Source of the DNA: a virus
Taxonomy: Duplodnaviria > Caudoviricetes
Length of the DNA: 64,000 nucleotides
IMG/VR virus record: IMGVR_UViG_3300042691_024284
Location: 759 to 64,758 of that record
Reading direction: 5' to 3' (one strand)
Numbering within the stretch: the stretch's first letter is position 1; each line of letters opens with the position of its first letter. The notes under the pieces were generated by a model. That model was given only the letters and a program-made list of their open reading frames with translations. It was not told where the DNA came from and made no database searches. Both the position numbers and the translations under genes were made by a program. Positions 1 to 64,000 of the stretch are shown here, piece after piece.

Positions 1-1
1 C

Positions 2-2017
2 ATCAAATGCTTGACGAGCCATGGCTTCGCCAATCGCGCTGGCTTTGTCGCTAACAGAAAGCGGACGGTTTCCAACTGAAGCTTGTGCAATGTCTAACTC
101 AGTTTGATACCCAGGGTTTGCTTTTAGTTCAGCAGCAATTAAATTTTCTGTAACGTCTGTTTGTTTGGTAGAAGAAGAATTAATTTGAGCAACAGCATTA
201 GCCGCATTGGTGGCATCTTCTTTTGTTGCTCCAGCAGCTATCGCAGATTGATAAGTCGAGCTCCAAAGAGTCTCTTCTCCAGTTTTTTCAACCAGGCCAT
301 CAGAAGCGGCCTTGGTAATATCAGAAGCAACTTTTGGATTTGTAACGTTGCTTGCTGCTTTTAACGTACTGTCTAATCCTCGAATTGCATCTGCTGCGGC
401 CATGTAATTTCCGCTTTGTAACGCTTGAACAACCCTTGAAGCTGCTGCGGCAGTTTGTAAATCTTTACTGTTAGATAGTTGTCCGCCTATTTGAGCAACA
501 GTAGTCCAATCTTGTCTTGCAACGGCGTTTGCCAAACTAGCTGCTCTCGATACATCTGAAAGTGTAATGTTGCCAGTTAAATTAACTGAACCAATACTAT
601 TTGAAATGTTAGGATTGTTAATGAGCGCGGTAACAATTCCTAACGGGTTGTCGTTTTTAATTGCGTTAGCTACGTTCAAAGCGGTTGCCGCGTCTGTAAA
701 TTGCCCTATGCCTGCAAGGCTTGCCAACCCTCCTAGTGTATTGCCTTGACTAATTGCAAGCGCAGCATTAGCAGCTTGGGCATAAGGGGCAACGCCAGGG
801 ATAAATGACGCAACAGCTAATGCCTGGGAAATAAGCTGTCCTTGGCCTGTATCAGCACCAAAGGTTGTAAACTGCAGCTTTCCAGTGGCGGGGTTAACAA
901 TCATGTTATAACCCGTCATGCCTGGACCGCTATAGGTCTTGCCGATTTGAAATCTATATGGGTCGGTTGCCGATGTGTAACCCAAAGTTTGTGTTGGAGT
1001 CTTTACTATTTTTCCAACCGACACATCGGGCAAGAAATACTGTGTGTATAAGTTTCCCTCTTCATCTTTAATTTGACGGCTCTGAACTCTTGCCAACTCT
1101 TCCGGAGTCAGCTCTCGATTAACGGCCGCACTGCCTGCGCTTTCATCCAGTGCAATATACGGGTTGAAAGCAGACAACATGTATCTTGGAGTTGTCGAGC
1201 CTTCATCAAACCTTTGCGAAACCTGGCCCTCACGAAGCATGTCCTCAAGTTTTACTTGACTGAGGTCAGTAATTCCTTTGTTCATTAGCTCTCGAGCCAT
1301 GTCAAGAACTACCTGTTCGCCAGCGTTTGGATCACGACCTAAAAGTTTTTTAGCCTCGTCGTAACCAAAGCCTACGCTTTCACCTGTGGTGCCAAAGATT
1401 CCTCCGCGCAGTTCACCTAGGTTAGGAACAATCTGTTGAGCTAATGTTAAAAGCGTATTTTTGTCATACACGTTTCCGGATCTGTCTACCGCAGCTTGTT
1501 CCGCAACATTTAACCCAGAATATTGTGGCGTCAAACCTTTAGAAATAAAATATGATGCCTGTTGTTGTGGAGTAAAACCTGTAGCCCGTTGAATGTCTTC
1601 TGCAGAAACATTAAACTTAGCAATCGCATTTGCAATCGCTGCCGGATCATCTTGATTCTGTTTAATAAAATCGCTAATTTGAAGCTTTGTTAGCGGTGTT
1701 AAACCAGGGGCGGGGGTCGGAGCTGTGGCTGAGACCAGAGCCGGTGTAGGTGCAGGCGCTGTAACTCCAACAGGGGCCGGCGCGGGCGCGGGCGCAAGTA
1801 GATCCAGTCCTGAATACGAAGGAGTTATATTTGCGGCGGAAAAGAAAGAAGCCTGTTGCGCTGGCGTGTAACCAGTGGCAGACTGAATGTCAGACGCAGA
1901 AATGCCAAACTTCCCGGCAACATCAGAGATGAGTTGCGGGTCAGATAAATTTTGAGCAACGAAGTTGCTGATGTCAGCAGCTGAAAATTGCCCTTGATTT
2001 CCGAAAGTTTGGCTCAT
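2..2017 (-). CDS. N-terminal part of a very large putative internal virion/ejection protein (runs off left edge)
   Basis: ATG at 2017 just after a late promoter motif. Translates MSQTFGNQGQFSAADISNFVAQN... with an internal repeat (DIQSATGYTPAQQ / DIQRATGFTPQQQ) and an AP linker. Frame is still open at position 2. Absent from the ORF track because it has no stop in the window. Confidence 0.75.
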   Translation of the reverse strand, partial: MSQTFGNQGQFSAADISNFVAQNLSDPQLISDVAGKFGISASDIQSATGYTPAQQASFFSAANITPSYSGLDLLAPAPAPAPVGVTAPAPTPALVSATAPTPAPGLTPLTKLQISDFIKQNQDDPAAIANAIAKFNVSAEDIQRATGFTPQQQASYFISKGLTPQYSGLNVAEQAAVDRSGNVYDKNTLLTLAQQIVPNLGELRGGIFGTTGESVGFGYDEAKKLLGRDPNAGEQVVLDMARELMNKGITDLSQVKLEDMLREGQVSQRFDEGSTTPRYMLSAFNPYIALDESAGSAAVNRELTPEELARVQSRQIKDEEGNLYTQYFLPDVSVGKIVKTPTQTLGYTSATDPYRFQIGKTYSGPGMTGYNMIVNPATGKLQFTTFGADTGQGQLISQALAVASFIPGVAPYAQAANAALAISQGNTLGGLASLAGIGQFTDAATALNVANAIKNDNPLGIVTALINNPNISNSIGSVNLTGNITLSDVSRAASLANAVARQDWTTVAQIGGQLSNSKDLQTAAAASRVVQALQSGNYMAAADAIRGLDSTLKAASNVTNPKVASDITKAASDGLVEKTGEETLWSSTYQSAIAAGATKEDATNAANAVAQINSSSTKQTDVTENLIAAELKANPGYQTELDIAQASVGNRPLSVSDKASAIGEAMARQAFD

Positions 2018-2027
2018 GGTTCTATAT

Positions 2028-2038
2028 CTACTAATGCA
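2028..2038 (-). promoter_or_regulatory. Phage-specific promoter motif TGCATTAGTAG
   Basis: One of 9 copies of TGCATWRGTRG located just upstream of gene starts, in the sense orientation. Confidence 0.7.
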
Positions 2039-2060
2039 TAAAAAGAGAGGATTTTGCTCT

Positions 2061-2318
2061 TTATTCCGTGGGGCCGTTTACTAAAGATATGACAGACGAG
2101 ACCCAATCTTGCCAGCGTTCAAAACCGTCGGGGGACGGCACGCCGTAAGACATAAACGTGGGCAGGCCAGCCATTTGAGCGGCAAACTGGGGCCAGTTTT
2201 CTTCATCGACCCTTGGCAAAGGCTCCTGTCCAAAATAGTGCAGCATATTGCCATTCCAGCTTTCCCAGGTGTTATCCCCAGCAATAAACGGAATGCTTTG
2301 ATTAATTGGCGCGCTCAT
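2061..2318 (-). CDS. Hypothetical virion-associated protein, 85 aa
   Basis: ATGA overlap with upstream gene; in structural operon. Confidence 0.65.
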   Translation of the reverse strand: MSAPINQSIPFIAGDNTWESWNGNMLHYFGQEPLPRVDEENWPQFAAQMAGLPTFMSYGVPSPDGFERWQDWVSSVISLVNGPTE

Positions 2319-4405
2319 GGACGCTCATCCCCGTATTCTGCCGTAATCAAAATCCGACCCATTTGGTAGTCGCCGCCGGCAACGTTGCTTTCAAATTTAA
2401 GCTTACTTTCGCGGTTTTCAATACGCAGGTCAACCTTGCCTTCGTTTGGGCCAAAAGTAAAAACAGGAGATAACTCCTGGTCTCCTCTTGCAAACTTCCG
2501 ACCGATCACTTGCAGTGTCATGTCTCCCGTTTGCGCAAAGTCTGGCTCAACTCGTCTTAGATGAATACGTCGATTCACCCCTTTGGCGGCGTCTTGTGAT
2601 GGATCTCCTCCCACCCAACTTATGTCGCAAGTTGTTATGTTTGATTGAATGGCAAGGGTGCCGTTATCACTAACCTCATTAACGCCGTACTCATGTTGCC
2701 ACATGGTATACCCGTTGCTTGTGGGATACACATTGTCGCCAACAGCGGGGTAAGCAGCAAAATTTGTATTTGCAACAAGAAATGTTGTGTTTGTTACGGC
2801 ACTGTAAGTTACACTAACAACCTTGTAGAACACATCCCCAACAATCGTTGAGAACTGAAAGTTTTTCCCTGGGGGGAGCAATGGGGTTGCATCACCCACT
2901 AAATATAATTGATTTGATGCTGGTGCTGGTGATCCTCCCGGGGTTGCCGCAACCTTAGCCGGGTTAGAAAAACTAGCTACATACTCCCAACCAAACCAAA
3001 TTGGGCTTGGAAACACTTCAGTTGTATAGCCGCACGATCTACGAGCCCCGACCGCCTGCCCAGCGTCGTACCAGATTTTATCTTTAACGTTGTAAATTAC
3101 GGCATCGGTACACTCAGTGGCCGTGCCTCTTGGATAAAAAAACCAGATTTCATTATATCTAGGCACTTTTGTTGCCCAAACTTTTTGGCGTTGTTCGAAG
3201 TTTAGGTTATCGTAGATCCAGTTTATGTTTTTATCATTGGCGAGAACCTGAACCGAACCGTTGTATAAATAAAAACGGTCAACGCCCATCCAGTAATAAA
3301 CTCCGTCCATTTCAACGACGCAGTTTGATGACATAATGGAGGTCTGGCTAGAAATAATGTCGTACTTCCAGTACTGCGCTGCGTTTCCAGTAAATGAAAC
3401 ACGAATCAAACTGTCAGTAGCCCAGAACAAACCTGACGGAGAATTTGTTCCGCCGCGCACCGGCATGCCGCGAACTATCTTACCGGCCGTCATGTTTACG
3501 CGATTGGCAAGCGGCCCGTTCCAATCATTTAAGCTTTGATTTGCGTATACGGCATCAACGTGATTGTTTGCAATAAACCCATTTGATCCGTAAATAAACA
3601 AAAACGGATACAGCACTACTATACCGCCATCGGCTGTTACTGGCGCAAAAGTTGGATTTGTGCCCTGCGTATCAGCAAGCCCATAAAAATTCCAAACATT
3701 ACCCGAACCGGGTAAAATATTTCCGGCGTAAACTTGAGTCTCAACGCCGTTGTCTATGTTTGCTAAGTTACGACCAGGATGCGCAATAACTTCAAGCGCA
3801 GCACCTTGGGGGTTGTACTGAATGTCAAACTGCCAAATGTTATTTACGTTAGGTTGGTAATACGTATTGGCAATCCAGACGTTAGTAGGGGGCGTGCCTG
3901 GCATGGCGGGCGTTACACTAACGGTGGTGTTTACCGCAAACACGGAACCTGTAACAGTGTAAATTTGCGCTCCTGGCGTTTGATCAAACACTACCTTAGT
4001 GCCAATTGGGTACTTAGCAGTTTGATCTCCAGTAACATCAAAACTATTAACGGCAGTTGCAACGATGGGTTCTTTTGCGTAACCTACGTTCATGACCGCT
4101 GGAAATGGTCCGTTACCAGCGCCTAAAGTTGTGCCCGTGGTAAACGCATCAACTGTTGTTGCATTGCCGGCAAACAAATAATTTAAACCATTGTATGCAT
4201 TTACAATCATGCCTCTGGCGATGCCGTTTGAGTCGCGGAACATTTGGCGGTATCCGCCTGTTTTTCTCGGAGTTCCGCGTTGAAAGCGAGCCCAAACACC
4301 GTCAGTAAACTCGCGCGACTCAAAAGTAGTTCCGTCGCGTTTAATCCCTGGCTGAACGCCAAGGGTATAAATCATACTTAAGTTTTGATCAAACTTTTCG
4401 GCCAT
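2315..4405 (-). CDS. Putative tail/head-stabilization protein (P22 gp10 / tail tubular B-like beta-propeller)
   Basis: 696 aa; motifs YWMG..RFY.YNGSVQ and PRYNEIWFFYP; position after adaptor genes. Confidence 0.65.
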   Translation of the reverse strand: MAEKFDQNLSMIYTLGVQPGIKRDGTTFESREFTDGVWARFQRGTPRKTGGYRQMFRDSNGIARGMIVNAYNGLNYLFAGNATTVDAFTTGTTLGAGNGPFPAVMNVGYAKEPIVATAVNSFDVTGDQTAKYPIGTKVVFDQTPGAQIYTVTGSVFAVNTTVSVTPAMPGTPPTNVWIANTYYQPNVNNIWQFDIQYNPQGAALEVIAHPGRNLANIDNGVETQVYAGNILPGSGNVWNFYGLADTQGTNPTFAPVTADGGIVVLYPFLFIYGSNGFIANNHVDAVYANQSLNDWNGPLANRVNMTAGKIVRGMPVRGGTNSPSGLFWATDSLIRVSFTGNAAQYWKYDIISSQTSIMSSNCVVEMDGVYYWMGVDRFYLYNGSVQVLANDKNINWIYDNLNFEQRQKVWATKVPRYNEIWFFYPRGTATECTDAVIYNVKDKIWYDAGQAVGARRSCGYTTEVFPSPIWFGWEYVASFSNPAKVAATPGGSPAPASNQLYLVGDATPLLPPGKNFQFSTIVGDVFYKVVSVTYSAVTNTTFLVANTNFAAYPAVGDNVYPTSNGYTMWQHEYGVNEVSDNGTLAIQSNITTCDISWVGGDPSQDAAKGVNRRIHLRRVEPDFAQTGDMTLQVIGRKFARGDQELSPVFTFGPNEGKVDLRIENRESKLKFESNVAGGDYQMGRILITAEYGDERP

Positions 4406-5676
4406 TAGAATGTACCGCCAGCAATAAGCGCCGCATTAAATTGAGCAGGCGTTGATACTTGACGATTGCCAAGGTTTGTTGCGTTAAACTCAAATATATT
4501 TTGCCCATTTGCCGTTACATTTAACACGTTAGCCGCGGACAGATAAAGTCCGGTATTTGTGTCGCTGATGAACGAAAATGTAGGCACAGCTGCTGTGCCG
4601 TTATTTGCTAAAAAAGTTCCCGTTAAAGCAGTAGTAGCAACAATTGTTAAATTTGTACCATTACTTAATACAATTGCCGTAACGCCATTACCAAAAACTA
4701 AAGGCGGTTGCGCACTTCCTGTTATTTGAAACTGAATATTATAGCCCGGTTGTCCCGTAGCATTAGAAAAAACATACAGCTGTGTAATGGCCGGCAGGGT
4801 TACTGTTAGCGTCTGCGTCCTTGTTCCGGTAAACGCAACGTATGTTTGGATGGTAGGAGCAAAAGTTACAAGACTTAAGCTATTGCCAACAATTGCATCA
4901 ACGTCATACGTTGCCGAAGTATAAGTTACTGATGATTGACGCGATAAACCGACGGTAAAGAAATTGTCCGTGTCTGCGTCATAAACAATGATGGCTGAAT
5001 CTGACGGATAAAATGTAGATGTGCTGCCGTTGTCAATTAGAGAGCCTGCAAACGGTACAATGGTAAGCGCGCCGGTTCCACCGTTACGGACCATGATAAA
5101 CCAACCAGGCTCAATCGTAGCCGGGTTGGGTAAGTTAAACGTACCGGCTCCGCTTGTCCATACATAAGCCAAAGCGCGGCTGTTTTCATCGAGAGTGGGG
5201 GCAACAGCAATTTCAATAACATCAGTAGATGTTTCAAGTTTGCCTGCCATGGTAGTAAGACCACTACCGACAAGAGACGCAGCATCCGCAACTGATGTGC
5301 CCGCGCCATAAGTAAAGTTACGGTAGACGCCTGCCGCGGTGCTATTATCGACTAGATAAAAATACCTAGCAGTGCCAGCAGTAATGGTTACATCGTTGCC
5401 GCCCGTGTAATCCTCGACAACAAAGTCCTGCGCGCCGCGGTTACGGAACAGTATGTCCGTGCCAACCGAGATCTGGTTGGCTGGCGGCAGCCTGATTGAC
5501 AGACCGGCGTTGTTGGCAATACAGTCAATGATCCTGGCAGCCACGACGGTAGTACCGCCGGGTATGGTACTATCAGGCCAGGATAGTTGCTGGTTGGTTG
5601 AGAACGTAAGCGACTGATAGCTTACGTCGGTTGGCTGAACAACGTCCCCAGTAAATGGCGAAACGTACGTCGGCAT
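4405..5676 (-). CDS. Putative tail structural protein
   Basis: 423 aa beta-rich; ends in GGTF like other fibre-anchor proteins here. Confidence 0.6.
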   Translation of the reverse strand: MPTYVSPFTGDVVQPTDVSYQSLTFSTNQQLSWPDSTIPGGTTVVAARIIDCIANNAGLSIRLPPANQISVGTDILFRNRGAQDFVVEDYTGGNDVTITAGTARYFYLVDNSTAAGVYRNFTYGAGTSVADAASLVGSGLTTMAGKLETSTDVIEIAVAPTLDENSRALAYVWTSGAGTFNLPNPATIEPGWFIMVRNGGTGALTIVPFAGSLIDNGSTSTFYPSDSAIIVYDADTDNFFTVGLSRQSSVTYTSATYDVDAIVGNSLSLVTFAPTIQTYVAFTGTRTQTLTVTLPAITQLYVFSNATGQPGYNIQFQITGSAQPPLVFGNGVTAIVLSNGTNLTIVATTALTGTFLANNGTAAVPTFSFISDTNTGLYLSAANVLNVTANGQNIFEFNATNLGNRQVSTPAQFNAALIAGGTF

Positions 5677-6294
5677 TTACGGCTCCAATACGCTGGTGTT
5701 GCGGTCGATGTTCCTGCTTGTGTTCTCGGCTTTGAGCGCTTGCATGGCGTTATCATACATACTACGCCAGAGTTGAAGCTTATCCGGAGACTTTAAGTAG
5801 CCTTGCGCTTGTAGCAGGGTGCCAAACAGAATAGCCTGCGGGGCTACTTGCGTGATAAGATTTTGCTGATTCGTTGAGTCAAGCGGCTGAACGAGGCTGT
5901 AATAGATGATTTCAACTGTGTAAGCGCTGTTTGGAATCGGGCCCAGAGCCCAGTTATTGTAGTCATAATCTGCATAGTACTTTGGTTCTCCTTGTGAAAA
6001 CTCGGTTTGTACTTGAGCAACATAATCCTGTGATCGATGCAAAACCGGCTTACCATTAATTTTCATGGAGACGGTCTTTCTCCAACGGGTCGGCTTTAAA
6101 AGCGTTCCCAAAGCCGGGACCAGGGTGGTGGTTACCACGTTCAGCTCCCAAAGAGTTTTTATCTGCGCCGCTATCTCTTGCTCAGCCATAGCGATCAGGC
6201 GAGGGATCTGCTGCACGAAAGACGTGTCGTTACGCTCTGAGTAACGGATTATGTCCTCAACCAGCGAGTCATAGGTCATTACGTATGCTGGCAT
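5677..6294 (-). CDS. Putative head-tail adaptor protein
   Basis: 205 aa; YDSL..DI..Y.ER.D, G.P.YYA and LGP.P...Y.VEI.YY motifs typical of podovirus adaptors. Confidence 0.65.
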   Translation of the reverse strand: MPAYVMTYDSLVEDIIRYSERNDTSFVQQIPRLIAMAEQEIAAQIKTLWELNVVTTTLVPALGTLLKPTRWRKTVSMKINGKPVLHRSQDYVAQVQTEFSQGEPKYYADYDYNNWALGPIPNSAYTVEIIYYSLVQPLDSTNQQNLITQVAPQAILFGTLLQAQGYLKSPDKLQLWRSMYDNAMQALKAENTSRNIDRNTSVLEP

Positions 6295-6297
6295 TTA

Positions 6298-7353
6298 TTA
6301 TCTCGTGTAATAAGAAATTACCGGAGCGTAGTAAATTGGCGACTTATCGCGCTCTTCGCTCTCTGCTTGAGCCAGCCACTTGTTGGCTTGGTCCTCTAGG
6401 TAAACAATACGGTTTTGGTCAACGTTAGGGATTTGCAAAGCCATCTGATGCGATAGCATTTTTTGTACGGCTGCAATCCAACGATTGGGAATGTACAGCT
6501 CGTTTGACAAACTGCCAACGTCTTGTATTTGCTTTTCAATAATTAACTGGAAAAGCTGAAAGTCGTTGTTTGGGATAGGCCACAAATACATTTGCGGCGT
6601 AATCTGGCGATCAAACCAATACTGCAAAGACCGCTGAGAAGAAAACTGTTTGTTTGGTAGATTCCAGTAGTCGTCCCGGTTTAGTCGTGCCAGGGGAATG
6701 TCTTGCTGCGTGTAAGAAAACACCATCTGGCGAAGCGAAAAAGTGGGAGCTACTGTTTCACGCAGCCTAAAAAACTGATAGCCTGGAGTTGGCTCTACAG
6801 GGAAATAATACCACTCGCGATCCTGTAAAGTTACCGTTGGCAGGGTCTGCCTGAGCGTCCAAGTAATTCCGTCTTCGCTCGTCTCAAAAACAAAATTATA
6901 TGTAGAGTTTCCGTAAGAGTTAAACCCTACTTGGTATATCCTCTGATCAGACGAATAGGGGACACCAAACCAGTTGTCCAGCACGGTTGATGTGCCGTGG
7001 GTGTTTAGATCTTTATCAAACACCAGCGGCGCTGTGGCGTTACTTGCAGGCAGCGCCCCTTGAGCTTCTGGCACAACAACATAACGCCAGTTGGCCTCGC
7101 GCACATCCACCGTGCCCTCGGGCAAGGTGATAATGGTTTGGTCTTTGACTGTGCCAATGAGCTTATTCTCCAACATCCACAGGTTAACTCCGCGGTTGGA
7201 GAGGTTTTGCAAAATGTAGAACAGCGCCTGCTTGCCGGCAACGACATACTGCGCGGTCTGCTCTTCAGAGGGCTTTCCACTTTCGCGAAAAGCATACTCT
7301 ATCAGCTGCCCGACATTTATCTTTGTCTGATTAGTTGTGCCCGAATAGGCCAT
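6298..7353 (-). CDS. Putative head-tail connector/adaptor protein with inserted beta domain
   Basis: 351 aa; LSNRGVNLW, LARLNRDDYWNLPNK and QYWFDRQ..P.MYLWP motifs. Confidence 0.6.
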   Translation of the reverse strand: MAYSGTTNQTKINVGQLIEYAFRESGKPSEEQTAQYVVAGKQALFYILQNLSNRGVNLWMLENKLIGTVKDQTIITLPEGTVDVREANWRYVVVPEAQGALPASNATAPLVFDKDLNTHGTSTVLDNWFGVPYSSDQRIYQVGFNSYGNSTYNFVFETSEDGITWTLRQTLPTVTLQDREWYYFPVEPTPGYQFFRLRETVAPTFSLRQMVFSYTQQDIPLARLNRDDYWNLPNKQFSSQRSLQYWFDRQITPQMYLWPIPNNDFQLFQLIIEKQIQDVGSLSNELYIPNRWIAAVQKMLSHQMALQIPNVDQNRIVYLEDQANKWLAQAESEERDKSPIYYAPVISYYTR

Positions 7354-7356
7354 GGA

Positions 7357-7536
7357 TTATCTCCCGCGGCCGGCTGCTCGCTTGGGGGCTTGTGACTTAA
7401 CGCGCTCAGGAAGATTCTTTTTGGCCGGACCAGCTTTGACAAACTCTTTGCCTACTTTTTTAGGGATGCCAATGTTGGATTTGCCAGCTGCTGCAGCATA
7501 CATGGCGCGCTGTTGAGCTTTAGATTCAATAGGCAT
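7357..7536 (-). CDS. Small basic virion protein ([12 protein letters not shown]...[10 protein letters not shown])
   Basis: Likely start 7536, immediately after the upstream stop; the track start at 7698 would overlap the neighbouring gene. Confidence 0.65.
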
Positions 7537-7537
7537 T

Positions 7538-8335
7538 TTAGCAAGTCCTTCCGCCATCAGCGTATTGCCCAAGCGCCTGCAAACCACGCATGATTTGACG
7601 CTCCTGGTCTGAGATAACTCCAAGGGGAGCTGCATTACCCATGGGGCCGCTAGGCATGGCAGCACCCATACCGCCCGACGGTGTGCGGGGGCGGACAATT
7701 GGCTCGGCCATTGGTGCGCGGCTGATCATCGTGCTATCGTAATCAGAAATAGTTCCACCATCCATATACCCGCCAGCAGCCATCATTTCGATGGGCTGGT
7801 TCTCTGGCATGGACATCGCAGCGCTTTCGGCTCCAGCAGCTTCAGGCAGCGCTCCAACAGAGGATGCCGTCATGGTCTTTTTTGCAGGCCGGTTGCCGGT
7901 TGCGGGAGACTCTTTCTTTTTGCCGGTGGCTGCGCTGGGAGCGTCAGCTTTGCCGGCCTTAGTCTTTTTTGTTTGGGCAATCGCTTTCTTGTCGTCTTTG
8001 CCCTTCTTCATCTCGATGGCGCCACCCTCTTTTTTGACGTTAGCTACGCCGCCGGTTTTCATGGGGTTGCACAGACCGCCAGTTTTGTATTTGTTAACTA
8101 CACCGCCCGTCTTTTTGACGCGCCGACCAGTTTTCAGCTTAAGCTCAGTTTTTTCCTCGCCTTTGTGCTTGGAGCCCTCATGCTGACCCACAGCCTTTTT
8201 GATCATTGCCTTATCTTTGGCAATATCCTTGGCTTCCTCTTTCTCTTCGGAGTGCTTTTTACGGGAGACATAGCCGCCTTCTTTGTAACAGCTGATGTCA
8301 GACTTCATTTTGACATTTGGTTTAAACCCTTCCAC
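7538..8335 (-). CDS. Lys-rich putative internal head protein with repeated xKxGG/xAxGG motifs
   Basis: 265 aa low complexity; [40 protein letters not shown]; RBS AGGAG and a promoter upstream. Confidence 0.7.
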
Positions 8336-8371
8336 GGCAGTACTCCTTATAAAAAGTTGTGGATTCTCTTA

Positions 8372-8382
8372 CTACTTATGCA
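8372..8382 (-). promoter_or_regulatory. Phage-specific promoter motif TGCATAAGTAG
   Basis: Repeated motif upstream of 8335 start. Confidence 0.7.
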
Positions 8383-8402
8383 AAAATCAGGGCTAAATTA
8401 GC

Positions 8403-8879
8403 CTAGCTTAGATACAGATTGCGCTCGTCTTTGCGGCGTTTTACCAGCCCCGGAAGCTCTTTTCCTGCGGCCTTGGTCCACGCCATAAAGGACTCTGCGG
8501 CCTCATCAAACTCGCCGCGGTTGTGTTTCATCCTGATGGTAGACCGCTGGAGGTTGCCCAGGCCAGCGTTAAAAGCGAATGAAACGAGTGCCCCAAAGCG
8601 ACCAGGAGTAAGGCCATTAGGACAAAGTCGTAATACGCCGGTTTCAAACCTTGCCAGATCCTGAGCAAGAATCTGGTTGACTTCGTCCATGCTGAGGGTG
8701 CGATCCCAACCGTCTGGTATGGGTAAGTTTTTACGCTCTTCAAGTTTTACCCCTATGTGGCGAGGATCGATGACATGGCCGACCGCAGTGGTCCAAAGAA
8801 GCGCCGGGCACCTATACGGCCTAAATCGCACCCCCTCGTGGTGCTTAATCATCTCAATGACCCGCTGGTCTACCTTCAT
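8403..8879 (-). CDS. Endolysin, GH24 phage lysozyme
   Basis: HHEG.RF.PY.CPA..WT..VGH, ALVSFAFN.G.G and W.KA.GK.LPGLV.RR..E motifs. Confidence 0.92.
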   Translation of the reverse strand: MKVDQRVIEMIKHHEGVRFRPYRCPALLWTTAVGHVIDPRHIGVKLEERKNLPIPDGWDRTLSMDEVNQILAQDLARFETGVLRLCPNGLTPGRFGALVSFAFNAGLGNLQRSTIRMKHNRGEFDEAAESFMAWTKAAGKELPGLVKRRKDERNLYLS

Positions 8880-9358
8880 TTTTTAAAGGATTGTGACCCA
8901 AACCAGAATGCGATCACCGAAGAAAATATGATGGCGGAGTCTTCATCCCATAGAATTGACATCGCTTGATCAAACGGCACCCCAGTCTTCCATGCATAGA
9001 AAAAACCAAAGATGTTTACAAAGAGCAGCATGCAGAACATGCCGTATGTAATCACAGGCCGCACAGAGGCTCGCATGTTGACTACCCACTGAGACGCTCC
9101 TTTGCCAATCTCGATGTCGTGTTTGTACAGCGCCTCGCGCTCCTGCACCGCCGTTTGCATAGCAATTTGATCAGTCCGTATCTCCTCGATGCGGGCCTGC
9201 GCTGCAAACCCACGCTCAAGCATCTGCAGCTCGCGCTCGGTCTGCATGCGTGCCAGGGCTAACTCGTGTGACTTATCAGAGCGGTCTTGGAAGAAATCCA
9301 AGATCTTTGGCAGACCGCCCATCAGGAAAGATACAAGTGTGGAAAGCAGCGTGATCAT
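8876..9358 (-). CDS. Putative holin (3TM type)
   Basis: Hydrophobic segments; RASVRPVITY and FWFGSQ motifs; adjacent to lysozyme. Confidence 0.7.
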   Translation of the reverse strand: MITLLSTLVSFLMGGLPKILDFFQDRSDKSHELALARMQTERELQMLERGFAAQARIEEIRTDQIAMQTAVQEREALYKHDIEIGKGASQWVVNMRASVRPVITYGMFCMLLFVNIFGFFYAWKTGVPFDQAMSILWDEDSAIIFSSVIAFWFGSQSFKK

Positions 9359-9699
9359 TTTGCGTCTCCCATGCTGACGGTATCATCGCCCTTACGAACG
9401 GTGACCTTTCCGTCCTCCACGTCCACCCGCATTGGCGGCTCTTTCTGATCAAGCCGGGCGATAAGGTTTTGTATGACCTGGAACTCGGGCTTCTCTTCCT
9501 TATCCTTGGTGCCGGTGATGCCGCCGATCATTGAGATCAGGGCCATGATGACACCAGAGGCCATACCCACAATCGGAGTAAGGGCCTCAGAAGAAAGCTG
9601 CATGGCCGAGTAAATCACCATGCCAACCATCAGCACAATAGCGGGGATTCCTATGACCCCGATGACTTTACTTGCCAGTTCTTTTGCGGTCTTTTCCAT
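9355..9699 (-). CDS. Membrane protein (2 TM), lysis region
   Basis: Start MEKTAKE at a TAATG overlap; two hydrophobic helices. Confidence 0.6.
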   Translation of the reverse strand: MEKTAKELASKVIGVIGIPAIVLMVGMVIYSAMQLSSEALTPIVGMASGVIMALISMIGGITGTKDKEEKPEFQVIQNLIARLDQKEPPMRVDVEDGKVTVRKGDDTVSMGDAK

Positions 9700-10157
9700 T
9701 ACCACACCTTTGCTATTTTTAAAATTGCGTAAACAATTAAAGCGCATAAACCAAGAATAAGCCACTCGTTTCTTGTGGCCTTTCTATCTGAGTCGTACTC
9801 TTTTTGCAGCTCTTTTCTGTCTTTTCTTAAACGCTCTTCCAGGGCTTGTACTTCTTGGATGGCGCGCTTTCCAAACTCTTTTTCTATCTGTTTGAAAGCT
9901 TGTTCTTTTTGTTGTCTTATGTCGTAAAGAAGCCGGTACTCATTTATTGCGTCGATGTACATCATGTCGCCGCGGCGTTGGACTTCTTGCTGGCGTCGGC
10001 GCCAGGCTACGCGGGCGCGTGCTTCTTCATCAAGGAAGGTGTTAACCTCCTTGGCGGTCTCCTTTATCTCTCGGCCGGCGGCTAGTGCTTCTTTGATCCC
10101 GCCTAAAGCTGACTTGACAACCTGCGACGGATCGCTGGGGTCCGGGAGTTGTACCAA
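9699..10157 (-). CDS. Coiled-coil protein with C-terminal TM helix
   Basis: 152 aa ORF in lysis region. Confidence 0.6.
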   Translation of the reverse strand: MVQLPDPSDPSQVVKSALGGIKEALAAGREIKETAKEVNTFLDEEARARVAWRRRQQEVQRRGDMMYIDAINEYRLLYDIRQQKEQAFKQIEKEFGKRAIQEVQALEERLRKDRKELQKEYDSDRKATRNEWLILGLCALIVYAILKIAKVW

Positions 10158-10181
10158 GGCAAAGCTCCATTTTTATAGTTG

Positions 10182-10403
10182 TTATTTGTCTACTTTGTCA
10201 TCCAGACGGTCAAAGATCCTGGTGAGCATGGCTTTGATTTCGTCTATGTCTCGCTTGTAGTCGTCCTTTGTGACGTACAGCAGCGGCATTTCGGATATGC
10301 GGTCCTCGATGCGGATGATGGATTTGGAGAGGCTGTTGACCACCCAGCCGCCAAAGAATCCCGCCAGACCCACCGCGATGTTGATGATCGACTGGGTTTC
10401 CAT
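10182..10403 (-). CDS. Small membrane/coiled-coil protein (holin-like)
   Basis: N-terminal TM helix followed by YV.KDDY..DI.EIK.ML..IFD.LD.K. Confidence 0.65.
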   Translation of the reverse strand: METQSIINIAVGLAGFFGGWVVNSLSKSIIRIEDRISEMPLLYVTKDDYKRDIDEIKAMLTRIFDRLDDKVDK

Positions 10404-10472
10404 TTAGTTACAACCTCGTAATGTTTTATCCAATAAAGTTAATTGACTTAATCTTTTAACAATAGTTGTGGT

Positions 10473-10883
10473 TTATTGCACTAAAACCCAAGAGGTTGTT
10501 GCTTCATTCCATTCATACATTTTTCCGTCTTCTGGATACGGAACGGGCGCTATAAAGGCGCAGGTAGTCTCATCAAAAATCCACGATGGAAAACCTGTTT
10601 GCGCCCAAGATTCTTTAACTTGATTTTGTTTTTGTGTTTTTTCTTCCGTTGTCATTTGGCGGACACGGTGTACATCTTTCATTTTGTCCGTGTCCCACTC
10701 GTACGTTACACCTTCATAAATCTCATACGGTCCAACCGTAGGTGGTGCAACGCGAATGAACTCAGTGTAACCGTCTGGAAGATTATCCACATCAATAGAT
10801 GGAAATGCTTCTTTAAAATTGTCTTCAAAAATTGGGTGCTGAAAAGCACGCCCGTTTTTTATGCGAATAAACAAACGCATCAT
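10473..10883 (-). CDS. Tail-fibre-associated/assembly protein
   Basis: PFPSW-like motif (GFPSWIFDE..C...APVPYPEDGK.Y.WNE); follows a Gly-rich fibre gene. Confidence 0.6.
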   Translation of the reverse strand: MMRLFIRIKNGRAFQHPIFEDNFKEAFPSIDVDNLPDGYTEFIRVAPPTVGPYEIYEGVTYEWDTDKMKDVHRVRQMTTEEKTQKQNQVKESWAQTGFPSWIFDETTCAFIAPVPYPEDGKMYEWNEATTSWVLVQ

Positions 10884-12145
10884 AGATCCCCAGTATTTGT
10901 TGACGGAAATGCTCTAGTTGTACCCGTTGTACCAGCCCAAATAATACGTACTGCGCCTTGAGAGCCAGTAGATCCAGTGCCGTTGCTTCGGGCATTACCG
11001 CCACCGCCAGCGCCGTAAACACCTGCTGTAGAGCCATTGCCCGATCCTTGCGAGTTACCTGTGGGTGCTCCTACACCACCAGAACCGCCACCACCTGCTG
11101 TAGCGCTTGAACCTCCACTTGGGTCACCAACGCCTCCTGCTCCATTAGATCCTTGCCCAAGAATGCCAACGCCGCCCCCGCAAGCGGCTGTAAGACTATT
11201 ACTTGAATTACCTCCTCCGCCTCCGCCTCCGCCTCCGCTACCAGCAGAACCGTTTCCACCGCCCGAACCAGTTCCACCATTACCACCATTACCAGCATAC
11301 CCGCCAGCACCGCCACCGCCGCCACCATTAACGTTAAAACTTCCAGAGCCTCCGTTGCCTCCGTTGCCGCCACCATCGCCAACGTAACTGCCGCCTGTGC
11401 CTGTGCCTGACCCACCACGCGTACCACCATTACCAGCAACAGTAGCCGCGCTAATAAAAGATGACTGACCGCCAGATGTTGATGGGTTTGTATTTCCAGT
11501 TCCGGCTGCGCCCACAACGACGGTATACGAACTGCCGGGTGTGACAGAGATATTGTTTTTATATCCAAGACCGCCACCGCCGCCACCGACGGCTGTTTCA
11601 CTGTAAATCCCTGCACCGCCAGCACCGCCGCCACCAACACAGACCACCGAAACCAAAGTAACTCCAGCGGGAGCAACCCACGAATAAGTTCCCGCAGTTG
11701 TATAGGCTTGTTGCCCTGCTGCTACCGCAGCTGCTGTAATTGATATAGTTCTACCGTTTACTGTAAAACTAGCTGCACCAACTGCTGTCGGGGTAAAAGT
11801 AATAGTGTTTGTAGTACGAGAAACGCTACCATTGGAAGCAGATAAAGTATAAGTAGCGTAGGAATCAAAATCTGTAATCGTCCAAGTATATGCCACACCT
11901 GGATAATAAGTACCGCCATTATTGTTATCTAGTAAGGTAACAGGTAGCGATGTAAGAGGTAGTGTGCCAGTTACGTTTGTTGCTAAATTTATAGTAGCCC
12001 CTACCAACGTCGGAATAGACACGCCCGAAGCACTTACGGTCATTTTGGTCGAACCGTTTGCTTGCAGCTCGAGCTGGCCGGAGGCGTCCCCGGTCGAGAT
12101 CAAGCCGCCGGAGCCGGTTGAGGTTGCGTTTATGGTTGAAGGCAT
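10880..12145 (-). CDS. Glycine-rich fibre/receptor-binding protein
   Basis: Glycine-rich domain signatures VSVVCVGGGGAGG, YTVVVGAAG and G.V.IIW. Confidence 0.7.
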   Translation of the reverse strand: MPSTINATSTGSGGLISTGDASGQLELQANGSTKMTVSASGVSIPTLVGATINLATNVTGTLPLTSLPVTLLDNNNGGTYYPGVAYTWTITDFDSYATYTLSASNGSVSRTTNTITFTPTAVGAASFTVNGRTISITAAAVAAGQQAYTTAGTYSWVAPAGVTLVSVVCVGGGGAGGAGIYSETAVGGGGGGLGYKNNISVTPGSSYTVVVGAAGTGNTNPSTSGGQSSFISAATVAGNGGTRGGSGTGTGGSYVGDGGGNGGNGGSGSFNVNGGGGGGAGGYAGNGGNGGTGSGGGNGSAGSGGGGGGGGGNSSNSLTAACGGGVGILGQGSNGAGGVGDPSGGSSATAGGGGSGGVGAPTGNSQGSGNGSTAGVYGAGGGGNARSNGTGSTGSQGAVRIIWAGTTGTTRAFPSTNTGDL

Positions 12146-12148
12146 TTC

Positions 12149-12484
12149 TTACTCCATTGTTTCAACAACAACACCATTTGGTATCATTGTTGTGTCGATT
12201 ACATTTCCATCCATGTCGCGCAAAGCATGAATACAAAACGCTACGGTGTTGTCCTCTAAGGCAACCAGCTCGTGCATTTTGTCTTTGTGGATATAGATCA
12301 TGTGAGGCGCTTTAAAAACCGTAACCTGCCCGTCAACTGTAACTTTTAAAGAGCCCGATGCAAGCAAAGTTAAATGGTCAAACTCATGAGTATGACCCTG
12401 CTCGTAGTCACCGGCATGACGGAAAACCATCTGCCGGCTGTAGACGTTAGCGACTGCCCCTAATGCTATCTCTGCTGGCTTCAT
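12149..12484 (-). CDS. Cupin-fold protein
   Basis: GHTHEFDH.TLLASGS...HELVALED..AFCIHA. Confidence 0.75.
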   Translation of the reverse strand: MKPAEIALGAVANVYSRQMVFRHAGDYEQGHTHEFDHLTLLASGSLKVTVDGQVTVFKAPHMIYIHKDKMHELVALEDNTVAFCIHALRDMDGNVIDTTMIPNGVVVETME

Positions 12485-12485
12485 A

Positions 12486-12923
12486 TCAGGTCGTGGTTAC
12501 AGGAATCGTTGAGCTAACTGGGTTTTTCTTAATGTCGATAACCTTGTCAGCCGATGCCTGAGAAATGACATTAGTGGCAACCAAAAAGTCCAAAACCTCT
12601 TTAACCTTGACTTCGGGGTTTTGCCCAGCCATCTCAGCCTTAGCCGTCTTAACTTCAGGCACCGTGTCGTTATCCCACTTGACCTTTTCAGCCAAAGACA
12701 AGCCCAGACGAACATCATCTGCGGTCCACACGGGGGGCTCTGAAGCTAGCGGAGCTGGCGGATTTGGTTTTACCAGCTGACCGTTTACCCAGCCGTCATC
12801 GTTAACCGCATCATCCGGAACTTGGGTGTCATAGAACTTAGCTATATCAGGGTGGTAAATTTTATTCGGGTCGTTATGTGCGACATCCCGAATTTTACCG
12901 TTTTCAATCCATGCCCATTTCAT
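12486..12923 (-). CDS. Fibre-associated hypothetical protein
   Basis: Start MKWAWIENG directly after the fibre gene stop. Confidence 0.6.
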   Translation of the reverse strand: MKWAWIENGKIRDVAHNDPNKIYHPDIAKFYDTQVPDDAVNDDGWVNGQLVKPNPPAPLASEPPVWTADDVRLGLSLAEKVKWDNDTVPEVKTAKAEMAGQNPEVKVKEVLDFLVATNVISQASADKVIDIKKNPVSSTIPVTTT

Positions 12924-12925
12924 AA

Positions 12926-14155
12926 TTAATATCCTTCTGTCCAATAAAGGAGTACGGCTCCGTCGCCGCCTTTGCCGCTATTTATTGATGCTGAACTATC
13001 ACTTCGTTGACCAGCACCGCCGCCACCGCCATTCCCACCGGGTCCCCCGAACGGTGTCGAGCTTGAAACTTGAGCGCCGCCACCGCCACCGCCAAAACCA
13101 CCCGGACCACCAAATGTTTGAGCGTTACTAGTATTAGCGCCGCCGCCACCACCACCAAAACCGCCTGGGCCTCCAAATGCAAAATTGCTGCTGCTTTGTG
13201 CCCCGCCTCCGCCGCCGCCAAAACCACCAGAACCGCCGTTAGAATCAAACGATGTGCTTGGTCCTCCGCCGCCACCACCTCCACACAATGCCCAATACGC
13301 AAGGTAAGGAGATGCAAGACTTAACCCTCCTTGCGTACTAGTTGCTACAGGGACGCTTTGACCGCCGCTAGTTCCCACAAAATTTGTTGTTACTCCGCCT
13401 CCTGGTCCACCACCATTTCGACCATTGCCATCGCTTGCTGATCCACCACCACCGCCCGCACTCGAAGCAGATCCATTTTTTAACCCGCCTCCACCTGAAC
13501 CGCTTGGCCCTTGAGGCCCAAAACCGCCGCTACCACCAAAACCACCCCCACCCGTTCCGTTTTGGCTAGTTGAAGTAGATCCTGCGGGTCCGCCATTTCC
13601 CCCATTACCATAAATAGACCCCGCTCCTCCGCCGCCAGTACCTCTGATATCTGAACCAGAGCTGCTTGAATACCCACCGTAACCGCCAGTAGCGGTATAG
13701 GCTTGCCGAAGCCCTCCAGATGCTGTGCCTGTACCGGGACTTCCGGGTGAAGTACTGTTAGTTATTGACCCACCGCCGCCGCCGGTAGAAGTTAAGAGAG
13801 TGCCAAATGATGATGTTCCGCCAGAAGCTCCAGAAGATTGAGTGCTAACTCGTGCTGCTCCTCCAGCGCCAACAGTAATTGTCGGCAACACCTGCCCTGG
13901 AACTACATCAATAATGCCTTGAGCGTAACCACCGCCATCACCCCCGCGAGCATATTGACCAGAATAACTACTACCAGCACCGCCAGATCCACCAGCACCC
14001 CAAACGCAAACCATAATTTGATACACGTTTGCTGGAACAACAAAGTCGTTATACGTACCCGCAATAACATACGGGCGGCAATTAGTCCAAGCAGCAGGCG
14101 CTACACGGGTTGCATAGTTAGGCGGCAACCCAAAGCCGTACATTCCCTTGTTCAT
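12926..14155 (-). CDS. Glycine-rich fibre protein
   Basis: VWGAGGSGG, ITVGAGG, repeated GGFGGGGGG, C-terminal GGDGAVLLYW. Confidence 0.7.
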   Translation of the reverse strand: MNKGMYGFGLPPNYATRVAPAAWTNCRPYVIAGTYNDFVVPANVYQIMVCVWGAGGSGGAGSSYSGQYARGGDGGGYAQGIIDVVPGQVLPTITVGAGGAARVSTQSSGASGGTSSFGTLLTSTGGGGGSITNSTSPGSPGTGTASGGLRQAYTATGGYGGYSSSSGSDIRGTGGGGAGSIYGNGGNGGPAGSTSTSQNGTGGGGFGGSGGFGPQGPSGSGGGGLKNGSASSAGGGGGSASDGNGRNGGGPGGGVTTNFVGTSGGQSVPVATSTQGGLSLASPYLAYWALCGGGGGGGPSTSFDSNGGSGGFGGGGGGAQSSSNFAFGGPGGFGGGGGGANTSNAQTFGGPGGFGGGGGGAQVSSSTPFGGPGGNGGGGGAGQRSDSSASINSGKGGDGAVLLYWTEGY

Positions 14156-14556
14156 TAGAAGTCACCTCCGTAAGCAATTACACGAATGCCAGTCTGCGTT
14201 ACAGACACAGTCGCACGAAGCGAGTATCCGGTCGGAATCGTCAGCGGCATGATGTTGGCGTTGCCGTTACTAGATAAAGCCGCGGTAAATGCCGGTGCTG
14301 TCGTGCTTGAGGTAACCGCAATTACCGGAACCTGTTGCCACAAAAAGTAGTTTGTGCCATCGAAGATAAACAGGTTTACGATACACGCGGTTGTTGTGGC
14401 TACACCCTGGATGTCAATGTAGTCGATCCGCGAGCCGCTCGAACCCGCCGTAAATACCGTACCAACCGTCGTAGGCGCGGTCAGCGAGGTGTCCGCTGTC
14501 GTTAAAAGCGCAGATCCAACCTTTGGGGTGGCTGCGTACTGTGCAGAAGTTGCCAT
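14155..14556 (-). CDS. Fibre-module structural protein
   Basis: 133 aa beta-rich, translationally coupled. Confidence 0.6.
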   Translation of the reverse strand: MATSAQYAATPKVGSALLTTADTSLTAPTTVGTVFTAGSSGSRIDYIDIQGVATTTACIVNLFIFDGTNYFLWQQVPVIAVTSSTTAPAFTAALSSNGNANIMPLTIPTGYSLRATVSVTQTGIRVIAYGGDF

Positions 14557-14566
14557 TTAAATCTCC

Positions 14567-14881
14567 TTAAATTAGGGCAAATGAATCGTTGACTGTTCCG
14601 GGAGACACATTTGCCCCGGTCGCTTGTGTTACAAAACCTTGTGCGCCGCCTACTATTGAAACGAAGCTCAGAGCTCCGCTACCGTTGGTCTGTAAAACCT
14701 GTCCTGTCGTACCGTCCGCTGATGGCAGCGTAAAGGTGACATTTGAGGCTACGCTTGCAGGGGCCTGCAGCTCTACATAATTAGTACCGTTGTCGGTATC
14801 CTCACCAAGACGCAAGCGCCCCTGGGTGGTTGATGTTCCCTCTGCGGTAAAAATTCCATCGCCGTTAATGATTGCTGGCAT
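14567..14881 (-). CDS. Fibre adaptor protein
   Basis: EDTDNGTNYV.LQAP and TLPSADGT.GQVL.TNGSG.LSF fibre motifs. Confidence 0.65.
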   Translation of the reverse strand: MPAIINGDGIFTAEGTSTTQGRLRLGEDTDNGTNYVELQAPASVASNVTFTLPSADGTTGQVLQTNGSGALSFVSIVGGAQGFVTQATGANVSPGTVNDSFALI

Positions 14882-14894
14882 GATTTACTCCGGT

Positions 14895-15257
14895 TTAATG
14901 TTCTATAAGCATTGGAAATCTAGCCAATAATTCTTTGGCTTGTTCTTCCGTAATATCTTGCGATGCAACATCTTCTACTGCTTCACCTTCACGAACCGCA
15001 TGTACACAGCATAAAACAGTGTCTGGTTGTGTCGCAATAAACTGATGGCGCACTAATTTTGGCACTATGATTAAGCACGGAGCCGTATGCTCTTGGACTC
15101 CGTCGTTAAACTCAATTCTAACGCTACCCCGGGATAGCACAGAAATATGGTTAAAGCGATGAACGTGACCGTTGTGCGTATCGCCAGCGGCTTGAAAGTG
15201 CATCATCCGAACAGCCACATTATCTGCAACGTCTATGTATGTAATTGGTTCTGCCAT
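14895..15257 (-). CDS. Cupin-fold protein (paralog of 12149-12484)
   Basis: GHVHRFNH.SVLSRGS...HQF.A...CCVHA. Confidence 0.75.
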   Translation of the reverse strand: MAEPITYIDVADNVAVRMMHFQAAGDTHNGHVHRFNHISVLSRGSVRIEFNDGVQEHTAPCLIIVPKLVRHQFIATQPDTVLCCVHAVREGEAVEDVASQDITEEQAKELLARFPMLIEH

Positions 15258-15264
15258 GATGTAC

Positions 15265-16635
15265 CTATATTGAAATTGGGTTAAGCGGTTTATTAAACGT
15301 ACCAGTAGTAGGCGAAACTGACCCGGTTCCCATACTTGTAGAGTATGTAGATAAACTCATAGCAGAAGCCGATGGCGAGTACGTGCCAGTATTTACGTTA
15401 GTGCTTCCGTATGTAAAACGTCGATCTGCACTTGCGTAGTTATATGCGCCTGTTTTTGTTCCGTCAGCAGGTAAATTTAAATATCCGCCATAAGATGCAC
15501 TAGGATTAACAAGTGCAGTAATCATTCCTGTAGAAGATGGCGATACAAGGCTAGTTCCACTACCTAAAGAAGAACCACCTGATATTGTTGTTACGGCAAT
15601 CTGCCTAGTAAAAACAGTAGATCCGTTTGTGTCTAATTTAACGATAAAGTTTCGGCTTGAGCTGGAAGATGAAATACCAAAATTTGTTGATGCAGCCATA
15701 TAAGAAGCGCCGGTTGAATCAACCGCTATATTGTATGGTCTAGTTTGTAAAGTTGTACCACCAGATGAGGATGGGCTTATATTCCTAATCCATTGGTGTG
15801 CCCCAGACGAATTTAATTTTCCAACTCGTGCGTACTGTTCTCCCCCGCTTATAAATTGAGCTGTCCAATACAAATTATTAGATGAATCAGTAACTAACCC
15901 ATTAACTGTGTCTCTAGCATCCATGCCAGACATAAAGTTTTGCCATATGGGAGAGCTTAAATTTGATCCAACTTGCATCCACATGCCATTTAAACTGCTA
16001 CCACGAGCGCCAAAAATATATAAACCACCACTTGCTGCTGGCGCACAGCCTATCGCCTCTAATGTATTGCCGCCATCAATGTAGTTTTGTGTGCTGTTAA
16101 TATTTCCGTTGGCGTCATAACTTCGAACCCACAACAACCCACCAACGCCCGGTTCGCTTTGATTGCCTACTATAAAGATGTTGCCGCTAGAAACAGCAAC
16201 CCCATCCCAACTAAAAGAACTACTACCGCTTATTTGCCTTGCCCAAGAAACAGACCCATCAGCAGCAGAAATTTTTATTAGTACTGCAACTTTATCGCTA
16301 GATCTCCCAGCTAACATATAAACAAACGAAGGAGATGATGTGTTATCTAACGTAATAATTGGTACGTTAAATACATTACTACCCGTTCCATAAAATCTTC
16401 CCCAAAGCAAAACTCCCGCCGCGCTGTATTTTTGAATAAAACAACGGTAATACCCGTAAGTAAAATCAAAGTTGTAATCGCCAGCGATGTAAATATTTCC
16501 AGAACCATCTACCTGAATACTTCTAATAGTCTCAAAAGTATTTGGGCTAGAAAAACCTAGCCAATAAGGAGAGGATGTGGCTCCAAAACCAAATCCACTT
16601 GCGCTAGCAACCCCTCTGGTTCCAATCAATGGCAT
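15265..16635 (-). CDS. Beta-propeller putative receptor-binding protein
   Basis: Repeated VD.SGN.Y..G / .K...G...W.R units. Confidence 0.65.
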   Translation of the reverse strand: MPLIGTRGVASASGFGFGATSSPYWLGFSSPNTFETIRSIQVDGSGNIYIAGDYNFDFTYGYYRCFIQKYSAAGVLLWGRFYGTGSNVFNVPIITLDNTSSPSFVYMLAGRSSDKVAVLIKISAADGSVSWARQISGSSSFSWDGVAVSSGNIFIVGNQSEPGVGGLLWVRSYDANGNINSTQNYIDGGNTLEAIGCAPAASGGLYIFGARGSSLNGMWMQVGSNLSSPIWQNFMSGMDARDTVNGLVTDSSNNLYWTAQFISGGEQYARVGKLNSSGAHQWIRNISPSSSGGTTLQTRPYNIAVDSTGASYMAASTNFGISSSSSSRNFIVKLDTNGSTVFTRQIAVTTISGGSSLGSGTSLVSPSSTGMITALVNPSASYGGYLNLPADGTKTGAYNYASADRRFTYGSTNVNTGTYSPSASAMSLSTYSTSMGTGSVSPTTGTFNKPLNPISI

Positions 16636-16650
16636 TATTAGTCTCTTTAT

Positions 16651-17517
16651 TTAAGCAAACTTGGTTTGTGCTGCAAATACAGTAAACGCAGCATTACCAG
16701 TTTTAATAATAGTGTAGACGTAAACATCAATGCTGTTTGTATTACCAGAAGTCCAAGCAGTACCGCCTTGGTATTTAGGCGTTATAGAATTGCCGTCAAC
16801 TTGTACAGCGCTATTGTAATAAGCGGTGCTACCCTGCGTAACTAAAAACGCTACAGTCACACTTTGTCCGGTAGCCATTGCTGTATTTAAACTAGTACCA
16901 CTAGAAGCACGAAAATTTACCGTCCAGTTAGCTGAAGCATTAGAGGTGTAATACAACACAGATTGTGTTGTTACATCATAGTTAATTGTGCCGGTAGCAG
17001 CCGTGGCCGAAACAGTGGCAACTTCCGCTGCATCGTTGAGCACAACGGCCAATGTACTAGAAGAACCACTAAAAGTTTGCGTAGCTGTAAATGTTTGTGC
17101 AGTCCCAAGCACAGCAACTGTATCAGTGACATTTGGAAGTGTTAAGGTTGTATTTGACGATAAAGTTGTTGGTACTACTGTAACTGCGTAGGAACTTGTG
17201 CCTCCCGCTCTTCCCGCAATAACAACAGCATCTTGAGTTGACGCGGCTTCTGATCTAACAGCATTTGCAGCCCTAAATGTTTGTGCTGCAGTAAATGTAT
17301 TTGCAGAGCTAGTAGATGGAATGCCTGCGCCGGATAACGTTGTTGCCCCCGTTCCTCCAGAGCCGACGGGCAGCGGTTGAGCGAGCGTAACTACTTGGTT
17401 GGTGCCAATTGTAACGGCCGTCGTTGTGCCGTTAGTTTGTAACACTAACTGGCCAGTCGTATCTCCACTATTAACTAACGCGGTGCCGGATGTGGTTCCT
17501 GCTGCAATCGTACTCAT
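16651..17517 (-). CDS. Fibre shaft/adaptor protein
   Basis: LPV.SGGTGAT and TFTAAQTF repeats; conserved-looking C-terminal domain. Confidence 0.65.
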   Translation of the reverse strand: MSTIAAGTTSGTALVNSGDTTGQLVLQTNGTTTAVTIGTNQVVTLAQPLPVGSGGTGATTLSGAGIPSTSSANTFTAAQTFRAANAVRSEAASTQDAVVIAGRAGGTSSYAVTVVPTTLSSNTTLTLPNVTDTVAVLGTAQTFTATQTFSGSSSTLAVVLNDAAEVATVSATAATGTINYDVTTQSVLYYTSNASANWTVNFRASSGTSLNTAMATGQSVTVAFLVTQGSTAYYNSAVQVDGNSITPKYQGGTAWTSGNTNSIDVYVYTIIKTGNAAFTVFAAQTKFA

Positions 17518-17526
17518 CTTTGCTCC

Positions 17527-17850
17527 TTAAATCACGACCCAGCGTTGGCCGGAAGAAACTATTACTGTTATTCCAGAAGCCACAGTTATTGGGCCCACAG
17601 AAAACCCATTCGTGCCAGAAGGAAACGTGTAGCTCTCGGTCGCGGTTGTTGTGTTAACAACGATTGCGCCGCCGGCTTTATTTCCACTTCCGCCAATTGC
17701 AACAACGTTGCCGCCACTGTCTTTTGTATAAAGTAATTTATCAGTAACGTTGACCGCAAGCTCACCCACCAGCAAATTTGCAGCAGACGGTTGCGCTCCA
17801 GCTGTTGTGGAGTGATAAGTTTGTATTGGGGTATAGCCTGCCTGTGCCAT
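17527..17850 (-). CDS. Small fibre-hub protein
   Basis: GELAVN.TD..LY.KD..G and SVGPITVASG..V....G..W motifs. Confidence 0.6.
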   Translation of the reverse strand: MAQAGYTPIQTYHSTTAGAQPSAANLLVGELAVNVTDKLLYTKDSGGNVVAIGGSGNKAGGAIVVNTTTATESYTFPSGTNGFSVGPITVASGITVIVSSGQRWVVI

Positions 17851-17852
17851 TT

Positions 17853-18290
17853 CTATTCCTTGTTTATATGCTGCAAAACTTCTTCCGGCCCAACAAATCT
17901 ATCCTCGCTGTGCTCGGTATGCTCCCACCAAAGAAATTGGTTTGCTGCCAAATGTTTTCTATCTTTTAACAAATTTATATTTTCCGGGTGTCCAAATATT
18001 AACGGGTCGGACACACCCCACACTACTACCCCCGGTTTACCTTCATCCCAAGCTAGGTGCTGAAAAAAGCTGTCACATGACACCCACGTCCTACACTGCC
18101 TAATTAGCTTTCTGAGCTCAACAAGCGGCAGGTTTTTTCTAAAATCATCAACGAGCTGCGTCTCGCCTTCCACACCCACCTGCACGATTGGGTCTTTAAT
18201 ACCGGCAATCACTTGCTCCCAAAAAGGATAATCTTTTGGGTTGCGCTTGCCGTTTAATAACTTTTTGGCAAAAGGCGCTATGATTACCAT
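17853..18290 (-). CDS. GT9-like glycosyltransferase, C-terminal Rossmann domain
   Basis: KDYPFW, IVQVG and DSFFQHLA..GKPGVVVWG motifs; likely start 18290 overlapping the upstream stop. Confidence 0.7.
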   Translation of the reverse strand: MVIIAPFAKKLLNGKRNPKDYPFWEQVIAGIKDPIVQVGVEGETQLVDDFRKNLPLVELRKLIRQCRTWVSCDSFFQHLAWDEGKPGVVVWGVSDPLIFGHPENINLLKDRKHLAANQFLWWEHTEHSEDRFVGPEEVLQHINKE

Positions 18291-19264
18291 ACGTACAGCT
18301 TTCGGTAGGCGTCTTCCAAACTGCCCGTCCACTTCCACTGATCCATTTTACCGTACACATTAAACGGCTCAATGTTTCCAAACAAACTCTGGGCTTCAGC
18401 AATCGACCTACAAGGCACAATTTCCGGGTAACACCCAAACACCAGCGGATTTTTAATGTCCGGCAAAACGTGGGAAAACACAATGTGGTCTCCCATACCG
18501 CTATTTAGCACGACAATCGTCTTGTCTTTGTGCTTCAGGAAGTTCCTGAAGATCCGTTCGTCGTGCTCAAACATCTCCTGCTTAGCCCCCGTCCTGATGC
18601 CTCCGGTCGGGCTTTTTAGGTGCCATGTTGTCGCGTCTGGCACCACCAGCAATTTATAGCCCCGCTGGTGCAGGCCCCAGGTAAACAGCGTCTCCTCTCG
18701 GTGTGCTACCCGGCTCAAACCCAGGTTAAAGTCGTGCACCCCAGCTCGGTACAAAAAGGTGCTGTAAAGGTGCTCGACTTGCCTTACTTCCTTGACTCTT
18801 GACCACTGCAAATTGGGCTCGGCCAAAACGTCTTTTATAAGCCCTGTAGAGCCCTCAGAGCCGCTCGTTGACGGGGGATTAAGTACTGCCCCAGCCACAG
18901 CTCCGACGCCCTCTACGGCGTGTTTTAATAGGTTCTCGAGCACGTTTGGCTCGGGTACTGCGTCATCATCGCACCGCCAGACCCAATCCAAGCCCATGCG
19001 GTTCGCGTGCTGGTGAATGTGGTGCTGTCCCCTTTTCTCAGCGAACAGCCACTCCCAGGCAATTTTCTTCTCATTCAGCATCCAGAAGAGCTGCTGGTAC
19101 AGCGGCTCCTGTCGCACATCCGCCGGCTCGTCGGTGTCATCAAATATGACTAATCGGTCGACCGGGCGCGTCTGGTTAGCAATTGCCTGGATTACCAGCG
19201 GCAGCGTCGTAAAGTACCTGCCCCTCGTGGGCAACGAACACAGTACGCTAGGCATTCCACTCAC
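18284..19264 (-). CDS. GT2 (GT-A) glycosyltransferase with C-terminal GT9-like N-domain
   Basis: LVIFDD, WVWRCDDD, HREET and C-terminal NSGMGDH motifs. Confidence 0.8.
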   Translation of the reverse strand: MSGMPSVLCSLPTRGRYFTTLPLVIQAIANQTRPVDRLVIFDDTDEPADVRQEPLYQQLFWMLNEKKIAWEWLFAEKRGQHHIHQHANRMGLDWVWRCDDDAVPEPNVLENLLKHAVEGVGAVAGAVLNPPSTSGSEGSTGLIKDVLAEPNLQWSRVKEVRQVEHLYSTFLYRAGVHDFNLGLSRVAHREETLFTWGLHQRGYKLLVVPDATTWHLKSPTGGIRTGAKQEMFEHDERIFRNFLKHKDKTIVVLNSGMGDHIVFSHVLPDIKNPLVFGCYPEIVPCRSIAEAQSLFGNIEPFNVYGKMDQWKWTGSLEDAYRKLYVW

Positions 19265-20507
19265 ACAACATCAAATTCATGCCGGGAAAAGGCGCGTCGG
19301 AAATTTTTCCGTCTTCTCCCATAAACCTATACAAAAATCCGGGTAAATGTTCCTCGCCCAGCATGTGGAGCCTGTGGTGCTCGCCCCAAAAACCTGGCGT
19401 CTCCCGATAAGGCACCGTGATAAGGAGCCGCTTGCAGTGGCCTTTTAATCTCTGCGCCACCTCCAGCCCATTATCAAGGTGCTCGATCACCTCCATGGCC
19501 ACAATCGTGTCGTACTGGCCTAGCTCAAAGGTGTTGATGTCGGCATGGACAAATTGCTTGTTTTTGCCCCAGCCTTCTTCCTGCGCCACGACGACAATCT
19601 TTTCGTCGTAATCCAAACCCAGGTAATTGACCTCGTCACCAAAAAACTGGCTTCCGTACCCGTTTGAGCAGCCAACCTCAAACACACTACTGCCAAGCAT
19701 TTTGCTTGAGGCCCACAAATACCGGCTTTTCTCGCGCGGCTGAACCTCTTCGCCTTTTATCGCCACGTAGCGCTCAAAGTTATTCATGAGCGACCACTTG
19801 TAAAACTTCGGGTTGTACTTCCTAGCAAGCTTGCGGTTGTTTCTGGCAAACACACTGCCAAAGTCTTGCACAAGCTGCGGGTCGTGCATTGTTCCTTCAC
19901 CCTTGTGGTAGATCGGGAACGCCCCGCTGTACATCGTGGCCGACACCAAGTGTTTTGGTGCTGGCTCTACAACTTTAAACCCCGCGTTTTGCGCCTCGAC
20001 GCAAAACTCTACATCCTCGCCCGTCCCAACGCCATACTCTTCGTTTAGCAGGCCAATCCTGTCAAACACGCGCCTGTCAATCATGGCGCAGAAAAACACG
20101 CAGAAGTCTCTGCCGGCGTCCGCCGAGTGCTGCACCACGGGCCCCACCACGCCAACACTTGGGTCGGCAAGAAACGGAGCCTCGAGCATCTGTAGCCACT
20201 GATCTTTGGCCTGATCAAGTAGCAGGGTGTCATTGTTCAGCAGAACAATCTTACCCGCCGATGCCCGCTCGATGCCGCGGTTGGTTGCTGCGGGGTAGCC
20301 TAACGCCTTGGCGTCCCACTCAACCTTTAGGTGCGGCACCACGGACCACAGGTAGCCTAGATAGGCAAACGTGTTATCCGTACATCCATTGGCCGAGATA
20401 ATTAACTCGACCTCTTCCATATTTGAATACTTTATTACCGACTCAACACAAGGTTTTAAATACTTCTCACAATGGTTGTACGTCGGTATTACGACGCTGT
20501 ACTTCAT
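19248..20507 (-). CDS. GT2 glycosyltransferase fused to a SAM-dependent methyltransferase
   Basis: SVVIPTYN, LLNND and GEDVEF; then VFEVGCSNGYG and YDTIVAMEVIEHL. Confidence 0.88.
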   Translation of the reverse strand: MKYSVVIPTYNHCEKYLKPCVESVIKYSNMEEVELIISANGCTDNTFAYLGYLWSVVPHLKVEWDAKALGYPAATNRGIERASAGKIVLLNNDTLLLDQAKDQWLQMLEAPFLADPSVGVVGPVVQHSADAGRDFCVFFCAMIDRRVFDRIGLLNEEYGVGTGEDVEFCVEAQNAGFKVVEPAPKHLVSATMYSGAFPIYHKGEGTMHDPQLVQDFGSVFARNNRKLARKYNPKFYKWSLMNNFERYVAIKGEEVQPREKSRYLWASSKMLGSSVFEVGCSNGYGSQFFGDEVNYLGLDYDEKIVVVAQEEGWGKNKQFVHADINTFELGQYDTIVAMEVIEHLDNGLEVAQRLKGHCKRLLITVPYRETPGFWGEHHRLHMLGEEHLPGFLYRFMGEDGKISDAPFPGMNLMLCEWNA

Positions 20508-20534
20508 ACATTCCCTTCAAGGCTCTTACGAACC

Positions 20535-22928
20535 TTAAAATGTTCCGCCGACTACTCCACTAGTAAAGGCGTTGGTACTTGCATTATAAGTTAAATCAGA
20601 ATCTACGTACACAGCCTGACTTCCGCTCGTTCCAGTCACAAGCGTGGGGTAGGTTGTTGTTGCAGCTGTGGTTGTTACACTTACTGTTGTGGGTGGCAAG
20701 CCGCTAAATCCAGAGAAGCCGGAGAAACCGGAGATGCCACTAAATCCGGAGATGCCACTAAATCCGGAGATGCCACTAAATCCGGAGGTGCCCGAGAAGC
20801 CGCTAAACCCTGACGTGCCCGAAAAGCCGCTGAACCCAGAGATGCCTGAAAAACCACTAAACCCGGAAGTGCCACTAAATCCAGATGTGCCTGAGAAGCC
20901 ACTAAATCCAGACGTGCCTGAAAAACCACTGAATCCGGAAGTGCCACTAAATCCAGATGTGCCAGAAAAACCACTAAATCCAGATGTGCCTGAGAGGCCA
21001 CTGAATCCGGAGGTGCCGCTAAATCCGGAAATGCCGCTAAATCCGGAGGTGCCTGAGAAGCCAGACTCACCAGAAAAACCGGAAATGCCCGAAAAACCTG
21101 AGAAGCCAGAAAAGCCCGATGTGCCGCTGTAGCCGGACTGGGTGTACATGACCTGCGTCGCGGTGAAGATGACGCCAGGAATGCTCGGACTGACCGGGCT
21201 TGTGCCCGCAGGGACGGACTGAATTGAGACGGCGGTGTTTGTTGTCGCCCATATCATTTCGATATAGTCGCCCGCAACAAGCGATAGCACAAAGTTGACG
21301 GTCATCAGACCATAGCCGTCAATCCCGCCGTGTCGCTGCTGAATACTTAACCGCGTGTCGCTGTCTGGAATATCACCAGCACTACCAGCATTATTTTTAC
21401 GCAGCCAGACATTTACGTCGTGGATCTGTGTGTCTGTGTTGACAAACTGGATTGAGAACGTGAGGCTGTATACACCAGTTGTACTAAATGTAACGCGGCT
21501 ACCAGAAACAACGCTAACCCCGAGGTTTGCCGGATCAGCGCTGTTTAATCCAACCGGATAGGCAGTGTTTGCTGCGACAGCTACCTGATCGGTGGTGTCC
21601 CAGAACGAGCCCCAATTGCCTATCGCTCCGCCAACGCCCGGAGCTCCGCTTTGTCCGGAGAAACCGGAGAAGCCGGAAGTACCTGAGAAGCCGCTAAAGC
21701 CCGACGTGCCGGAGAAACCGCTGTAACCTGACTCGCCAGAAAAGCCACTAAAGCCTGAAGTGCCGGAGAAGCCGCTGTAACCTGATTCGCCAGAGAAGCC
21801 ACTAAAGCCTGATGTTCCACTAAAGCCCGAGATGCCGGAAAAGCCGCTGTAACCAGATTCACCAGAAAAACCGCTATAACCCGACTCACCTGAAAAACCG
21901 GAGAAACCGCTGTAGCCTGATTCACCAGAAAAGCCACTAAAGCCGGAGATACCGGAGAAGCCGCTGTAACCCGAGATGCCACTAAACCCACTAAAACCAG
22001 AGATGCCGCTGTAACCAGAAATGCCGTTTACAACGGCAAAAATGATTGGCAAGTCATTTGCGAAGTTTGTTGTGCCCGTACCAGACGACGACAAGAGCGT
22101 AACCGGAATTGACCAATACGTGCCGTTATCTGTGGGAGTGCCTGTTACGCTCCATGTTTGTTTGTTGGCGCTGTTGGCACTATCTTGGATTACAAACTGC
22201 TCGGTTGCGCTAATAAGCGCTAAGAAAATGCTAATGTCAACGTTATTATCAGCAAAACTACTGATGTTGATTTGTGTAGCGCTAGTTTGTGTTACGTTAT
22301 TCCACAGGATGTATTCTGCGCCCGGATCACCGCTTTGGCTTGTAGTATTTGCCTTGTAGAAATAATAGGTGCTTGATACGCCGCTTGTTCCAGAAAAACC
22401 GCTGTACCCTGAAAAACCACTCGTGCCCGAGAAACCAGACGTACCAGAAAAGCCGCTAAAGCCGGACGTGCCGGAGAAGCCACTAAAGCCGGAGATACCA
22501 GAAAAGCCACTAAAGCCGGAGATACCGGAGAAGCCTGAGATACCTGAAAAGCCTGAGATACCTGAAAAACCGCTAAATCCTGACGTGCCAGAGTAGCCGC
22601 TGAATCCAGACGGGCCAATAACATTACCGGCGTTTATCGTTGTGTTATCAGTTTCAACAAGGATAAGATCGCCGTTTATATCAACATAGGCGTTCTTAAA
22701 TCCAGGTACTGGGCCTACGGTAGACGTAGATCCATCACTGTAGTAAAACGTGATAAGATAAGTTGTCGGGTCATAAGTGACATTTGTAATCAACTTGCCC
22801 GGAGTGGCGGCATTAGCAATCTGCGAGACAGACGCCTGTTTTGTGATGCCGTTTTGTACAATAGGCACCTGCTCGTTGCCAGTCAAGGACAACGCGACAG
22901 GTAGCTGGGTTATCGCTTTGTTGGCCAT
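20535..22928 (-). CDS. Collagen-like fibre with (Ser-Gly-X)n tracts and C1q/BclA-like domains
   Basis: Three long SGFSGISGTSGY tracts separated by globular domains. Confidence 0.8.
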   Translation of the reverse strand: MANKAITQLPVALSLTGNEQVPIVQNGITKQASVSQIANAATPGKLITNVTYDPTTYLITFYYSDGSTSTVGPVPGFKNAYVDINGDLILVETDNTTINAGNVIGPSGFSGYSGTSGFSGFSGISGFSGISGFSGISGFSGFSGISGFSGFSGTSGFSGFSGTSGFSGTSGFSGYSGFSGTSGVSSTYYFYKANTTSQSGDPGAEYILWNNVTQTSATQINISSFADNNVDISIFLALISATEQFVIQDSANSANKQTWSVTGTPTDNGTYWSIPVTLLSSSGTGTTNFANDLPIIFAVVNGISGYSGISGFSGFSGISGYSGFSGISGFSGFSGESGYSGFSGFSGESGYSGFSGESGYSGFSGISGFSGTSGFSGFSGESGYSGFSGTSGFSGFSGESGYSGFSGTSGFSGFSGTSGFSGFSGQSGAPGVGGAIGNWGSFWDTTDQVAVAANTAYPVGLNSADPANLGVSVVSGSRVTFSTTGVYSLTFSIQFVNTDTQIHDVNVWLRKNNAGSAGDIPDSDTRLSIQQRHGGIDGYGLMTVNFVLSLVAGDYIEMIWATTNTAVSIQSVPAGTSPVSPSIPGVIFTATQVMYTQSGYSGTSGFSGFSGFSGISGFSGESGFSGTSGFSGISGFSGTSGFSGLSGTSGFSGFSGTSGFSGTSGFSGFSGTSGFSGFSGTSGFSGTSGFSGFSGISGFSGFSGTSGFSGFSGTSGFSGISGFSGISGFSGISGFSGFSGFSGLPPTTVSVTTTAATTTYPTLVTGTSGSQAVYVDSDLTYNASTNAFTSGVVGGTF
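20690..22610. repeat. Degenerate 9-bp tandem repeats (three tracts) encoding SGX triplets
   Basis: Tracts at about 20690-21140, 21640-22020 and 22380-22610. Confidence 0.9.
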
Positions 22929-22932
22929 TTAA

Positions 22933-23556
22933 TTATGTATATGTAAAGGCGCCGTGGTACACCGCTGTTCCGTAAGTAGAGGTTGCTGAAATATCAATCA
23001 GGCCTGTAACGGGATATGCCGGCGAGGTTGCAATTATTTGCTGTGGATTTGTTATGGAGAACGTTGCGTTTTGATTTCCAAACTTAACCGTTACCACGCT
23101 GTTAAAATTTGTTCCAGTAATTGTTACTGAAGTGCCGCCGGCCTGCGGTCCTGTAATTGGTGTTACATTAGTGATGGTCGGCGCAAGCGATGAGGGGAGA
23201 TTTATAAACTTGCTGGCTAAGTTTATATCGCCGGGAGCCCCAGCCTCACCATACGGTGTGCCCTCGATAAAAAAGTTATCGTACTGAATAAAGTTATTTG
23301 GGTTGCCTTCTGTGTCTAACAGATTGTTTTCAATTGCAATAGACACATCCGGACGCGGAAATCTAAGTGTGATGTTTTCCGTCTGCCGCGCGGGCAAGCG
23401 CCAAGGATCGTAGTTATCCTTGTCGTCCTTGCACACGCGCATGCCGGGGAAATTTGGATCCGGCATTAAATCGACGTACGGAAACTTCCTGTTGCAGCGA
23501 TCACAGATCGCCACAGACAGGACAGAATTACCTCGAGTATCGAGGTAAACAGACAC
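22933..23556 (-). CDS. Cys-motif virion protein with C-terminal IPT/TIG domain
   Basis: CDRC...VC..D.D at the N-terminus; P.IT.V.P..GP.AGGT.VTITGTNF. Confidence 0.75.
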   Translation of the reverse strand: MSVYLDTRGNSVLSVAICDRCNRKFPYVDLMPDPNFPGMRVCKDDKDNYDPWRLPARQTENITLRFPRPDVSIAIENNLLDTEGNPNNFIQYDNFFIEGTPYGEAGAPGDINLASKFINLPSSLAPTITNVTPITGPQAGGTSVTITGTNFNSVVTVKFGNQNATFSITNPQQIIATSPAYPVTGLIDISATSTYGTAVYHGAFTYT

Positions 23557-23867
23557 TACTTAACTCCAGCCTGGACTACAGTTAACGTGTCTCCAATTGC
23601 TCCACCGCTTAAACGTATAGCACGAAACGGCTGACCCAAAGAGGTTGCGCCGTTGGGGGCTGTTGTCGGTGCAGCAATCCACGAAAAAGTGGGAGAAACA
23701 AAGTTTCCGTTTGACACAGGAAAAGGATCGGTAAGCGAGACCTCAACTGTTCCCGACCCCGTTTTAGCGTAAGAAACGCTAAACGGGGTCAAGTACTGGT
23801 CAAGCACAACCGGAGGAGTTTCCGTAGCGCCTAATAAATTAGGCACGGTTACGGTTGTCTGACGCAT
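23556..23867 (-). CDS. Small structural protein
   Basis: 103 aa; RBS GGAGG. Confidence 0.65.
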   Translation of the reverse strand: MRQTTVTVPNLLGATETPPVVLDQYLTPFSVSYAKTGSGTVEVSLTDPFPVSNGNFVSPTFSWIAAPTTAPNGATSLGQPFRAIRLSGGAIGDTLTVVQAGVK

Positions 23868-23880
23868 AGTTGCCTCCTAA

Positions 23881-24369
23881 TTAAACAGGAGTTACAAGGC
23901 CGCTGGCGTCGGACGGAGCCCAGTCAGATCCGGCAGTTGCACCGACTGCGGTGTAGATAATTCCTGTAGCGTAGTCAACAACCATCTTGCCGGTGTATTT
24001 GCCGGTAGTGTTGATAGCGTTGGTGATATCTGCAACTGCTGCAGCTGTACTGGTTGGCAGGGCAAACGATCCACCGAGCGTAATGTTGCCGGTTGATGTG
24101 ACGGTGCCTGTCAGTGTGAGGCCGTTTACAGTGCCAGTGCCTGCGACTGATGTAACGGTGCCCGCGCCGTTCGTGGTCCAGGTTAGCGTGCCGGTGCCGT
24201 TAGTCGTGAGAACTTGGCCGTTGGTGCCGGCGCCGTTGGGGAACGTCAGAGTGGTGTCGACCGACAGAGCTGCGGGAGCCTGAATGGTCAGAGTTTTTTC
24301 AGACGTCGATGCGATGCTGATAAAACCGTTTTGGGACGCTACTGGTCCCGAAAAAGTAGTGCGTGACAT
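23881..24369 (-). CDS. Putative capsid decoration/fibre protein
   Basis: MSRTTFSGPV start and GTVTSV repeats; follows the capsid gene. Confidence 0.65.
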   Translation of the reverse strand: MSRTTFSGPVASQNGFISIASTSEKTLTIQAPAALSVDTTLTFPNGAGTNGQVLTTNGTGTLTWTTNGAGTVTSVAGTGTVNGLTLTGTVTSTGNITLGGSFALPTSTAAAVADITNAINTTGKYTGKMVVDYATGIIYTAVGATAGSDWAPSDASGLVTPV

Positions 24370-24463
24370 GTTCTATTCCATTTCTTAGTGGATTCCCCAG
24401 CAGTCTCTAAGTCGTCTGCCGGGAAGTGCGCGGCAGTCTGAATGGGGTAAATTCTTCCTATGT

Positions 24464-24474
24464 CTACTTATGCA
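24464..24474 (-). promoter_or_regulatory. Phage-specific promoter motif TGCATAAGTAG
   Basis: Repeated motif, directly after the capsid terminator. Confidence 0.7.
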
Positions 24475-24486
24475 GAAAAACCAATA

Positions 24487-24518
24487 AAAAAGCCCCGAAG
24501 ATTTCTCTCCGGGGCTTT
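24487..24518 (-). terminator. Intrinsic terminator after major capsid gene
   Basis: AAAGCCCCG...CGGGGCTTT hairpin with U-tract on the minus strand. Confidence 0.8.
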
Positions 24519-24535
24519 GCCTGCTTGGGTCTTGA

Positions 24536-25453
24536 TTAGACGCCAGGCGTTCCGTAAATGTTACGGGCATCGTGCCAACCAGTGGCGTAACGCTCCGTAG
24601 CTTTGTAACGCATAGAGTCAGTCTCAAAATCACCTTCCATGGATTTCTCCATGGGGCGACGCATGACCAGCATTAGACCGTTTTCGGCGTCGGTCTGGAT
24701 CCACCAAGCCTTCGTGGAGCTCAGACGGGTCACAACGTGTGCGCCCTTCGGAAGCATACCAGTTGACTTGATCGGGTTCAGATCGTTGTCGGCCGTACCG
24801 GAGCGGAGAACAGACTTGAGGATAACCTCTGCCTGGAACTCGAGCGCCGGCGGAACGATCAGCTGCTCTGCCTTCAGACGGATACGCTTACCATTGTTGT
24901 CAATAGCGCCGCGGATCTGGATGAGCATCTGCTCAACCGAGGTCTGGGACAGGTTGGCTGGCGTTGCCAGGACGTTGCTGTACGTCAGACCGTTAGCAAC
25001 AGGGTGTGCGCTGTTGTTCAGCGTCACGCCGTCGCCGCCGGTGTAGCCTGCGGTGAACGCGAAGTTCAGCAGGTTGGCGCACAGGGTTTCTTTGGTCTCA
25101 ATCATGGACTGAGCCAGATGTTTAGCAAACGTGCTGCCGATACGGATATGATCGCCGTCTTCCATCAAAACCTTGGTCAGCGCGTAAGCAAGACCGTAGA
25201 TCTGATAAATGAATCGGGTGATGTACAGCGTACCGCCTTGATCGTACGAAACCGGGGTTCCGTCGGGCATTGCGGGTGCTGCGTTCATACCGAAGAGCAT
25301 CACTTCTTCATGATAGTTGCGCGGAATACCTTGGATTTGCTGTACAAACCCTTTCCACTCATCATCACGTTGCTCATAAACACCGTCAAAGACTTCGTTG
25401 ATAATCGGTTCGACTACCGCACGAAAGTCCGTACTACGCATTGGGGCTGCCAT
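24536..25453 (-). CDS. Major capsid protein
   Basis: 305 aa; GDGV.L..SAHP, LIVPP.LEF.A..IL.S, GTADND.N and EGDFETD..RYKA.ERY..GW.D.R motifs. Confidence 0.9.
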   Translation of the reverse strand: MAAPMRSTDFRAVVEPIINEVFDGVYEQRDDEWKGFVQQIQGIPRNYHEEVMLFGMNAAPAMPDGTPVSYDQGGTLYITRFIYQIYGLAYALTKVLMEDGDHIRIGSTFAKHLAQSMIETKETLCANLLNFAFTAGYTGGDGVTLNNSAHPVANGLTYSNVLATPANLSQTSVEQMLIQIRGAIDNNGKRIRLKAEQLIVPPALEFQAEVILKSVLRSGTADNDLNPIKSTGMLPKGAHVVTRLSSTKAWWIQTDAENGLMLVMRRPMEKSMEGDFETDSMRYKATERYATGWHDARNIYGTPGV

Positions 25454-25477
25454 TGCTTAATCCTTTCTTTCGTTTAG

Positions 25478-26140
25478 TTAGGGCGATACACGGGCTGCAA
25501 CGAAGGTGTTGTTGGCGATTTGAACTTGCACGATAGTGTAGGTGTCGCCCCATGCGTTTGTTTCGCCCGGGGGATACGCCACTTCGCGGCCCAAACCAAC
25601 AACTCTAACTTGACCTTGAGCTCCTGAAGCGACAGGTGTGTCGTTCAGTGCGCAGGTCGAGAAGCCAGCACCACCGTTACCGATGGCAGTACCATCTGTA
25701 GGCGCTAGACCCGCTGCGGTTTCAAAATTAAACTGCTCGCCAATGCCTGCGGTTGTAACCGAGCCATTAACTTGAGCTTCGTAGATCACTGCCGGATCAG
25801 TCCAGACCCAGAAGACGATGTCAGAAGAAGCATCAAGAGTCAGCTTAGACGCCCACTTAGCTACGGAGCGACGGCCTTGCGAATCGGTAAATTCGACGCC
25901 ATCAAAAACACCGTAAACAGGAGACGTGGCAGCCGCTGCAGCAGCAATTGTCAATTGGCCAGAAGCATTAAGGCCTACGGGCTGGTATTGGTAAAAAGCT
26001 TCACCAGAACCAAGCGAGTACGGCGCCGAGTATACACTTCCGGTGGTGTAGCTGTTCGTGCCAACAAAAGGAGTTGCACGATCAAGACCACTGGGGTGAT
26101 ACACGGGCTTCAGACCAAAGGGTTTCAATGTAGTTGCCAT
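25478..26140 (-). CDS. Putative capsid cement/minor capsid protein
   Basis: PFGLKPV start; immediately upstream of the capsid gene. Confidence 0.65.
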   Translation of the reverse strand: MATTLKPFGLKPVYHPSGLDRATPFVGTNSYTTGSVYSAPYSLGSGEAFYQYQPVGLNASGQLTIAAAAAATSPVYGVFDGVEFTDSQGRRSVAKWASKLTLDASSDIVFWVWTDPAVIYEAQVNGSVTTAGIGEQFNFETAAGLAPTDGTAIGNGGAGFSTCALNDTPVASGAQGQVRVVGLGREVAYPPGETNAWGDTYTIVQVQIANNTFVAARVSP

Positions 26141-26167
26141 TTGATTTCCTTTGTTTGTTGAAGAATG

Positions 26168-26719
26168 TTATTCAAAGCGAACACTCTTGTTCGCTCTGGC
26201 GGCCTCTTTTTCCATTTCCAAAATTCCACCTTCCAGGATTGACCGACCGCCTTTACCCTCTTGCGAGTTGCTCCGGACAGCGGACGTAATGTTACGCTGG
26301 TGCTCGAGGGGGTCCTCAAGGTGCAGCATACGCATTACTTCCTGATAGATTTCTTCTGGTAACTTGAAGAGAACCATCTCGTTACAGCTAACACAGCCTT
26401 CAAACTTGCCTGAACTCATCTTGCCAAGTGATTCAAAGCCTTTTCCTAACTCGCTGGCTTTCACGGGCTCATAGCCTAGTGCTAAACGTTTGTCGATACT
26501 GTCGTACTGGTTTGTAGTGCTTAACCAGCACAAATGAAATCCCGGAATTGCATCTTTCGGGAGGCTTGGCAGTGCGCTATTCTGCCATTTATCACGGAAC
26601 GCATCAATACGTTCCCGGCGCTTGACATCTTCTTCGTTCGCAGTGTTGCGATTCTTAACTTCGTTGACTCGTTCTTCTAAACGGTCATCCAAGTCGCGTT
26701 TAATTCTTGCGTTTGCCAT
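26168..26719 (-). CDS. Head-module protein
   Basis: IPGFHLCWL and GYEPV motifs; between scaffold and capsid genes. Confidence 0.65.
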   Translation of the reverse strand: MANARIKRDLDDRLEERVNEVKNRNTANEEDVKRRERIDAFRDKWQNSALPSLPKDAIPGFHLCWLSTTNQYDSIDKRLALGYEPVKASELGKGFESLGKMSSGKFEGCVSCNEMVLFKLPEEIYQEVMRMLHLEDPLEHQRNITSAVRSNSQEGKGGRSILEGGILEMEKEAARANKSVRFE

Positions 26720-26721
26720 AA

Positions 26722-27717
26722 TTATCCTCGATTCTGTCTATCGTACGCGGCGTAAGCCTTAATCATTGCGTTGCGCTTTGTGGGATCGTCCCATGCGCCC
26801 GCATCCTTAATCGCTTGAACACGTTCACGACTTAGCGTGATTGTGTTGGCGGACTTGGCTGACGGATTTGCCGTCCGGCTTGATGCCGTGGGGCTGACCC
26901 GTTTAGCGCTTGTCCCCGTTCTTGCTGCGTACCTGTGAGGCAAACGTACAGCCAATCGATTATCCAGCTCGTCCCAATATTCCGGATCTGCTGGGTCCCA
27001 TCCATCAGCTGCTAACTCTTGGTCGATCACTTTGGCGATGCGGCTGTCTGTGTCGCGCGCCTGCGGATCGTACCATTTATTCTTTTGCAACCACCCTGTT
27101 GCCAATTCCTGCATCTCTGATGCGCGCGGTGTTGGCACATTTTGAGGGGGTTGCTTTACTTGATCCAGCTGCTGCTTTTTGTAAGCCTGCATGCCGGCAA
27201 GTCTATTTTTTGCTTCCTGCAGCTGCTCCAAGTATTCAACCTGAGAAGCTGCGTCGTTACTTTGCGCTGCTTGTAGCAGCTTCATCTTGGCATATTCGAC
27301 CCGAGTTGCCTCGTCTTCGATAGCCTTGTCTACCTGAGCAAACTGGTATGAGGTTGCTGCGTTCTCTACGGCAGCAAGGCGCCTAGCAAGTTCCTCATTT
27401 TTACGCTCAAGCGCGCTGATTTTGTGTTTAGCAGAGGCTTCCCGCTGTTTAGCAAGTTCTTTTTTAAGCCTACGCTCTTCCCGACGAGCCTCGCGAATTC
27501 TCTGTCGATCTTCGTCGGTCTCAGCATCCTCGTCGTCTGAACCGTCAGCGTCCCCGGACTCGTCAGAATCATTTGCGTCAGAGGCTTCAACTTCAATTTC
27601 GGCCTCCTTCTCATTATCTTTCTTGTCTTCATCGAAGGGATCCTCTTCCGCTTCTACAGCCGCCATTACGCGGCCGTCGTCCAGTTCTTTCACTGGGATA
27701 TTCTTTTCGTCTGCCAT
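26722..27717 (-). CDS. Putative scaffolding protein
   Basis: Acidic N-terminus, coiled coil, W...N.WY and P...EYW.ELD.RL motifs. Confidence 0.7.
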   Translation of the reverse strand: MADEKNIPVKELDDGRVMAAVEAEEDPFDEDKKDNEKEAEIEVEASDANDSDESGDADGSDDEDAETDEDRQRIREARREERRLKKELAKQREASAKHKISALERKNEELARRLAAVENAATSYQFAQVDKAIEDEATRVEYAKMKLLQAAQSNDAASQVEYLEQLQEAKNRLAGMQAYKKQQLDQVKQPPQNVPTPRASEMQELATGWLQKNKWYDPQARDTDSRIAKVIDQELAADGWDPADPEYWDELDNRLAVRLPHRYAARTGTSAKRVSPTASSRTANPSAKSANTITLSRERVQAIKDAGAWDDPTKRNAMIKAYAAYDRQNRG

Positions 27718-27735
27718 TTTTCACTTTCTACAAAG

Positions 27736-28176
27736 TTAATCTACGAAGGCGCGCATGCGTTGTGCGTGCTCAAAGCTTTTGATGACCGAGATAATTTCCC
27801 TGGCTTGGATGGTGATAAACACCACCGGGGATCCCTCATCATCAGGCGAAACAACAAATCGGTCACCACCGTATTTGATTGTCCGCACCAAGTCTCCAAC
27901 CTTACACCAGGGGCCCTCGGGCCACGGCTCCAGTGAGTCTGGGCTTTTGTACGCAAGCTGTCCTATCTGGATAACCTTTGCCACCGTTTCGTTAAATCTT
28001 AGGGTGGCTCGGGTCTCGTCTACCAAGATAATCCCGCCTTTGCTTTTTGCCTTCTCTCGACGCAGCTGGACCAAAACTCGGTCGCCTACTACGTCAATGC
28101 CCGGATCGATTTTCGGAAAACATTCCTCTTCCGTTCGGAGGTCGGGCTCCTCTTTTTGCATAACATCAAATGCCAT
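27736..28176 (-). CDS. GroES-like co-chaperonin
   Basis: GDRVLV...KSKGGIIL, WCKVGD.V...KYGG. Confidence 0.8.
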   Translation of the reverse strand: MAFDVMQKEEPDLRTEEECFPKIDPGIDVVGDRVLVQLRREKAKSKGGIILVDETRATLRFNETVAKVIQIGQLAYKSPDSLEPWPEGPWCKVGDLVRTIKYGGDRFVVSPDDEGSPVVFITIQAREIISVIKSFEHAQRMRAFVD

Positions 28177-28193
28177 ACGGCAGTCCTCCTAGG

Positions 28194-28385
28194 CTATTCA
28201 GCCTCGTCGTTCTCAGTTAAAATGTCATCGATGATGACGAGGGCTTTTGTTAAGCCCTCTGCTTGACCCACGAGCCTCTGGTACTGATCAAAGCTGTGAA
28301 CATTCGCTCCGGACGCGATACCCGCGTCCAAAATAGATTTCTGTTCTCGAATTCGGCGAATTACCTCGCCGATAATATCTCGCAT
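28194..28385 (-). CDS. Small head-module protein
   Basis: Y..LVG...GL motif commonly preceding phage GroES genes. Confidence 0.6.
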   Translation of the reverse strand: MRDIIGEVIRRIREQKSILDAGIASGANVHSFDQYQRLVGQAEGLTKALVIIDDILTENDEAE

Positions 28386-28389
28386 AAAA

Positions 28390-28400
28390 CCACCTATGCA
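28390..28400 (-). promoter_or_regulatory. Variant phage promoter TGCATAGGTGG, only 4 nt before ATG (possible leaderless mRNA)
   Basis: Variant of the 9-copy motif. Confidence 0.5.
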
Positions 28401-28425
28401 AGATATAAGGAACTACCGCCCCAAA

Positions 28426-28647
28426 TTAATAGCGCGGGCCGAAAGTATCTTTTACGTTGGTGTAGGGGCCGACCGGCGCGCGACTCGAAGTCTTAGCCTG
28501 GGCAGCACCACGCTTCCAGTTATTATCGCGATGAGATCCTGATGAGCCCGGATCAATATCCGTCGCTCCGTTGCCGCCGCCATAACCCGGTTTGCCGGTC
28601 TCCTGATAGGTCTGACGAAATCCTTTTAGTTGCTGGTCTGATGCCAT
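28426..28647 (-). CDS. Small hypothetical protein
   Basis: TAATG coupling to portal; RBS AGGAG. Confidence 0.6.
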   Translation of the reverse strand: MASDQQLKGFRQTYQETGKPGYGGGNGATDIDPGSSGSHRDNNWKRGAAQAKTSSRAPVGPYTNVKDTFGPRY

Positions 28648-31394
28648 TAAACTACTCCTTGTGGTGGTTGTTGGGCTTGTATTTGTGCCTTAACTGCTTC
28701 TGCTTGTTGACGAAATGCTTCTTGCTCTACGGCGATGCCATGTTTACGGATGTCCGCATCGGCCGTGTTGATTGCATCAATAGCAGACATAATCTGCTCG
28801 CTCTCAAGCTGACGCTGCATGCCGTCTAGCTGAGCGCCAGTTTGCATGGCCGCAATTCGCTCGCGCGATGCGTTGTTGATGTTTGCCGCCGCAATATTGG
28901 TTGCGTTTTTCTGGCTGTCAATCTGGCTCTGAGTCTGATACTTAGCCATGAGCTCAGTAACACGCTGCTGCAACTCGGCAACCTTGATCTCGTAATCTTG
29001 CTTTTGCTGAGCTGCTTGCTGTTGCATCTTAGCCATAGCTTCCTGCGCCTTGCGCTGGGTCTCAGCCATCTGCGTTTTCATCAGCACGTTAGCTGTCGGA
29101 TCCATCGCCGCGGCCTGCTCCATCGCAGCCTGCTTAGCCTGCTGCACTTTCTGCACCAGGCCCATAATCGCGGGCTGTGCGCCTTGGAATGTGGCCTGAG
29201 CGTCCTGGCTGACCATTTCTGCAGCCAAAGCAAGCGCTTGTTGGTCTTCCAACGTAAGCGGTTTCTCTTCGTGCAGTCGCAGCACGTCTTGCCCGCCAGC
29301 TGCCTCGGCCACATACGAGCGCATTGACTGCAGATAATGCAATGTCAAGTGCTGTTTTAAGTGCTCCAAAGCGATGGGCGCAAATTGTGGCCCAATAAGG
29401 GGGCTGCCACCATAATTGGGGTCCTGAGCATACGCCAAGTGAACCTTGATGTGCGCTAGATGGTCCTGATCCGGGTAGGCTGCCGCGGGGCGGCCCATGG
29501 ACATTGCAACGTTCTCCAGGGCAGGATTAGACTCCTTGATTCCGTCCGGATCTGGCAATATCTCGCTAATCGCAGGAACTTTTAGCTGCTTCAGAACGCG
29601 CCGGTGGGCAGCGCGAAGGTCGTACAATTGCGGCGCAGAATTAGCTATCTGCAGGATAGCTTGCGCCTGTGCCAAGCGCTGTGTCTCTGAGAAGATGTTA
29701 GGGTCCGACACCGGCCGGATGTCGTTGTTGGATGCAAAGTCACGCACTTCAATCTCGGTGCCCGACTGATTGTCCATTTCCTCCAAGTACCAGTGATTGA
29801 TACGTGAAAGGATCTTAAACGACTTGGCCTGTGAGCGATGCATCCGCGCATGGATGCTTGAAAACACCTTAGCGCCTTGCTCAATAAGTGCCTGGGTGGT
29901 GCCCACTGGCGTGTTAGCGTTTGCGTCGCCAATTTTCTCTTCGGCGGTTGTCACCACGCCTTTTGCAGCGGTTGTTAACCATCCGAGGAGGTTGTATAAA
30001 ACACTCGAGGGTTGGTTAAACGGCAACGGCATAGCCAACTTGCGGACATCGTCCACACCAGGGGCACCTTCAATTTCTAAAACCTGCGTCGGTTCAATTC
30101 GATCACTCTGACCGGAGATGCGTCCGCCCTTAAGCTTAAGCATCGTCTGACTGTTGTTGATATGTGCAGAATCCAACAGAGCGCGAAGAGCGCCAGTAAG
30201 GGCGGCAGACAAACCACCAATAAGATGAGGAAGCCCAATGGCGTACGCACCACGCCACGGAATAAACTTAAACTCGACAATCCAGTCCAGTTTCGTAAGC
30301 TTTTCATCGCCTGACTCCCAGTTACGGTAAAGCGACAGAACCTTGTTGCTGCTGTCGTCGATGGTTAAAATGTATGGAGCGCGACGACCTTCTGTTTCTG
30401 GATCATCTTTCAGTCGCAAAAAGCAAGTGATCTCATAAACACGACGGACGTTGTCAATGTTTTTATCCGGCAGCGACTTGCCCTCGATCTTGTCGTTGGC
30501 TTTTGTCGAGCGCGTTTGTTCGTCTTGCTCAATGCCAGAGGGTGGGATGCTATCGATGTCACGATATAATCCTTGATCCACACGCTGGCGGAACACATCT
30601 TCCGTAATGTCTTGCTGTTCAGTTACTCGCGGCGAACTGTAAAAGTTTGTCGTTGAGTACGGCAAGAAGATGTTGTCAATCGGGATCCACTCGCAGGTGG
30701 GCCGGCACTGCTCATTGTCCCAGCGCCACTTGAAGTATTGCGAGCCTCCCAACGGAAGCTGCGTGAGGATCTGCTCCATCTCATCGCGGTATTCCTCAAC
30801 CTGCTCCGTGAGCTGCCAGTTAAGAAACTGCGACTTGCGCTCTGCAACTTCTACGCGTTTGCGGTCTGCCTCACCTTTTATTTCCGACTTAACAATACCT
30901 TCAGGCGGAAGAAGCTCTCTTGCGCTAGATGCTGCAAAGTCGACACAAGCTTCTGCCATGACAGGATGCACAACTTTGGAAGCTCCGTCAAAAGTTGCGC
31001 CACCTGGCGCGTCTTTTCCAAGTCCTGTCCTTCGTAGTCCTTCTTCATACTGCTTATCTCTTTCTTTCCGCGCCTCGCGGTCAACCGTTATGTATTCTTC
31101 GTATTCGTTAGCAAGCGCGTCCAAGACGCCCTCATCCATAGTTTCCGCAAGGTTAGCGTAAAACTCTGGGTTTTGGTTGGGGCCTTCTTTTGGCGCGTAA
31201 TTAATTACAACTGAACCATCGTCAAGCTCAATAACCTCTTCATCGCTTTCGCCCGGCTCTAAGCCAAGGACCTCTTCGATGTTTTCAATCTCTTGCTCTT
31301 GCATCAAAGACTCTTGAAAATCTTCATCTTTGCGCAAGTCAAGCGAGCTTAGTGAAGCTCCTTGCTGAATTGGCATTTGAGGCAGTTGGGGCAT
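28647..31394 (-). CDS. Portal protein
   Basis: 915 aa; GAS.V.HPV.AEA.V.F, N.PVGTT.AL.EQG and PVSDPN.FS..QR motifs; Gln-rich barrel-like tail. Confidence 0.9.
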   Translation of the reverse strand: MPQLPQMPIQQGASLSSLDLRKDEDFQESLMQEQEIENIEEVLGLEPGESDEEVIELDDGSVVINYAPKEGPNQNPEFYANLAETMDEGVLDALANEYEEYITVDREARKERDKQYEEGLRRTGLGKDAPGGATFDGASKVVHPVMAEACVDFAASSARELLPPEGIVKSEIKGEADRKRVEVAERKSQFLNWQLTEQVEEYRDEMEQILTQLPLGGSQYFKWRWDNEQCRPTCEWIPIDNIFLPYSTTNFYSSPRVTEQQDITEDVFRQRVDQGLYRDIDSIPPSGIEQDEQTRSTKANDKIEGKSLPDKNIDNVRRVYEITCFLRLKDDPETEGRRAPYILTIDDSSNKVLSLYRNWESGDEKLTKLDWIVEFKFIPWRGAYAIGLPHLIGGLSAALTGALRALLDSAHINNSQTMLKLKGGRISGQSDRIEPTQVLEIEGAPGVDDVRKLAMPLPFNQPSSVLYNLLGWLTTAAKGVVTTAEEKIGDANANTPVGTTQALIEQGAKVFSSIHARMHRSQAKSFKILSRINHWYLEEMDNQSGTEIEVRDFASNNDIRPVSDPNIFSETQRLAQAQAILQIANSAPQLYDLRAAHRRVLKQLKVPAISEILPDPDGIKESNPALENVAMSMGRPAAAYPDQDHLAHIKVHLAYAQDPNYGGSPLIGPQFAPIALEHLKQHLTLHYLQSMRSYVAEAAGGQDVLRLHEEKPLTLEDQQALALAAEMVSQDAQATFQGAQPAIMGLVQKVQQAKQAAMEQAAAMDPTANVLMKTQMAETQRKAQEAMAKMQQQAAQQKQDYEIKVAELQQRVTELMAKYQTQSQIDSQKNATNIAAANINNASRERIAAMQTGAQLDGMQRQLESEQIMSAIDAINTADADIRKHGIAVEQEAFRQQAEAVKAQIQAQQPPQGVV

Positions 31395-32671
31395 TATTTG
31401 TAATCTTCCATTACGGATCTATAACCAACAGGTCCTGTTGCCGCGGGAGCCGCTGCCAGCCCCAGACCGCCTACTGCTTGTCGGCCTTTTGATGCCTGAG
31501 CCGCAGCTCGAGCCATCCGACCATAGGGCGCAGCAAAAAGATAATTTATCGGGTCACCTAACAAACTTGCTACGTTAACGCCAGTCTGATAGGCGTCGCT
31601 TTGCGTGTCAAGCTGCGGAACAAATCGTCCCTGTGGCACCGACATGTACGTTTCTTCTGAGCGAGTAGGTGTGTACATGCCAGCCATTTCGCCAAGGTTC
31701 ATGTAACTGCGAGCTGTTTGGATCGGCGCGTCACGCAAACCAGACATAAACTTTTTTGCCGCTTCTAACGATTGCTGATACCCACGTAGTCGCTGCGGTG
31801 TGCGTCCTTGTGATGCCATCTCTGCTTCCATGTCGCGCACAGAGCGGCCTTCTGCTTTTCCTGGCACTTGGCCTTGCATCAACATCAATTCATCTTTCAA
31901 ATACTGCGGGTACTCTGACGGCGGACGCTCAAGGTAACGCTCCTCAATGCCCTCCGTTCTAGCGCGCTGTTTCCAGTCTGCCATGCCACGAGCAGTTGGC
32001 GGACGCTCACCTACAATCGCCGCTCCCGTCTCACCATACTGGTGGCGCGATGGGTTAAACTCAGCGATGATCATGTCAAGCTCTTCGTCTGTCGGGAAGC
32101 GCTTGTGACGAGAGAAAAAATCTTGTTTTAATTTATCAATCAGCGGCGTCTTGCCGGCGGACAACTTGGCGTTCTCAATTCCCTGCGCCATGCGCGCCAT
32201 GTAGTCTGCGCTCGGTGTAATCGATGCTTGCCCCTCAACAGGGATCGCTTCCAACGTGCCTGCTTCTTGCGCCCGCTCGATGTTTTGCATCACGTTTGGG
32301 TCGTTGATGTCTTGTACCTTGGGTTTGAGGTACGTACCCTTAACCGTGCGTCCAGTCATTGCTTTGGTCAAGAAAGGATCCGGGCCTGCGGGAAACATCA
32401 GGTTGGGGTCAGTGGCCAGCTCATGAAACGCACGAGCCTCTGCTTCTTTCCCAGTGCGCAATGTGCTGCTTGGCTTAGAAAGAGACAACACATGCTTTCT
32501 TAACTCTTGCATATCGGCAGCCGGAGGCTCTTTGCCATAGGTGCGCTTATACCGAGCGATTGCCTTAGCAACCTGCGCCATCATATCCTGGCCCACGAGC
32601 CTGCCTGCGGACATGGATGGAATGCCAGCCATCTCTAGCAGCATCTCTCGTGGTGACTTAATTGGGTTCAT
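31394..32671 (-). CDS. Putative internal virion protein
   Basis: Likely start MNPIKSP downstream of a promoter and RBS; degenerate MSAGR and KAEGR motifs. Confidence 0.6.
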   Translation of the reverse strand: MNPIKSPREMLLEMAGIPSMSAGRLVGQDMMAQVAKAIARYKRTYGKEPPAADMQELRKHVLSLSKPSSTLRTGKEAEARAFHELATDPNLMFPAGPDPFLTKAMTGRTVKGTYLKPKVQDINDPNVMQNIERAQEAGTLEAIPVEGQASITPSADYMARMAQGIENAKLSAGKTPLIDKLKQDFFSRHKRFPTDEELDMIIAEFNPSRHQYGETGAAIVGERPPTARGMADWKQRARTEGIEERYLERPPSEYPQYLKDELMLMQGQVPGKAEGRSVRDMEAEMASQGRTPQRLRGYQQSLEAAKKFMSGLRDAPIQTARSYMNLGEMAGMYTPTRSEETYMSVPQGRFVPQLDTQSDAYQTGVNVASLLGDPINYLFAAPYGRMARAAAQASKGRQAVGGLGLAAAPAATGPVGYRSVMEDYK

Positions 32672-32693
32672 TATTTTTGGAGTCTCCCTAGCA

Positions 32694-32704
32694 CCACTTA
32701 TGCA
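32694..32704 (-). promoter_or_regulatory. Phage-specific promoter motif TGCATAAGTGG
   Basis: Repeated motif. Confidence 0.65.
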
Positions 32705-32724
32705 CAATCGCTATGGGGTGCGCC

Positions 32725-34164
32725 CTACTGAGCGTACGGGTTGTAGCGTTGCTTGCTGCGATCATCTGCGTAGTCATAGTCGCGCGCTGGCAGCGGATCA
32801 AGCTGTATCCACCCCGAGTCACGCAGCACGCGCAGCGCTTGGGACAGGCTGTCCACGTAGTCATCGTGTCCCCCAGACTCGGGAAACGCACAGACCTGGC
32901 GCAGAAAACGTTTGGCCCACTCGGCGTACTCGCCGTCCTTTTTGGCATCCTCCGGTATGTACACCTTGCCCTTTGCTATGAGAGGCGCCACGATGTTGAT
33001 ACGCTGCACCTTGTCCGCTCTACCAGGGTTGTACGCCCTGACCGGCACGCCGGCACCTTGCAGCTCCTGGATGAGCGAGATACCAGCCGACTTATCCTCC
33101 ATCAGAATCAAGTCCGCCTTTCTGCCTTTGGCAAACGTGTTATCCGCGCCGTACACAACCTCTTTAAAGTCGTTGATTACCTTTTTGCGCAGCTCCGGAT
33201 ATGACAGGTGCGCGTCCCATGCGTCTAGCAAGATGATGCACGTGCCCTTGTCCTGGTTCTCAAACACGCCCCACACCTCACAGGCTGTCGGGTCGTTGTG
33301 TGTCTTCTCGCTGGTAGCCGGGTCGTATGACGCAATCACATACTCCAGCGTTGGCGTTTCCTTTTTGGACGGCCACATCTTAAACCACTTGCGCTTTACA
33401 ATCCCCGCGTCCTCCGGGTTTAGGATCTCGCCATAGATCTCCTGCTTACCCAGGTCTGTGCCTTCGTACGTCTCAAGCTGCTTGAAAAACGTCGCTGACA
33501 GGTTTTGACGGTTATCATAAGACGACGCGTTCACCATGTACACGTCGCCCCCGACCTTCCCTTCAGCCAGATCGACAATTAACTCCTTTGGCTTAGGCGT
33601 AGTGGTTATGATCTGCTGCACCCGGGCTATGTTTGGGTGCTTTAAGCGCAGGGTGAACTGCACTTGATCGTACGCATCGTCGATGTACTCGAATGCGCAC
33701 AGCTCATCAAACCAGGCCCCGTGAAACTGCTTGCCTCGATACCGCTCTGGCTCAGAGCCGGGTATGCCCTGGATGATAGAGCCGTTGATTAGCGTCACCT
33801 CAAAGAGCGATTTGTTGTAGTCCTGGATTAACGAGTGCGGGATGATGTTAAGCAATCCCGAGTCACCCTCAAAACACGTCGCCCGGATGTCATTTGACGT
33901 CGGCGCTGTCACTAACCACCTCGTTTGCGCGTTTTTCCACGCCCGAATCCCAATCCAGTGGCTTGCGGTGTGCGTTTTGCCTGATCCGCGGCCGGCAAGC
34001 ATCAAAAACGTGTCATATTCGCCGCCGTCCGGCTCTCTTTGGTGTCCCAAAGCGCTTAATTCCCATCTAACCTGCCACAAAGCCGCGTCTAGCTGCGGTT
34101 TTGGCCAGTGTTTGTTGTTCTTCGCAAAATCCGCCAGGATTTTTTCTTGCTTTTTGCTCAACAT
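32725..34164 (-). CDS. terL: Terminase large subunit
   Basis: Walker A AGRGSGKT, Walker B WFDE, TTTP coupling motif; nuclease motifs SYDPA, EDKSAG and HDDYVDS. Confidence 0.95.
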   Translation of the reverse strand: MLSKKQEKILADFAKNNKHWPKPQLDAALWQVRWELSALGHQREPDGGEYDTFLMLAGRGSGKTHTASHWIGIRAWKNAQTRWLVTAPTSNDIRATCFEGDSGLLNIIPHSLIQDYNKSLFEVTLINGSIIQGIPGSEPERYRGKQFHGAWFDELCAFEYIDDAYDQVQFTLRLKHPNIARVQQIITTTPKPKELIVDLAEGKVGGDVYMVNASSYDNRQNLSATFFKQLETYEGTDLGKQEIYGEILNPEDAGIVKRKWFKMWPSKKETPTLEYVIASYDPATSEKTHNDPTACEVWGVFENQDKGTCIILLDAWDAHLSYPELRKKVINDFKEVVYGADNTFAKGRKADLILMEDKSAGISLIQELQGAGVPVRAYNPGRADKVQRINIVAPLIAKGKVYIPEDAKKDGEYAEWAKRFLRQVCAFPESGGHDDYVDSLSQALRVLRDSGWIQLDPLPARDYDYADDRSKQRYNPYAQ

Positions 34165-35120
34165 ATTGAGATAAATCCCTCACTTGCCAGAAAAGGCCGG
34201 TCCGCAATGACATGAACGCACTGCTTAGGGTCGATTTTCTTGATTTTTCGTATGTATCTGCGCTTTAAGCGCCCGTTTTTGTCATCTAACCTGAACGCCA
34301 GCTTGTAGTTTGACGTATTCTCAGGCAAATACAGCATCGTCTTACACCCAAACGACTCAACCAGCGCCTGGTAGCGCCTGATTGTGGGGTAGTGCGCGTC
34401 GTAGATGCAGTATTTTTTGTACTCCTCGTCCCATCTGACGTACGAGTTGGCATCAATTAGCCCCTCGAGCAACTCCCTTCGCTGTTCCGGTGAGCTCTCG
34501 ATGTAACTAAACGGCAGCGTCGTTGGGATGTCGGCCCCAGCAAACAAAAACGTGTCCTTAATCGACGGCCGAAACTCAAACATCAGTTTGCGGTGTCTGG
34601 ATCTGCCCACCTTTATAAAAAACCCGTGCCGCCTGCAGCGCTTCCTAACCTTCTCCACATCCATCTTACCTACCAGGTTTAGGCCCGACGGTCGCAGTGA
34701 GCCTAACCACACACCCATCACGTAGGGCGGCACCGGCAGATCCTTCCATGTGTAACGCAGCGGCTCGCACACTTGTATGGACCAAGTCTTAGGCTCGCCC
34801 TTAACCAGCTCATCGACAGCCAGGATCTTTGGCTGCGATCTCAGCGGTTTGGAATACTTTTTGCCGCGGTTCTTCACCCACCTCGACAGATTGTCTCTAT
34901 ACGTCTTGTCTTGTAGCGGGAGCGTCATGTGCGCATCACCTACCAGGTCCAGCCCATCGTCGAACGCCACCTGATAGCACGCGCTCGGTATGTACTGCTG
35001 CACCGATCTCACCGGCTGGGCGCAGCCCTCTTGGTCAAAAACTAGATCACCAGGGCGTAGATCGATTGCCCGTCGCCAGCCATCAAGCGTTGGTATTGGC
35101 GTCGTTGCTGCTAGGCCCAT
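34158..35120 (-). CDS. Free-standing degenerate intein-like protein (Hint plus LAGLIDADG remnant)
   Basis: L..TTPIPT.DGW...DL.PGDLVF...G, LPVPPY.MG.WLG, S.EQRRELLEGLID and block F-like C-terminus; lacks the terminal His-Asn. Confidence 0.75.
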   Translation of the reverse strand: MGLAATTPIPTLDGWRRAIDLRPGDLVFDQEGCAQPVRSVQQYIPSACYQVAFDDGLDLVGDAHMTLPLQDKTYRDNLSRWVKNRGKKYSKPLRSQPKILAVDELVKGEPKTWSIQVCEPLRYTWKDLPVPPYVMGVWLGSLRPSGLNLVGKMDVEKVRKRCRRHGFFIKVGRSRHRKLMFEFRPSIKDTFLFAGADIPTTLPFSYIESSPEQRRELLEGLIDANSYVRWDEEYKKYCIYDAHYPTIRRYQALVESFGCKTMLYLPENTSNYKLAFRLDDKNGRLKRRYIRKIKKIDPKQCVHVIADRPFLASEGFISIC

Positions 35121-35307
35121 GCCTTTTTGTCTTCTTTCTTTTCCGGTCGTTTAACAGCGCGCGCTGGGATGCGCCAGGGGACAACCAAATTTCCTTAAAG
35201 TATCCATCGAGCTTGCGCTTATTGGTGTACGCAAAAAAGATATAACCGTCCTTGCGCAGATCTCCTCTGTGGAAGTGCACGTTTGTTTCTGGGTTAAGTC
35301 GCTTCAT
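35083..35307 (-). CDS. Small basic hypothetical protein
   Basis: RBS GGAGG and promoter motif upstream; first gene of the late operon. Confidence 0.65.
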   Translation of the reverse strand: MKRLNPETNVHFHRGDLRKDGYIFFAYTNKRKLDGYFKEIWLSPGASQRALLNDRKRKKTKRHGPSSNDANTNA

Positions 35308-35324
35308 ACCAGGCCTCCATATAC

Positions 35325-35335
35325 CTACTAATGCA
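35325..35335 (-). promoter_or_regulatory. Phage-specific promoter motif TGCATTAGTAG
   Basis: Repeated motif at the head of the minus-strand operon. Confidence 0.7.
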
Positions 35336-35352
35336 AAAAATAAATGGGGACA

Positions 35353-35573
35353 GCTGTCAAGGGTTGCGGGGGTTGCTGGGGTCTAAACCAGGTCCGTCTC
35401 TCTTTTTGTTTTTTCTTTTTTCTAAAAAAAAATAAAAGTGAAATAGACCCCAGCAACCCCCGCAACCCTTGACAGCAGAAAAATTTTATCAACAAAATCA
35501 ACAACTTACAAAAACGCGGTATAGAGAAAAATGACCCTTATACCCTTGACACGACCCCGGCAACCCTTGACAA
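35353..35573. repeat. Origin-like element, copy L: perfect 33-bp inverted repeat around a 58-bp AT-rich spacer, IHF site and third iteron block
   Basis: Arms at 35353-35385 and 35444-35476; WATCAANNNNTTR at 35496-35508; block at 35542-35573; inverted homolog at 43201-43419. Confidence 0.9.
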
Positions 35574-35593
35574 CTTGTACGCACAAGCAAAAG

Positions 35594-35624
35594 TTATCCA
35601 AAGTTATCCACAGAGTTATCCACA
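35594..35624 (+). promoter_or_regulatory. Three tandem DnaA boxes
   Basis: TTATCCAAA 35594, TTATCCACA 35604, TTATCCACA 35616. Confidence 0.8.
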
Positions 35625-35775
35625 GGTTGCCTATTTTTGCGATTGTCTCTATACCTGTCTCTATACCTAAAAAAATATAAAAAATTGCAAAAACTGGCGG
35701 TTTGGGGTGGGGCCACCGCCGCCCTCCCCGACAGGACCCGTTCAGGTGTATCGTCCCTATTTTCGACCCCGGCCC

Positions 35776-35970
35776 TGCTGCAGCGCACCAATTTGCTGCA
35801 TTGCACCACCCCCAGTTAGCGCTCACTAACTTTGTGCAGTGCAACATGTTAGTGAGTACTAACTAACCTACGTGCTGCAGTGCAGCACCCCCAGTTAGCG
35901 CTCACTAACATACATGCTGCATTGCACCACCCCCAGTGAGCGCTCACTAACCTAATTGCCGCGCTGCAAT
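35776..35970. promoter_or_regulatory. PhaR-like TGC-N3-GCA sites (5 clear, 1 degenerate)
   Basis: Sites at 35776, 35794, 35832, 35873, 35915 and (35957); fit TGCRNYGCASMA. Confidence 0.6.
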
Positions 35971-36121
35971 ATGTGAGTGAGCACTCACTGACATATAGGC
36001 AAGACCCCTAGCAAGAATCATGCCAGCTTGGGCAGGCACGCATATTGCCCTAGCAAGAATCATGCCAGCTTGGGCATGCAAGAATCGTGCCAGATTGCCG
36101 GCTAAGTGAGTGAGTACTCGC
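35815..36121. promoter_or_regulatory. Six SlmA-binding-site-like palindromes
   Basis: GTTAGCGCTCAC 35815, GTGAGTACTAAC 35852, GTTAGCGCTCAC 35894, GTGAGCGCTCAC 35936, GTGAGCACTCAC 35977, GTGAGTACTCGC 36110; consensus GTGAGTACTCAC. Confidence 0.75.
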
Positions 36122-36164
36122 GTGCGCGAGCTAGAGATCTGGGCATAAAGCAAAAAACGTGCCC
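36011..36164. promoter_or_regulatory. Five sigma54 (-24/-12) elements
   Basis: Minus strand: TGGCATGATTCTTGC (36011, 36053), TGGCACGATTCTTGC (36078), GGGCACGTTTTTTGC (36150). Plus strand: AGGCACGCATATTGC (36034). Confidence 0.75.
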
Positions 36165-36193
36165 GCGCTCCGGATCCGGCAGGCATAAAAAGT

Positions 36194-36216
36194 ACCCTGA
36201 AAAAACCAGTATAGTG
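36194..36216 (+). promoter_or_regulatory. Early promoter-like repeat ACCCTGAAAAAACCAGTAYARTG, copy 1
   Basis: 3 copies (36194, 37053, 38563), each ending in a -10-like hexamer upstream of a gene or RNA. Confidence 0.7.
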
Positions 36217-36243
36217 AGACCATTACATATAGGAGATCTCACC

Positions 36244-36990
36244 ATGCTAAAAAAACCTAAGACCCTGCTATCAGTCGACACGAATGCCAAGACCGTTAAA
36301 GGCCAAACACTGGGTTTTCTCACTGGCATTTTATATCTGGCGCCGTCGGACCAATCGGGCCATCAGATCTGTCCCATGGCCAAGCTTGCACAATGCGAGG
36401 CACCATGCCTCTACACTGCCGGCCGTGGCGCCATGTCATCAGTGCAGCGCGCACGCCTAAATCGTACAGCGCTCTTTTTTAATGAGCGCGAATGGTTTAT
36501 GCAACAGCTAGTGCAGGACGTCGCCTCGTTAGTCCGTAAGGCAGCGCGGCGAGGCATGACCCCGTTAGTCCGCCTCAATGGCACGTCCGATATTCGCTGG
36601 GAAAATATTCGCATGGCCGACGGCCGAACCATTTTCGAGATCTTCCCGGACGTGCAGTTTTACGATTACACGAAGCTTGCCAATCGTCGCGACGTCCCTG
36701 CCAATTACGATCTGACGTTTTCTTACTCCGGCGCTGCAGGGTTTCGCGATTATGCGCGGCGTGCAATTGATGCAGGCATGCGCGTCGCCGTCGTTTTCCG
36801 CACGCGTGAGTCTATCCCGGAGACATTCGAGGGCATGCAGTGCATTGGCGGAGACGATAGCGACGTGCGTCATCTTGAACCCCGTGGCGTCGTCGTCGCG
36901 CTGTACGCTAAAGGTCCTGCACGCCGTGACGTGTCGGGTTTCGTGATCGACAGCGCGCCGCGCGTGATCCCGATCAAGCTTGCAGCGTAA
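36244..36990 (+). CDS. Gp88-like protein (radical-SAM-like Cys motif)
   Basis: CP.A....C...CL..AGRG, RLNGTSDI.WE, VQFYDYTK and NY.LTFS motifs; RBS AGGAGA before 36244. Confidence 0.75.
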   Translation: MLKKPKTLLSVDTNAKTVKGQTLGFLTGILYLAPSDQSGHQICPMAKLAQCEAPCLYTAGRGAMSSVQRARLNRTALFFNEREWFMQQLVQDVASLVRKAARRGMTPLVRLNGTSDIRWENIRMADGRTIFEIFPDVQFYDYTKLANRRDVPANYDLTFSYSGAAGFRDYARRAIDAGMRVAVVFRTRESIPETFEGMQCIGGDDSDVRHLEPRGVVVALYAKGPARRDVSGFVIDSAPRVIPIKLAA

Positions 36991-36994
36991 TCCA

Positions 36995-37046
36995 GCATCA
37001 CTGATGAGGCCTGAATGGCCGAAACCCCGGCGACGGGGTCTGATGC
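36995..37046 (+). ncRNA. Type I hammerhead ribozyme HH1
   Basis: GCATCA-CTGATGA-GGCC(TGAAT)GGCC-GAAA-CCCCG(GCGA)CGGGG-TC-TGATGC. Confidence 0.92.
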
Positions 37047-37052
37047 AAAACC

Positions 37053-37075
37053 ACCCTGAAAAAACCAGTACAATG
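37053..37075 (+). promoter_or_regulatory. Early promoter-like repeat, copy 2
   Basis: -10-like TACAAT. Confidence 0.7.
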
Positions 37076-37101
37076 CAACACCACAACACGGAGAAAACAC
37101 C

Positions 37102-37275
37102 ATGAGCACACCACAGACCCCGATCACTGTCAGCATGTTGTCCGAGTACTTGCGCGGCGATAGCTGTTCCGAATTACAGGCATTCAGCGCCATGGCCATG
37201 CTGGCCGAAATCCTAAACGGCGAGATCGATCTCGAGCAGATCCGCCTCAGCGTGCTAGCGGAGACCCAACCATGA
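37102..37275 (+). CDS. Small early protein, 57 aa
   Basis: Repeated leader CAACACGGAGAAAACACC-ATG. Confidence 0.65.
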   Translation: MSTPQTPITVSMLSEYLRGDSCSELQAFSAMAMLAEILNGEIDLEQIRLSVLAETQP

Positions 37276-37460
37276 GCGAGCAGCAAGTAATTCGCCACAG
37301 CAAAGGGCCCGAGGGCTGGGCCCGCGCCACCATGGGCCCGATCAACGGCCGGCACTGGGACGCCACAGATCGACAGTGGATCCAGTGGCTGCAGGATCAA
37401 GGGCAGGACGTCGTGACAATCGGCGACACCATGTATCAGATCGTCACGCCGCGCGAATAG
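37272..37460 (+). CDS. Small early protein
   Basis: ATGA overlap with upstream gene. Confidence 0.6.
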   Translation: MSEQQVIRHSKGPEGWARATMGPINGRHWDATDRQWIQWLQDQGQDVVTIGDTMYQIVTPRE

Positions 37461-37511
37461 CATCACTGATGAGGCCTAAGTGGCCGAAACCCCGGCGACG
37501 GGGTCTGATGC
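37460..37511 (+). ncRNA. Type I hammerhead ribozyme HH2
   Basis: Same core as HH1; loop II is TAAGT. Confidence 0.92.
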
Positions 37512-37534
37512 ATACAACACGGAGAAAACACACC

Positions 37535-37741
37535 ATGCAAAACTGGCAATTAATAGATGCAAACAATAGCCCGGTAGCTATCGGCGACGCTATCGTTTCA
37601 TTTCGCGGCGAGCAGGCCACACTCAAGGGCTGCAGCCCTCCGCAACATGCGGGATCTACTGGCAGGGTTTACGTAGGCGGAGGAGAGTATTATCCGTCCG
37701 TGTACGGTTTGAAATGGGTCAGCATCACTGACGAGGCCTGA
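37535..37741 (+). CDS. Small early protein
   Basis: Repeated RBS leader; stop codon lies inside HH3. Confidence 0.65.
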   Translation: MQNWQLIDANNSPVAIGDAIVSFRGEQATLKGCSPPQHAGSTGRVYVGGGEYYPSVYGLKWVSITDEA

Positions 37742-37773
37742 ATGGCCGAAACCCCGGCGACGGGGTCTGATGC
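37722..37773 (+). ncRNA. Type I hammerhead ribozyme HH3
   Basis: Core CTGACGA (variable position 7 = C); stems intact. Confidence 0.92.
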
Positions 37774-37796
37774 ATATAACACGGAGAAAACACACC

Positions 37797-38588
37797 ATGA
37801 CAACAGAAAACGCACAATGGGCAGCGCTGCTGTCCGACGCTGTCAACAAACCCGGCATTCTGTCGAGCGCCTACTCGGCATTCCATAATTACAGCATCGG
37901 GAATCAGATGCTGGCTTGGGGTCAGCTACACCAGCGAGGAATTCCGCTCGGGCCAATTGCCACATTCAAAGACTGGCAAAAACTCGGCCGGCAAGTGAAA
38001 AAAGGCGAAAAGGCCATTTCTCTTGTCATGCCAGTGACAGTGAACAAAAAAGACGAGACCGGCGAAAAGACGGGCGACTCGTTTACATGGTTTGCGCTCA
38101 AACCCCGCTGGTTTGTGCTCAGCCAGACAGACGGCACTGACTACGTACACGAGGCCAAGACGCCAGACTGGGACCCTGCGCTGGCACTGGCAGCGCTCGA
38201 CATTCAGGAAATTCCATTCGAGAGCGCCGACGGCAATTGTCAGGGCTATGCATCATCGCGGCAGATTGCAGTTAATCCAATTGCTGCACTGCCGCATAAA
38301 ACGCGATTCCATGAGCTAGCGCACGTCGTGCTCGGCCACACTGCCGAGGGCACGATGCAAGACGACGAGCGCACGCCGCGGGACATTCGCGAAGTCGAGG
38401 CAGAGTGCGTCGCCTACATTTGTGTGTCCCTGCTGGGCTTGTCCGGACAGCAAGAGTCGCGCGGGTATATCCAGCACTGGCTAGCTGGCGCCGAGATCGG
38501 CGACAAATCAGCGCAGAAAATATTCGCCGCCGCGGACAAGATTCTGAAAGCTGGCAAAAACCACCCTGAAAAAACCAGTACAGTGTAA
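37797..38588 (+). CDS. ArdC-like antirestriction protein (ssDNA-binding N-domain plus HExxH domain)
   Basis: HNYS.GNQ.L, ATF..W..LGRQVKKGEKAI, FHELAH and E.EAE.VAY motifs. Confidence 0.8.
   Translation: MTTENAQWAALLSDAVNKPGILSSAYSAFHNYSIGNQMLAWGQLHQRGIPLGPIATFKDWQKLGRQVKKGEKAISLVMPVTVNKKDETGEKTGDSFTWFALKPRWFVLSQTDGTDYVHEAKTPDWDPALALAALDIQEIPFESADGNCQGYASSRQIAVNPIAALPHKTRFHELAHVVLGHTAEGTMQDDERTPRDIREVEAECVAYICVSLLGLSGQQESRGYIQHWLAGAEIGDKSAQKIFAAADKILKAGKNHPEKTSTV
38563..38585 (+). promoter_or_regulatory. Early promoter-like repeat, copy 3
   Basis: -10-like TACAGT about 11 nt before the structured RNA. Confidence 0.65.
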
Positions 38589-38595
38589 CGATCAC

Positions 38596-38705
38596 GGAGG
38601 CGGGGAAGTGCAGCCCAGAGAACGTGGATCACGGCATGGACTAATAACCTCCATGCTGCCACGGACGGGCAGGATCGGGAGCTAGCTGCCCGCCCGCCTC
38701 CACCA
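38596..38705 (+). ncRNA. Unknown 110-nt hairpin RNA ending in ACCA, copy 1
   Basis: GGAGGCGGG/CCCGCCTCC closing stem followed by ACCA; inner stems GCAGC/GCTGC, CGTGG/CCACG and CGGCATGGA/TCCATGCTG. Confidence 0.65.
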
Positions 38706-38726
38706 CCACAACACGGAGAAAACACC

Positions 38727-38999
38727 ATGCAAAAAACATTCTACTTCATCACAGACCCCGGCCACGGCTGGGTCAAAGTGCCGGTCAATTTGCTGCATAC
38801 ACTCGGCATCGCCGACAAAATCTCGCTGTACTCGTACCAGCGCGGCGACTTTGCGTATCTCGAAGAGGATCAAGACGCCTCGCTGTTTCATCGCGCGTTT
38901 TTCGATAAGTACAACAGATTTCCGGTGTATCGGGAGCAAAACAGCATGCACAAATACTCGCGTGTTCGCGGGTATGACATCTACAGGAGCACACCATGA
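38727..38999 (+). CDS. Early hypothetical protein
   Basis: DPGHGW.KV and YLEED.D motifs; repeated RBS. Confidence 0.7.
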   Translation: MQKTFYFITDPGHGWVKVPVNLLHTLGIADKISLYSYQRGDFAYLEEDQDASLFHRAFFDKYNRFPVYREQNSMHKYSRVRGYDIYRSTP

Positions 39000-40341
39000 A
39001 TAAGACAATCAACGACATATTCGACAAATACTTTGCCGACTGCGAGGCCGGCTACATGGAGGCAGAGCGCCGGCGCCTCGAGCGCGCCCGGCGCCGCGCA
39101 GAGCATGATAAAAATCTGCATAGCTGCGGGTTTCCTCCGCCTGCCGTTATCGATCTAGGCTATACCGACTACGCTAAAGACAGCGCCGCCGGTCTCAATA
39201 CAGACTAACCACAGGAGCACACCATGAGTAAGTACACCATGCACCCCTGCCGTGACGTCGGCGGGGGTGAAATCGAGCGCTGCGAGGCTTGCGAGGCCGA
39301 CATGTTCACGATCTATCGCATCGAAGCAGACGGGACCGAGACAGCCCACATCGACTACGAGTTTGAGGATTCAGTCGAGATGGTGTCTCAGTGGGCAAAC
39401 GCAACGCGCGAGCTAGAGCGCCTAAACAGGAGCACAGCATGACAACACAGGCAGAACAACCAAAAGTTCATCTACAGGGCATCAAGATCAAGGCCAAGAT
39501 CAATCTTACGGCTGACGATTGGCAGCTCTACTCCATACCCGGCCGAGATACGGCAGCACGCCGGATGAACCGGGCCATGGAGCGCAAGCTTGCCAAGGGA
39601 GAGCTAGGATCTCTGCTGGACATTCTTGAGCCATACAGCAAGTGGGGCGCCTGCGATAGCGAAAGCTATCACACCGTCTACGCTGTGCTTCGCCGGCTGG
39701 GTTTGGACGACGAGAAATTTGCGTAAAACCCCCGGCGATTCACCATATATTTGATAACGACAGGAGCACACCATGAAAGAAATAAAACCAGACCCCTACA
39801 TTCGCATGCTGGGCATGCCCGCCGAAGATCTGCGACAGCAGATCGCGCATAGACTGGAGTCGGGCGAGGATCTAATAATGATCATCGCCTCGACATTGTC
39901 CGACGCGCAGGAGCTAGTGCAGATGCGGGATCAAACCCGCGCTCTGCAGGCCATTAATCGGGCCAAATGGATTTTGTTTGAAAACAAAGAGGAGACAACG
40001 CTATGACAGTGCAATCATTCTGGAACAACGACAGCGACATGCAAGACGTCGCGGACGAGCTATCCAGTCTTGTGCCGGCCATGGGGCCAGTGCCCGATCC
40101 GCGCAAGAACAAGGCGCTCGAGCGCTTCCGTCGCGCGAGCAATTGCTACTATGACCTGTACAACAACGGGCTGGACAATCGCCGGCAAGAGTTTTATAGG
40201 TTATTCAAAATCCGCGTGAGCGACTTTTATAAACGCGGCCGTCGTCGTGACATCGACTTTGACAGGATCATGCCAGTCGTCGAGCCGGTCATGCGACAGT
40301 TTGTGCTGGATGCTGCAGCCGAGCAGGGCATCGAGCAATGA
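38996..40341 (+). other. Cluster of five small early ORFs (38996-39208, 39224-39442, 39439-39726, 39773-40006, 40003-40341)
   Basis: Tightly packed; most have the ACAGGAGCACA(C/G)CATG leader. Confidence 0.7.
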
Positions 40342-40346
40342 TCAAC

Positions 40347-40458
40347 GGAGGCGGGAAAGTGTGGCCTATGACGGTCCGGACAGCGGCGCAGGCATCAAAC
40401 CCTGCGTTGAAACCCCGGCCGGGGCGTAACGGGAATCACTGCCCCCCTGCCTCCACCA
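40347..40458 (+). ncRNA. Unknown 112-nt hairpin RNA ending in ACCA, copy 2
   Basis: GGAGGCGGG/CCTGCCTCC stem followed by ACCA; AGTG/CACT and CGGCGCAGG/CCTGCGTTG stems. Confidence 0.65.
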
Positions 40459-40471
40459 ACACTAAAAAAAG

Positions 40472-41360
40472 ATGACTAAAAAGACAGCAAAAAAGCTCGA
40501 AGACAGCCTGCAGCAGCTTTACGCAGAGCAGGAAGCCCTCGAGGCTACGATGGACCCGTGGAACCGGGAAACGGCCGTAAAGTGGCAGCAGCTTGAAAAC
40601 AAAATCCGCCAGCTTACGATGCAAATTGACATACTTCACATGAAAGAGGCACAGCATGAAAGTGATTCTGACCGTCTGTTATAACCCCGACATCGAGCAC
40701 GACGGCGACGAGGGTAAAAGCTTGATCGAGTTTTATTATCCGCCGCACATCAAAGACGCGCTCATCGAGTTGCTGGGTGCAACAAGCATCAAGGCTGAGG
40801 CCGTCTCAAGCCAGGAAGAGGAGGAGTAACCATGCCGGCAATCATTACAATCGAGCAGTCGGGCCACGAGTTGTGGGTCACAGGCGACGACAGCGCGCAG
40901 CATGCCGACTTCGAGGAGCAGATGTACACGCTGCCGTACTACGGCGAGGCAGTGCTTGCGAAAGATGCAGCACACGAGTATGCTATCGCATGGGCCGCGG
41001 CAGTCGGCGGCACCGTTGAATATAAATAAAGGAGTTACACCATGGCAACCAACACCATAACCACAAAAGAGGGCAGCAGCGTGTACATGACAGCGCACGA
41101 AGCTGGCATGCTCTTGGCTGTGTTTTCGGAAAATGTATCGCTCACACTCACATTCAAAGAGCAGGACGCGCGAGCTCTAGCAGAGCGTATAATTAACGCG
41201 CTGGACAATTTTAAATTAACCACAATCAAGGAGTAACACCATGAAACGAATTAACGTGCCAACCGAAGAGCTACTCGGTATAATCGAGTGGCTGGATGCG
41301 CTAAACGCTACGATCCACAGCATTGAAGATGATCGCGGCGGCAGCGACAGCTGGCTGATA
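40472..41360 (+). other. Cluster of small early ORFs (40472-40684, 40656-40829, 40832-41029, 41042-41236, 41241-41360)
   Basis: Most preceded by AGGAG-type RBS; tightly packed. Confidence 0.6.
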
Positions 41361-41394
41361 AATTACACAACCGTTAAAACTGAGGAGTAACACC

Positions 41395-41661
41395 ATGCAA
41401 AACTTCGGAATCAAGATTGACCCCGTACAATCCCGCGCACTGGCTGCGCGTCTCGAGCAGGCCAACGGGTTTGTGACCGTGACGTTCCTGAAAAAAGACG
41501 GCACCATTCGCAAGATGAATTGCCGCATGGGCGTCACAAAGTATTTAAAAGGTGGCGAGTCAAAGCTCAACGCTGAGCAGTACGTGACGGTTTTTGACAT
41601 AACCAAGAGTGCGTATCGCGCAATTAATCGCGAGACCATTCTCGAAGTGAAAGGGGTGTGA
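41395..41661 (+). CDS. WYL_2/Sm-like SH3 barrel protein
   Basis: V.F.KKDGT.R.M..R.GV and V.DI.K..YR motifs. Confidence 0.65.
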   Translation: MQNFGIKIDPVQSRALAARLEQANGFVTVTFLKKDGTIRKMNCRMGVTKYLKGGESKLNAEQYVTVFDITKSAYRAINRETILEVKGV

Positions 41662-41662
41662 G

Positions 41663-42010
41663 ATGCGTTACTCAGTAAGCGGAATAAAAGATTCCGACAC
41701 TTCGGTTTATGATCGCGACATCGACTGCTGGTATATGAAACAAAACGTCATCGCGTTCACGGGCCTATGCCAAGTCCGCGGCGAGCGTGACGTGTTTTTT
41801 GGCGGCGAGGAGAGCCGGCCGTATCGCTCGAGGGTCCTGCTGAACCCGACGTGGCGGCAGCTCTTCAACGCAGCCAAAAAGCAGCAGCAGGCCACCAAAG
41901 ACTGGCACCATGATTTCTTTGAGGGCTATATCGACAGGGGCGAGGATGACTTCTCCGTACATCCACACAACCTGCCCGTTCGAGTGATCGAGCTTGTACT
42001 GGGGTCATGA
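41663..42010 (+). CDS. Hypothetical protein
   Basis: 115 aa coupled ORF. Confidence 0.6.
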   Translation: MRYSVSGIKDSDTSVYDRDIDCWYMKQNVIAFTGLCQVRGERDVFFGGEESRPYRSRVLLNPTWRQLFNAAKKQQQATKDWHHDFFEGYIDRGEDDFSVHPHNLPVRVIELVLGS

Positions 42011-42242
42011 GATGGAAAACAACACAACGCGCCGCCGCGGCATTGTTCTGTCCCTAAGCGGCATTGAGTACATCGTTTATACTTGTGTTGCTTTGGCAAT
42101 TTTAATCGTGGCCTGCATGGCCATACTGGAGCTGCTATGAAGATGCTCGGATTTTTAATGATGCTGTTTGGTTTTTTGTTAACCACGCAGGGCACGTCGT
42201 GGAATGCGCTCATGCTCATGGGCGGCGGCGCCGCGCTAATTT

Positions 42243-42830
42243 ATGGAGCGTACAGATTTGAAAAGAGATAAGACCGCGCTGTCTGACTATATCCGGGTGC
42301 TTTACAGGCACACGGTGCTGCCAGTACAGGAAGAAGAGCGGCTATCGAAGATGATACAGGCCGGAGACAACGCCGCATTGGAAAAGCTAGTGCGGCACAA
42401 TCTCCGGTTTGTCGTTTCGGTGGTCAAAGAAATGCCAATCTGGCAAAACGGCTCGGTGCCGTTCGAGGACATCGTTGCTATCGGTAACGAGTCGCTGCTG
42501 AAAGCAGCCCGCAAGTGGGTGCCAAAAAATGGGGCTCGGTTTGCCACGTACGCCAAGCCATTCATTATCAAGGGAATCAGGAGGGCTCTTGATAATGAGT
42601 GGTCAATGATCCGCGTGCCGGTGAACATCCTCGAAGAGATCCGCCGCATGAAGTATCTCGAGCGGGTTTTGTCGCAAGAGTTAAAACGGGACCCGACAGC
42701 CAGGGAGATTGCAGACCGGATGAAAGTGCACGAAAGCAGGATCACGGAGCTGCAAAATCTCCTGACCCTGGAGCCGGTGTCGCTTGAGGCCTACAACCAA
42801 GAGAAATTCCACGAGGAGAGCGAAGAATGA
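42243..42830 (+). CDS. Sigma70-family factor with regions 1.2, 2 and 3 but no region 4
   Basis: EE..L...IQAGD.AA..KLV.HNLRFVVSV, G.RFATYA...I, IRVP and R.PT..EIA; ends shortly after PVSLE. Confidence 0.88.
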   Translation: MERTDLKRDKTALSDYIRVLYRHTVLPVQEEERLSKMIQAGDNAALEKLVRHNLRFVVSVVKEMPIWQNGSVPFEDIVAIGNESLLKAARKWVPKNGARFATYAKPFIIKGIRRALDNEWSMIRVPVNILEEIRRMKYLERVLSQELKRDPTAREIADRMKVHESRITELQNLLTLEPVSLEAYNQEKFHEESEE

Positions 42831-43178
42831 AGCCAATCCAAAAAGAGGTTTACGATGACCGCGGCAATCTCAAGATCATCGAGGTAATCGACGCAGAAAC
42901 CAGCAAACACATTGCAGACTTTCTGTGGGACCCGCACGATGCGCAGACGCCGGAGAATCGCAATAAGTTTAGGGACTGGGTAGTTAACTGGATTAACAAT
43001 CGCATGAAAGGAAAAAGAGATGGAAACTAGGCAAGAGCTGATTCTAAAATTCATGCTGGCTTTGGCCAGCTCGAGTGAGGTCACAAGGCTGTTTGCACAA
43101 AACGACAGCACCCTCGTGGCCAGCAGGATATACCTCAATGCGGCAAAACTTGCCGATCAATACATCGAGGGAGTGTAA
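42827..43178 (+). other. Two small ORFs (42827-43030, 43020-43178)
   Basis: Overlapping start and stop codons. Confidence 0.55.
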
Positions 43179-43181
43179 TGC

Positions 43182-43202
43182 AAATGAGAATCATTCGCAT
43201 TT
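43182..43202. promoter_or_regulatory. Fur-box-like site
   Basis: AAATGAGAATCATTCGCATTT near-palindrome. Confidence 0.6.
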
Positions 43203-43419
43203 GTCAGGGGTTGCCGGGGTCGTGTCAGGGGTAGAGACGCGATTTTCCATATACTACCCCCTTTGCAACCCATTGATTTAATTGAAGAAAAAATTTGCTG
43301 TCAAGGGTTGCGGGGGTAGCGGGGGTCTATTTCACTTTTATTTTTTATTTTGAAAAAAGAAAAATAAATTTAAGAGGGAAGTACGTTTAGACCCCAGCAA
43401 CCCCCGCAACCCTTGACAG
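43201..43419. repeat. Origin-like element, copy R (inverted relative to 35353-35573)
   Basis: Block at 43201-43232; IHF site 43266-43278 (minus); arms at 43297-43329 and 43388-43419 around a 58-bp AT-rich spacer; abuts the primase gene. Confidence 0.9.
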
Positions 43420-43441
43420 AGTTAAAGTAAAACATTAAGTT
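43413..43441 (+). promoter_or_regulatory. Putative sigma70 promoter for primase, with -35 inside the repeat arm
   Basis: TTGACA-17 nt-TAAGTT. Confidence 0.5.
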
Positions 43442-43459
43442 TGTATAAGTTGAGGAACC

Positions 43460-45766
43460 ATGACCAGACCAACAGCTTTGCCGGTGCAATTTGACCAGAT
43501 CCCCATGACGCTGAAGATGATTCCGCGCTGGGTAGTCTGGCAATTTGTCGAGGTGGAAACCGCCGATGCCCGCAAATGGGCTAAAATTCCCCTACAAGCC
43601 GCTACTGGACTTCGTGCTAGTAGCACCAACCCCGACACGTGGGCAGACTTCCTAACAGCCCAAAAAGCCTATCAGACGGGCAAGTATGATGGCGTCGGAT
43701 TTGTCTTCATCAATTCTGACAACCTGGTAGGCGTCGATTTGGACGATTGTTTGTCCGAAAATGGGCAAATCACTAGCCCTGATGCAGCCACGATGCTGGA
43801 AAACATCGACGGCTACGCTGAAAAGAGCCCATCAGGAACCGGCGTGAAGATCTTCACGAGGACCACGCTGCACTCAGCCCACGTTGACCACAGCAAAGGC
43901 CTGGAGATCTACCCACACGCCCGATACTTTACAGTGACGGGCCATTATCTGCAGGGTGCCATACCCGAGCATGAAATTGATCTGTCCCCATTTATTCCGC
44001 CGCGCACGATCCATCGCTCGGGGGATGACTTCGCGGACTACACGCCGCCGGTGGAGGAGTATGACCTGGCCAGGGTGGAGCGGGAGATCCTCGCTAACCT
44101 GGACCCCGACTGCGGCTACACAGACTGGCTGACAGTGGGCATGGCCATGCACCACCAGTTCCAAGGCTCGGACGATGCGCTCGAGATGTGGGACAACTGG
44201 TCCTACCAAAATGGGGACTGTCCCTCATATTCACCCAACGAGTGCCGGCGCAAGTGGTCAACGTTTTCCAAAAAGGGCGGGGCCACGCTGCGCTCGTTGA
44301 TCTTCAAAATTAACCAAGTAAAAAAGCAGGAGGCCCTAGCACGTGGCGAGATCGTGCTAGACCAGGCCCCGCTGGACCACGCTCGCCAGTTCCTCGAGGC
44401 TAACCACACAACCGAGGAGGGCGTGCGGCTGGTGCACTACGCAGAGGACTACTTCGTGCACAAGGCCACGCACTACGAGGAGATTGAAGAGGCGACGATA
44501 CGCTCGCAGCTCTACAAGTTCCTCGACAAGTGCAAAAAGACAGACCGGCGAAGTAACTTGCTGCCGTTCATGCCAACGCCGGCGACGGTGACCGCGGCGC
44601 TCGACGCAACCAAAGCGCTCGTGCACCTGGAGAATCACCCCAACACCAAACCGCCGGTGTGGTTAGATGGTTACGCTAACGGCAAGCCCGCAGCATCGAA
44701 GCTGATTAGCGTAAAAAATGGGCTTTTCCATTTGGAAGAGTCGGTGCTGCTGCCACACAGCCTGGGGTTTTTTACGCAGAACAGTTTGCCGTTCGAGTAT
44801 GACCCCAAGGCAGCGTGTCCGACGTGGGAGAAGTTTCTCACGCAGATATGGGGCCACGATCAGGAGTCAATCGACACACTGCAAGAGATCTTCGGCTACG
44901 TCTTATCGGGCGACACGCGGCAGCAGAAATTTTTCAACGTGATCGGTCCGCGCAGATCAGGCAAGGGCACGATCAACAAGGTGCTCGTGGAGCTGCTGGG
45001 TCAGCACAACACAGTCGCACCAGAATTAGGAGAGCTCTGTGATACTTTCGGTCTTCAGCCTTGGCTGGGCAAGTTGCTCGCTAGTTTTACGGACGCACGA
45101 GCGCCTGAACGGAATCGAAGTGCTGTTGTCTCTCAGCTTTTAAGGATTGTAGGGGGCGACACGGTAACGGTGAACCGCAAAAACAAAGAGGCCTGGAACG
45201 GCTACTTGCCAACGCGGATCATTGTTTACTCAAACGAGGTCCTGCAGCTGACAGAAAACTCAAACGCGCTGACAGGCCGCATGATTGTGTTAAAGATGAC
45301 GCAGTCGTTTTACGGCAAAGAGGATACCGAGCTTGCCGCCAAACTGATGAAGGAGTTATCCGGCATCTTTAATTGGAGCATGGTCGGCCTGCGGCGCCGG
45401 ATGGAGCGGGGCGGGCACTTCCTGCAGCCAACCAGCGGCATCGATTTGCTGGAGATCATGGAGGATCTGTCCAATCCGATCAATCTGTTTTATCGTGATG
45501 TGCTCATGGAAGACCCCGAGGGATCAGTCGATAAAGATGATCTGTTTAAAGTCTTCAAAAAGTGGTCGCAGGAAAAAGGCATGCACCCTGGCACCGATTT
45601 ATCATTTAAGCGTAAGTTCCTCGCAGCAACGCAAGACAAGCCCATTACAACGGCAGTGTCGAGGGTTGAGGGCCGGCGTGAGAATGTGTATCGCGGGGTG
45701 AAGCTGACCGATAAGGCACAAAGTTTTGTCAATAGTCTAAGTGAATTTAACGAAAGGATTTTCTAA
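43460..45766 (+). CDS. Primase-polymerase / PriCT-2 / D5-like SF3 helicase fusion
   Basis: GVDLDDC, E.SPSG.G, W..VGMA.H and Walker A GPRRSGKGT motifs. Confidence 0.92.
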   Translation: MTRPTALPVQFDQIPMTLKMIPRWVVWQFVEVETADARKWAKIPLQAATGLRASSTNPDTWADFLTAQKAYQTGKYDGVGFVFINSDNLVGVDLDDCLSENGQITSPDAATMLENIDGYAEKSPSGTGVKIFTRTTLHSAHVDHSKGLEIYPHARYFTVTGHYLQGAIPEHEIDLSPFIPPRTIHRSGDDFADYTPPVEEYDLARVEREILANLDPDCGYTDWLTVGMAMHHQFQGSDDALEMWDNWSYQNGDCPSYSPNECRRKWSTFSKKGGATLRSLIFKINQVKKQEALARGEIVLDQAPLDHARQFLEANHTTEEGVRLVHYAEDYFVHKATHYEEIEEATIRSQLYKFLDKCKKTDRRSNLLPFMPTPATVTAALDATKALVHLENHPNTKPPVWLDGYANGKPAASKLISVKNGLFHLEESVLLPHSLGFFTQNSLPFEYDPKAACPTWEKFLTQIWGHDQESIDTLQEIFGYVLSGDTRQQKFFNVIGPRRSGKGTINKVLVELLGQHNTVAPELGELCDTFGLQPWLGKLLASFTDARAPERNRSAVVSQLLRIVGGDTVTVNRKNKEAWNGYLPTRIIVYSNEVLQLTENSNALTGRMIVLKMTQSFYGKEDTELAAKLMKELSGIFNWSMVGLRRRMERGGHFLQPTSGIDLLEIMEDLSNPINLFYRDVLMEDPEGSVDKDDLFKVFKKWSQEKGMHPGTDLSFKRKFLAATQDKPITTAVSRVEGRRENVYRGVKLTDKAQSFVNSLSEFNERIF

Positions 45767-46394
45767 TGGAAAGCTGGGCACAACCTGACCGATGGGTGCG
45801 CATCGTCGCCACCAAAAAACTGGGCTGCATTCGAGCCGTTGATGAAAGAGGGCGGCTGTCAATTGCCGTTCCAAGTGAGACTGATTGGCCATTTCCGACA
45901 CGCGTGTTTTGCGATATTGACAGCGTCGTGCCGATAGCCAAACCAAGAGTGCCAAAGGCAAAACTCGTATTTGAACCGGCGTTATTTTAAATGGAGAAAA
46001 GCATGCAAAGAGATTTAGAGCAGATCAAACAATTCGTAAATGGCATGTGGGCCCGCTCGCTGGCTGCAATGATTGCCATCGTGCTGGGCTTTATTGCCGG
46101 CACGCTGACGGCGCAGTGGCGCATCATGGACGATTGCAAGTTTATCAATAACTTCCGTGTTGATAATCAGGCTTTCTCATGTCAGCGCCGTATTTAAAAA
46201 GAGCTGTTAGGTTTGCAATCGAAACAGTAATCTTGGCTGCCGTGTTGTTTGCCGTGTTCATGTGGGGCATGCAACACGGCAAACGCGAGGCCATGAAAAC
46301 TGCTTTGTCGACTAACCCCGTGTCTGAAGAGCTTGAGATGACTTGCTTGAGTATCTGGGCCACGGAGCAAAACAAAAAAGGAAACATGAAATGA
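45766..46394 (+). other. Three small ORFs (45766-45990, 45991-46197, 46179-46394), two with TM helices
   Basis: Packed plus-strand ORFs. Confidence 0.55.
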
Positions 46395-46487
46395 CCGTCA
46401 TCGTGCTACACGCCAAAAGTTTAGACCCGATATTTTTTGCGCTGTTTGCTATCGGGGTTGCAATGTTCGCTACATGGAGGAGCTATC

Positions 46488-47448
46488 GTGAAGATAAAAG
46501 TGAGTGGCGTTCCCTACGAGGTTGAAACGCTAGCCCTACGCAAAGCAGCAGAGTTAGCGTTGGATGCGTTAGATATTTACCGTGAACATGATGCTGAGAA
46601 CATTGGGTTGGCAGATGCGGCATACGAAGCACTACGCCAAGCACTAGCGCAACCGGAATGGGTTGGGCTGACGGATGAGGATTTGGAACCTATGTGCGAT
46701 GACTGGAGAATTGTTTTTGGCTCATATGTGCATGATTTTGCCAAAGCGATTGAAGCCAAAATAAAGGAGAAGAACACATGACTGACCTACGCAAAGCAGC
46801 AGAGATGGCGTTAAAAGTTTTGAATGTTGGGTCTAATGAAGTTATCCCAAATAATTACGAAAAAATGGCTAGTGAAGCAGCCAGACGCCTTAATGATGCG
46901 TTATCTAATTTATCTACTTTGGAATGGTTCGATGCGCCAACAAAAACTGAATGGGGCGAAATGATGGTAAAGACCTCAATAGAAATTGATGCTAATCATT
47001 ACTTTGATGTGTATTGCGAAAGATCGCAAAAAGAAAATGTTGAATTATTGCTTGGAGTCAAAAAGCGTGAATGGGCTGGGCTAAGCCGTGACGAGGTTGA
47101 CTATTGTTTTGAGCAGAACGTGGTTAGAAAATTTGATCAAGACGGGACAGAGCAAGGATTTGTCAGCATCTATCAAGCAGCTCAAGCAATTGAAACCGAA
47201 TTAAAGGAGAAGAACACATGAGCAAGCAGGCACTAGACGCGCTTGGCGTTGCAATAACAAACGCAGGGTACACGTGGACACCTGAGATGCGAAGCGCTTA
47301 TGAAAAAGGTATTCGTGAGAGTGAATGGGTTGGGCTGACGGATGAGGAAATTGAGGAGTGCAAGATCAACGGCGGCTTACCACACGCCATCAATTGGAGG
47401 CTTTCTGTAAAGGTCATGCAAGCCAAACTAAAGGAGAAGAACACTTGA
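46488..47448 (+). other. Three paralogous small ORFs (about 46488-46781, 46778-47221, 47218-47448) sharing EW.GL..EE and ..KEKNT ends
   Basis: Repeated AAAGGAGAAGAACAC(A/T)TGA junction. Confidence 0.75.
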
Positions 47449-47696
47449 GCGACGGGGGCAAAGGCTCGGCGCCCAGGCCGATAGAAGATTGGGCGCGCTT
47501 TGAGAAAAATTGGGACGAGATATTTAAACCAAAAGTAAAGTCGCCATGCGTGGAGGTTTGCTTTTTAAACTTCGAGCAAGGCATGTGTATGGGCTGCAAG
47601 CGCACGTTAAACGAAATAGAAAACTGGTCCTCGATGAGCACAGAACAAAAACGCGCGCTCGTCGAGGCGTTGAAAACTAGGGAGCTGCATGGGTAA
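47445..47696 (+). CDS. DUF1289-like Cys protein
   Basis: SPC..VC......C.GC.RT..EI..W motif; TTG start at the repeat junction. Confidence 0.75.
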   Translation: MSDGGKGSAPRPIEDWARFEKNWDEIFKPKVKSPCVEVCFLNFEQGMCMGCKRTLNEIENWSSMSTEQKRALVEALKTRELHG

Positions 47697-48270
47697 AAAC
47701 TGGGGGTACTACCACGTCGACTGCGGACATTTTCCTGCGGAGATAAAGCTGTGTTTCTCCAACGAAATGTTCCAGCGCGTGTTGCTTGATCATGGCATCA
47801 CAGCCAAAGCGACAGCCTTGGACGAAGGCATCGCGGAGACACACTATCTTACCGACGGCAAGATGGGTGTGATTGTCATGGTGTTTGATCTAAAAGAATG
47901 CATCGACGAGGACCCGGCTTACTTGGCCGGCGTCATCGCGCACGAGGCTACGCATTGCGTGTGCCGCGTGTTTGAGCACATTGGGGAAGAGCCTGACGAA
48001 ATTGGCGAAGAGTCCCGCGCGTATCTCACCGAACACATTGTGAAACAAATCACAACCGGCATACGCATGGAGATGGAAAAAGATGTTAGAAAAACAAATA
48101 GAGCAGTACCTGGGGAAAAAGGTAAAGGAAAACGGGGGCCTGAGCCTAAAGTGGATAAGCACGATAACGGGGGTGCCGGATCGAATAGTATTCCTAAACA
48201 AAAAGATCCACCTGGTGGAGCTAAAAACAAGCGGCGGCGTGTTATCAGAAAGGCAAAAGATAGTCTTTAA
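47689..48270 (+). CDS. HExxH metallopeptidase-like protein
   Basis: IAHEATH...EE..AYL. Confidence 0.65.
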   Translation: MGKNWGYYHVDCGHFPAEIKLCFSNEMFQRVLLDHGITAKATALDEGIAETHYLTDGKMGVIVMVFDLKECIDEDPAYLAGVIAHEATHCVCRVFEHIGEEPDEIGEESRAYLTEHIVKQITTGIRMEMEKDVRKTNRAVPGEKGKGKRGPEPKVDKHDNGGAGSNSIPKQKDPPGGAKNKRRRVIRKAKDSL

Positions 48271-48358
48271 ACAATTAGAAGAACAAGGCTATCCGGTAAC
48301 AGTGCTGCGGTCCAGGGAGGATGTAAATGTATTTGTCAGCTCGAGAACAGTTTATTAG
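48083..48358 (+). CDS. VRR-NUC nuclease
   Basis: EKQIE, GVPDRIV, VELK and LS..Q motifs. Confidence 0.88.
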   Translation: MLEKQIEQYLGKKVKENGGLSLKWISTITGVPDRIVFLNKKIHLVELKTSGGVLSERQKIVFKQLEEQGYPVTVLRSREDVNVFVSSRTVY

Positions 48359-48845
48359 TAATGCTTTACAAAATGCTAAAAGAAGGGCGCAAAGAAAAAA
48401 TGTTCCGTTTGATCTTGATAAGGAATATTTATTATCAATCGCAGGAGAACGTTGCCCTGTGTTTGAAACAATTTTTGTTTGGAGAGCTTCCGGGCTAGGC
48501 AGAGGACGCACAGAGCCAAATTCCCCATCACTTGACAGAGTTGTACCAGAGTTAGGTTATGTGAAGGGAAATATGGTTTTTATTTCGCACGTTGCAAACA
48601 AAGTAAAACAAGACGCAACCGAAAAAGAATTGTACGCCGTGGCCGATTGGCTGCACGACAAACGTAAAGAGGTGTTAGATGCTTTCAAAGACAAACTTCC
48701 ACGACTACCAGAACCGTGTGTTACACCAGGCAGAAAAACTGCCGCACGTTGGCCTTTTCCTGGAGCCGGGCCTGGGAAAGACAGTGACAGCACTCAGCAT
48801 CATCAAGGAGAGCTCTTCGGGCCGGACACTGGTAGTGGCACCTAA
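48327..48845 (+). CDS. Putative HNH-like endonuclease
   Basis: CPV, SPSLDR..P.LGYVKGN...IS..AN..K. Confidence 0.7.
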   Translation: MYLSAREQFISNALQNAKRRAQRKNVPFDLDKEYLLSIAGERCPVFETIFVWRASGLGRGRTEPNSPSLDRVVPELGYVKGNMVFISHVANKVKQDATEKELYAVADWLHDKRKEVLDAFKDKLPRLPEPCVTPGRKTAARWPFPGAGPGKDSDSTQHHQGELFGPDTGSGT

Positions 48846-50013
48846 GCGCGTCGCTGAGTCTGTATGGGCGCAGGAATGTCAAAAGTGGGAACACTTAAAA
48901 AATTTGAAGGTTGTAAAAATAATGGGCACGCCACGGGATCGATTGTTGGCGTTGCACGGAAATCACGATATTTACATTATCAATGTCGACAATTTAGCGT
49001 GGCTTGTCGACAATTGGATTCCTGGAAAGTTTGATTATTTAATTATTGATGAAAGCTCTCGGTTTAAAGATCCCAGCACAAAACGTTTTAAAGCACTAAA
49101 GACTGTGCTGCGCTCTTTCAAACGACGAATCATAACCACCGGCACACCGACGCCGCAGGGCATGGGGGATCTATGGTCCCAAGTAGCCATCCTTGATCTC
49201 GGCTCCCGTCTTGAAACAAGCCTCACAAAGTTTAGAGATAAGTACATGCACGCCACCGAGCGTAACCGGCACACCAATGTTGTGTATAAGTGGGAGGTGC
49301 GCCCCGGTATGGACAAAGTAATTACAGACAGAATCTCAGACATTTGTTTTAGTTTGAAAGCAGAAGATTATTTAACATTGCCAGAGTTAACTAAACTCCA
49401 TCACAGAATAGAGCTGGAGCCGGATCTCATGGCCAAGTACAAAACCTTAAAAAAGGAGATGGTCAGTGAGATCGATGGTCAGCAAATTACGGCGATTACG
49501 GCGGCGACGCTTGTCAATAAGCTTTTACAGTTTACCAGTGGCACCCTTTACACCGAAGACAATAATCGTGCGTTCGCACACTCGGCCAAGATTGAATTTC
49601 TGGAGTCGCTTGTTGAAGAAAACAGCGCCCCGACTCTGGTCTTTTATCACTATAAGTCGGCGCTAGAAAAGCTGCGGGAAGTTTTTCCATACGCTGAGCT
49701 GTTGACTGATGACAATATAGAAAGGTGGAGAGATGGCAAAATTAAGATGATGCTGGCGCATCCGCAATCAGGGGGCATTGGATTAAACCTACAGTGCAAC
49801 GTAGGGGATGTAGCGCAGTGCGTTTGGTATGACTTACCCTGGAGCTCAGAGAATTACATCCAGGCCAACGCGCGCATTTACCGGCAGGGACAAACGAAGC
49901 CGGTCATCATTCATCATCTGATGATAAGCAAGACAATCGACGAGCAAGTTATAAAAGTGCTGGAAGGTAAGATCAGCCTGCAAGACGCGCTCATGGATTC
50001 GCTAAAAATATGA
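48679..50013 (+). CDS. SNF2-family helicase
   Basis: GLGKT, IIDESS, TGTP, G.GLNLQ and Q...R..RQGQ motifs. Confidence 0.92.
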   Translation: MLSKTNFHDYQNRVLHQAEKLPHVGLFLEPGLGKTVTALSIIKESSSGRTLVVAPKRVAESVWAQECQKWEHLKNLKVVKIMGTPRDRLLALHGNHDIYIINVDNLAWLVDNWIPGKFDYLIIDESSRFKDPSTKRFKALKTVLRSFKRRIITTGTPTPQGMGDLWSQVAILDLGSRLETSLTKFRDKYMHATERNRHTNVVYKWEVRPGMDKVITDRISDICFSLKAEDYLTLPELTKLHHRIELEPDLMAKYKTLKKEMVSEIDGQQITAITAATLVNKLLQFTSGTLYTEDNNRAFAHSAKIEFLESLVEENSAPTLVFYHYKSALEKLREVFPYAELLTDDNIERWRDGKIKMMLAHPQSGGIGLNLQCNVGDVAQCVWYDLPWSSENYIQANARIYRQGQTKPVIIHHLMISKTIDEQVIKVLEGKISLQDALMDSLKI

Positions 50014-50928
50014 ATGTTATAAAATATAAAAAGAATGCTGTAGCCCCTCGCTTGTCCGACGAAGAGCCGGATCTTATGGAGCAGGAGGATGTTGAGGGGA
50101 TAACAATAACGCAAGGGGACGGGTGGCTGCCATGGACTCACGACGACTTAATTGATATACGTCGCGTCATCGACGAACGTATGCCAATTAAGCAACGCGA
50201 GATCATGGAGGCGTTTCTTGTTGGTAACACCGCAGCAGATTTAGGTGTCACGGAAAAGTATTGGCGCTACCATTTTAAACGCGCGGTGGAGTTTATAAAA
50301 AAGGAACTCGGGGTATGAAACATTACGGAACATTGATACAGCTAGAAACGACGCTTATAGATTTAGATCTGTTTGTTTCTACTATGCGCACTCTTGTCGG
50401 GGGCGTTGAAGAAGTCAACAGAAAAGATATAACAAACATGATGTATTTTATGTTAGACCGCGTTGAGAACATCCAACAGCGCAGCCAAGAAACTTTTCAA
50501 ATACTTTTTGATGAGATAAAAAATGAAAAACCAGAAAAAAAGCCCGTTCGCAAAGCCAGATAGATTTGACCTTGAGCAAGCCCTTTTGGCTCTGTGGGGC
50601 ACCGCCGATGATTTGATGTTGTTTTACGAGCACTACTACACGCACCACGAGTCCATGTCAGTGGATGATGTGGCCAACGCGTTGTTGGGTTTGCACCAGC
50701 TTACCCACATGCGCGCACAAAAAGCCTTTAACATTTTTGAAAGTCTTGTACATGAAAATCCCAAAAAATCTTCTAACCCCGTTTAAAAACCCTTTTGTCG
50801 AAGCTAAACGCCAGGAGCTGGCCATAGCTATGACTAAAAAGATGATCAACGAGGCCATCAAAGACGGCAAAGGCCTAGCAAAAGAGCGTGATGCAATGAA
50901 GGGCCAAAAACCTAAAGATTCTGCATAA
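50010..50928 (+). other. Four small ORFs (50010-50318, 50315-50563, 50523-50786, about 50752-50928); the first may end in an HTH
   Basis: Overlapping plus-strand ORFs. Confidence 0.55.
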
Positions 50929-50932
50929 GTAG
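50922..50932 (+). promoter_or_regulatory. Phage-specific promoter motif TGCATAAGTAG
   Basis: Repeated motif. Confidence 0.7.
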
Positions 50933-51005
50933 GTGTAGGCACGTCGGGAGACGTCCCGCAGGCCGGGTGTAAGCCCCGGCACCTATTAAATTAAGTGAGG
51001 AAGCT

Positions 51006-51140
51006 ATGAAAAAAGTATTAGCAGCTGTCATGTCAGGCCTTTTTGCTCTGACCGCCGTCCCCGCTCTTGCAGCTGACAAAAAGGCAGACAAGCCGGCCGA
51101 GAAAAAAGCGGCCGACAAGAAGGCAGAGAAAAAGAAATAA
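51006..51140 (+). CDS. 44-aa secreted Lys/Ala-rich peptide
   Basis: MKKVLAAVMSGLFALTAVPALA-ADKKADKPAEKKAADKKAEKKK; Sec signal with A-x-A site; RBS GAGG. Confidence 0.7.
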   Translation: MKKVLAAVMSGLFALTAVPALAADKKADKPAEKKAADKKAEKKK

Positions 51141-51221
51141 GGGGTTGGAATAGTTTCGACGTGGGCCAAGGCCTAAGCGGCAACCTTGCGGACCTGGGTG
51201 CGATTCCCAGCAACTCCACCA
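51141..51221 (+). ncRNA. Minimal tmRNA-like RNA (tRNA-like domain only)
   Basis: GGGGTTG/CAACTCC-ACCA with G3.U70; TTTCGAC loop; GAC linker; T-arm CTGGG-TGCGATT-CCCAG. Confidence 0.8.
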
Positions 51222-51260
51222 ATACGAAAATGTCTGTACTTATTAAAAAGGTCCTACAAA

Positions 51261-51449
51261 ATGGAAGACTTTAAATGCCTACCCAAGATGGCAACCGGCG
51301 GCTCAGCCAAGCCGGGGCTGTATGCCAACATCCACGCCAAGCGCGAGCGAATCGAGCGCGGCTCTGGTGAGAAAATGCGCAAGCCCGGGTCCGAGGGCGC
51401 GCCTACAGCTAAGGCATTCAGGGAGTCAGCCAAGACGGCCAAAAAATAA
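51261..51449 (+). CDS. Small basic virion-type protein
   Basis: MEDFK..KMATGG..PGLYANIHAKRERI..GSGEKMRKPG. Confidence 0.7.
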   Translation: MEDFKCLPKMATGGSAKPGLYANIHAKRERIERGSGEKMRKPGSEGAPTAKAFRESAKTAKK

Positions 51450-51451
51450 AT

Positions 51452-51841
51452 ATGGCGAAATCGAAGCACGAATTTAAACCCGAGATGTGCGACACGCTCA
51501 TCGAGATGGGTAAATCCGGAGCATCACAAAAGATGATGTGGTCCGCGCTCGGCATCTCGGCCGGCGTGGCCGACACATGGAAAAAGAAGTACCCCGAGTT
51601 TGCTGATTCACTTGGTGTGGCGCTGGTCCACAGTCAAGCCTACTGGGAACGCGAAATGTTGGCCAACGTTGGCAACAAGGCGTTTAACTCGCGCATCGCA
51701 GAGATTGCCCTGCGTGGCCAGTTCCCGCAGGACTACAAAGAGACACGAGATCAAAAGCTAGAAGTCAAAGCAGATGTGGTAGTTGACTTTTCTGGTGCTG
51801 TCAATGACCTGATCAAAAGCCTGAAAGCAGCAAAAGAATAG
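51452..51841 (+). CDS. Putative terminase small subunit
   Basis: F.PEMC...I..G..G.S, HTH, W...YPEF..S and AYWE pattern. Confidence 0.65.
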   Translation: MAKSKHEFKPEMCDTLIEMGKSGASQKMMWSALGISAGVADTWKKKYPEFADSLGVALVHSQAYWEREMLANVGNKAFNSRIAEIALRGQFPQDYKETRDQKLEVKADVVVDFSGAVNDLIKSLKAAKE

Positions 51842-51870
51842 CGTACCCAAAAAGGGCACGGTTGTAACCA

Positions 51871-51896
51871 AAAAGGGCACTTCCAAGTGCCCTTTT
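51871..51896 (+). terminator. Hairpin AAAAGGGCAC-TTCCAA-GTGCCCTTTT
   Basis: Perfect stem with U-tract, overlapping the next promoter. Confidence 0.6.
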
Positions 51897-51906
51897 GCAT
51901 TAGTGG
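51896..51906 (+). promoter_or_regulatory. Phage-specific promoter motif TGCATTAGTGG
   Basis: Repeated motif. Confidence 0.7.
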
Positions 51907-51941
51907 GTATACGACTAACCCGCCTTATCAGGAGAACCGCC

Positions 51942-53075
51942 TTGACTGCGCACGCTATTCTTTCGGCATCTGCCTCCAAACGTTGGCTTACATGCCAACC
52001 CTCGGCCCGACTCGAGGCCAGCCTACCAGAACCCCCACGCCGATCCGGCGACTTCGACTACAGCCAAGAGGGTACAATGGCCCACACCCTGGCTGAGATA
52101 AAACTTCGTCATCAATTTGGACAGATTGGAATTGAAGAATATGAGCGCGAATACGAAATCATCAAAAACACGCCGTACTACGACGAAGAGTTCGAGCGCT
52201 ACGTCGACGACTACGTCCTCTACGTTCGTAGTCAGATTGGCGAAGGCGATACACCATTCTTTGAGCAGCGTGTGGATTTTTCTGACTTCGTACCTGACGG
52301 ATTTGGTACTGCGGATGTCATTATTATTTCCAAGCACGCAATCCGAGTCATCGATCTCAAGTTCGGAAAAGGCATCTTCGTCGAAGCCAAAGACAACCCG
52401 CAGCTCCGCCTCTACGCGCTCGGTGCGTACTGCAAGTTCAAAGACGAGTACCCGGACCTCAAAGAAGTCCACTACACAATCCACCAGCCGCGGGTAGAGA
52501 ACATCTCCACCGACGGAACAACCGTCACCAAACTGCTGGACTGGGCGCAGTACTTCGTAAAACCAAAAGCCAAGCGCGCGTGGGCCGGCACCGGCGAGTT
52601 CATCCCTGGAGATCACTGCCAGTTTTGCCGCGCCAAGAGCACTTGCCGGGCACGCAGCGACTTTGTCAATGAAGTGGCCAAGCTCGAGTTTAGAGAGCCG
52701 GCGCTGCTGACTGACGAGGAGCTCGAGCTGGTGTTCTCGCGAGCAGCCGATCTGAAGTCTTGGGTTAGCGACGTCGAGGGTTACTTTACCGAGCGCGCAA
52801 TCAGGGACAACCTAATGCCCGCCGGATATAAGTTAGTGAGTACTCGCACACATCGTAAGATTTCTGACCCGCCTCTTGCGGCTCAGGTGTTGCTGGAGAA
52901 TAATTTCAAAGAGGATGACATCTGGGAGCCAAGGACTTTGAGATCGATTGCACAGCTCGAGAAACTGTCTAAAAAGGGCCATGTTGCCTCTCTGCTGGGT
53001 GGGTTGATAGTCAGGCCAGAGGGAAACCAAAAGCTCGTCAAGGACGAGAATTCAGCCACAGAGGACTTCAAATGA
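51942..53075 (+). CDS. DUF2800 PD-(D/E)XK (Cas4-like) nuclease
   Basis: HA.LSAS...RW..C, EGT.AH, FGTAD, IDLK.G.G, NPQL.LYALG and HCQFC motifs; TTG start after AGGAG. Confidence 0.9.
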   Translation: MTAHAILSASASKRWLTCQPSARLEASLPEPPRRSGDFDYSQEGTMAHTLAEIKLRHQFGQIGIEEYEREYEIIKNTPYYDEEFERYVDDYVLYVRSQIGEGDTPFFEQRVDFSDFVPDGFGTADVIIISKHAIRVIDLKFGKGIFVEAKDNPQLRLYALGAYCKFKDEYPDLKEVHYTIHQPRVENISTDGTTVTKLLDWAQYFVKPKAKRAWAGTGEFIPGDHCQFCRAKSTCRARSDFVNEVAKLEFREPALLTDEELELVFSRAADLKSWVSDVEGYFTERAIRDNLMPAGYKLVSTRTHRKISDPPLAAQVLLENNFKEDDIWEPRTLRSIAQLEKLSKKGHVASLLGGLIVRPEGNQKLVKDENSATEDFK

Positions 53076-53486
53076 GCCCACAGATATTCCTCAGCATGGT
53101 GGGGCTTATGTACATCGCCACCTGTTTGTCATACTTCAAAGTCCGCCGCATAGGTATGATGGTGGCGTTTATAGGCTACACTATCGGGCAGATCGGTTTG
53201 ATAATTGACGCCTATGAAATGGGTGGCAATGATAGTAGTTGAGAACGGCAAAAAGTTTCATGTGCCAGATTCATTGATTGAAGATTACAAAAATGATTTT
53301 CACGATATGAAAAATAACCATGATCGCGATTTGCTGACAGCTTTTAGAAACGCGATAATAATTCTGTTAGAGATGGCCAGAAAAGATGCAAATCTTTTGG
53401 AAGACCCTGACTTTATTAAGGATATTATCAGGGCCCTCGCTGTACGGGAGGCCCTGAAGCAAACTAAAATGTTGTACGATGCATGA
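53072..53486 (+). other. Two small ORFs (53072-53242 membrane protein; 53229-53486)
   Basis: Coupled ORFs. Confidence 0.55.
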
Positions 53487-53520
53487 TTCCACATCGCGCA
53501 ATAAAAAAGTATGCAGTTTT

Positions 53521-53531
53521 TGCATAAGTAG
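53521..53531 (+). promoter_or_regulatory. Phage-specific promoter motif TGCATAAGTAG
   Basis: Repeated motif upstream of SSB gene. Confidence 0.7.
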
Positions 53532-53592
53532 TAGTACGGGATTGAAGAGCTAACCCGCTAAATCGGCTCAAACGTCTAACAAGGAAGCCAAG

Positions 53593-54105
53593 ATGGCAAA
53601 AGCAATTAAAGTAGTGACAGGTAAAGTTCGTTTTTCTTACGCTCATGTGTTTCAGCCCCAAACTCCCAACGAGGGCGGCACACCAAAGTACTCCGTGTCT
53701 TTAATTATCTCTAAGAGCGATAAAGAAACCATCGACAAAATCAACAAGGCTGTTGAAGAGGCCAAGAAAGAGTACGCATCCATTTGGGGCGGCACTGTTC
53801 CTAAAGGTCTCAAGGGCGGTCTGCGCGATGGCGACGCAGAGAAAGACGATCCTGCTTACGAAAATTCGTATTTCATCAACGCAAACTCTACGCAAAAACC
53901 TGGAGTTGTCGACGCTGATCTAAACTCGATCCTAGATGTGTCAGAGTTTTACTCGGGCTGCTATGGTCGCGCTTCAATCAGCTTCTACGGCTACAATAGC
54001 AATGGCTCCAAAGGTATTGGCTGCGGCTTAAACAACGTCCAGAAGATGGAGGACGGCGAGAAGCTTGGCGGCGCCACAAGCGCTGCGGCAGACTTTGCGA
54101 TTTAA
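53593..54105 (+). CDS. DUF2815 (Enc34-type) ssDNA-binding protein
   Basis: VRFSYA.VF.P, KYS..LII.K.D, LRDGD, YSGCY.R and G..CGLNNVQK..DGE motifs. Confidence 0.9.
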   Translation: MAKAIKVVTGKVRFSYAHVFQPQTPNEGGTPKYSVSLIISKSDKETIDKINKAVEEAKKEYASIWGGTVPKGLKGGLRDGDAEKDDPAYENSYFINANSTQKPGVVDADLNSILDVSEFYSGCYGRASISFYGYNSNGSKGIGCGLNNVQKMEDGEKLGGATSAAADFAI

Positions 54106-54175
54106 AAAACTAAGACGCGACATCCGCATACACCTTTTACGGTGTATGCGGCAAGCTTCTGTACAGGAGAAAAAA

Positions 54176-54541
54176 TTGAAAACTAAAGCAGCAGAAAAAA
54201 TGAGCTTTTATCGGTTCTTCCCCAACAACCAAAACTTCGTAGTTGCTTCGGGCGAAGCTCGCAGCCCCTCGGACTTTTGGATGTCGTTAGATTTTGGTGA
54301 TGGCATTGATAAAGCCTCATTCTCGTTTGGTGACTGGGACAACAAAGCCTCCATGGAAATGCTCAAGAGCATGCAACGTGCTGTTGAGGAAGCAATTCAC
54401 TTCTATGAGAAGGCCCTCAATCTTCCAAAAGTTGGTAACTTCTCAAAAAATTACGACGAAATGTTAAAAGGTTTAACGCCGGTGGTTCCCAAAAAGAAAC
54501 CCGCGGCAAAGAAAGCAGCAAAGACCAAAGCTAAATCGTAA
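54176..54541 (+). CDS. Hypothetical protein with Lys/Ala-rich tail
   Basis: TTG after AGGAG (alternative ATG 54200); preceded by a 10-bp-stem hairpin at 54124-54151. Confidence 0.6.
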   Translation: MKTKAAEKMSFYRFFPNNQNFVVASGEARSPSDFWMSLDFGDGIDKASFSFGDWDNKASMEMLKSMQRAVEEAIHFYEKALNLPKVGNFSKNYDEMLKGLTPVVPKKKPAAKKAAKTKAKS

Positions 54542-54664
54542 TTTTTCCAAAGCAGTAAACCGCCTTCTTCTAATATTTAAGACGCCCGGCTGTGCGGGTG
54601 AATGTGGTGTGAAAATCCCACAGGCGGCTTCTTTTACTTCACCATTTACCAAAAAGAAAAATAC

Positions 54665-56530
54665 ATGGACCAGTATCAGGAATACATTGCAGCAAGCCGT
54701 TATGCCCGTTACATCGATGACAAGGCACGTCGTGAGAATTGGAGCGAGACCGTTTGGCGTTACGTCGATTACATTTTTGCACGCACGCCGGCGATTACAG
54801 AAAACCAGGATTTAAAACACAAAGTCTATTCGGCCGTTTACAACCTTCAAGTTATGCCGTCCATGCGCGCCATGATGACGGCAGGAAAGAGCGCTGACCG
54901 TGACAATACCTGTGTCTATAACTGTTCGTATCTCCCCGTCGACGATCCGAAGTCTTTCGACGAAGCTATGTTCATCCTGCTCTGCGGTACTGGTGTCGGG
55001 TTCAGTGTTGAATCCAAATATGTTACTGAATTGCCCGAGGTGCCGGAAAAACTTTTTAACAGCGACCACACAATATCGGTCCACGACTCAAAAGAAGGCT
55101 GGGCGAAAGCGCTGAGGCTTCTGATTGCGCATCTGTACGCTGGCGAAATTCCAAAGTGGGACGTGTCTGGCGTCAGACCCGCAGGCGCGAGACTCAAAAC
55201 GTTTGGTGGCCGCGCCTCTGGCCCGGAGCCGTTGGTTGATCTGTTCCAGTTCGTTGTCAATACATTCAAACACGCAACCGGGCGCAAGCTTAACTCGCTT
55301 GAGTGTCACGACATTATGTGCAAAATCGGTGAGGTGGTTGTGGTTGGCGGCGTTCGTCGCTCTGCCATGATCTCTTTGTCAGACCTGGACGACGAAAGGA
55401 TTCGCCATGCCAAAGCTGGTCCTTGGTGGGAGACTGCTCCCCATCGTGCCCTCGCCAACAATAGCGCGGTTTACAATGAGACTCCGACGGTTGGAAAGTT
55501 TATGGAAGAGTGGTTGTCCTTATACAACTCACATTCTGGAGAACGGGGTATTTTTAATCGTGAGGCTGCGCGTAAGACCGTTTCAAAATATGGGCATCGC
55601 GATCCCAACTATGAGTTTGGAACAAACCCCTGCTCTGAAATTATTCTACGACCGTATCAATTCTGTAATCTCACAGAGGTTGTCGTCCGTGCAGATGACA
55701 CGGTGGATACGCTTAAAGATAAAGTGGAGCTGGCTACGATTCTTGGCACAATACAAGCCACGTTTACAAAGTTCCCGTATCTTCGCAAGGTCTGGCAGCG
55801 CAACACCGAAGAAGAAAGATTGCTAGGTGTATCGCTGACTGGCATTTATGACAACGACATGATGGTGCAAGGCAAAGAGGATGTGTTGTCAGTCTTGCGC
55901 GAGCATGCCAGAAAGGTGAATGAAGAATATGCCGCGCTCCTCGGAATACCTAAATCTGCTGCTATCACTTGTGTTAAACCATCAGGAACAGTATCACAAC
56001 TTGTCGATTCGGCTTCTGGAATACACCCAAGACACTCCAAGTATTACATCCGAAGAGTACGAGGAGACAAAAAGGATCCTCTCACAGCTTTCCTTATCGG
56101 ACAGGGAGTTCCATCAGAAGATTGCGTCTATAAGCCGACCCAGACTACGGTGTTTAGTTTTCCCCAAAAGGCCCCCGCTGGGATTGTCAGATCAGATGTG
56201 ACGCCAATCAGTCACCTGGAAAACTGGCTGCGCTATCAGCGGCACTGGTGTGAGCACAAGCCGTCGGTTACTATCTCCGTAGAAGAGAAAGACTGGCCTA
56301 CGGTTGGCGCGTGGGTGTGGGAGCACTTCGATGAGATTTCCGGCGTGTCTTTCCTGCCGTATGATGGAGGCACGTATCGTCAGGCGCCCTATGAGGAGTG
56401 CACTGAAGATGAGTACAACCAGCTAAAGGATAAAATGCCTACGCTGGATTGGGGCAAGTTTCGCGAAGAGACGGACAACGTCGAGGGAGCTCAAATGCTC
56501 GCTTGTGTTTCTGGGGTCTGTGAAATATGA
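54665..56530 (+). CDS. nrdJ: Class II (B12-dependent) ribonucleotide reductase, RTPR-type
   Basis: YNCSY, GTGVGFSVE, VVVGGVRRSA, TNPCSE, TCVKPSGT and C-terminal C.SG.CE; no small-subunit gene present. Confidence 0.9.
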   Translation: MDQYQEYIAASRYARYIDDKARRENWSETVWRYVDYIFARTPAITENQDLKHKVYSAVYNLQVMPSMRAMMTAGKSADRDNTCVYNCSYLPVDDPKSFDEAMFILLCGTGVGFSVESKYVTELPEVPEKLFNSDHTISVHDSKEGWAKALRLLIAHLYAGEIPKWDVSGVRPAGARLKTFGGRASGPEPLVDLFQFVVNTFKHATGRKLNSLECHDIMCKIGEVVVVGGVRRSAMISLSDLDDERIRHAKAGPWWETAPHRALANNSAVYNETPTVGKFMEEWLSLYNSHSGERGIFNREAARKTVSKYGHRDPNYEFGTNPCSEIILRPYQFCNLTEVVVRADDTVDTLKDKVELATILGTIQATFTKFPYLRKVWQRNTEEERLLGVSLTGIYDNDMMVQGKEDVLSVLREHARKVNEEYAALLGIPKSAAITCVKPSGTVSQLVDSASGIHPRHSKYYIRRVRGDKKDPLTAFLIGQGVPSEDCVYKPTQTTVFSFPQKAPAGIVRSDVTPISHLENWLRYQRHWCEHKPSVTISVEEKDWPTVGAWVWEHFDEISGVSFLPYDGGTYRQAPYEECTEDEYNQLKDKMPTLDWGKFREETDNVEGAQMLACVSGVCEI

Positions 56531-56554
56531 TTTGTGGTGCATGGTGAGTAGCTT

Positions 56555-56650
56555 GTAGGGGGCGTCAGGCAGGCGTCAAAGGATGTGGCAAGCGGTGTAT
56601 TTTCCTGCCTTCATAACCGCGTGTTGTAGCCACTAAATTTGGTCCCCTAT
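56555..56650 (+). ncRNA. Putative pseudoknotted structured RNA
   Basis: Four complementary segment pairs, one crossing; followed by a U-tract. Confidence 0.45.
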
Positions 56651-56691
56651 TTTTTTAACGCCGATACGTCGGTTTGCCTTAGGAGCATGAT

Positions 56692-58590
56692 ATGGCTGTT
56701 ATTGCATCAATCGATTTTGAAACTCGTAGCACCGTAGATTTACCGGAATTTGGTCTTGATAAGTATTGCAAAGACCGCACCACAGAAGTTATCTGCATGG
56801 CGTATTCCATCGACGGAAACGCCGTCCGCATCTGGACACCGGATCAAACGCCGCCCGAGTGGCTCTTTGATCCGGACACCAAATTCACAGCGTGGAACGC
56901 AGCGTTTGAAGTCAACATCATGCGCCACGTACTCAAGATCCCAGTCAGCTGGAATCAATTCACCGACAGCATGGCCCTGGCCGCGGCCAACAATCTTCCG
57001 CAGTCTTTGGAAGAGTGCGCGCTCGTGCTCAAAGTAACTGAGCAGAAAGATCCTACCGGCAAGCGGCTGATCCAGAAACTATCAAAACCCAAACGCAACG
57101 GGCAGTTTGAGAATGATTCTCTTTTGCTTGCGCAGATGTACGAGTACTGCAAGCAGGACGTGCGAACCGAGATGGCCGTGGCTAAGGAGCTGCGGGCTCT
57201 GCCAGAAAAAGAGCAGCGCGTTTGGGAAGTTACTCAGATGATTAATGACCGCGGGGTGCCAGTAGATCCGATGGAGCTTGGCAATGCGATTGCAGCCGTT
57301 GTGACTAACAAGGCTACGATTGAAGCAGAGATTACTACTCTGACTGGCGGCATCACTGCCAATCAACCGGCGAAGTTAGCTGAGATCCTCCGTAAGTCCG
57401 GGATCATGGTTGACGACCTCACCGCTGAGACGGTTACTAAACTCCTTGCAAACCCCGATGTACCAGCCAAGATCAGGCGGATTCTCGAGCTGCGGCGTCT
57501 CGGTTCGCTCACCAGCGTAGCCAAGTATGAAAAGATGCTCGAAGTTCAAGTCGGGGGGCGTATCCGCAACACGCTCGTTTACCACGGCGCCTCCACCGGC
57601 CGCTTCGCTTCCAGGGGCGGGCTTAACCTTCAAAACCTGGCGCGACCGACATTAGACGATAAGGCCATAGAAGAGGCTGTAGGGCGGGTTTTGGTGCAGG
57701 GTAGGGGCGGCACCATGGATGAGCTTTCCAGCCTCGTACGGAGCGCTATAAAGGCTCCTAGGGGGTTTACTTTTGTGGACGCTGACTTCTCGAGTATAGA
57801 GAACAGGGTTGCGTCTTGGATCTCCGGCCAGAAAGACAAGGTGGAGTTGTTCCGTGAGGGGTTAGACGAATACAAAACGTTCGCTGCAAATAGTTTGTAT
57901 AGGGTGCCGTACGAAGAAGTTACGAAAGACATGCGCCAGGTTTCTAAGTCGGCTGTCCTCGGGTGTATGTTTGGGCAGGGTGCTCGGGGGTTGGTTGAGT
58001 ACGCCGATGGGATGGGCGTCAAGCTATCGCTAGATGAGAGTGAGCGCGCTGTGCGAGCTTACCGTGAGGAGTACCACATGGTTAAGGCAACGTGGTACGA
58101 TTACGAAGCTTGTGCGGTACAAGCTATACAAAACCCCAACGAGGGATTTAAGGCAGGCAAGGTAGCCTTCAAGGTTGCCAAAAGCGCGCTGTGGATGCAG
58201 CTACCCAGCGGGCGGCTTATCTGCTGGCGAGATCCGCAAGTCGAGGACCAGCTGACTCCCTGGGGTGCTGTCCGGCCCGGCATCGTGGTCTTTAACCAAA
58301 ACACTTTTACTCGGAAGTGGGGCCGAAACAAGCTTATTGGATCGAGTATATTTCAGAGTGCTGTGCAAGCTACCGCCAGGGATATGCTTACCGAGGCTAT
58401 GCTTGCGCTTGACGAAGAAAGATTTGAAGTGGTCAACAGCGTTCACGACGAAGTTCTCCTGCTGGTTAAGGAGGCAGATGCAGAGTCCGCCTTGGGACGG
58501 GTGATCGAGATCATGACCACTCCTCCCAAATGGGCTCTTGACTTTCCTTTAGCCGCTGAAGGCTGGCAAGGCAAACGCTACAGGAAGTAG
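56692..58590 (+). CDS. DNA polymerase family A with 3'-5' exonuclease
   Basis: DFET, AWNAAFE, YCKQDV, DFSSIE.R, R...K.AVLG.MFG and VHDE motifs. Confidence 0.95.
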   Translation: MAVIASIDFETRSTVDLPEFGLDKYCKDRTTEVICMAYSIDGNAVRIWTPDQTPPEWLFDPDTKFTAWNAAFEVNIMRHVLKIPVSWNQFTDSMALAAANNLPQSLEECALVLKVTEQKDPTGKRLIQKLSKPKRNGQFENDSLLLAQMYEYCKQDVRTEMAVAKELRALPEKEQRVWEVTQMINDRGVPVDPMELGNAIAAVVTNKATIEAEITTLTGGITANQPAKLAEILRKSGIMVDDLTAETVTKLLANPDVPAKIRRILELRRLGSLTSVAKYEKMLEVQVGGRIRNTLVYHGASTGRFASRGGLNLQNLARPTLDDKAIEEAVGRVLVQGRGGTMDELSSLVRSAIKAPRGFTFVDADFSSIENRVASWISGQKDKVELFREGLDEYKTFAANSLYRVPYEEVTKDMRQVSKSAVLGCMFGQGARGLVEYADGMGVKLSLDESERAVRAYREEYHMVKATWYDYEACAVQAIQNPNEGFKAGKVAFKVAKSALWMQLPSGRLICWRDPQVEDQLTPWGAVRPGIVVFNQNTFTRKWGRNKLIGSSIFQSAVQATARDMLTEAMLALDEERFEVVNSVHDEVLLLVKEADAESALGRVIEIMTTPPKWALDFPLAAEGWQGKRYRK

Positions 58591-58591
58591 T

Positions 58592-60634
58592 TTAGCAGTC
58601 CCACTTCCTGAGCGACAGGGCCTTGCGTGTTGGACGACCTTTCTCGTCCTTCATAGGCCCTGGCATGCCAGACATCCTGGCACAGAATGATTTCCTACGT
58701 GCGGCTTTGGCAGGCGACTTCTTTGCAGCCTCAGCACTAACCGGCGGCTTTAGTGTGCCGCCGGTTTCGCGCTTATATGACGCCCTGCCTGCGGCGTTTA
58801 ACCCACCCTCTGGGTTCTTTCCCTCTTTGCGCTGCCACGCTGGTGTAGAGCCGCCTTCTTTGCGCTCGATGATCTGCGAGGACATAACATCCAGCGGGCT
58901 TAACTCGCGCGCCTGGGTGGTGACATACTCGCGATTAAGCTGATCAATTGGCAGTGAGTGGCCATACTTGCGGCCTGCAAACGGATCTACCAGCACGGTC
59001 TCTAAGCCGGGCTTCTGGCCCGTCTGCGCAGCACGTTTGTCTGCGTAGTACTCAGCCACCCGACGTTGGGGCGACACAAAGACACGCTCTTTATCTGGCG
59101 CGCCAGCAAAGCCGCGGTACATTTGCTGTAGCATCTTGGCAGTCTGGCCTCCGCCGGCCATCTCTTCTACCTCACCACCCTCTGCCTTCTTTTGAATTAG
59201 TGCTCCCGCAGGACCTAATTTTAAGCGATTTATATCGTAGCCTTCTCCGAGCACATATTTAAGATAATCTTCGAGTTCGGTCGGAGTGAAGCCCTTTTGA
59301 TAAGTGCCGGTTCCGGTGATAAAAGATACTGGTTCCGGACCTGGAGTCCCGCGCTTTGTTCGCAACACATCCATACCACGAGTTGTCACAATTCCAGAAG
59401 CTCCTGGCTCCATAACCCGACCAATGTTTTTGACTGCCTCGGCCCTAGATTCTGGATTTAATACGTTAAGAACATTCAAATTTAAAAGCCGGTTATATGC
59501 TTCTGACGGAATATCTTCAGGTCTTGTAAAGTCCGGCGTCCATTTGCCTCTATCAAACGGCTCATAAGTATGAAATTTTCCGGACATTACTTTCACACCT
59601 TCACCAAGCCCCGCGCCGTAATCTAAACCAAGGCCTTGCGCGCCAAGAGTATTTAAAATTTCATTTGCTTTTCGATAAGTGGGAATTGTGCCTGGTATTT
59701 GTGTTTCTCCCGCTTTTTCTGCGGCAGGAAAAGCAAACTTTTTAATTGCTTCAGTTACGGATTTCCCCTTCGCCATGTGGGCTAATCCTCCCTCAGCCAT
59801 GGGATTGTTTACCCCACCGGTTTCTTTTTTCTCTTCTTCTTTGTCGCCCATTATGCCAAGCAATAAAGGCGCGCCTGCTGCCAGCGCCGTGCCGCCAATA
59901 CGGGTGAGTGGGTGTGGGATGAAAGATAAAGCGGAACCTAACGCGCCAAGCCCACTAATGACTCCGCCGCTTACATCACCCTCACGTAATCTGTTTATTG
60001 CATCCGCAGCTTGGAATCCCGTGCTCGCTCCGGCTGCGCCTCGAGCCATCCAAGCGGGAAACTTGCTTGCTGCGCCTTCAGCAGCGCGCACTGCTGTTTG
60101 AGCTGAGGGAGGAAGCTTTTGCGACAGAGGGGCATTTTTGGCACGCATGCGAGCTTCCATCTCTTCACGCGCTTTTTGAGCTTGATAGTCAGCAATTGTT
60201 AAAGGCTTGTCTTTGGTAATAGTTTTTGATATTTTGCCTTCACCAATCGGAGCTTGTCTTGCTTTTAGCTCATCTACAACTTCACGAACCGTTTCGCCAG
60301 GTCCGGCACCGTAACCTGTTTTAGCAATATATTTTTGGCCGGGGGCTCGCGGATCTACCGCGCCAACGCCTGGTGCAGCAGGACCTCGCAACGCAGCCCG
60401 GCCCGCCTCAGTAACCATCGGCCCTAAAGCCAACCCACCAACAGCGCCAACACCACCCCACAGCAAAGGGTCCTGTGCAGACACGCCAAGCTTATCAGCC
60501 ATCTGGCTGACAAAACCGGGCTGTGCAGACATTTGCGCAGCAATACTCTCTACAGTTTTTTGTTGTTGATCTGGAGGTAGATTGGCAAAGCTGTCGTCTA
60601 CTTCGACAATACGGCCATTAATTTCTAATTTCAT
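58592..60634 (-). CDS. Multidomain internal virion protein (MTase-like, ART-like and DUF6321-like domains)
   Basis: LDYGAGLG; YRG...F.SP....A..YA; WQRKEGKNPEGGLN...RRKSFCARM; start at a TAATG overlap. Confidence 0.7.
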   Translation of the reverse strand: MKLEINGRIVEVDDSFANLPPDQQQKTVESIAAQMSAQPGFVSQMADKLGVSAQDPLLWGGVGAVGGLALGPMVTEAGRAALRGPAAPGVGAVDPRAPGQKYIAKTGYGAGPGETVREVVDELKARQAPIGEGKISKTITKDKPLTIADYQAQKAREEMEARMRAKNAPLSQKLPPSAQTAVRAAEGAASKFPAWMARGAAGASTGFQAADAINRLREGDVSGGVISGLGALGSALSFIPHPLTRIGGTALAAGAPLLLGIMGDKEEEKKETGGVNNPMAEGGLAHMAKGKSVTEAIKKFAFPAAEKAGETQIPGTIPTYRKANEILNTLGAQGLGLDYGAGLGEGVKVMSGKFHTYEPFDRGKWTPDFTRPEDIPSEAYNRLLNLNVLNVLNPESRAEAVKNIGRVMEPGASGIVTTRGMDVLRTKRGTPGPEPVSFITGTGTYQKGFTPTELEDYLKYVLGEGYDINRLKLGPAGALIQKKAEGGEVEEMAGGGQTAKMLQQMYRGFAGAPDKERVFVSPQRRVAEYYADKRAAQTGQKPGLETVLVDPFAGRKYGHSLPIDQLNREYVTTQARELSPLDVMSSQIIERKEGGSTPAWQRKEGKNPEGGLNAAGRASYKRETGGTLKPPVSAEAAKKSPAKAARRKSFCARMSGMPGPMKDEKGRPTRKALSLRKWDC

Positions 60635-62460
60635 TATGGTACTACCCTCCACTTTAATCCGCCGGGGGCGGTTCCGGACTTCGGCGCGCCAGCAGGCGGC
60701 TGCGGGGGAAAGGCAACTTTCTCTCGCTGAATTTGCCGCAACCTTTCCTCGTATGCCTTGACCGCATCTTTGTATTGATCTGTTGCTTTAAATTGAGAAT
60801 AAGTCATGCCAGATGCTCGACGGCTATACATCTCCCCAAGCTTTTGATCTAATTCAGCACGAGCCATCAAACTTTGTTGAATCTTAATAATGTTTTCTGG
60901 TGTCGAGCGAATTGAACCGGCAACTTGTTGCAAGAGCGTACGCTCAAACTCAGTAACCTGGCCTTGTCCCTTAATAATTGTAGACAAGTGGAAAGCTGTT
61001 TTCTCAAGCAGTGTGCGTAGACGATCTCGAGCGGCAATGTCTTCTGGCTTGGTGCCCGGTCTTGCGCGGAATATGGCCTCATCAAGATCCTTCATGCCGA
61101 TGGAATGACCACCGGAGATAGACATGCCGGACTGTAGCAGAGTTGCAAGCGCGCTAGCCACACCCTGGTTTTGCAGAATGCCAACTATTTGCGGACGCTG
61201 TTTTGTGATGTCAATAATTTCTCTGGCTGTTTCTATGCGATCAACCGCTACAGGAGCTTCTGTGGCTGTTAAAAAAGCTTCAAATTGTTTTGCTTCTTTT
61301 TCAGCGATGCCTCTGCGCTCTTCTTTTTCTGCCTCTAAACGAGCGCGCGCCTCGGGCAAGGTAAGTCTTGGCTGCGGCGCGGGAGCTTGTGCAACTTGAG
61401 TAGGAGCTGCAGGAGCCGCCGGAGCTGCTGGTGCTGCGGCAGGTTGACCAGAAACTGGAACCATCCCCTCATTTGCTTGCGCAAAAGCTCGCTGACGAAT
61501 TTCAAGCGGGTAATTATTAAACCTTTCTGCAATGTCAGCTCTTCGCAAAGTGTCGCGGGGATCCACGCCCATCGACCTCATTTGATTTTCCAACCCAGCA
61601 ATCTGCTGTTCACTTAGATTTTCAAATTTAAATTGATCGCCAGTTTGAGTAATTGGACGAGCTGCAGGAGTCGGAGCCGGTGCCGGAGCTGGTGTAGGAG
61701 CTGGCGCTGGCCCTGCCGCGGGTGCGGGAGCGGGACCTGCAGTCGGGGTTCGAGATGGCGCCGGAGCTGGTGTAGGAGCTGCGGCGGGCGGAAGAATAAC
61801 TCCCTGACCACTCTCAGCCATACGTCGAGCAACTGTAGCGTCAACGGATTCAATTCTCCCATCCGGCAACACAACATCACGTAAGGTGGTATAAGTTGAC
61901 GGATTTGTTATAAACTTAATTTCTTCCGTCATTTTGGTTTTACGATAATTATCCAAAATGGCTTGAGCACCAGCAACGTCACCGAGCCCAATCTTTTCAT
62001 TTATTGCCTGTAAGACTTCAGCTGGCATCTGGCCAACACCGGGGGCGCCAGCCATGCCAGGGGCTCCGGGTCGACTTAAACCTTGCAAAAATTCTGCTTG
62101 CTTAGCAAGCTGCTGTTGCTGCGCTTTAGCCGCAGCAATCTGAGAGCGCATTTGAAATAGCTCTGCTGCGCGATCTTCTTTTTCTTGCGAGCGGCGGCGC
62201 ACTGTCTCGAGCGTTGTGCCCGGCTTTTCTGTTCCGCCCCACGCCAGCACGTCTTTAATGTATTCTTGAAATGGGCTCTGTGCAGCAATGCGCTGCTGAT
62301 AAATGCGCTCCATGTCCTCCAAAATGGAAGACGGCATGACGCCAGTGGTTGGAGCAACAGGCAGCACATATCTCGCCGTTTTTGGCGCGGCCACGGGCTT
62401 ACCTTGAATTACTGGCTGCTCGGGTTCTTGCGGCAGACCACCTGTTAATTGATCAGCCAT
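60634..62460 (-). CDS. Putative ejection/internal virion protein
   Basis: 608 aa helical with AP linkers; KGQGQVTEFER motif. Confidence 0.65.
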   Translation of the reverse strand: MADQLTGGLPQEPEQPVIQGKPVAAPKTARYVLPVAPTTGVMPSSILEDMERIYQQRIAAQSPFQEYIKDVLAWGGTEKPGTTLETVRRRSQEKEDRAAELFQMRSQIAAAKAQQQQLAKQAEFLQGLSRPGAPGMAGAPGVGQMPAEVLQAINEKIGLGDVAGAQAILDNYRKTKMTEEIKFITNPSTYTTLRDVVLPDGRIESVDATVARRMAESGQGVILPPAAAPTPAPAPSRTPTAGPAPAPAAGPAPAPTPAPAPAPTPAARPITQTGDQFKFENLSEQQIAGLENQMRSMGVDPRDTLRRADIAERFNNYPLEIRQRAFAQANEGMVPVSGQPAAAPAAPAAPAAPTQVAQAPAPQPRLTLPEARARLEAEKEERRGIAEKEAKQFEAFLTATEAPVAVDRIETAREIIDITKQRPQIVGILQNQGVASALATLLQSGMSISGGHSIGMKDLDEAIFRARPGTKPEDIAARDRLRTLLEKTAFHLSTIIKGQGQVTEFERTLLQQVAGSIRSTPENIIKIQQSLMARAELDQKLGEMYSRRASGMTYSQFKATDQYKDAVKAYEERLRQIQREKVAFPPQPPAGAPKSGTAPGGLKWRVVP

Positions 62461-63290
62461 TATTCGCCCTCGCTTGTTGAATAAGCATCAGGATAACTGC
62501 TGCCACCAGAACCACCAAGCCCTTTCACCCAGTCAAACACGCCGGTTAAACCACCTTTAATATTGCTTAACTGTGTGGGAAGGCCTCCGATAAGAGTGCC
62601 TAACCCACCAATTTGACCAAGCAAACTAAGCTCTTTTTCTTGCTCTGTAGTTTTGCCTGTGTACGGGCCAATTCGGCCGTAGATGTTAGCCAGGTTAACA
62701 AGATTGGTAAACGGGTATGCTTGCTCAAATGTGCCTGTCTCAAGCGCGCCTTTAGCTAATTGAGATCCGAGCGTGCCAAGTCCGGCGCCAGCTTGAACTC
62801 CAGTTTGTTGTGCTTGTAATGCCGAAGACATTTGTTTCTGGAATAGATCAGACGCTGCCGCAGCTCGAGCTCTTTGAATTGCCGACAAATTCATGCGCCC
62901 ACCAAAACCGCCGCCAGCAATAGATTTAGCAGTTTCTTCGGCGGTGATGTCAGGAAGAATTTGATTTAGATAAGCTTGTTGCGCGCTAAACAAACCGCCT
63001 AATGGGGTTTTGACATCGGGTCGAACCGTTGTTTTTCCCGTTGCATCAGTGGAAGTAATCCATGGATTTGCAGCACCAGATCCAATAGCTTGTAGTGTGG
63101 TCTGGGCAGAAGAAAAAGGGCCTTGAGCGCCAAACACATCAATTGCTTTTTGAGCCGTTGTTTGGCCAATAGGAGGCGTTGTTGCTGCTTGAGCCCCTTT
63201 AACAAGTCCTTCTTGCGCGGTCGTAAACCAAGAAGGCATCGTCTCCTTGGTTATTGCGGTATCGGTTAAATAGTCGCTAAGTCCTGCCAT
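62460..63290 (-). CDS. Putative DNA-transfer/pilot protein
   Basis: 276 aa Gly/Ala/Gln-rich; GGFGG.M motif. Confidence 0.6.
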   Translation of the reverse strand: MAGLSDYLTDTAITKETMPSWFTTAQEGLVKGAQAATTPPIGQTTAQKAIDVFGAQGPFSSAQTTLQAIGSGAANPWITSTDATGKTTVRPDVKTPLGGLFSAQQAYLNQILPDITAEETAKSIAGGGFGGRMNLSAIQRARAAAASDLFQKQMSSALQAQQTGVQAGAGLGTLGSQLAKGALETGTFEQAYPFTNLVNLANIYGRIGPYTGKTTEQEKELSLLGQIGGLGTLIGGLPTQLSNIKGGLTGVFDWVKGLGGSGGSSYPDAYSTSEGE

Positions 63291-63999
63291 TTTTAGTCTT
63301 CTTTCTTGCTTTGGTTAACGCTTCCTCAAGATACGCAAGAGGGCCCTTGCTGTCTTCTGGTAGCTTATTAGACGGCGCGCTTCGTTTATGCGCACGAATT
63401 ACTTCCATAAATTCATCCAGTACTCCAGCTCCAGCGTCGTTGTCACCATTTCCAAGGTTAGAAACAACATCGGCAGGGATAACAAACTCGCCGCTTGCCA
63501 ACATAGCAGGCACGCTATCGCTGGTCCCATCTCCGTCGCCTTTGACGTAACGGTTAGCCATATAGGAGGCTCCGCCTTCTGAGTAAAACTCTGGCTTGTG
63601 GTCAATTAAACCTCCGTGCTTGGCTTGCTGAACATCAACATTGTAGTAATACTTATTCTTTTCTTCCTCTTCTTTTTGCTTTTCTCTTTCTCTTTCTTTT
63701 TCATCGAGATAGTCAAAGAAGGCTCCTTCCGCAGCGGCAAGCTGCGTTGGCTGTAAAGATTCTGCTCCTCCGGTTATTTCCTCTAAAGTTTTAACCAGTT
63801 TAATGTCCGGGCTGGCTGGCAATTCGCGAGGCTTTAAGAAATCGGTTTCTCTGGCCCCAAACGAAGCTATTAAAGGCGCTGCCCTGGAAGCCAGTGTTGG
63901 CATCGTTGTCGAAGTCGGAGCGGGTGCAGGGGCCGGAGCGGGTGCAGGGGCTGGAGCCGGAGCGGGTGCAGGGGCTGGAGCCGGAGCGGGTGCAGGGGC
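63277..63999 (-). CDS. C-terminal part of a large protein with GDGDGTSD.VPAML..GEFVIPADVV domain (starts beyond right edge)
   Basis: Frame stays open upstream of the track start through the (AP)n tract. Confidence 0.75.
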   Translation of the reverse strand, partial: APAPAPAPAPAPAPAPAPAPAPAPAPAPTSTTMPTLASRAAPLIASFGARETDFLKPRELPASPDIKLVKTLEEITGGAESLQPTQLAAAEGAFFDYLDEKEREREKQKEEEEKNKYYYNVDVQQAKHGGLIDHKPEFYSEGGASYMANRYVKGDGDGTSDSVPAMLASGEFVIPADVVSNLGNGDNDAGAGVLDEFMEVIRAHKRSAPSNKLPEDSKGPLAYLEEALTKARKKTKNGRT

Positions 64000-64000
64000 T
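63914..64000. repeat. Tandem repeat encoding (Ala-Pro)n
   Basis: Repeated GGAGCGGGTGCAGGGGC units. Confidence 0.85.

What the first reader, a model, noticed from the sequence alone, without database searches (positions are those of the whole stretch)
35594..36164. Ordered array of host-protein binding sites (DnaA x3, PhaR-like x5-6, SlmA x6, sigma54 x5) at the strand switch
Seen: about 570 bp with no credible ORF, made largely of four motif classes arranged in blocks. DnaA boxes come first, then alternating TGC-N3-GCA and GTGAGYRCTCAC palindromes, then GG-N10-GC elements. Known: these match consensus sites of DnaA, PhaR, SlmA and RpoN, four unrelated host proteins, and T5 has DnaA boxes and repeats near its injection-stop signal. 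Inference: this is probably close to the genome end that enters the cell first. It could act as a cis-acting landing pad that ratchets DNA in, tethers the genome, or titrates host replication, division, PHB and nitrogen regulators without phage protein synthesis. I consider this the best candidate for an undescribed system.
Basis: partly seen in the sequence, partly recalled or inferred. Interest (0 to 1): 0.92.

Follow-up and report, generated by a model that had tools for sequence, protein, structure and literature searches.

The report
Phage control region packed with host-factor sites
A 940-base gene-free stretch of an uncultured freshwater phage carries ordered clusters of sequences that match the binding sites of four host proteins (DnaA, PhaR, SlmA and the sigma-54 polymerase), which suggests that the phage ties its replication and gene switching to the state of its host.

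Summary
Window 35308-36243 is a 936-bp non-coding hub between the leftward packaging and structural genes and the rightward early genes of a complete 64.8-kb phage.

All four motif classes exceed chance, cluster only here, and recur upstream of the terminase genes in related phages:
- DnaA boxes: 3 adjacent.
- PhaR-type operators: 5-6.
- SlmA-type palindromes: 5 plus 1 weaker, alternating with the PhaR-type sites every ~20 bp.
- Sigma-54 promoter consensus: 5.

A betaproteobacterial MAG that co-bins with two related phage contigs encodes SlmA (same recognition helix as solved SlmA), PhaR and RpoN. In it the PhaR-type palindrome lies upstream of phaZ and a weak phasin-like ORF. The sigma-54 consensus lies upstream of fliE, flgF and flgB. 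The phage has no recognisable EBP, TetR, SlmA or PhaR homologue.

Just left of the reported span lies an origin-like inverted iteron/AT-rich element. Each lineage has its own iterons and a second copy before its primase-helicase gene.

Best reading (0.5): an origin plus transcription-switch hub wired to host regulators. The "leading-end landing pad" idea could not be tested. No binding has been shown.

The parts
35353..35476 (.). Origin-like element. Two 33-bp perfectly complementary arms (35353-35385 and 35444-35476), each built of three 9-bp iterons, flank a 58-bp T-run/A-run spacer.
   Evidence: Repeat I1 and family D6. Each related lineage has different iterons that match in both arms. An inverted second copy lies at window 43201-43419.
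35542..35572 (+). Extra iteron copies (ACCCTTGACA twice).
   Evidence: Families D6 and D11.
35594..35624 (+). Three head-to-tail DnaA boxes: TTATCCAAA, TTATCCACA, TTATCCACA.
   Evidence: A perfect box occurs in the upstream region of 11 of 42 related loci and never in the 242 kb of the rest of those loci.
35644..35667 (+). Two tandem copies of TGTCTCTATACC; an inverted copy lies at 35518-35530. Binder unknown.
   Evidence: D14 and I24. CTCTATAC copies were seen in the relatives inspected by eye.
35667..35775 (.). A-tract (35667-35695) followed by a G+C-rich block (35696-75). This was the block most alike in the relatives I read by eye. Function unknown.
   Evidence: It is present even in lineages that lack the other motif classes (L027, L055, L074, L085).
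35776..35969 (.). Six PhaR-type operators (TGNTGC-N3-GCANCA): A1 35776-90, A2 35794-808, A3 35832-46, A4 35873-87, A5 35915-29, and the degenerate A6 35955-69.
   Evidence: Motif TG[N]TGC[N]3GCAA from PMC3206438. The same 15-mer lies upstream of phaZ and a phasin-like ORF in MAG G006.
35815..35988 (.). Five SlmA-type 12-bp palindromes: B1 35815-26, B2 35852-63, B3 35894-905, B4 35936-47, B5 35977-88. They interleave with the A sites.
   Evidence: 5 against 0.17 expected. SBS rules from PMC3020112. B4 and B5 meet every rule; B1-B3 have T at the tolerant position 3 of one half.
36011..36092 (.). Cluster of sigma-54 promoter-type elements: minus strand 36011-25, 36053-67, 36078-92; plus strand 36035-48. 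The plus element and the minus element at 36053 face each other with 4 bp between their -12 ends.
   Evidence: The element at 36078-92 (TGGCACGATTCTTGC on the minus strand) matches all 12 specified positions of TGGCACnnTTnTTGC (PMC8743547). Strict matches occur in 15 of 29 lineages.
36110..36130 (.). Weaker SlmA-type site GTGAGTACTCGC (36110-21) overlapping the palindrome CTCGCGTGCGCGAG (36117-30).
36150..36163 (-). Fifth sigma-54-type element (GGCACGTTTTTTGC).
36186..36243 (+). Early promoter-like motif CCCTGAAAAAACCAGTATAGTG and the leader of the first early gene (GP88 family, ATG at 36244).
   Evidence: The motif recurs before the genes starting at 37102 and 38727 and before the first early gene in relatives.
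43201..43419 (-). Second, inverted copy of the iteron/AT-rich element, ending 41 nt before the primase-helicase gene (43460-45766).
   Evidence: 80% identity over about 220 nt; sequence. Clearly conserved with lineage-specific iterons in 4 of 5 relatives examined, with a more divergent form in the fifth (L030).

Best explanation
Window 35308-36243 is the phage's main cis-acting control hub. It combines a replication origin with a transcription switch, and most of its sites are probably read by host proteins rather than phage proteins.

Proposed mechanism (steps 1-3 are inferred):
1. The phage primase/SF3-helicase binds lineage-specific 9-bp iterons that flank an AT-rich unwinding spacer (35353-35476). 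A partner copy lies before its own gene, as with ori and crr of phage P4. The three phased DnaA boxes next to it bring in host DnaA.
2. To the right, PhaR-type and SlmA-type operators alternate every two helical turns, so all sites face one side of the DNA. They would build a host-protein complex whose occupancy follows host state, because PhaR leaves DNA when PHB granules form.
3. Four or five near-consensus sigma-54 promoters sit beside the array, most pointing left through the array and the origin towards the packaging genes. They would need a host enhancer-binding protein. Origin activation and/or leftward (late) transcription would then be gated by host carbon-storage and nitrogen or flagellar signalling.
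4. A separate conserved promoter motif at 36186-36216 serves the rightward early genes.

Shown here: the anatomy, the excess over chance, the conservation in relatives, and the presence of cognate proteins and matching sites in a candidate host genome. Not shown: any protein binding or any transcript.
For: Excess and clustering:
- SBS-like sites 5 against 0.17 expected.
- Sigma-54-like elements 5 against 0.56.
- PhaR-type matches 12 against 3.7, with 9 in 154 bp.
- Three adjacent DnaA boxes.

Conservation in 42 related loci, 69 kb upstream against 242 kb of the rest:
- SBS-like 54 against 2.
- Sigma-54-like 74 against 1.
- DnaA 16 against 0.
- PhaR 15-mer 36 against 1.

By lineage, of 29: SBS-like (up to 1 mismatch) in 20, sigma-54-like in 15, perfect DnaA box in 7. 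The exact SBS consensus GTGAGTACTCAC occurs in 7 of 27 lineages.

Fit to published sites.

No phage-encoded binder recognised:
- No Sigma54_activat, TetR_N or HTH_8 domain in the genome.
- No tblastn match to the MAG's SlmA or PhaR at E below 0.7.

Candidate host, from two related phage contigs binned in a betaproteobacterial MAG. That MAG has:
- SlmA, 277 bits against a cut-off of 120, with recognition helix VSEAALYRHF as in solved SlmA.
- RpoN and PhaR.
- The PhaR-type 15-mer at 12 sites against 1 for the control pattern. Four of the 12 are on phage contigs. The other 8 include sites upstream of phaZ (570 bits), a weak phasin-like ORF and PEPCK.
- Exact TGGCAYG-N4-TTGCW at 6 sites against 1 for the control. 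Two are on a phage contig, and 3 of the other 4 lie 45-211 nt upstream of fliE, flgF and flgB.

Link between classes: a PhaR-type core ends 4-5 nt upstream of the GG of the sigma-54-type element in 8 of 44 elements, in 5 lineages.

Origin:
- The second iteron copy before the primase gene carries the same lineage-specific iterons in L009, L012, L015 and L074; L030 is more divergent.
- Primase residues 661-768 are 37-75% identical in lineages with other iterons, against 83-96% in the helicase core, and 95% in L009, which shares the iterons.
- Limnohabitans phage DC31, unrelated in structural genes, has 5 perfect DnaA boxes with one such sigma-54-type element among them in a non-coding repeat region.
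Against: - No binding or transcription data exist.
- The host assignment rests on metagenomic binning of two contigs in one MAG.
- SBS-like 12-mers are not enriched in that MAG: 0 exact, and 10 with up to 1 mismatch against 20 for the control pattern.
- Position 4 of the SBS, critical for E. coli SlmA, varies in 32 of 152 half-sites. GTGTGC is common in L012, L015 and L020.
- GTGAG-N2-CTCAC could suit other dimeric helix-turn-helix proteins.
- No PhaR-type site was found in the 3.3 kb around the MAG's own phaR, and the phasin match is below its cut-off (21.8 against 30.2 bits).
- Sigma-54 geometry is odd. Plus and minus elements face each other 3-4 bp apart in most lineages. The four minus-strand elements lie 700-850 nt from the first leftward gene. 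The spacer ATTC is more conserved than sigma-54 needs.
- Motif blocks are swapped between lineages. L027 has four TTGACATATCTCA repeats in place of both palindromes. That also fits lineage-specific phage regulators.
- About 30 small early ORFs have no assigned function.
- No sequence match to the P4 alpha DNA-binding domain was found.
Confidence: 0.5

Rival explanations
1. The palindromes and the GGCAYG-N4-TTGC elements are operators for phage-encoded regulators, meaning small early proteins of unknown fold. Their likeness to host consensus sites would be chance or convergence. Only the DnaA boxes would be host sites.
For: - Divergent early/late control regions of phages usually hold operators for the phage's own regulators (general knowledge).
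- Motif blocks are exchanged between lineages; L027 and L030 carry a different repeat.
- About 30 early ORFs have no family.
- The ATTC spacer of the sigma-54-type element is conserved, and the inverted composite looks like a 32-bp operator.
- SBS position 4 varies.
- SBS-like 12-mers are not enriched in the MAG.
Against: - No TetR, EBP or Fis-type HTH domain and no SlmA or PhaR homologue in the phage.
- The same 15-mer sits upstream of phaZ and a phasin-like ORF on non-phage contigs of the MAG, and is enriched there 12 to 1 over the control.
- The sigma-54-type element equals the consensus used before the MAG's flagellar genes.
- The palindromes stay the same across lineages whose iterons and early genes differ.
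Confidence: 0.25
2. The region marks the physical genome end or packaging site. The iterons and repeats would be terminase recognition sites, and the host-factor sites would act on the first DNA to enter the cell, as in the model proposed for the T5 injection-stop region.
For: - It lies directly upstream of the terminase genes.
- In Caulobacter phage GB2A (TerL 44% identical) a 2,940-bp terminal repeat covers the DNA upstream of the terminase genes.
- GP88-family genes lie within 0.5-2.5 kb of the record start in several podophage records.
- The protein encoded next to TerL (34158-35120) varies with the iterons, at 28-83% identity, while TerL stays at 82-96%.
- T5-like phages carry DnaA boxes in a non-coding repeat region (bioRxiv 10.1101/866236, abstract and section 18).
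Against: - The iteron element has a second copy directly before the primase-helicase gene in every relative examined, which a packaging site does not explain.
- The record is a circular-type assembly with terminal overlap placed elsewhere.
- Nothing in the reads or contigs marks an end here, although that test had no power.
Confidence: 0.12
3. The array encodes a structured non-coding RNA. The palindromes would be hairpins, transcribed leftward from the sigma-54-type promoters.
For: The minus-strand RNA of 35660-36010 folds far better than shuffles (z = -6.3). Promoter-like elements point into the array.
Against: - The strong fold follows trivially from the palindromes.
- Variants are one-sided without compensation (GTGTGCGCTCAC, GTTAGCGCTCAC), as expected for protein sites rather than helices.
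- Unit orientation flips between lineages (L023 against the window).
- No Rfam family reaches its threshold.
Confidence: 0.04

Closest known systems
Injection-stop (iss) region of T5-like phages
   Same: A large non-coding region full of repeats, inverted repeats and palindromes, with a conserved set of DnaA boxes. It is proposed to act through host DnaA without phage proteins (bioRxiv 10.1101/866236, abstract and section 18 read).
   Different: - T5 has 8 boxes in pairs inside two inverted repeats within a terminal repeat. Here there are 3 direct boxes next to iterons.
- No terminal position is shown here.
- Three further host-factor site classes are present here.
- T5's origin lies elsewhere, whereas here an origin-like element adjoins the boxes.
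Phage P4 ori/crr with the alpha primase-helicase
   Same: A primase fused to an SF3 helicase, and two separated clusters of short iterons, one beside the replication gene. That P4 alpha has a C-terminal winged-helix DNA-binding domain comes from passages of PMC2777425. The ori/crr arrangement itself is recalled, not read.
   Different: - The N-terminal primase here is of PriCT/prim-pol type.
- No detectable sequence match to the P4 alpha DNA-binding domain.
- The iterons here are 9-mers in inverted triplets around an AT-rich spacer.
- P4 replication does not use DnaA (recalled).
Host nutrient-regulator sites in cyanophage genomes (NtcA and Pho boxes)
   Same: Phage promoters carry binding sites of a host global regulator, so that phage genes follow host nutrient status. 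All 16 cyanomyovirus genomes have 1-16 NtcA sites (PMC3037559, passages).
   Different: Those sites are scattered before individual genes. Here four different host-factor site classes are packed in order into one 600-bp non-coding block, two of them strictly alternating. PhaR, SlmA and sigma-54 sites in a phage did not turn up in my searches.
Chromosomal SlmA-binding sites (SBS) of E. coli
   Same: A 12-bp palindrome GTGAGTACTCAC with G, T, A, G required at positions 1, 2, 4, 5 (PMC3020112, passages). B4 and B5 obey every rule, and the exact consensus occurs in 7 related lineages.
   Different: - Chromosomal SBSs are dispersed. Here 5 sit within 174 bp, interleaved with a second operator type.
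- The extended flanks (GTTA...TAAC) are conserved.
- Position 4 varies in some lineages.
PhaR/PhbF operators of Betaproteobacteria
   Same: The motif TG[N]TGC[N]3GCAA, footprinted for Herbaspirillum PhbF (PMC3206438, passages). The same palindrome lies upstream of phaZ and a phasin-like ORF in MAG G006.
   Different: Host operators are single sites overlapping sigma-70 promoters of PHB genes. Here there are 5-6 copies in a phage. In the window the last base is mostly C or G rather than A. In other lineages the operator abuts a sigma-54-type element.
Non-coding repeat region of Limnohabitans phage DC31 (PQ492658.1)
   Same: A 930-bp gene-free region upstream of early genes, including a GP88 homologue. 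It holds direct repeats, 5 perfect DnaA boxes with the same GTTATCCACAGG flanks, and one GCAAGTATCATGCCAG element that is 15 of 16 identical to the window's sigma-54-type element.
   Different: It is a different phage (classified under Pakpunavirus in its record). It has no SBS-like, PhaR-type or NtrC-like sites in the 8.7 kb examined.

Membership tests
DnaA-box cluster (host DnaA binding) | 9-mers matching TTATCCACA, or TT(A/T)TNCACA | tested here: met
   Two perfect boxes and one with a single mismatch at 35594-35624. Consensus as quoted in bioRxiv 10.1101/866236, section 18.
DnaA-box cluster (host DnaA binding) | Clustered, phased boxes next to an AT-rich region | tested here: met
   Head-to-tail boxes, 10 and 12 bp start to start. 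AT-rich stretches lie 42 bp to the right and about 150 bp to the left.
DnaA-box cluster (host DnaA binding) | Conserved in relatives | tested here: inconclusive
   A perfect box occurs in 7 of 29 lineages, only upstream of the terminase genes. Some lineages have an NtrC-like palindrome at that position instead.
SlmA-binding site (SBS) | 12-bp palindrome with G, T, A, G at positions 1, 2, 4, 5, a purine at 3 and a pyrimidine at 6 | tested here: met
   All 5 sites keep positions 1, 2, 4, 5 and 6 in both halves. Two of 5 also have a purine at position 3 in both halves. Three of 5 have T at position 3 of one half.
SlmA-binding site (SBS) | Host encodes SlmA with the same recognition helix | tested here: inconclusive
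   Met for MAG G006, but the link between this phage and that MAG is only the binning of two related contigs.
SlmA-binding site (SBS) | The same motif is used on the host chromosome | tested here: not met
   MAG G006 has 0 exact sites and 10 with up to 1 mismatch against 20 for the control pattern. The flanks of those 10 sites do not resemble the phage sites.
SlmA-binding site (SBS) | SlmA binds and is activated against FtsZ | not testable with these tools
   Needs EMSA or footprinting and FtsZ assays.
PhaR/PhbF operator | TG[N]TGC[N]3GCAA motif | tested here: met
   Five sites match TGNTGC-N3-GCA, four of them on both strands. The final A is present in A3 and A6 only. Perfect matches occur in L015, L023, L094 and L095.
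PhaR/PhbF operator | The same operator precedes PHB genes in the host group, and phaR is present | tested here: met
   MAG G006 has PhaR at 138 bits. The 15-mer lies upstream of phaZ (570.6 bits) and a phasin-like ORF (21.8 bits, below its cut-off), and occurs at 12 sites against 1 for the control. None was found at the phaR locus itself.
Sigma-54 (RpoN) promoter | TGGCACnnTTnTTGC with GG and GC 10 bp apart | tested here: met
   The element at 36078-92 matches 12 of 12 specified positions. The other four match GGCAYG-N4-TTGC.
Sigma-54 (RpoN) promoter | Host has rpoN and uses this consensus | tested here: met
   MAG G006 has RpoN at 201 bits. Three of 4 non-phage exact matches precede fliE, flgF and flgB.
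Sigma-54 (RpoN) promoter | An enhancer-binding protein and its upstream activating sites | tested here: inconclusive
   The phage has no EBP. NtrC-box-like palindromes (up to 1 mismatch) occur in 15 of 29 lineages. The window has one, GCACCAATTTGCTGC, with 1 mismatch.
Sigma-54 (RpoN) promoter | A gene at the usual distance downstream; a transcript start | tested here: inconclusive
   The plus-strand element is 196 nt before the GP88 gene. The minus-strand elements are 700-850 nt from the first leftward gene and face the plus-strand element. No RNA data.
P4-type origin (ori/crr with primase-helicase) | SF3 primase-helicase plus two separated iteron clusters | tested here: met
P4-type origin (ori/crr with primase-helicase) | C-terminal iteron-binding (winged-helix) domain | tested here: inconclusive
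   The C-terminal 108 residues diverge along with the iterons, but there is no sequence match to P4 alpha in the PDB search. No fold was predicted.
T5-type injection-stop region | Lies in the terminal repeat at the end that enters first | tested here: inconclusive
   No raw reads mapped and the contigs say nothing about ends.
T5-type injection-stop region | Eight DnaA boxes in pairs inside two inverted repeats with 52-bp spacers | tested here: not met
   There are three direct boxes outside the inverted repeat, whose spacer is 58 bp.

The most novel reading that the evidence does not exclude
The block is a host-takeover and state-sensing device that works as DNA, without any phage regulator. 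As the phage genome multiplies, its five to six SlmA sites per copy load and activate host SlmA, and so stop FtsZ-ring formation. That would be a division block made of DNA rather than a Kil-type protein. Meanwhile the interleaved PhaR operators, and the sigma-54 promoters fired by a host NtrC- or flagellar-type activator, would let origin firing and leftward late transcription go ahead only when the host holds PHB reserves and is in the right nitrogen or motility state.
Probability: 0.2. Interest if true: 0.9.

Novelty: new variant of a known kind. Interest (0 to 1): 0.72.

Why it matters
Phages are known to borrow single host regulators, for example LexA, NtcA, PhoB, or DnaA at origins. My literature searches found no description of any of the following:
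- a conserved, ordered block that joins sites for a replication initiator, a carbon-storage repressor, a nucleoid-occlusion factor and the sigma-54 polymerase;
- phage sigma-54 promoters;
- PhaR or SlmA sites on phage DNA.

If the sites are used, this abundant family of freshwater phages (254 related loci in IMG/VR) would read host physiology directly from host proteins. That bears on how phages time replication and lysis in nutrient-poor waters. It would also give a DNA-only way to interfere with host cell division.

Limnohabitans phage DC31 and its host offer a cultured system for the DnaA-box/sigma-54-type part.

Tried and rejected
- **Rfam scan of 35200-36400, both strands.** Only sub-threshold microRNA-hairpin matches caused by the long inverted repeat. 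Rejected.
- **Simple sigma-70 promoter and terminator scan.** No more sites than in shuffles.
- **RNA fold of the array.** The strong fold follows from the palindromes and was not taken as evidence.
- **DNA search of the region against cultured phages.** No match.
- **Sequencing runs.** No RNA holder listed. 20 rows from 11 studies hold part of the stretch.
- **Reads.** The two raw-read runs (X21, X22) laid 0 reads. The contigs of X1 and X5 break at the inverted repeat and at strain variants. This gave no information on ends, starts or expression.
- **Closest GenBank relative by TerL (MW202545).** Its unannotated gap upstream of the terminase genes did not resemble the array when I read it by eye; I ran no motif or ORF scan on it.
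- **Caulobacter phage GB2A.** Only the annotation table was read; its sequence was not scanned.
- **MAG phaR locus.** No PhaR-type motif.
- **Flanks of the MAG's 10 SBS-like sites.** No shared extension; all lie in long open frames.
- **PDB sequence search with the primase-helicase.** No P4 alpha hit.
- **Pfam on 10 small early proteins.** Nothing above the cut-offs.
- **p74 (35083-35307).** No family. In one search it was not detected in L027, which has sigma-54-type elements, nor in L034, L047, L055 and L074, which have SBS-like sites. So it is not tied to those site classes.
- **NtrC as binder of the window's A sites.** Considered because of the TGGTGCA half-site, but dropped in favour of PhaR, since the half-sites are everted with 1-bp spacing. 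True NtrC-box palindromes exist in other lineages.
- **Fisher tests of co-occurrence.** Not used as evidence, because the lineages are related.
- **Correction.** My note says sigma-54-like elements occur in 17 of 29 lineages. The right count is 15 of 29.
- **Not seen.** Supplementary tables of the papers cited (SBS lists, RpoN and NtrC site lists) were closed and could refine the motif comparisons.
Full report
**Context**

The window is bases 759-64758 of a 64,758-bp IMG/VR virus record rated complete, with terminal overlap.

Leftward genes end at 35307:
- a 74-aa ORF, 35083-35307;
- a variable 320-aa protein, 34158-35120;
- the large terminase, 32725-34164;
- the portal, 28647-31394.

Rightward genes begin at 36244 with a GP88-family protein, followed by an ArdC/M78-like protein.

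Further right lie a sigma-70-type factor, a PriCT/D5 primase-helicase (43460-45766), an SNF2 helicase, DUF2800, an Enc34-type SSB, a ribonucleotide reductase and a family-A DNA polymerase. No integrase or partition gene appeared among the proteins I scanned. There is no close cultured relative: TerL is at most 53% identical to any GenBank phage.

**The observation**

Against dinucleotide-preserving shuffles of the whole window:

| Pattern | Found | Expected | Where |
|---|---|---|---|
| GTNAGYRCTNAC | 5 | 0.17 | all in 35815-35988 |
| GGCAYG-N4-TTGC | 5 | 0.56 | all in 36011-36163 |
| TGNTGC-N3-GCA | 12 | 3.7 | 9 in 35776-35929 |

- Two of the window's three perfect DnaA boxes, plus a one-mismatch box, lie at 35594-35624.
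- Bare GG-N10-GC (658 hits) and TGCANTGCA alone are not informative.
- The two palindrome classes alternate at 18-22.5 bp centre to centre, so all sites face one side of the helix.
- The longest open frames across the region are not kept as frames in the nearest relative. A strain variant has a 2-nt insertion inside one of them.

**Full anatomy, left to right**

1. A perfect 33-bp inverted repeat made of three 9-bp iterons per arm, around a 58-bp T-run/A-run spacer (35353-35476).
2. Two more iterons (35542-72).
3. Three DnaA boxes.
4. Two copies of TGTCTCTATACC.
5. An A-tract and a G+C-rich block (35667-35775).
6. Six PhaR-type and five SlmA-type sites, interleaved (35776-35988).
7. Four clustered sigma-54-type elements (36011-36092).
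8. A weaker SlmA-type site overlapping a CTCGCG-N2-CGCGAG palindrome.
9. A fifth sigma-54-type element (36150-63).
10. A promoter-like motif, CCCTGAAAAAACCAGTAyArTG, that recurs before two later early genes.

**Relatives**

TerL finds 254 related loci in IMG/VR, of which 80 were fetched. Gene order is conserved. In the 42 loci with enough upstream DNA, the motif classes are almost confined to the 1.7 kb upstream of the terminase genes:

| Class | Hits in 69 kb upstream | Hits in 242 kb of the rest |
|---|---|---|
| SBS-like | 54 | 2 |
| Sigma-54-type | 74 | 1 |
| Perfect DnaA box | 16 | 0 |
| PhaR 15-mer | 36 | 1 |

After collapsing near-duplicates to 29 lineages:
- SBS-like sites with up to 1 mismatch occur in 20.
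- Strict sigma-54-type elements occur in 15.
- Perfect DnaA boxes occur in 7.
- NtrC-box-like palindromes occur in 15.

The exact E. coli SBS consensus occurs in 7 of 27 lineages. The classes are combined differently in different lineages:
- L027 and L030 keep the sigma-54-type cluster but carry four TTGACATATCTCA repeats instead of the palindromes.
- L074 pairs SBS-like sites with perfect NtrC boxes.
- L065-L068 have none of the four classes.

**Identity of each class**

*SlmA-type.* The published site is GTGAGTACTCAC. G, T, A, G are required at positions 1, 2, 4, 5; any purine is tolerated at 3; a pyrimidine is preferred at 6 (PMC3020112, passages). B4 and B5 obey all of this. B1-B3 have T at position 3 of one half. 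Across relatives, positions 1, 2, 5 and 6 are almost invariant. Position 4 varies in 32 of 152 half-sites, which does not fit the E. coli rule.

*PhaR-type.* Herbaspirillum PhbF protects a site containing TG[N]TGC[N]3GCAA (PMC3206438, passages). The window's A sites fit this through GCA, and other lineages have perfect matches.

*Sigma-54-type.* The holoenzyme consensus is TGGCACnnTTnTTGC (PMC8743547, passages). The element at 36078-92 matches every specified base, including the internal TT. The commonest form in relatives is the same 14-mer.

*DnaA.* The boxes match the consensus quoted in bioRxiv 10.1101/866236, section 18.

**Who could bind**

The phage shows no Sigma54_activat, TetR_N or HTH_8 domain. 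It has no tblastn match to SlmA or PhaR.

TerL finds two related phage contigs in one MAG labelled as an uncultured betaproteobacterium. This is a weak host clue. The MAG shows the following:
- It encodes SlmA at 277 bits, with a recognition helix identical to solved SlmA. It also encodes RpoN and PhaR.
- The PhaR-type 15-mer occurs 12 times against once for the control pattern. Four sites are on the phage contigs, three are intergenic and five lie inside ORFs.
- The three intergenic sites lie upstream of phaZ, a weak phasin-like ORF and PEP carboxykinase.
- The strict sigma-54 pattern occurs 6 times against once for the control. Two are on a phage contig, and three precede fliE, flgF and flgB.

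Against the host-factor reading:
- SBS-like 12-mers are not enriched in the MAG.
- Its phaR locus has no PhaR-type site.

**Links between classes**

In 8 of 44 sigma-54-type elements, from 5 lineages, a PhaR-type core ends exactly 4-5 nt upstream of the GG. In L038 and L095 an NtrC-box-like palindrome lies just beyond it. This is a compact activator-site, repressor-site, promoter arrangement.

In most lineages one plus-strand and one minus-strand sigma-54-type element face each other 3-4 bp apart. Both could not be occupied at once. This may be a direction switch, or a sign that another protein reads the pair.

**The origin-like part**

The inverted iteron/AT-rich element has a second, inverted copy ending 41 nt before the primase-helicase gene. 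In L009, L012, L015 and L074 the copy near the primase carries the same lineage-specific iterons as the copy near the terminase genes. L030 is more divergent.

The last 108 residues of the primase-helicase are among its most variable parts between lineages with different iterons. They are 95% identical in L009, which shares the iterons. This parallels the P4 alpha protein with its C-terminal DNA-binding domain (PMC2777425, passages). P4's paired ori and crr I recall but did not read. No sequence match to that domain was found.

An unrelated cultured phage of Limnohabitans, DC31, has five perfect DnaA boxes with one nearly identical sigma-54-type element among them, in a non-coding repeat region.

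**Reading**

I rank the explanations as follows:

| Explanation | Confidence |
|---|---|
| Origin plus transcription-switch hub that recruits host DnaA, PhaR, SlmA and sigma-54 polymerase | 0.5 |
| Operators of unknown phage regulators | 0.25 |
| Packaging or entry-end region | 0.12 |
| Structured RNA | 0.04 |

My rough per-class odds of real host-protein binding are DnaA 0.85, sigma-54 0.65, PhaR 0.6 and SlmA 0.45. These are judgements, not computed values.

The entry-end idea stays open because the read test had no power. A distant relative, Caulobacter phage GB2A, has a long terminal repeat covering the DNA upstream of its terminase genes.

**Novelty**

Host-regulator sites in phage genomes are known, for example NtcA in cyanophages (PMC3037559) and DnaA boxes in T5 (bioRxiv 10.1101/866236). 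Three full-text searches found no report of sigma-54 promoters, PhaR operators or SlmA sites on phage DNA. That library lacks most subscription journals. I rate this a new variant of a known kind, with interest 0.72.

Noticed in passing
window 43201-43419: Second, inverted copy (80% identical) of the iteron/AT-rich element, directly before the primase-helicase gene. It is conserved with lineage-specific iterons in relatives.
   Followed up: yes
window 36186-36216, about 37045-37075 and about 38555-38585: Three copies of an unusual promoter-like motif, CCCTGAAAAAACCAGTAyArTG, before early genes. It has no TTGACA-like -35 element at the usual distance.
   Followed up: partly
window 35667-35775: An A-tract followed by a G+C-rich block (GGGGCCACC ... 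GGACCC ... GGTGT). This is the part of the region most conserved across all lineages read by eye, including those lacking the four motif classes. It could be a cos-type site or a structured element. Not resolved.
   Followed up: partly
window 35518-35530 and 35644-35667: The TCTCTATACC motif (two direct copies and one inverted) recurs in the relatives inspected, also next to the start of the first leftward gene. Binder unknown.
   Followed up: no
window 34158-35120 (-): The 320-aa protein next to TerL matches terminase PHROGs and a LAGLIDADG-like domain. It is only 28-83% identical among relatives whose TerL is 82-96% identical. Several IMG/VR contigs end at or near the 5' end of TerL.
   Followed up: partly
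window 42243-42830 (+): Phage-encoded sigma-70-family factor of 195 aa. Pfam finds regions 2 and 3 but no region 4. Its promoters were not identified.
   Followed up: no
loci L074, L038, L094, L095, L033, L023 (upstream of the terminase genes): Perfect or near-perfect NtrC-box palindromes (GCACCA-N3-TGGTGC). In L038 and L095 they form cassettes of NtrC-like box, PhaR-type operator and sigma-54-type element.
   Followed up: partly
loci L027, L029, L030, L039: One lineage replaces both palindrome classes with four TTGACATATCTCA repeats but keeps five to six sigma-54-type elements.
   Followed up: partly
window about 37020-37050 and 37700-37760: A repeated G+C-rich stem-loop (GCCGAAACCCCGGCGACGGGGTCTG) between early genes. 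It also occurs in relatives and is possibly a terminator or processing site.
   Followed up: no
L125 (MAG G006, contig C107): A PhaR-type 15-mer lies between mnmE (my reading of the translated ORF, not tested with a family search) and a GTP-dependent PEP carboxykinase gene (814.8 bits). This hints that PhaR reaches into central carbon metabolism in this bacterium.
   Followed up: partly
L128:1637-2568 (Limnohabitans phage DC31): A 930-bp non-coding region with several direct-repeat families, five perfect DnaA boxes and one sigma-54-type element. It looks like that phage's origin.
   Followed up: partly

Follow-up and report, generated by a model that had tools for sequence, protein, structure and literature searches.

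Six palindromes clustered at 35815-36121 of the phage genome analysed here belong, as judged by published binding rules, to the class of SlmA-binding sequences (SBS) across their full 20 bp, beyond the 12-bp core. The best single explanation of this array, one that we consider about evenly balanced between right and wrong, is that it would recruit a SlmA-type protein of the host. The window, that is the whole 64,000-nt stretch of DNA analysed, comprises bases 759-64758 of a 64,758-bp IMG/VR record that carries terminal repeats and is rated complete. Ten studies contributed metagenomes in which the phage occurs, among them freshwater and wastewater samples.

The whole 64-kb window was scanned for near-matches to GTGAGTACTCAC with up to three mismatches. 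The 14 near-matches found in total are not above chance, with 16.4 +/- 4.4 expected and 14 or more obtained in 70 of 100 shuffles. Seven of them, however, fall within the 307 bases 35815-36121 (35815, three mismatches; 35852, one; 35894, three; 35936, two; 35973, three; 35977, one; 36110, one). The match at 35973 is the site at 35977 read four bases out of register, and the cluster therefore consists of six independent sites. In 200 first-order Markov simulations the densest 307 bases held one match in 69 runs, two in 123 and three in 8. The clustered array of six palindromes is thereby confirmed: the sequence-only reading, which had noted six sites close to the 12-mer, is borne out, with one to three mismatches per site (no perfect match to GTGAGTACTCAC among the six) and a density beyond the simulated maximum. 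The sites have a pitch of 37-42 bp and alternate with a second, 15-bp palindrome. They are listed below together with a seventh site located elsewhere in the window.

35811-35830 (core 35815-35826), unstranded: site 1, CCCA GTTAGCGCTCAC TAAC, a unit of the 42-44-nt repeat D1
35848-35867 (core 35852-35863), unstranded: site 2, GTTA GTGAGTACTAAC TAAC, the full 20-bp form
35890-35909 (core 35894-35905), unstranded: site 3, CCCA GTTAGCGCTCAC TAAC
35932-35951 (core 35936-35947), unstranded: site 4, CCCA GTGAGCGCTCAC TAAC, with a core fully obeying the SlmA rule
35973-35992 (core 35977-35988), unstranded: site 5, GTGA GTGAGCACTCAC TGAC
36106-36125 (core 36110-36121), unstranded: site 6, GTGA GTGAGTACTCGC GTGC, with C at position 2 of one half-site
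52832-52847, unstranded: seventh site, with an extended flank, GTTA GTGAGTACTCGC, within the gene for DUF2800

The extended flanks that had been pointed out for several sites are also present, with TAAC following sites 1-4, GTTA preceding site 2 and GTGA/TGAC surrounding site 5. Segments 35449-36146 and 35807-36181 are each covered with zero differences by contigs of two runs from two studies, one of which may come from the source sample itself; this difference-free coverage indicates that the array sequence is not an assembly artefact. Two raw-read runs contained zero reads on the array stretch, and contigs cannot show the genome ends. Contigs of two runs join 35962 to 36073, omitting the 110 bases 35963-36072 (site 5 and one 42-bp repeat); with only 20 letters on its shorter side, this junction is a weak hint of a length variant.

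The SBS is a 20-bp site occupied by a dimer of dimers (Cabre 2015, PMC4423959), and its 12-bp rule requires G, T, A and G at positions 1, 2, 4 and 5, a purine at position 3 and a pyrimidine at position 6 (Tonthat 2011, PMC3020112). The oligonucleotides from Cho 2011 that are given in PMC4423959 include the E. coli consensus AAGTAAGTGAGCGCTCACTTACGT, in which GTAAGTGAGCGCTCACTTAC is contained, SBS17 (GTTAGTGACC...), which begins with GTTAGTGA, and SBS12 (...GCTAACTCAC), with one GTTAGC half. The window array consists of 12-bp palindromes of this kind, with 8 of the 12 half-sites obeying the positional rule fully. Three half-sites deviate by a T at position 3, a base also found there in one half of SBS12, a natural site of E. 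coli, and the exception at position 2 is confined to site 6. The 20-bp extent with GTWA/TWAC flanks is likewise present, the left flank of sites 1, 3 and 4 being CCCA instead.

The same agreement is seen in 175 distinct 20-mers from phage arrays, which were picked by the core alone, leaving the flanks free of selection bias. Their outer flank has G at a frequency of.67, T at.61, A/T at.41/.42 (W.83) and A at.87, while in the core position 3 is G in.73 and A in.22, and position 6 is C or T. The full consensus is therefore GTWAGTRAGY|RCTYACTWAC, identical over all 20 bp to that of the E. coli SlmA sites, both in the flanks and in the positions where variation is tolerated. The likeness to strong natural SlmA sites suggested earlier thus extends over 20 bp, both by the published rules and by comparison with the oligonucleotides. 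In two related loci, the GTGTGC half occurs in 3 of 5 sites (L005) and in 5 of 6 sites (L007); it has T at position 4, where published data demand A, and from its sequence SlmA should bind it poorly.

The array sits between a leftward arm of terminase and late genes and a rightward arm of early genes. The leftward genes start at 35307 and the rightward genes at 36244, and the 0.94-kb gap between them is the sole large non-coding region. The leftward arm comprises the 74-aa ORF, the large terminase (two ORFs), portal and structural genes; the rightward arm encodes GP88, an ArdC-like protein, a sigma factor, a primase-helicase, VRR-NUC, an SNF2 helicase, DUF2800, an Enc34-type SSB, a class II RNR and PolA. 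From left to right, the gap first contains a 33-nt inverted repeat, three presumed DnaA-box 9-mers and two copies of TGTCTCTATACC, and then an AT tract that precedes a GC-rich element. The array occupies the right part, followed by 2.5 copies of a 42-bp repeat and by the last site just before the first early gene.

32725-35120, minus strand: large terminase in two ORFs, the upstream ORF with a LAGLIDADG domain
35083-35307, minus strand: basic protein of 74 aa, encoded by the gene that opens the leftward arm; candidate DNA binder, on one backbone only
35353-35476, unstranded: perfect 33-nt inverted repeat with GGGTTGC-type iterons and a 58-nt AT-rich spacer; same design in locus L011
35594-35624, plus strand: three tandem presumed DnaA-box 9-mers, TTATCCAAA (35594), TTATCCACA (35604) and TTATCCACA (35616)
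35644-35760, unstranded: two copies of TGTCTCTATACC, AT tract (35667-35690), GC-rich element (about 35690-35760)
35776-35968, unstranded: interleaved 15-bp palindromes of TGCTGCAnTGCAnCA type at 35776, 35794, 35832, 35873 and 35915, and a weaker one at about 35954
36006-36100, plus strand: 2.5 copies of the 42-bp repeat, core GCAAGAATCRTGCCAG
36244-36990, plus strand: GP88-family protein, first gene of the rightward arm

In keeping with a DnaA-type origin, the box cluster at 35594-35624 lies beside the AT-rich tract at 35667-35690. The cumulative GC skew reaches its minimum at 38-40 kb, an ambiguous signal because it coincides with the strand switch of the genes. The array forms part of an origin-like cassette adjoining the terminase genes. 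No sigma-70 promoter was found by a promoter scan inside the array. Structured RNAs of Rfam were also considered for the region, and the only matches were sub-threshold hairpins of miRNA type caused by the inverted repeats.

Several other features of the two arms were recorded. The 42-bp repeat is also present upstream of GP88 in relatives that have no SlmA-type sites. Repeats of GCAAGAAYCRTGCCA, which contain GAATC (window 36006-36100 and loci L001, L005, L009 and L011), are likewise found upstream of GP88 with or without the array and probably belong to the early-gene module. The two terminase ORFs overlap, and the LAGLIDADG domain occupies residues 212-289 of the upstream one; it may be an intein or a homing-endonuclease insertion. 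In Caulobacter phage RW the terminase annotation is similarly split, and a methyltransferase gene separates the two pieces. The phage sigma factor (42243-42830, plus strand; 195 aa) has detectable regions 2 and 3 and no match to region 4. A 92-nt tRNA-Ser with the unusual anticodon ACT was called by ARAGORN in the structural arm (13634-13725, minus strand) and may be a false call.

A blastn search with the 1.3-kb region against 50,697 cultured phage records returned zero matches. Among 80 related loci fetched by GP88 similarity, 13 have two to six sites located 300-800 bp upstream of GP88, 11 have one and 56 have none. When IMG/VR was searched by pattern for pairs of strict 12-mers separated by 10-40 bp, at least 119 stretches matched, against a rough chance expectation of a handful. 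The 80 pattern-scan loci listed have GC contents of 37-64%; GP88 is encoded in 11 of these 80, the window-type terminase in 13 and the 74-aa gene in 6. About 28 of the same 80 belong to a second packaging module, where the array is followed by the GC-rich element, the AT tract, a 153-aa protein and an unrelated 507-aa terminase. To judge from gene content, the arrays occur on several unrelated phage backbones.

The surroundings of the arrays are partly conserved. In 49 of 81 loci the array has an AT tract no more than 150 bp away, compared with 11% of random positions, and in 15 of 81 a perfect DnaA box lies within 600 bp. The second palindrome varies by lineage (TGTTGCAnTGCAACA in one, GCACCAnnnTGGTGC in another), while the SlmA-type site is constant. 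An interleaved palindrome of another kind, GCACCA-N3-TGGTGC, presumably resembling the NtrC enhancer site, was seen in L061 (3380-3620), L042 (3420-3620) and L103 (2740-2940). On unrelated backbones, the GC-rich element of about 60-70 nt invariably separates the AT tract from the array (window 35690-35760; L142, 6352-6420; L152, 5720-5790; L389, 875-940; L326, 375-440). It might represent a structured RNA, a hairpin of the origin or a cos-like site.

In the related phages L001, L103 and L359, the same slot of the cassette is filled by other repeats. Those of L359 (2930-3030; MW202483) and L001 (3540-3690) are TGTTTACAT-type palindromes in one and TTGACATATCTCA and tctcaccctggtgaga palindromes in the other, and a slot with such differing contents looks like a set of exchangeable specificity modules. 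No SlmA-type sites are present near the terminase of the cultured or named relatives of the second group (DSL-LC05, Ralstonia phage DU_RP_II and MW202483) or in the stretches examined of Caulobacter phage RW, MW202545, Limnohabitans phage DC31 and MW202701. The record of SSU5, representing the SSU5-type phage-plasmids, contains 3 sites with up to two mismatches to the 12-mer, compared with 1 for the control, by a crude pattern count. The replication arm of the window also encodes a small basic peptide (PGLYANIHAKRERI...GSGEKMRKPGS...; 51186-51449, plus strand), whose C-terminal 45 residues are 67-89% identical in 24 of the 80 listed array contigs; in those 24 its gene is placed between those for terminase and portal, at a distance of about 2.4 kb from the array.

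A protein of the phage itself was sought as a reader of the palindromes. The whole record of the window contains no candidate for the TetR_N or SlmA families, TetR_N matched none of five other complete array-bearing genomes, and no HTH family of Pfam was detected among the 45 right-arm ORFs. An HTH profile built from four SlmA/TetR N-termini, which recovered six of six positive controls, matched none of 13,979 ORFs from 173 phage loci and the window. A palindrome in the promoter of an adjacent TetR gene, the arrangement of TetR auto-operators, is absent from the window record. A TetR-type binder of phage origin is therefore nowhere in evidence in the loci searched. The complete array-bearing genomes have in common only SNF2, VRR-NUC, DUF2800, PolA, the small peptide and structural pieces, and no sequence-specific DNA binder common to all six was found.

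Since the phage encodes no TetR-type reader, the array most likely recruits a conserved TetR-family protein of the host. The six palindromes are predicted to be docking sites for a TetR-family HTH whose recognition helix is SEAALYRHF and which binds as a dimer of dimers, and a conserved host protein of this family would be loaded onto the phage array, with SlmA as the best candidate. The outcome could be activation of SlmA against FtsZ on many replicating phage copies, a roadblock or regulator between the two gene arms, or a part in the architecture of the origin or of packaging. With the array placed in an origin-like cassette beside the terminase genes, where relatives carry other repeats, a function in replication, packaging or transcription is no less probable than a block to division.

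The distribution of SlmA among candidate hosts bears on this proposal. The nearest cultured relatives of the portal are those of Caulobacter phages (51%), and 5 of 10 portal relatives among GTDB contigs, including the best (69%), lie in metagenome-assembled genomes (MAGs) titled betaproteobacterial or Burkholderiales, a host link that rests on phage contigs binned into MAGs and is weak evidence. SlmA scores above the curated cut-off in four of these five MAGs and in 88 of 121 sampled genomes of that order (one positive, G033, being unpublished). The MAG SlmA is 47% identical to E. coli SlmA and its recognition helix, VSEAALYRHF, is identical to that of E. coli and V. cholerae SlmA; in five of five such MAGs the sequence EAALYxHF is encoded at exactly one locus, inside slmA. 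The FtsZ-site residues F65 and N102 are kept, L94M, G97A, R101K and L105M are mild changes, and R73, needed for FtsZ antagonism in E. coli, is replaced by L.

Among five MAGs that hold array-bearing contigs, SlmA is present in two, both betaproteobacterial, and absent from a Chloroflexota MAG and two others. In the best MAG (G001), the phage contig itself is free of such sites. A SlmA with the E. coli/Vibrio helix is thus carried by the freshwater betaproteobacterial lineage that most often holds relatives of the phage, and is lacking in three of the five MAGs with array contigs. Counts of chromosomal sites do not discriminate: the strict 12-mer occurs 0-2 times per MAG chromosome and 5 times in E. 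coli K-12, a test without power, and the count with two mismatches in E. coli is 80 against 72 in the control, so that with no excess even there it is uninformative for the MAGs.

It is possible, though on balance unlikely, that a phage-encoded protein reads the palindromes; the array would then act in cis for the phage itself, in its replication origin, at its packaging site or in its early/late switch. The location of the array beside the terminase, where DnaA boxes, an AT tract and iterons share its cassette in two unrelated packaging modules, would suit such a role, and the presence of other repeats in the same slot of relatives is what is expected if site and reader were swapped together. 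The GTGTGC half-sites of L005 and L007 are likewise unfit for SlmA. The candidates for a reader are the 74-aa basic protein, a small-terminase-like protein (51452-51841) and an unrecognised small protein. Among the GP88 loci, all 13 with an array carry the 74-aa gene and none of the 56 without an array does; its product is modelled confidently by AF2 (pLDDT 85) as beta strands and a helix with a basic tail. Against this, it belongs to no Pfam family, has no relative in GTDB contigs and no significant fold match in the PDB, its association with the array may reflect the shared ancestry of one backbone, and it is found in few of the listed array loci. The small-terminase-like ORF was rejected as a reader shared by both groups, being unlike the 153-aa protein of the second group. 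The lack of a common specific binder in complete array-bearing genomes, although the 20-bp site is constant over GC contents from 37% to 64%, and the lack of a TetR-type HTH in any phage locus searched also argue against a phage reader.

Within the recruitment of SlmA, one plausible though rather improbable sub-case is the division block originally proposed: replicating phage genomes would offer hundreds of SlmA sites throughout the cell, activate SlmA against FtsZ and stop septation with no inhibitor protein of the phage. The precedent invoked for it is real, since a multicopy pUC plasmid with two tandem SBSs causes a lethal division block in E. coli that requires functional SlmA (Cho and Bernhardt 2013, PMC3573117). 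An E. coli cell contains 300-400 SlmA copies and 24-52 chromosomal sites (PMC4423959); six sites on about 100 genome copies would be comparable to the plasmid case and would exceed both. Conservation of F65 and N102 and the mildness of the other FtsZ-site changes are consistent with such activity. The substitution of R73 in the SlmA of the candidate host is not, and in the plasmid work SlmA was overproduced about 4-fold (PMC3573117). No sequence feature of the window bears on septation, the literature covered gave no account of SlmA function outside gamma-proteobacteria, and a mere sink would not need a fixed place in an origin-like cassette.

In the last alternative, the array is bound by a different host protein, be it another TetR regulator or an unrelated factor, which the phage would use to regulate its control region; a different TetR-type binder had been named as a counter-case in the sequence-only reading. 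Paired 12-mers in bacterial genomes are mostly actinobacterial, with CGGA/TCCG flanks, and the 45 stretches in bacterial genomes with paired 12-mers and a TAAC flank are again mostly actinobacterial; Actinobacteria are not known to have SlmA. In two loci (L273 and L385), pairs of the same 16-20-bp site lie in the divergent promoter of an ordinary TetR gene other than slmA. One of these TetR genes is from Nocardia and encodes the helix SEAALYKHF, which ties the site to a helix type; the other, in L385, adjoins an efflux gene on a GC-rich MAG contig labelled Enterobacteriaceae, a doubtful label at a GC content of 66%. With TetR genes other than slmA beside the same site, the motif alone names the helix type and not SlmA, and arrays are also found on contigs binned with genomes that have no SlmA. 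Ordinary TetR regulators are, however, strain-specific and of low copy number, a reader spanning phages of such a wide GC range must be highly conserved, and slmA is the sole gene with the EAALYxHF helix in all five candidate-host MAGs, and we consider this alternative improbable.

Two actinobacterial patterns were noted alongside. Palindrome pairs of the form ACGGA-GTGAGYRCTCAC-TCCGT, 22-27 bp apart, occur in Streptomyces and related genera (L250, L247, L270 and about 40 other actinobacterial loci) and presumably represent the operator pair of a conserved regulator. The chromosome of Paractinoplanes lichenicola (L253, 3519-4250; L278, 2625-2830; L304) contains intergenic arrays of five to eight GTGAGTRCTCAC-TTAC sites that adjoin a 17-bp tandem repeat, lepA and the gene of a PucR-type regulator. 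The Paractinoplanes arrays in L253 and L278 were considered as phage arrays and rejected, since they sit between ordinary genes such as lepA in surroundings that are not phage-like.

Phages are known to stop host division by small proteins, and T7 Gp0.4 is one phage protein inhibitor of FtsZ. It is conceivable, but rather doubtful, that many uncultured phages of beta- and gamma-proteobacteria capture and activate the host nucleoid-occlusion protein through their replicating DNA, stopping division or placing the phage DNA relative to FtsZ and the membrane with no inhibitor of their own. Host takeover would then be written in non-coding DNA, and the borrowing of a host protein by such DNA to act on nucleoid occlusion or division would be a new kind of host manipulation, one that would escape gene-based annotation. 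Beyond the enterobacteria SlmA has received little study, and the arrays would be a natural record of its specificity there; they might also mark the host range of uncultured phages. A full-text literature search found no paper on phage-borne SBS arrays.

Of the known systems, ordinary TetR auto-operators, as in Nocardia and L385, have the same site as the phage, including the TAAC flank, arranged in pairs and read by a helix SEAALYKHF or SQAALFKRF. They adjoin their own TetR gene, whereas the phage has no TetR gene and carries six sites at a 37-42-bp pitch with a second palindrome interleaved. Origin iterons and the lambda cosB-type clusters of terminase and host-factor sites resemble the phage array in being clustered non-coding repeats beside the terminase, with host-factor sites (here DnaA boxes) and an AT tract. 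Unlike in those clusters, the repeats of the phage array are 20-bp palindromes of TetR-operator type, and the phages that share them differ in their terminases and have no initiator in common.

The chromosomal SBSs of E. coli and its relatives share with the phage array the 20-bp palindrome, the G, T, A, G positions, the tolerated bases at positions 3 and 6 and the flanks. They are scattered over the chromosome of an enterobacterial cell, at the numbers given in PMC4423959, whereas the phage has six within 310 bp in a genome without slmA, its probable host is not an enterobacterium and its sites are predicted SlmA sites only. The pUC plasmid with two SBSs is closest in arrangement, being a high-copy replicon with tandem SBSs on which plasmid-bound SlmA blocks Z rings cell-wide (PMC3573117); that construct is man-made and was used with mild SlmA overproduction, while the phage array is natural, larger and located in an origin-like region. 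Should the array indeed block division, it would serve the same presumed goal as phage inhibitors of FtsZ such as lambda Kil (PMC3961180). Kil, however, is a protein, whereas the agent of the phage array would be DNA that exploits a protein of the host.

Follow-up and report, generated by a model that had tools for sequence, protein, structure and literature searches.

In phage T7, a long early message that begins with an anti-restriction gene is cut between its cistrons by RNase III, and each product is left with a hairpin at its 3' end.

The closest described RNA-catalysed systems are prophage hammerhead clusters. According to the available text of Perreault et al. 2011 (PMC3088659), such clusters flank single genes and include a triple set around ardA; triple arrays cut at all of their sites in vitro, and the ardA-flanking array of A. 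tumefaciens also cuts in E. coli. The role proposed there is the cutting of long phage transcripts into gene-length mRNAs. The purpose of phage hammerheads is described as still unsettled in the available part of a 2019 review, and these two sources were all that our literature search yielded on a proven function of phage hammerheads or on hammerhead circles in bacteria.

The locus analyzed here belongs to a complete uncultured tailed phage of 64.8 kb with direct terminal repeats and with genes for a portal protein, a tail fibre, a primase and a DNA polymerase. The window, i.e., the whole stretch of DNA that was analyzed, comprises 64,000 nucleotides (positions 759 to 64,758 of the virus record). 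Three hammerheads (HH1, HH2 and HH3) lie in its first + strand gene block, on the same strand as the ORFs, and within 779 nt they bound blocks of two ORFs and one ORF. The intergenic layout of phage hammerheads has been known since 2011, and the window is a clean new example of it, not a new kind of biology.

As in the clusters of Perreault et al. (to the extent that their available text describes them), several coding-strand hammerheads sit within 1–2 kb around single genes or short blocks of varying identity. An anti-restriction gene is a neighbor in both cases, ardA in the published array and an ArdC-like gene, of a different family, directly after HH3 here. Unlike those arrays, however, HH1–HH3 are all of type I and nearly identical in sequence, and the replicon is a complete phage with direct terminal repeats rather than an integrated prophage.

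Sequence and Predicted Structure of the Three Copies

The features of the locus are given below; R1 is a covariance model made from family members.

35469..35498, + strand: candidate sigma-70-like promoter (TTGACA, 18 nt, CAAAAT), a consensus match only, in the divergent region 5' of the + gene block
36244..36990, + strand: GP88-family gene (Pfam PF17338, E = 1.2e-42), directly 5' of HH1
36995..37046, + strand: HH1, type I hammerhead, cut predicted after C 37040, fold z = -3.46, R1 82.7 bits
37046..37085, + strand: repeat D7, directly 3' of HH1, with other copies at 36187-36226 and 38556-38595
37102..37460, + strand: two overlapping small ORFs of 57 and 62 aa, which make up the coding part of the 465-nt fragment lying between the first two predicted cuts
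37460..37511, + strand: HH2, type I hammerhead, cut predicted after 37505, fold z = -3.73, R1 80.0 bits
37516..37537, + strand: leader with GGAG (37521-37524) and ATG after HH2 (repeat families D3 and D5)
37535..37741, + strand: small ORF (68 aa), no Pfam family, which makes up the coding part of the 262-nt fragment lying between the second and third predicted cuts
37722..37773, + strand: HH3, type I hammerhead with N7 = C, cut predicted after 37767, fold z = -4.21, R1 82.0 bits
37797..38588, + strand: ArdC-like anti-restriction gene (ArdC N-terminal domain and zincin-type peptidase domain), starting 29 nt past cut 3

Each copy is 52 nt long and consists of an open 6-bp stem I (GCAUCA/UGAUGC), a core made of CUGA-N-GA, GAAA and C17, a 4-bp stem II (GGCC/GGCC) with a 5-nt loop, and a 6-bp stem III that includes the A15.1-U16.1 pair and carries a GCGA loop. 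All three have C3 U4 G5 A6 N7 G8 A9, G12 A13 A14 and an H17 that is not G, as well as the G10.1-C11.1 pair; the open stem I, with stems II and III closed by loops, is the type I arrangement. Variation is confined to N7 (U, U and C in HH1, HH2 and HH3) and to two positions of loop II (UGAAU, UAAGU and UGAAU, in the same order), stems I and III being identical. HH1 is flanked by a conserved A (36994) on its 5' side and by AA (37047-37048) on its 3' side.

The first-pass annotation of this DNA had described three 52-nt copies with the full core and all three stems, differing only at N7 (U/C) and in loop II, and both points are borne out by the sequence, the former also by the fold. It had also placed the cuts after 37040, 37505 and 37767, which are indeed the C17 positions, so that the inter-cut fragments would measure 465 and 262 nt. 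These are the sizes it had given for fragments carrying whole ORFs, and two ORFs and one ORF, respectively, lie inside them.

The core pattern occurs three times in the window, as against a mean of 0.03 over 100 shuffles, none of which reached three; over the whole 64,758-base virus record there are three forward occurrences and none in reverse. The lowest-energy fold of each 52-mer is exactly the hammerhead secondary structure (-24.1 kcal/mol; z = -3.5, -3.7 and -4.2), and a search of the window with R1 found only HH1–HH3, the next best match scoring 10.7 bits. Judged by their sequence and modeled folds, HH1–HH3 are genuine hammerhead ribozymes of type I.

Thermodynamic folding with flanks of 30–60 nt gave mean hammerhead-pair probabilities of 0.95–0.96 for HH1, 0.57 for HH2 and 0.61–0.67 for HH3. 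With flanks of 100–150 nt the value for HH1 fell to 0.24 and 0.00, and in the folding of an 831-nt transcript the hammerhead fold was kept by HH1 and HH2 and lost by HH3. Such a mixed outcome of long-context thermodynamic folding cannot decide co-transcriptional folding; as a prediction, the in-context folding would count, albeit in a mixed way, against the cutting of transcripts by these elements.

Gene Neighborhood

The GP88-family gene has homologues 74–81% identical in related loci (L120, L016, L100, L030, L063, L105 and L077). Its TAA stop occupies 36988-36990, and HH1 starts 4 nt later. The two ORFs of 57 and 62 aa belong to no Pfam family; homologues were found in 2 loci for the 62-aa ORF, and a single weak one for the 57-aa ORF. 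HH2 begins with a G that also closes the TAG stop (37458-37460) of ORF 37272-37460. The next gene, ORF 37535-37741, has homologues in 11 loci (38–63% identity), and these end at or in a hammerhead in 11 loci; here, the first 20 nt of HH3 double as its C-terminus and stop, with the TGA (37739-37741) held in loop II. The ArdC-like gene matches Pfam ArdcN (7.2e-13) and Peptidase_M78 (6.3e-05), as well as PHROG 7245, "anti-restriction protein" (4.1e-17).

Each copy is followed by GGAG and an ATG, the ATGs at 37102, 37535 and 37797 lying 61, 29 and 29 nt past the respective cuts. The placement claimed in the first-pass annotation, at a stop codon and 5' of the next ribosome-binding site, thus agrees with the sequence and the ORF coordinates for all three copies. 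The HH2-type leader also occurs after HH3 (37778-37799), and ribozyme-free copies of it are found at 37085-37104 and 38710-38729.

The sigma-70-like match at 35469..35498 is, by its sequence, a candidate for the predicted start of the operon. The same promoter sequence is repeated at 43388-43419, 5' of the primase gene (D20). Repeat D7 is possibly a phage-specific promoter or some other signal; it was not called by sigma-70-type promoter prediction.

The arrangement is a fixed module in which a stop codon is followed by the ribozyme, then by about 27 nt that contain a ribosome-binding site, and then by the next start codon. Among the matches listed, a Shine-Dalgarno-like motif and a start codon follow 105 of 117 unique copies, the cut-to-start distance has a median of 27 nt (quartiles 24–32), in 107 of 114 cases the upstream stop ends within -5 to +21 relative to the ribozyme start, and copies from the same locus always share a strand. 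That the next start codon lies so close may merely reflect the compactness of phage intergenic regions. The motif itself, its conservation and its fixed intergenic placement are matters of direct observation.

Comparison with Rfam Models

A search with Infernal and the Rfam hammerhead models had been proposed in the first-pass annotation. When it was run, none of the Rfam 15 hammerhead families (RF00163, RF00008, RF02276, RF02275, RF02277 and RF03152) reached its gathering score in the window. The sole weak Rfam match was RAGATH-1-hammerhead (RF03152), at 26.7, 21.2 and 19.5 bits where 56.3 would be needed, and RF00163 gave no match at E ≤ 10 on the whole record. An E-value scan of 35100-43500 returned no other ribozyme class, only hairpin-type chance matches and RF03152. 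Relatives behaved in the same way, none of 32 type I copies in eight related loci reaching an Rfam gathering score.

The catalytic core and the three-way junction are nonetheless common to HH1–HH3 and the models of type I (RF00163), type III (RF00008), type II (RF02276) and the RAGATH-1 variant (RF03152). The core, stem III and stem I of HH1–HH3 all align to RF03152, but the upstream hairpin and one-pair stem II, which are RAGATH-1 features, are absent from them. Given the sub-threshold scores, we class the copies as hammerhead ribozymes structurally, not under any Rfam family.

Family Members in Uncultured Viruses

The core plus stem II pattern is present in at least 118 uncultured viral contigs. 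Complete type I stems I and III are found in 83 of the 114 unique non-edge pattern matches among those listed; eight of the remaining 31 were folded, and all eight are type III hammerheads. Of 113 unique copies (again among the matches listed), 100 have C at position H17, 12 have A and one has U.

In the same set of listed matches, 14 of 16 stem pairs show changes on both sides with pairing kept, which none of 500 shuffles equaled, although this count is biased because the alignment rows had been pre-filtered for pairing. A less biased set is provided by copies picked by synteny, namely the hammerhead directly 3' of GP88 in the window and in five relatives. There, stem I differs at three pairs, all compensated, and the core positions are invariant. 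The identification of complete hammerheads at gene junctions, as made in the first-pass annotation, is upheld by the core, the stems, the family conservation and these compensated changes at an orthologous junction.

Other regularities extend beyond the core. Among the matches listed, stem I is exactly 6 bp long in 105 of 113 unique copies, and an A flanks it on the 5' side in 106 and on the 3' side in 100 of the 113. The family consensus for loop II is U-N-A-N-U, and HH1–HH3 fit the family pattern of stem I, flanks and loop. The 5' flanking base covaries with the first base of loop II (A/U in 98 copies, U/A in 4 and other combinations in 3; n = 105), although the four U/A cases may represent only one or two lineages; a mutual-information search for a pseudoknot between loop II and the flanks gave nothing clear beyond this covariation. 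Together, the constant length of stem I, the A's on either side of it, the loop II consensus and the flank covariation point to a possible tertiary contact, and this putative contact is the sole basis for expecting activity at physiological Mg2+. The core and contact pattern is kept among contigs whose proteins are only ~40% identical.

Pseudomonas phage PaP3 (NC_004466) has an R1 match at 44038-44109 on the - strand (21.5 bits, E = 0.0024), between orf66 and orf67, which we take to be an early small-gene region. Like HH1–HH3, this hammerhead is type I-like and lies between two small ORFs, but it is a single copy, its loops II and III measure 12 and 23 nt as opposed to 5 and 4 here, and the phage is unrelated. 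It was tested in Perreault et al. 2011 (PMC3088659), whose available text lists it among core-change variants.

Searches by blastn with 36000-39000 and with the 58-nt ribozyme gave no match in GenBank phages, and the best match to the phage's DNA polymerase is 37.4% identical. In contrast with the prophage arrays of Perreault et al., as their available text presents them, the narrower family pattern was found in just one metagenome-assembled contig when representative genomes of 185,579 prokaryote species were searched, a count that is too low because the pattern fixes stem II and the loop form.

Proposed Role and Alternatives

The best reading of these data, and in our view a probable one, is that the three hammerheads cut an early polycistronic message into gene-sized mRNAs. 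Each ribozyme would fold locally during synthesis of the message and cut itself after C17 (37040, 37505 and 37767), giving products that encode GP88, the two small ORFs of the 465-nt fragment, the single small ORF of the 262-nt fragment, and the ArdC-like gene with what lies downstream. Owing to the type I architecture, the upstream product would keep 46 of the 52 nt at its 3' end, including both hairpins and a terminal 2',3'-cyclic phosphate. The product on the other side of the cut would start with a 5'-OH and a short leader bearing the ribosome-binding site, of 29 nt after copies 2 and 3 and of 61 nt after copy 1. The likely benefit would be that the stability and translation of each cistron become independent of its neighbors. 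Cleavage in the phage, the chemistry of the ends and the effects on stability and translation are what we infer.

Self-processing of early mRNA akin to that at the RNase III sites of T7, as suggested in the first-pass annotation, seems a reasonable analogy. The two messages are alike in the anti-restriction gene, in the intercistronic cutting (predicted in our case) and in the hairpin on the 3' ends; however, T7 relies on a host protein enzyme that leaves a 5'-phosphate and a 3'-OH, whereas the self-cut predicted here would leave a 5'-OH and a 2',3'-cyclic phosphate. Stabilization of the message by 5'-OH ends would be pure conjecture. For the glmS ribozyme, the available part of the 2019 review reports that self-cleavage within a bacterial mRNA creates a 5'-OH end on which the fate of the downstream message depends; the predicted cuts would likewise put a 5'-OH on downstream messages, but the glmS cut is metabolite-dependent and destabilizes the mRNA, which calls for caution in assuming that a 5'-OH stabilizes mRNA in the host of this phage. 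Ribosomes that translate ORF 37535-37741 would pass through the first 20 nt of HH3 and melt this copy if it were still uncut. Repeat D7 lies directly after HH1; if it is a promoter, processing at HH1 would matter less.

The ribozyme and its leader could instead be mainly a self-spreading or recombination module that may cut but brings little benefit to the phage, which we regard as unlikely, if worth keeping in mind. The accompanying details, i.e., duplication or gene conversion to new junctions and use as a common junction when phages exchange cassettes, are unlikely to the same degree. Within-genome copies are more alike than orthologues (stems I and III being identical in the window), a 79-nt unit is common to HH2 and HH3 (95% identity), and the order of the ribozyme-adjacent genes varies, the homologue of ORF 37535-37741 being followed in L100 by a homologue of ORF 39224-39442 and here by the ArdC-like gene. 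A weak hint comes from metagenome contigs with joints at the repeats (36983 to 37457 and 37104 to 37721), which have low depth and short sides and are probably related-strain DNA. The persistence of the core and contact pattern despite the low protein identity, however, argues for selection that acts on catalysis rather than on a repeat alone, and placement is always on the sense strand and at gene junctions. Another reading, to which we give a rather low probability, is that cutting is gated by translation: termination of the upstream ORF inside the ribozyme would control folding, and cleavage would free the next leader, so that gene n times gene n+1. The phage-only type I subfamily would then be, with similarly low probability, a cassette of fixed geometry in which the upstream stop gates the cut and, with it, translation of the next gene. 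If the upstream ORF is taken, crudely, as the longest open frame, its stop falls within the ribozyme in 65 of 114 copies among the matches listed, coinciding with the core TGA (+10) in 17 and with a loop II TGA (+20/+21) in 22, HH3 included; moreover, the folded ribozyme ends only ~15 nt 5' of the Shine-Dalgarno motif. But HH1 lies wholly outside the upstream ORF and HH2 overlaps the last stop base only, which rules gating out as a property of every copy. The ribozyme was not seen to pair with the Shine-Dalgarno motif, and the overlaps may be simple reuse of TGA in a compact genome.

Very unlikely, in our estimate, is the formation of circular mRNAs, in which the 465- and 262-nt fragments, each with a ribosome-binding site and whole ORFs, would be closed by the hammerhead reverse reaction or by host RtcB; if true, this would yield small exonuclease-resistant circular mRNAs, able to bind ribosomes and made early in infection. 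Stem I is identical in all three window copies, so the 5'-OH and 2',3'-cyclic phosphate ends of an excised fragment could be brought together in a re-formed complete hammerhead. Retrozymes and viroid-like RNAs, in the accounts available to us, offer known hammerhead-bounded circles; they resemble HH1–HH3 in having repeated hammerheads with identical stem I that bound short RNA units, but they are non-coding or replicating elements of eukaryotes, whereas these are mRNA segments of a phage with a DNA genome, and stem I compatibility is not conserved in the present family. In fact, stem I strands match in 25 of 48 neighboring pairs (as opposed to 6.3% of random cross-contig pairs, among the matches listed), an excess that local duplication explains equally well. 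The other 23 pairs mismatch, and one lineage (L018, L072 and L118) keeps four different stems I in conserved order, which means that circle formation cannot be a general function. Profile searches of the phage found no RtcB and no PF09414 or PF09511 ligase, and Perreault et al. 2011 (PMC3088659), in the available text, sought circular or spliced array products and detected none. The RtcB-type circularization raised in the first-pass annotation hence finds no favor in the ligase searches, in the published arrays or in the stem I matches. Least probable of all is that the elements are non-catalytic structured spacers, such as protective hairpins or protein-binding sites, that merely resemble hammerheads. 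The Rfam scores below threshold would fit this, as would stem III, a stable GC hairpin with a GNRA loop that could shield a 3' end alone; yet 13 unpaired core nucleotides are invariant across the family while the stems vary, and hairpins need none of them.

Under the preferred reading, the cutting of an early message, the locus adds a complete-genome example and a large subfamily from uncultured phages to the known operon-punctuating hammerheads. It also repeats the link between hammerheads and anti-restriction genes, with ardA in the available published text and an ArdC-like gene here. The 6-bp stem I with its flanking A's, the U-N-A-N-U loop II, the stops inside the ribozyme and the start codon ~27 nt past the cut are experimental handles that bear on why phages place self-cutting RNA between genes. 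There is, finally, an annotation gap: the three window copies and the 32 type I copies of relatives (eight loci) go uncalled at the thresholds of Rfam 15, although a simple family model such as R1 parts the window copies from the next best match in the window by ~70 bits.

Three Type I Hammerheads in the Window

The window carries three 52-nt copies of a complete hammerhead:

36995–37046, + strand: HH1, beginning 4 nt after a TAA
37460–37511, + strand: HH2, whose first G is common to a TAG stop
37722–37773, + strand: HH3, whose loop II holds the TGA of ORF 37535–37741

In every copy stem I is open and 6 bp long, the core reads CUGA-N-GA, stem II (4 bp) is capped by a 5-nt loop and stem III (6 bp) by a GNRA loop, and GAAA and C17 are present. 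These are type I hammerheads; N7 and two positions of loop II are the sole differences between them. The core pattern occurs 3 times in the window (0.03 expected), and the lowest-energy fold of each 52-mer is the hammerhead (z = −3.5 to −4.2); thermodynamic folding with flanking context gave a mixed outcome. The first-pass annotation had recognized all three as complete hammerheads, and on these data it was right. Its predicted cuts (after 37040, 37505 and 37767) and the resulting fragments of 465 and 262 nt were correct as given, and the copies do lie at or near stop codons, ahead of the next ribosome-binding site, with GGAG and ATG downstream of every one.

The proposed check against Rfam hammerhead models had a less simple outcome. 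At gathering thresholds there was no hammerhead match in the whole window, and the type I model RF00163 gave nothing at E ≤ 10; at relaxed thresholds, the RAGATH-1 hammerhead variant model alone aligned, at 19.5–26.7 bits versus a threshold of 56.3. Because the structure is complete and the Rfam scores are below threshold, we consider the copies hammerheads, yet members of no Rfam family as scored. R1, a covariance model built from 35 copies of the family, matched the three copies alone in the window, at 80–83 bits, the next best match scoring 10.7 bits.

Relatives and Conservation

Relatives were gathered with a search pattern in which core and stem II were fixed; it matched at least 118 viral contigs. 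A second script required core, stems and U-H. The listed loci and the window hold at least 146 type I copies, 113 of them unique with flanks, and many contigs have 2–5. By the least biased count, which left out matches at a locus edge, 83 of the 114 unique pattern matches listed have both stem I and stem III complete in type I form. Eight of the other 31 were folded, and all eight are type III hammerheads with a different loop II form.

When 35 copies were aligned without gaps, 99.5% of cells were paired and 14 of 16 pairs showed changes on both sides, a value reached by none of 500 shuffles; since these rows were preselected for pairing, the diversity of pair types alone is informative there. 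A better test of covariation uses copies picked by synteny. A hammerhead lies directly 3' of the GP88 gene (36244–36990, + strand) in the window and in five relatives, whose GP88 proteins are 74–81% identical, and these copies show three compensated stem I pairs and an invariant core.

Of 113 unique copies among the matches listed, 105 have a stem I of exactly 6 bp, 106 have an A before it and 100 an A after it. Loop II is mostly U-N-A-N-U, and its first base covaries with the base 5' of stem I (flank/loop A/U 98, U/A 4, other 3; n = 105). All three window copies fit this flank, stem I and loop II pattern. According to Perreault et al. (2011, PMC3088659), natural hammerheads are fast at low Mg2+ through loop II–stem I contacts; our regularities look like, but do not prove, a contact between loop II and the end of stem I.

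The core and stem II pattern also retrieved type III hammerheads, at about 31 unique sites among the matches listed, on loci including L097, L035, L059, L031, L079, L069, L104 and L012. In these, C-A-G-N-A is the usual form of loop II, stem III leads with its 3' strand directly into the Shine-Dalgarno motif of the next gene, and Rfam made no call on them either. Rfam did call type II hammerheads elsewhere on L031 (6181–6249) and L035 (3108–3173), so a single phage contig can carry hammerheads of different types.

When representatives of 185,579 prokaryote species were searched with a narrower pattern that has the U-N-A-N-U loop, a single metagenome-assembled contig matched; blastn against GenBank phages found no match for the operon and none for the 58-nt element. 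Within these narrow search patterns, the subfamily seems to occur mainly in uncultured, non-integrated phages.

Placement at Gene Junctions

Of 117 unique copies among the matches listed, 105 have within the next 200 nt a Shine-Dalgarno-like word with a start codon that opens a frame of 40 codons or more, at a median of 27 nt from the cut (quartiles 24–32). In eight of the 105 the start falls at 0–2 nt, probably a false start inside stem I. In 107 of 114 listed copies the open frame upstream stops at −5 to +21 relative to the first base of the ribozyme, often at the core TGA (17) or the loop II TGA (22). Copies within a listed locus are always on one strand, spaced by 238–2032 nt. The 97 unique downstream proteins from these matches have a median length of 82 aa, and most are small and without a name; GP88 occurs seven times among them, DUF932 three times and ArdC-N once (the window's own gene at 37797–38588). 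Varied genes beside hammerheads are common to this family and to the arrays described by Perreault et al. (2011, PMC3088659).

The paper also reports that in prophages several hammerheads often stand around a single gene or a short block of genes, that three such arrays cleaved at all sites in vitro, and that a triple array of A. tumefaciens flanking ardA cuts in E. coli; the implied role is processing into gene-length mRNAs. The PaP3 hammerhead is listed there among those tested, and R1 matches PaP3 between two small ORFs. The arrangement belongs to an already published kind, of which the present array is a further example. A literature search for later functional studies of phage hammerheads found none, and a 2019 review calls their purpose still unsettled.

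The virus record has 64,758 bases (the window being bases 759–64758) and direct terminal repeats. The layout, in window coordinates, is as follows:

1 to ~35120, − strand: structural and packaging genes (tail fibre, portal, terminase in two pieces)
35469–35498: sigma-70-like promoter match, in the repeat-rich region between the two gene blocks
36244–58590, + strand: many small genes, then primase, helicase, exonuclease, ribonucleotide reductase and DNA polymerase
36187–36226, 37046–37085 and 38556–38595, + strand: three copies of repeat D7, ~40 nt

As the array stands where the + strand block begins, the earlier label "early operon" is fair, if unproven. Within the hammerhead-bearing operon, each D7 copy shortly precedes a gene start, and one abuts HH1. 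A sigma-70 consensus scan made no call on D7, a possible phage-specific promoter or RNA signal of another type.

Possible Processing of the Transcript

Motif, conservation and placement are established here. Each copy would cut co-transcriptionally, leaving the 46-nt ribozyme body, with its two hairpins and cyclic phosphate, on the upstream mRNA and a downstream mRNA beginning with a 5'-OH and a short leader. The retained body could hinder 3' exonucleases and polyadenylation, and in hosts of the RNase E type the 5'-OH should slow 5'-end-dependent decay. As glmS illustrates, a 5'-OH can destabilise mRNA too (2019 review).

Processing is plausible and has a precedent in the arrays of Perreault et al. 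(2011). Three observations count against it or leave it open, namely the mixed outcome of folding in context, the overlap of HH3 with a translated ORF and the position of D7, possibly a promoter, directly after HH1. The further proposal that excised fragments are circularised found no support and appears very improbable. The identical stems I of the window would let each fragment re-form a hammerhead at its own ends, but only 25 of 48 neighbouring pairs among the family matches listed have matching stems I, and one lineage has retained four different stems I in conserved order. The phage, moreover, lacks RtcB and both RNA ligase families searched (PF09414, PF09511), and Perreault et al. (2011, PMC3088659) sought spliced or circular products and detected none.

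Metagenome contigs of related strains (runs X1 and X2) contain joints ending at or near the hammerhead repeats within 36235–37721, all of low depth and with short sides:

36983 to 37457
37104 to 37721
36235 to 37721

They are a weak hint of gain or loss of inter-ribozyme cassettes by recombination at repeats, and may equally be an assembly effect.

Other Features of the Genome

An identical 32-nt repeat with a TTGACA box, D20, lies inside two long hairpin-forming regions, 35350–35479 (upstream of the early block) and 43275–43442 (upstream of the primase gene). Both gave chance-level matches only, to microRNA-precursor and sRNA models, and may be regulatory or origin-like structures. Further features are:

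51141–51221, + strand: Rfam tmRNA call, 53.3 bits (threshold 47)
13634–13725, − strand: ARAGORN tRNA-Ser call, anticodon ACT, 92 nt
32725–35120, − strand: large terminase region, two adjacent ORFs
46656–47463, + strand: three tandem repeats of a gene-start region (D4, D10), spaced by ~230–440 nt

The tmRNA model was matched at its two ends only, with 19 nt between. This 81-nt tRNA-like domain, between the helicase and exonuclease genes, ends in a 3' ACCA and has a T arm and a 7-bp acceptor stem that includes G3-U; it has no tag reading frame and no ARAGORN call, and it folds no more stably than its shuffled versions (z = −0.54). A tRNA mimic or a mini tmRNA-like RNA of the phage are possible identities. 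The tRNA-Ser call falls inside a 409-aa − strand ORF (12926–14155) and is probably false. The large terminase seems to be split over ORFs 34158–35120 and 32725–34164, the former matching terminase large-subunit PHROGs over residues 3–228; by eye, its first residues resemble the start of an intein/Hint domain. The D4/D10 repeats point to a run of three small paralogous genes.
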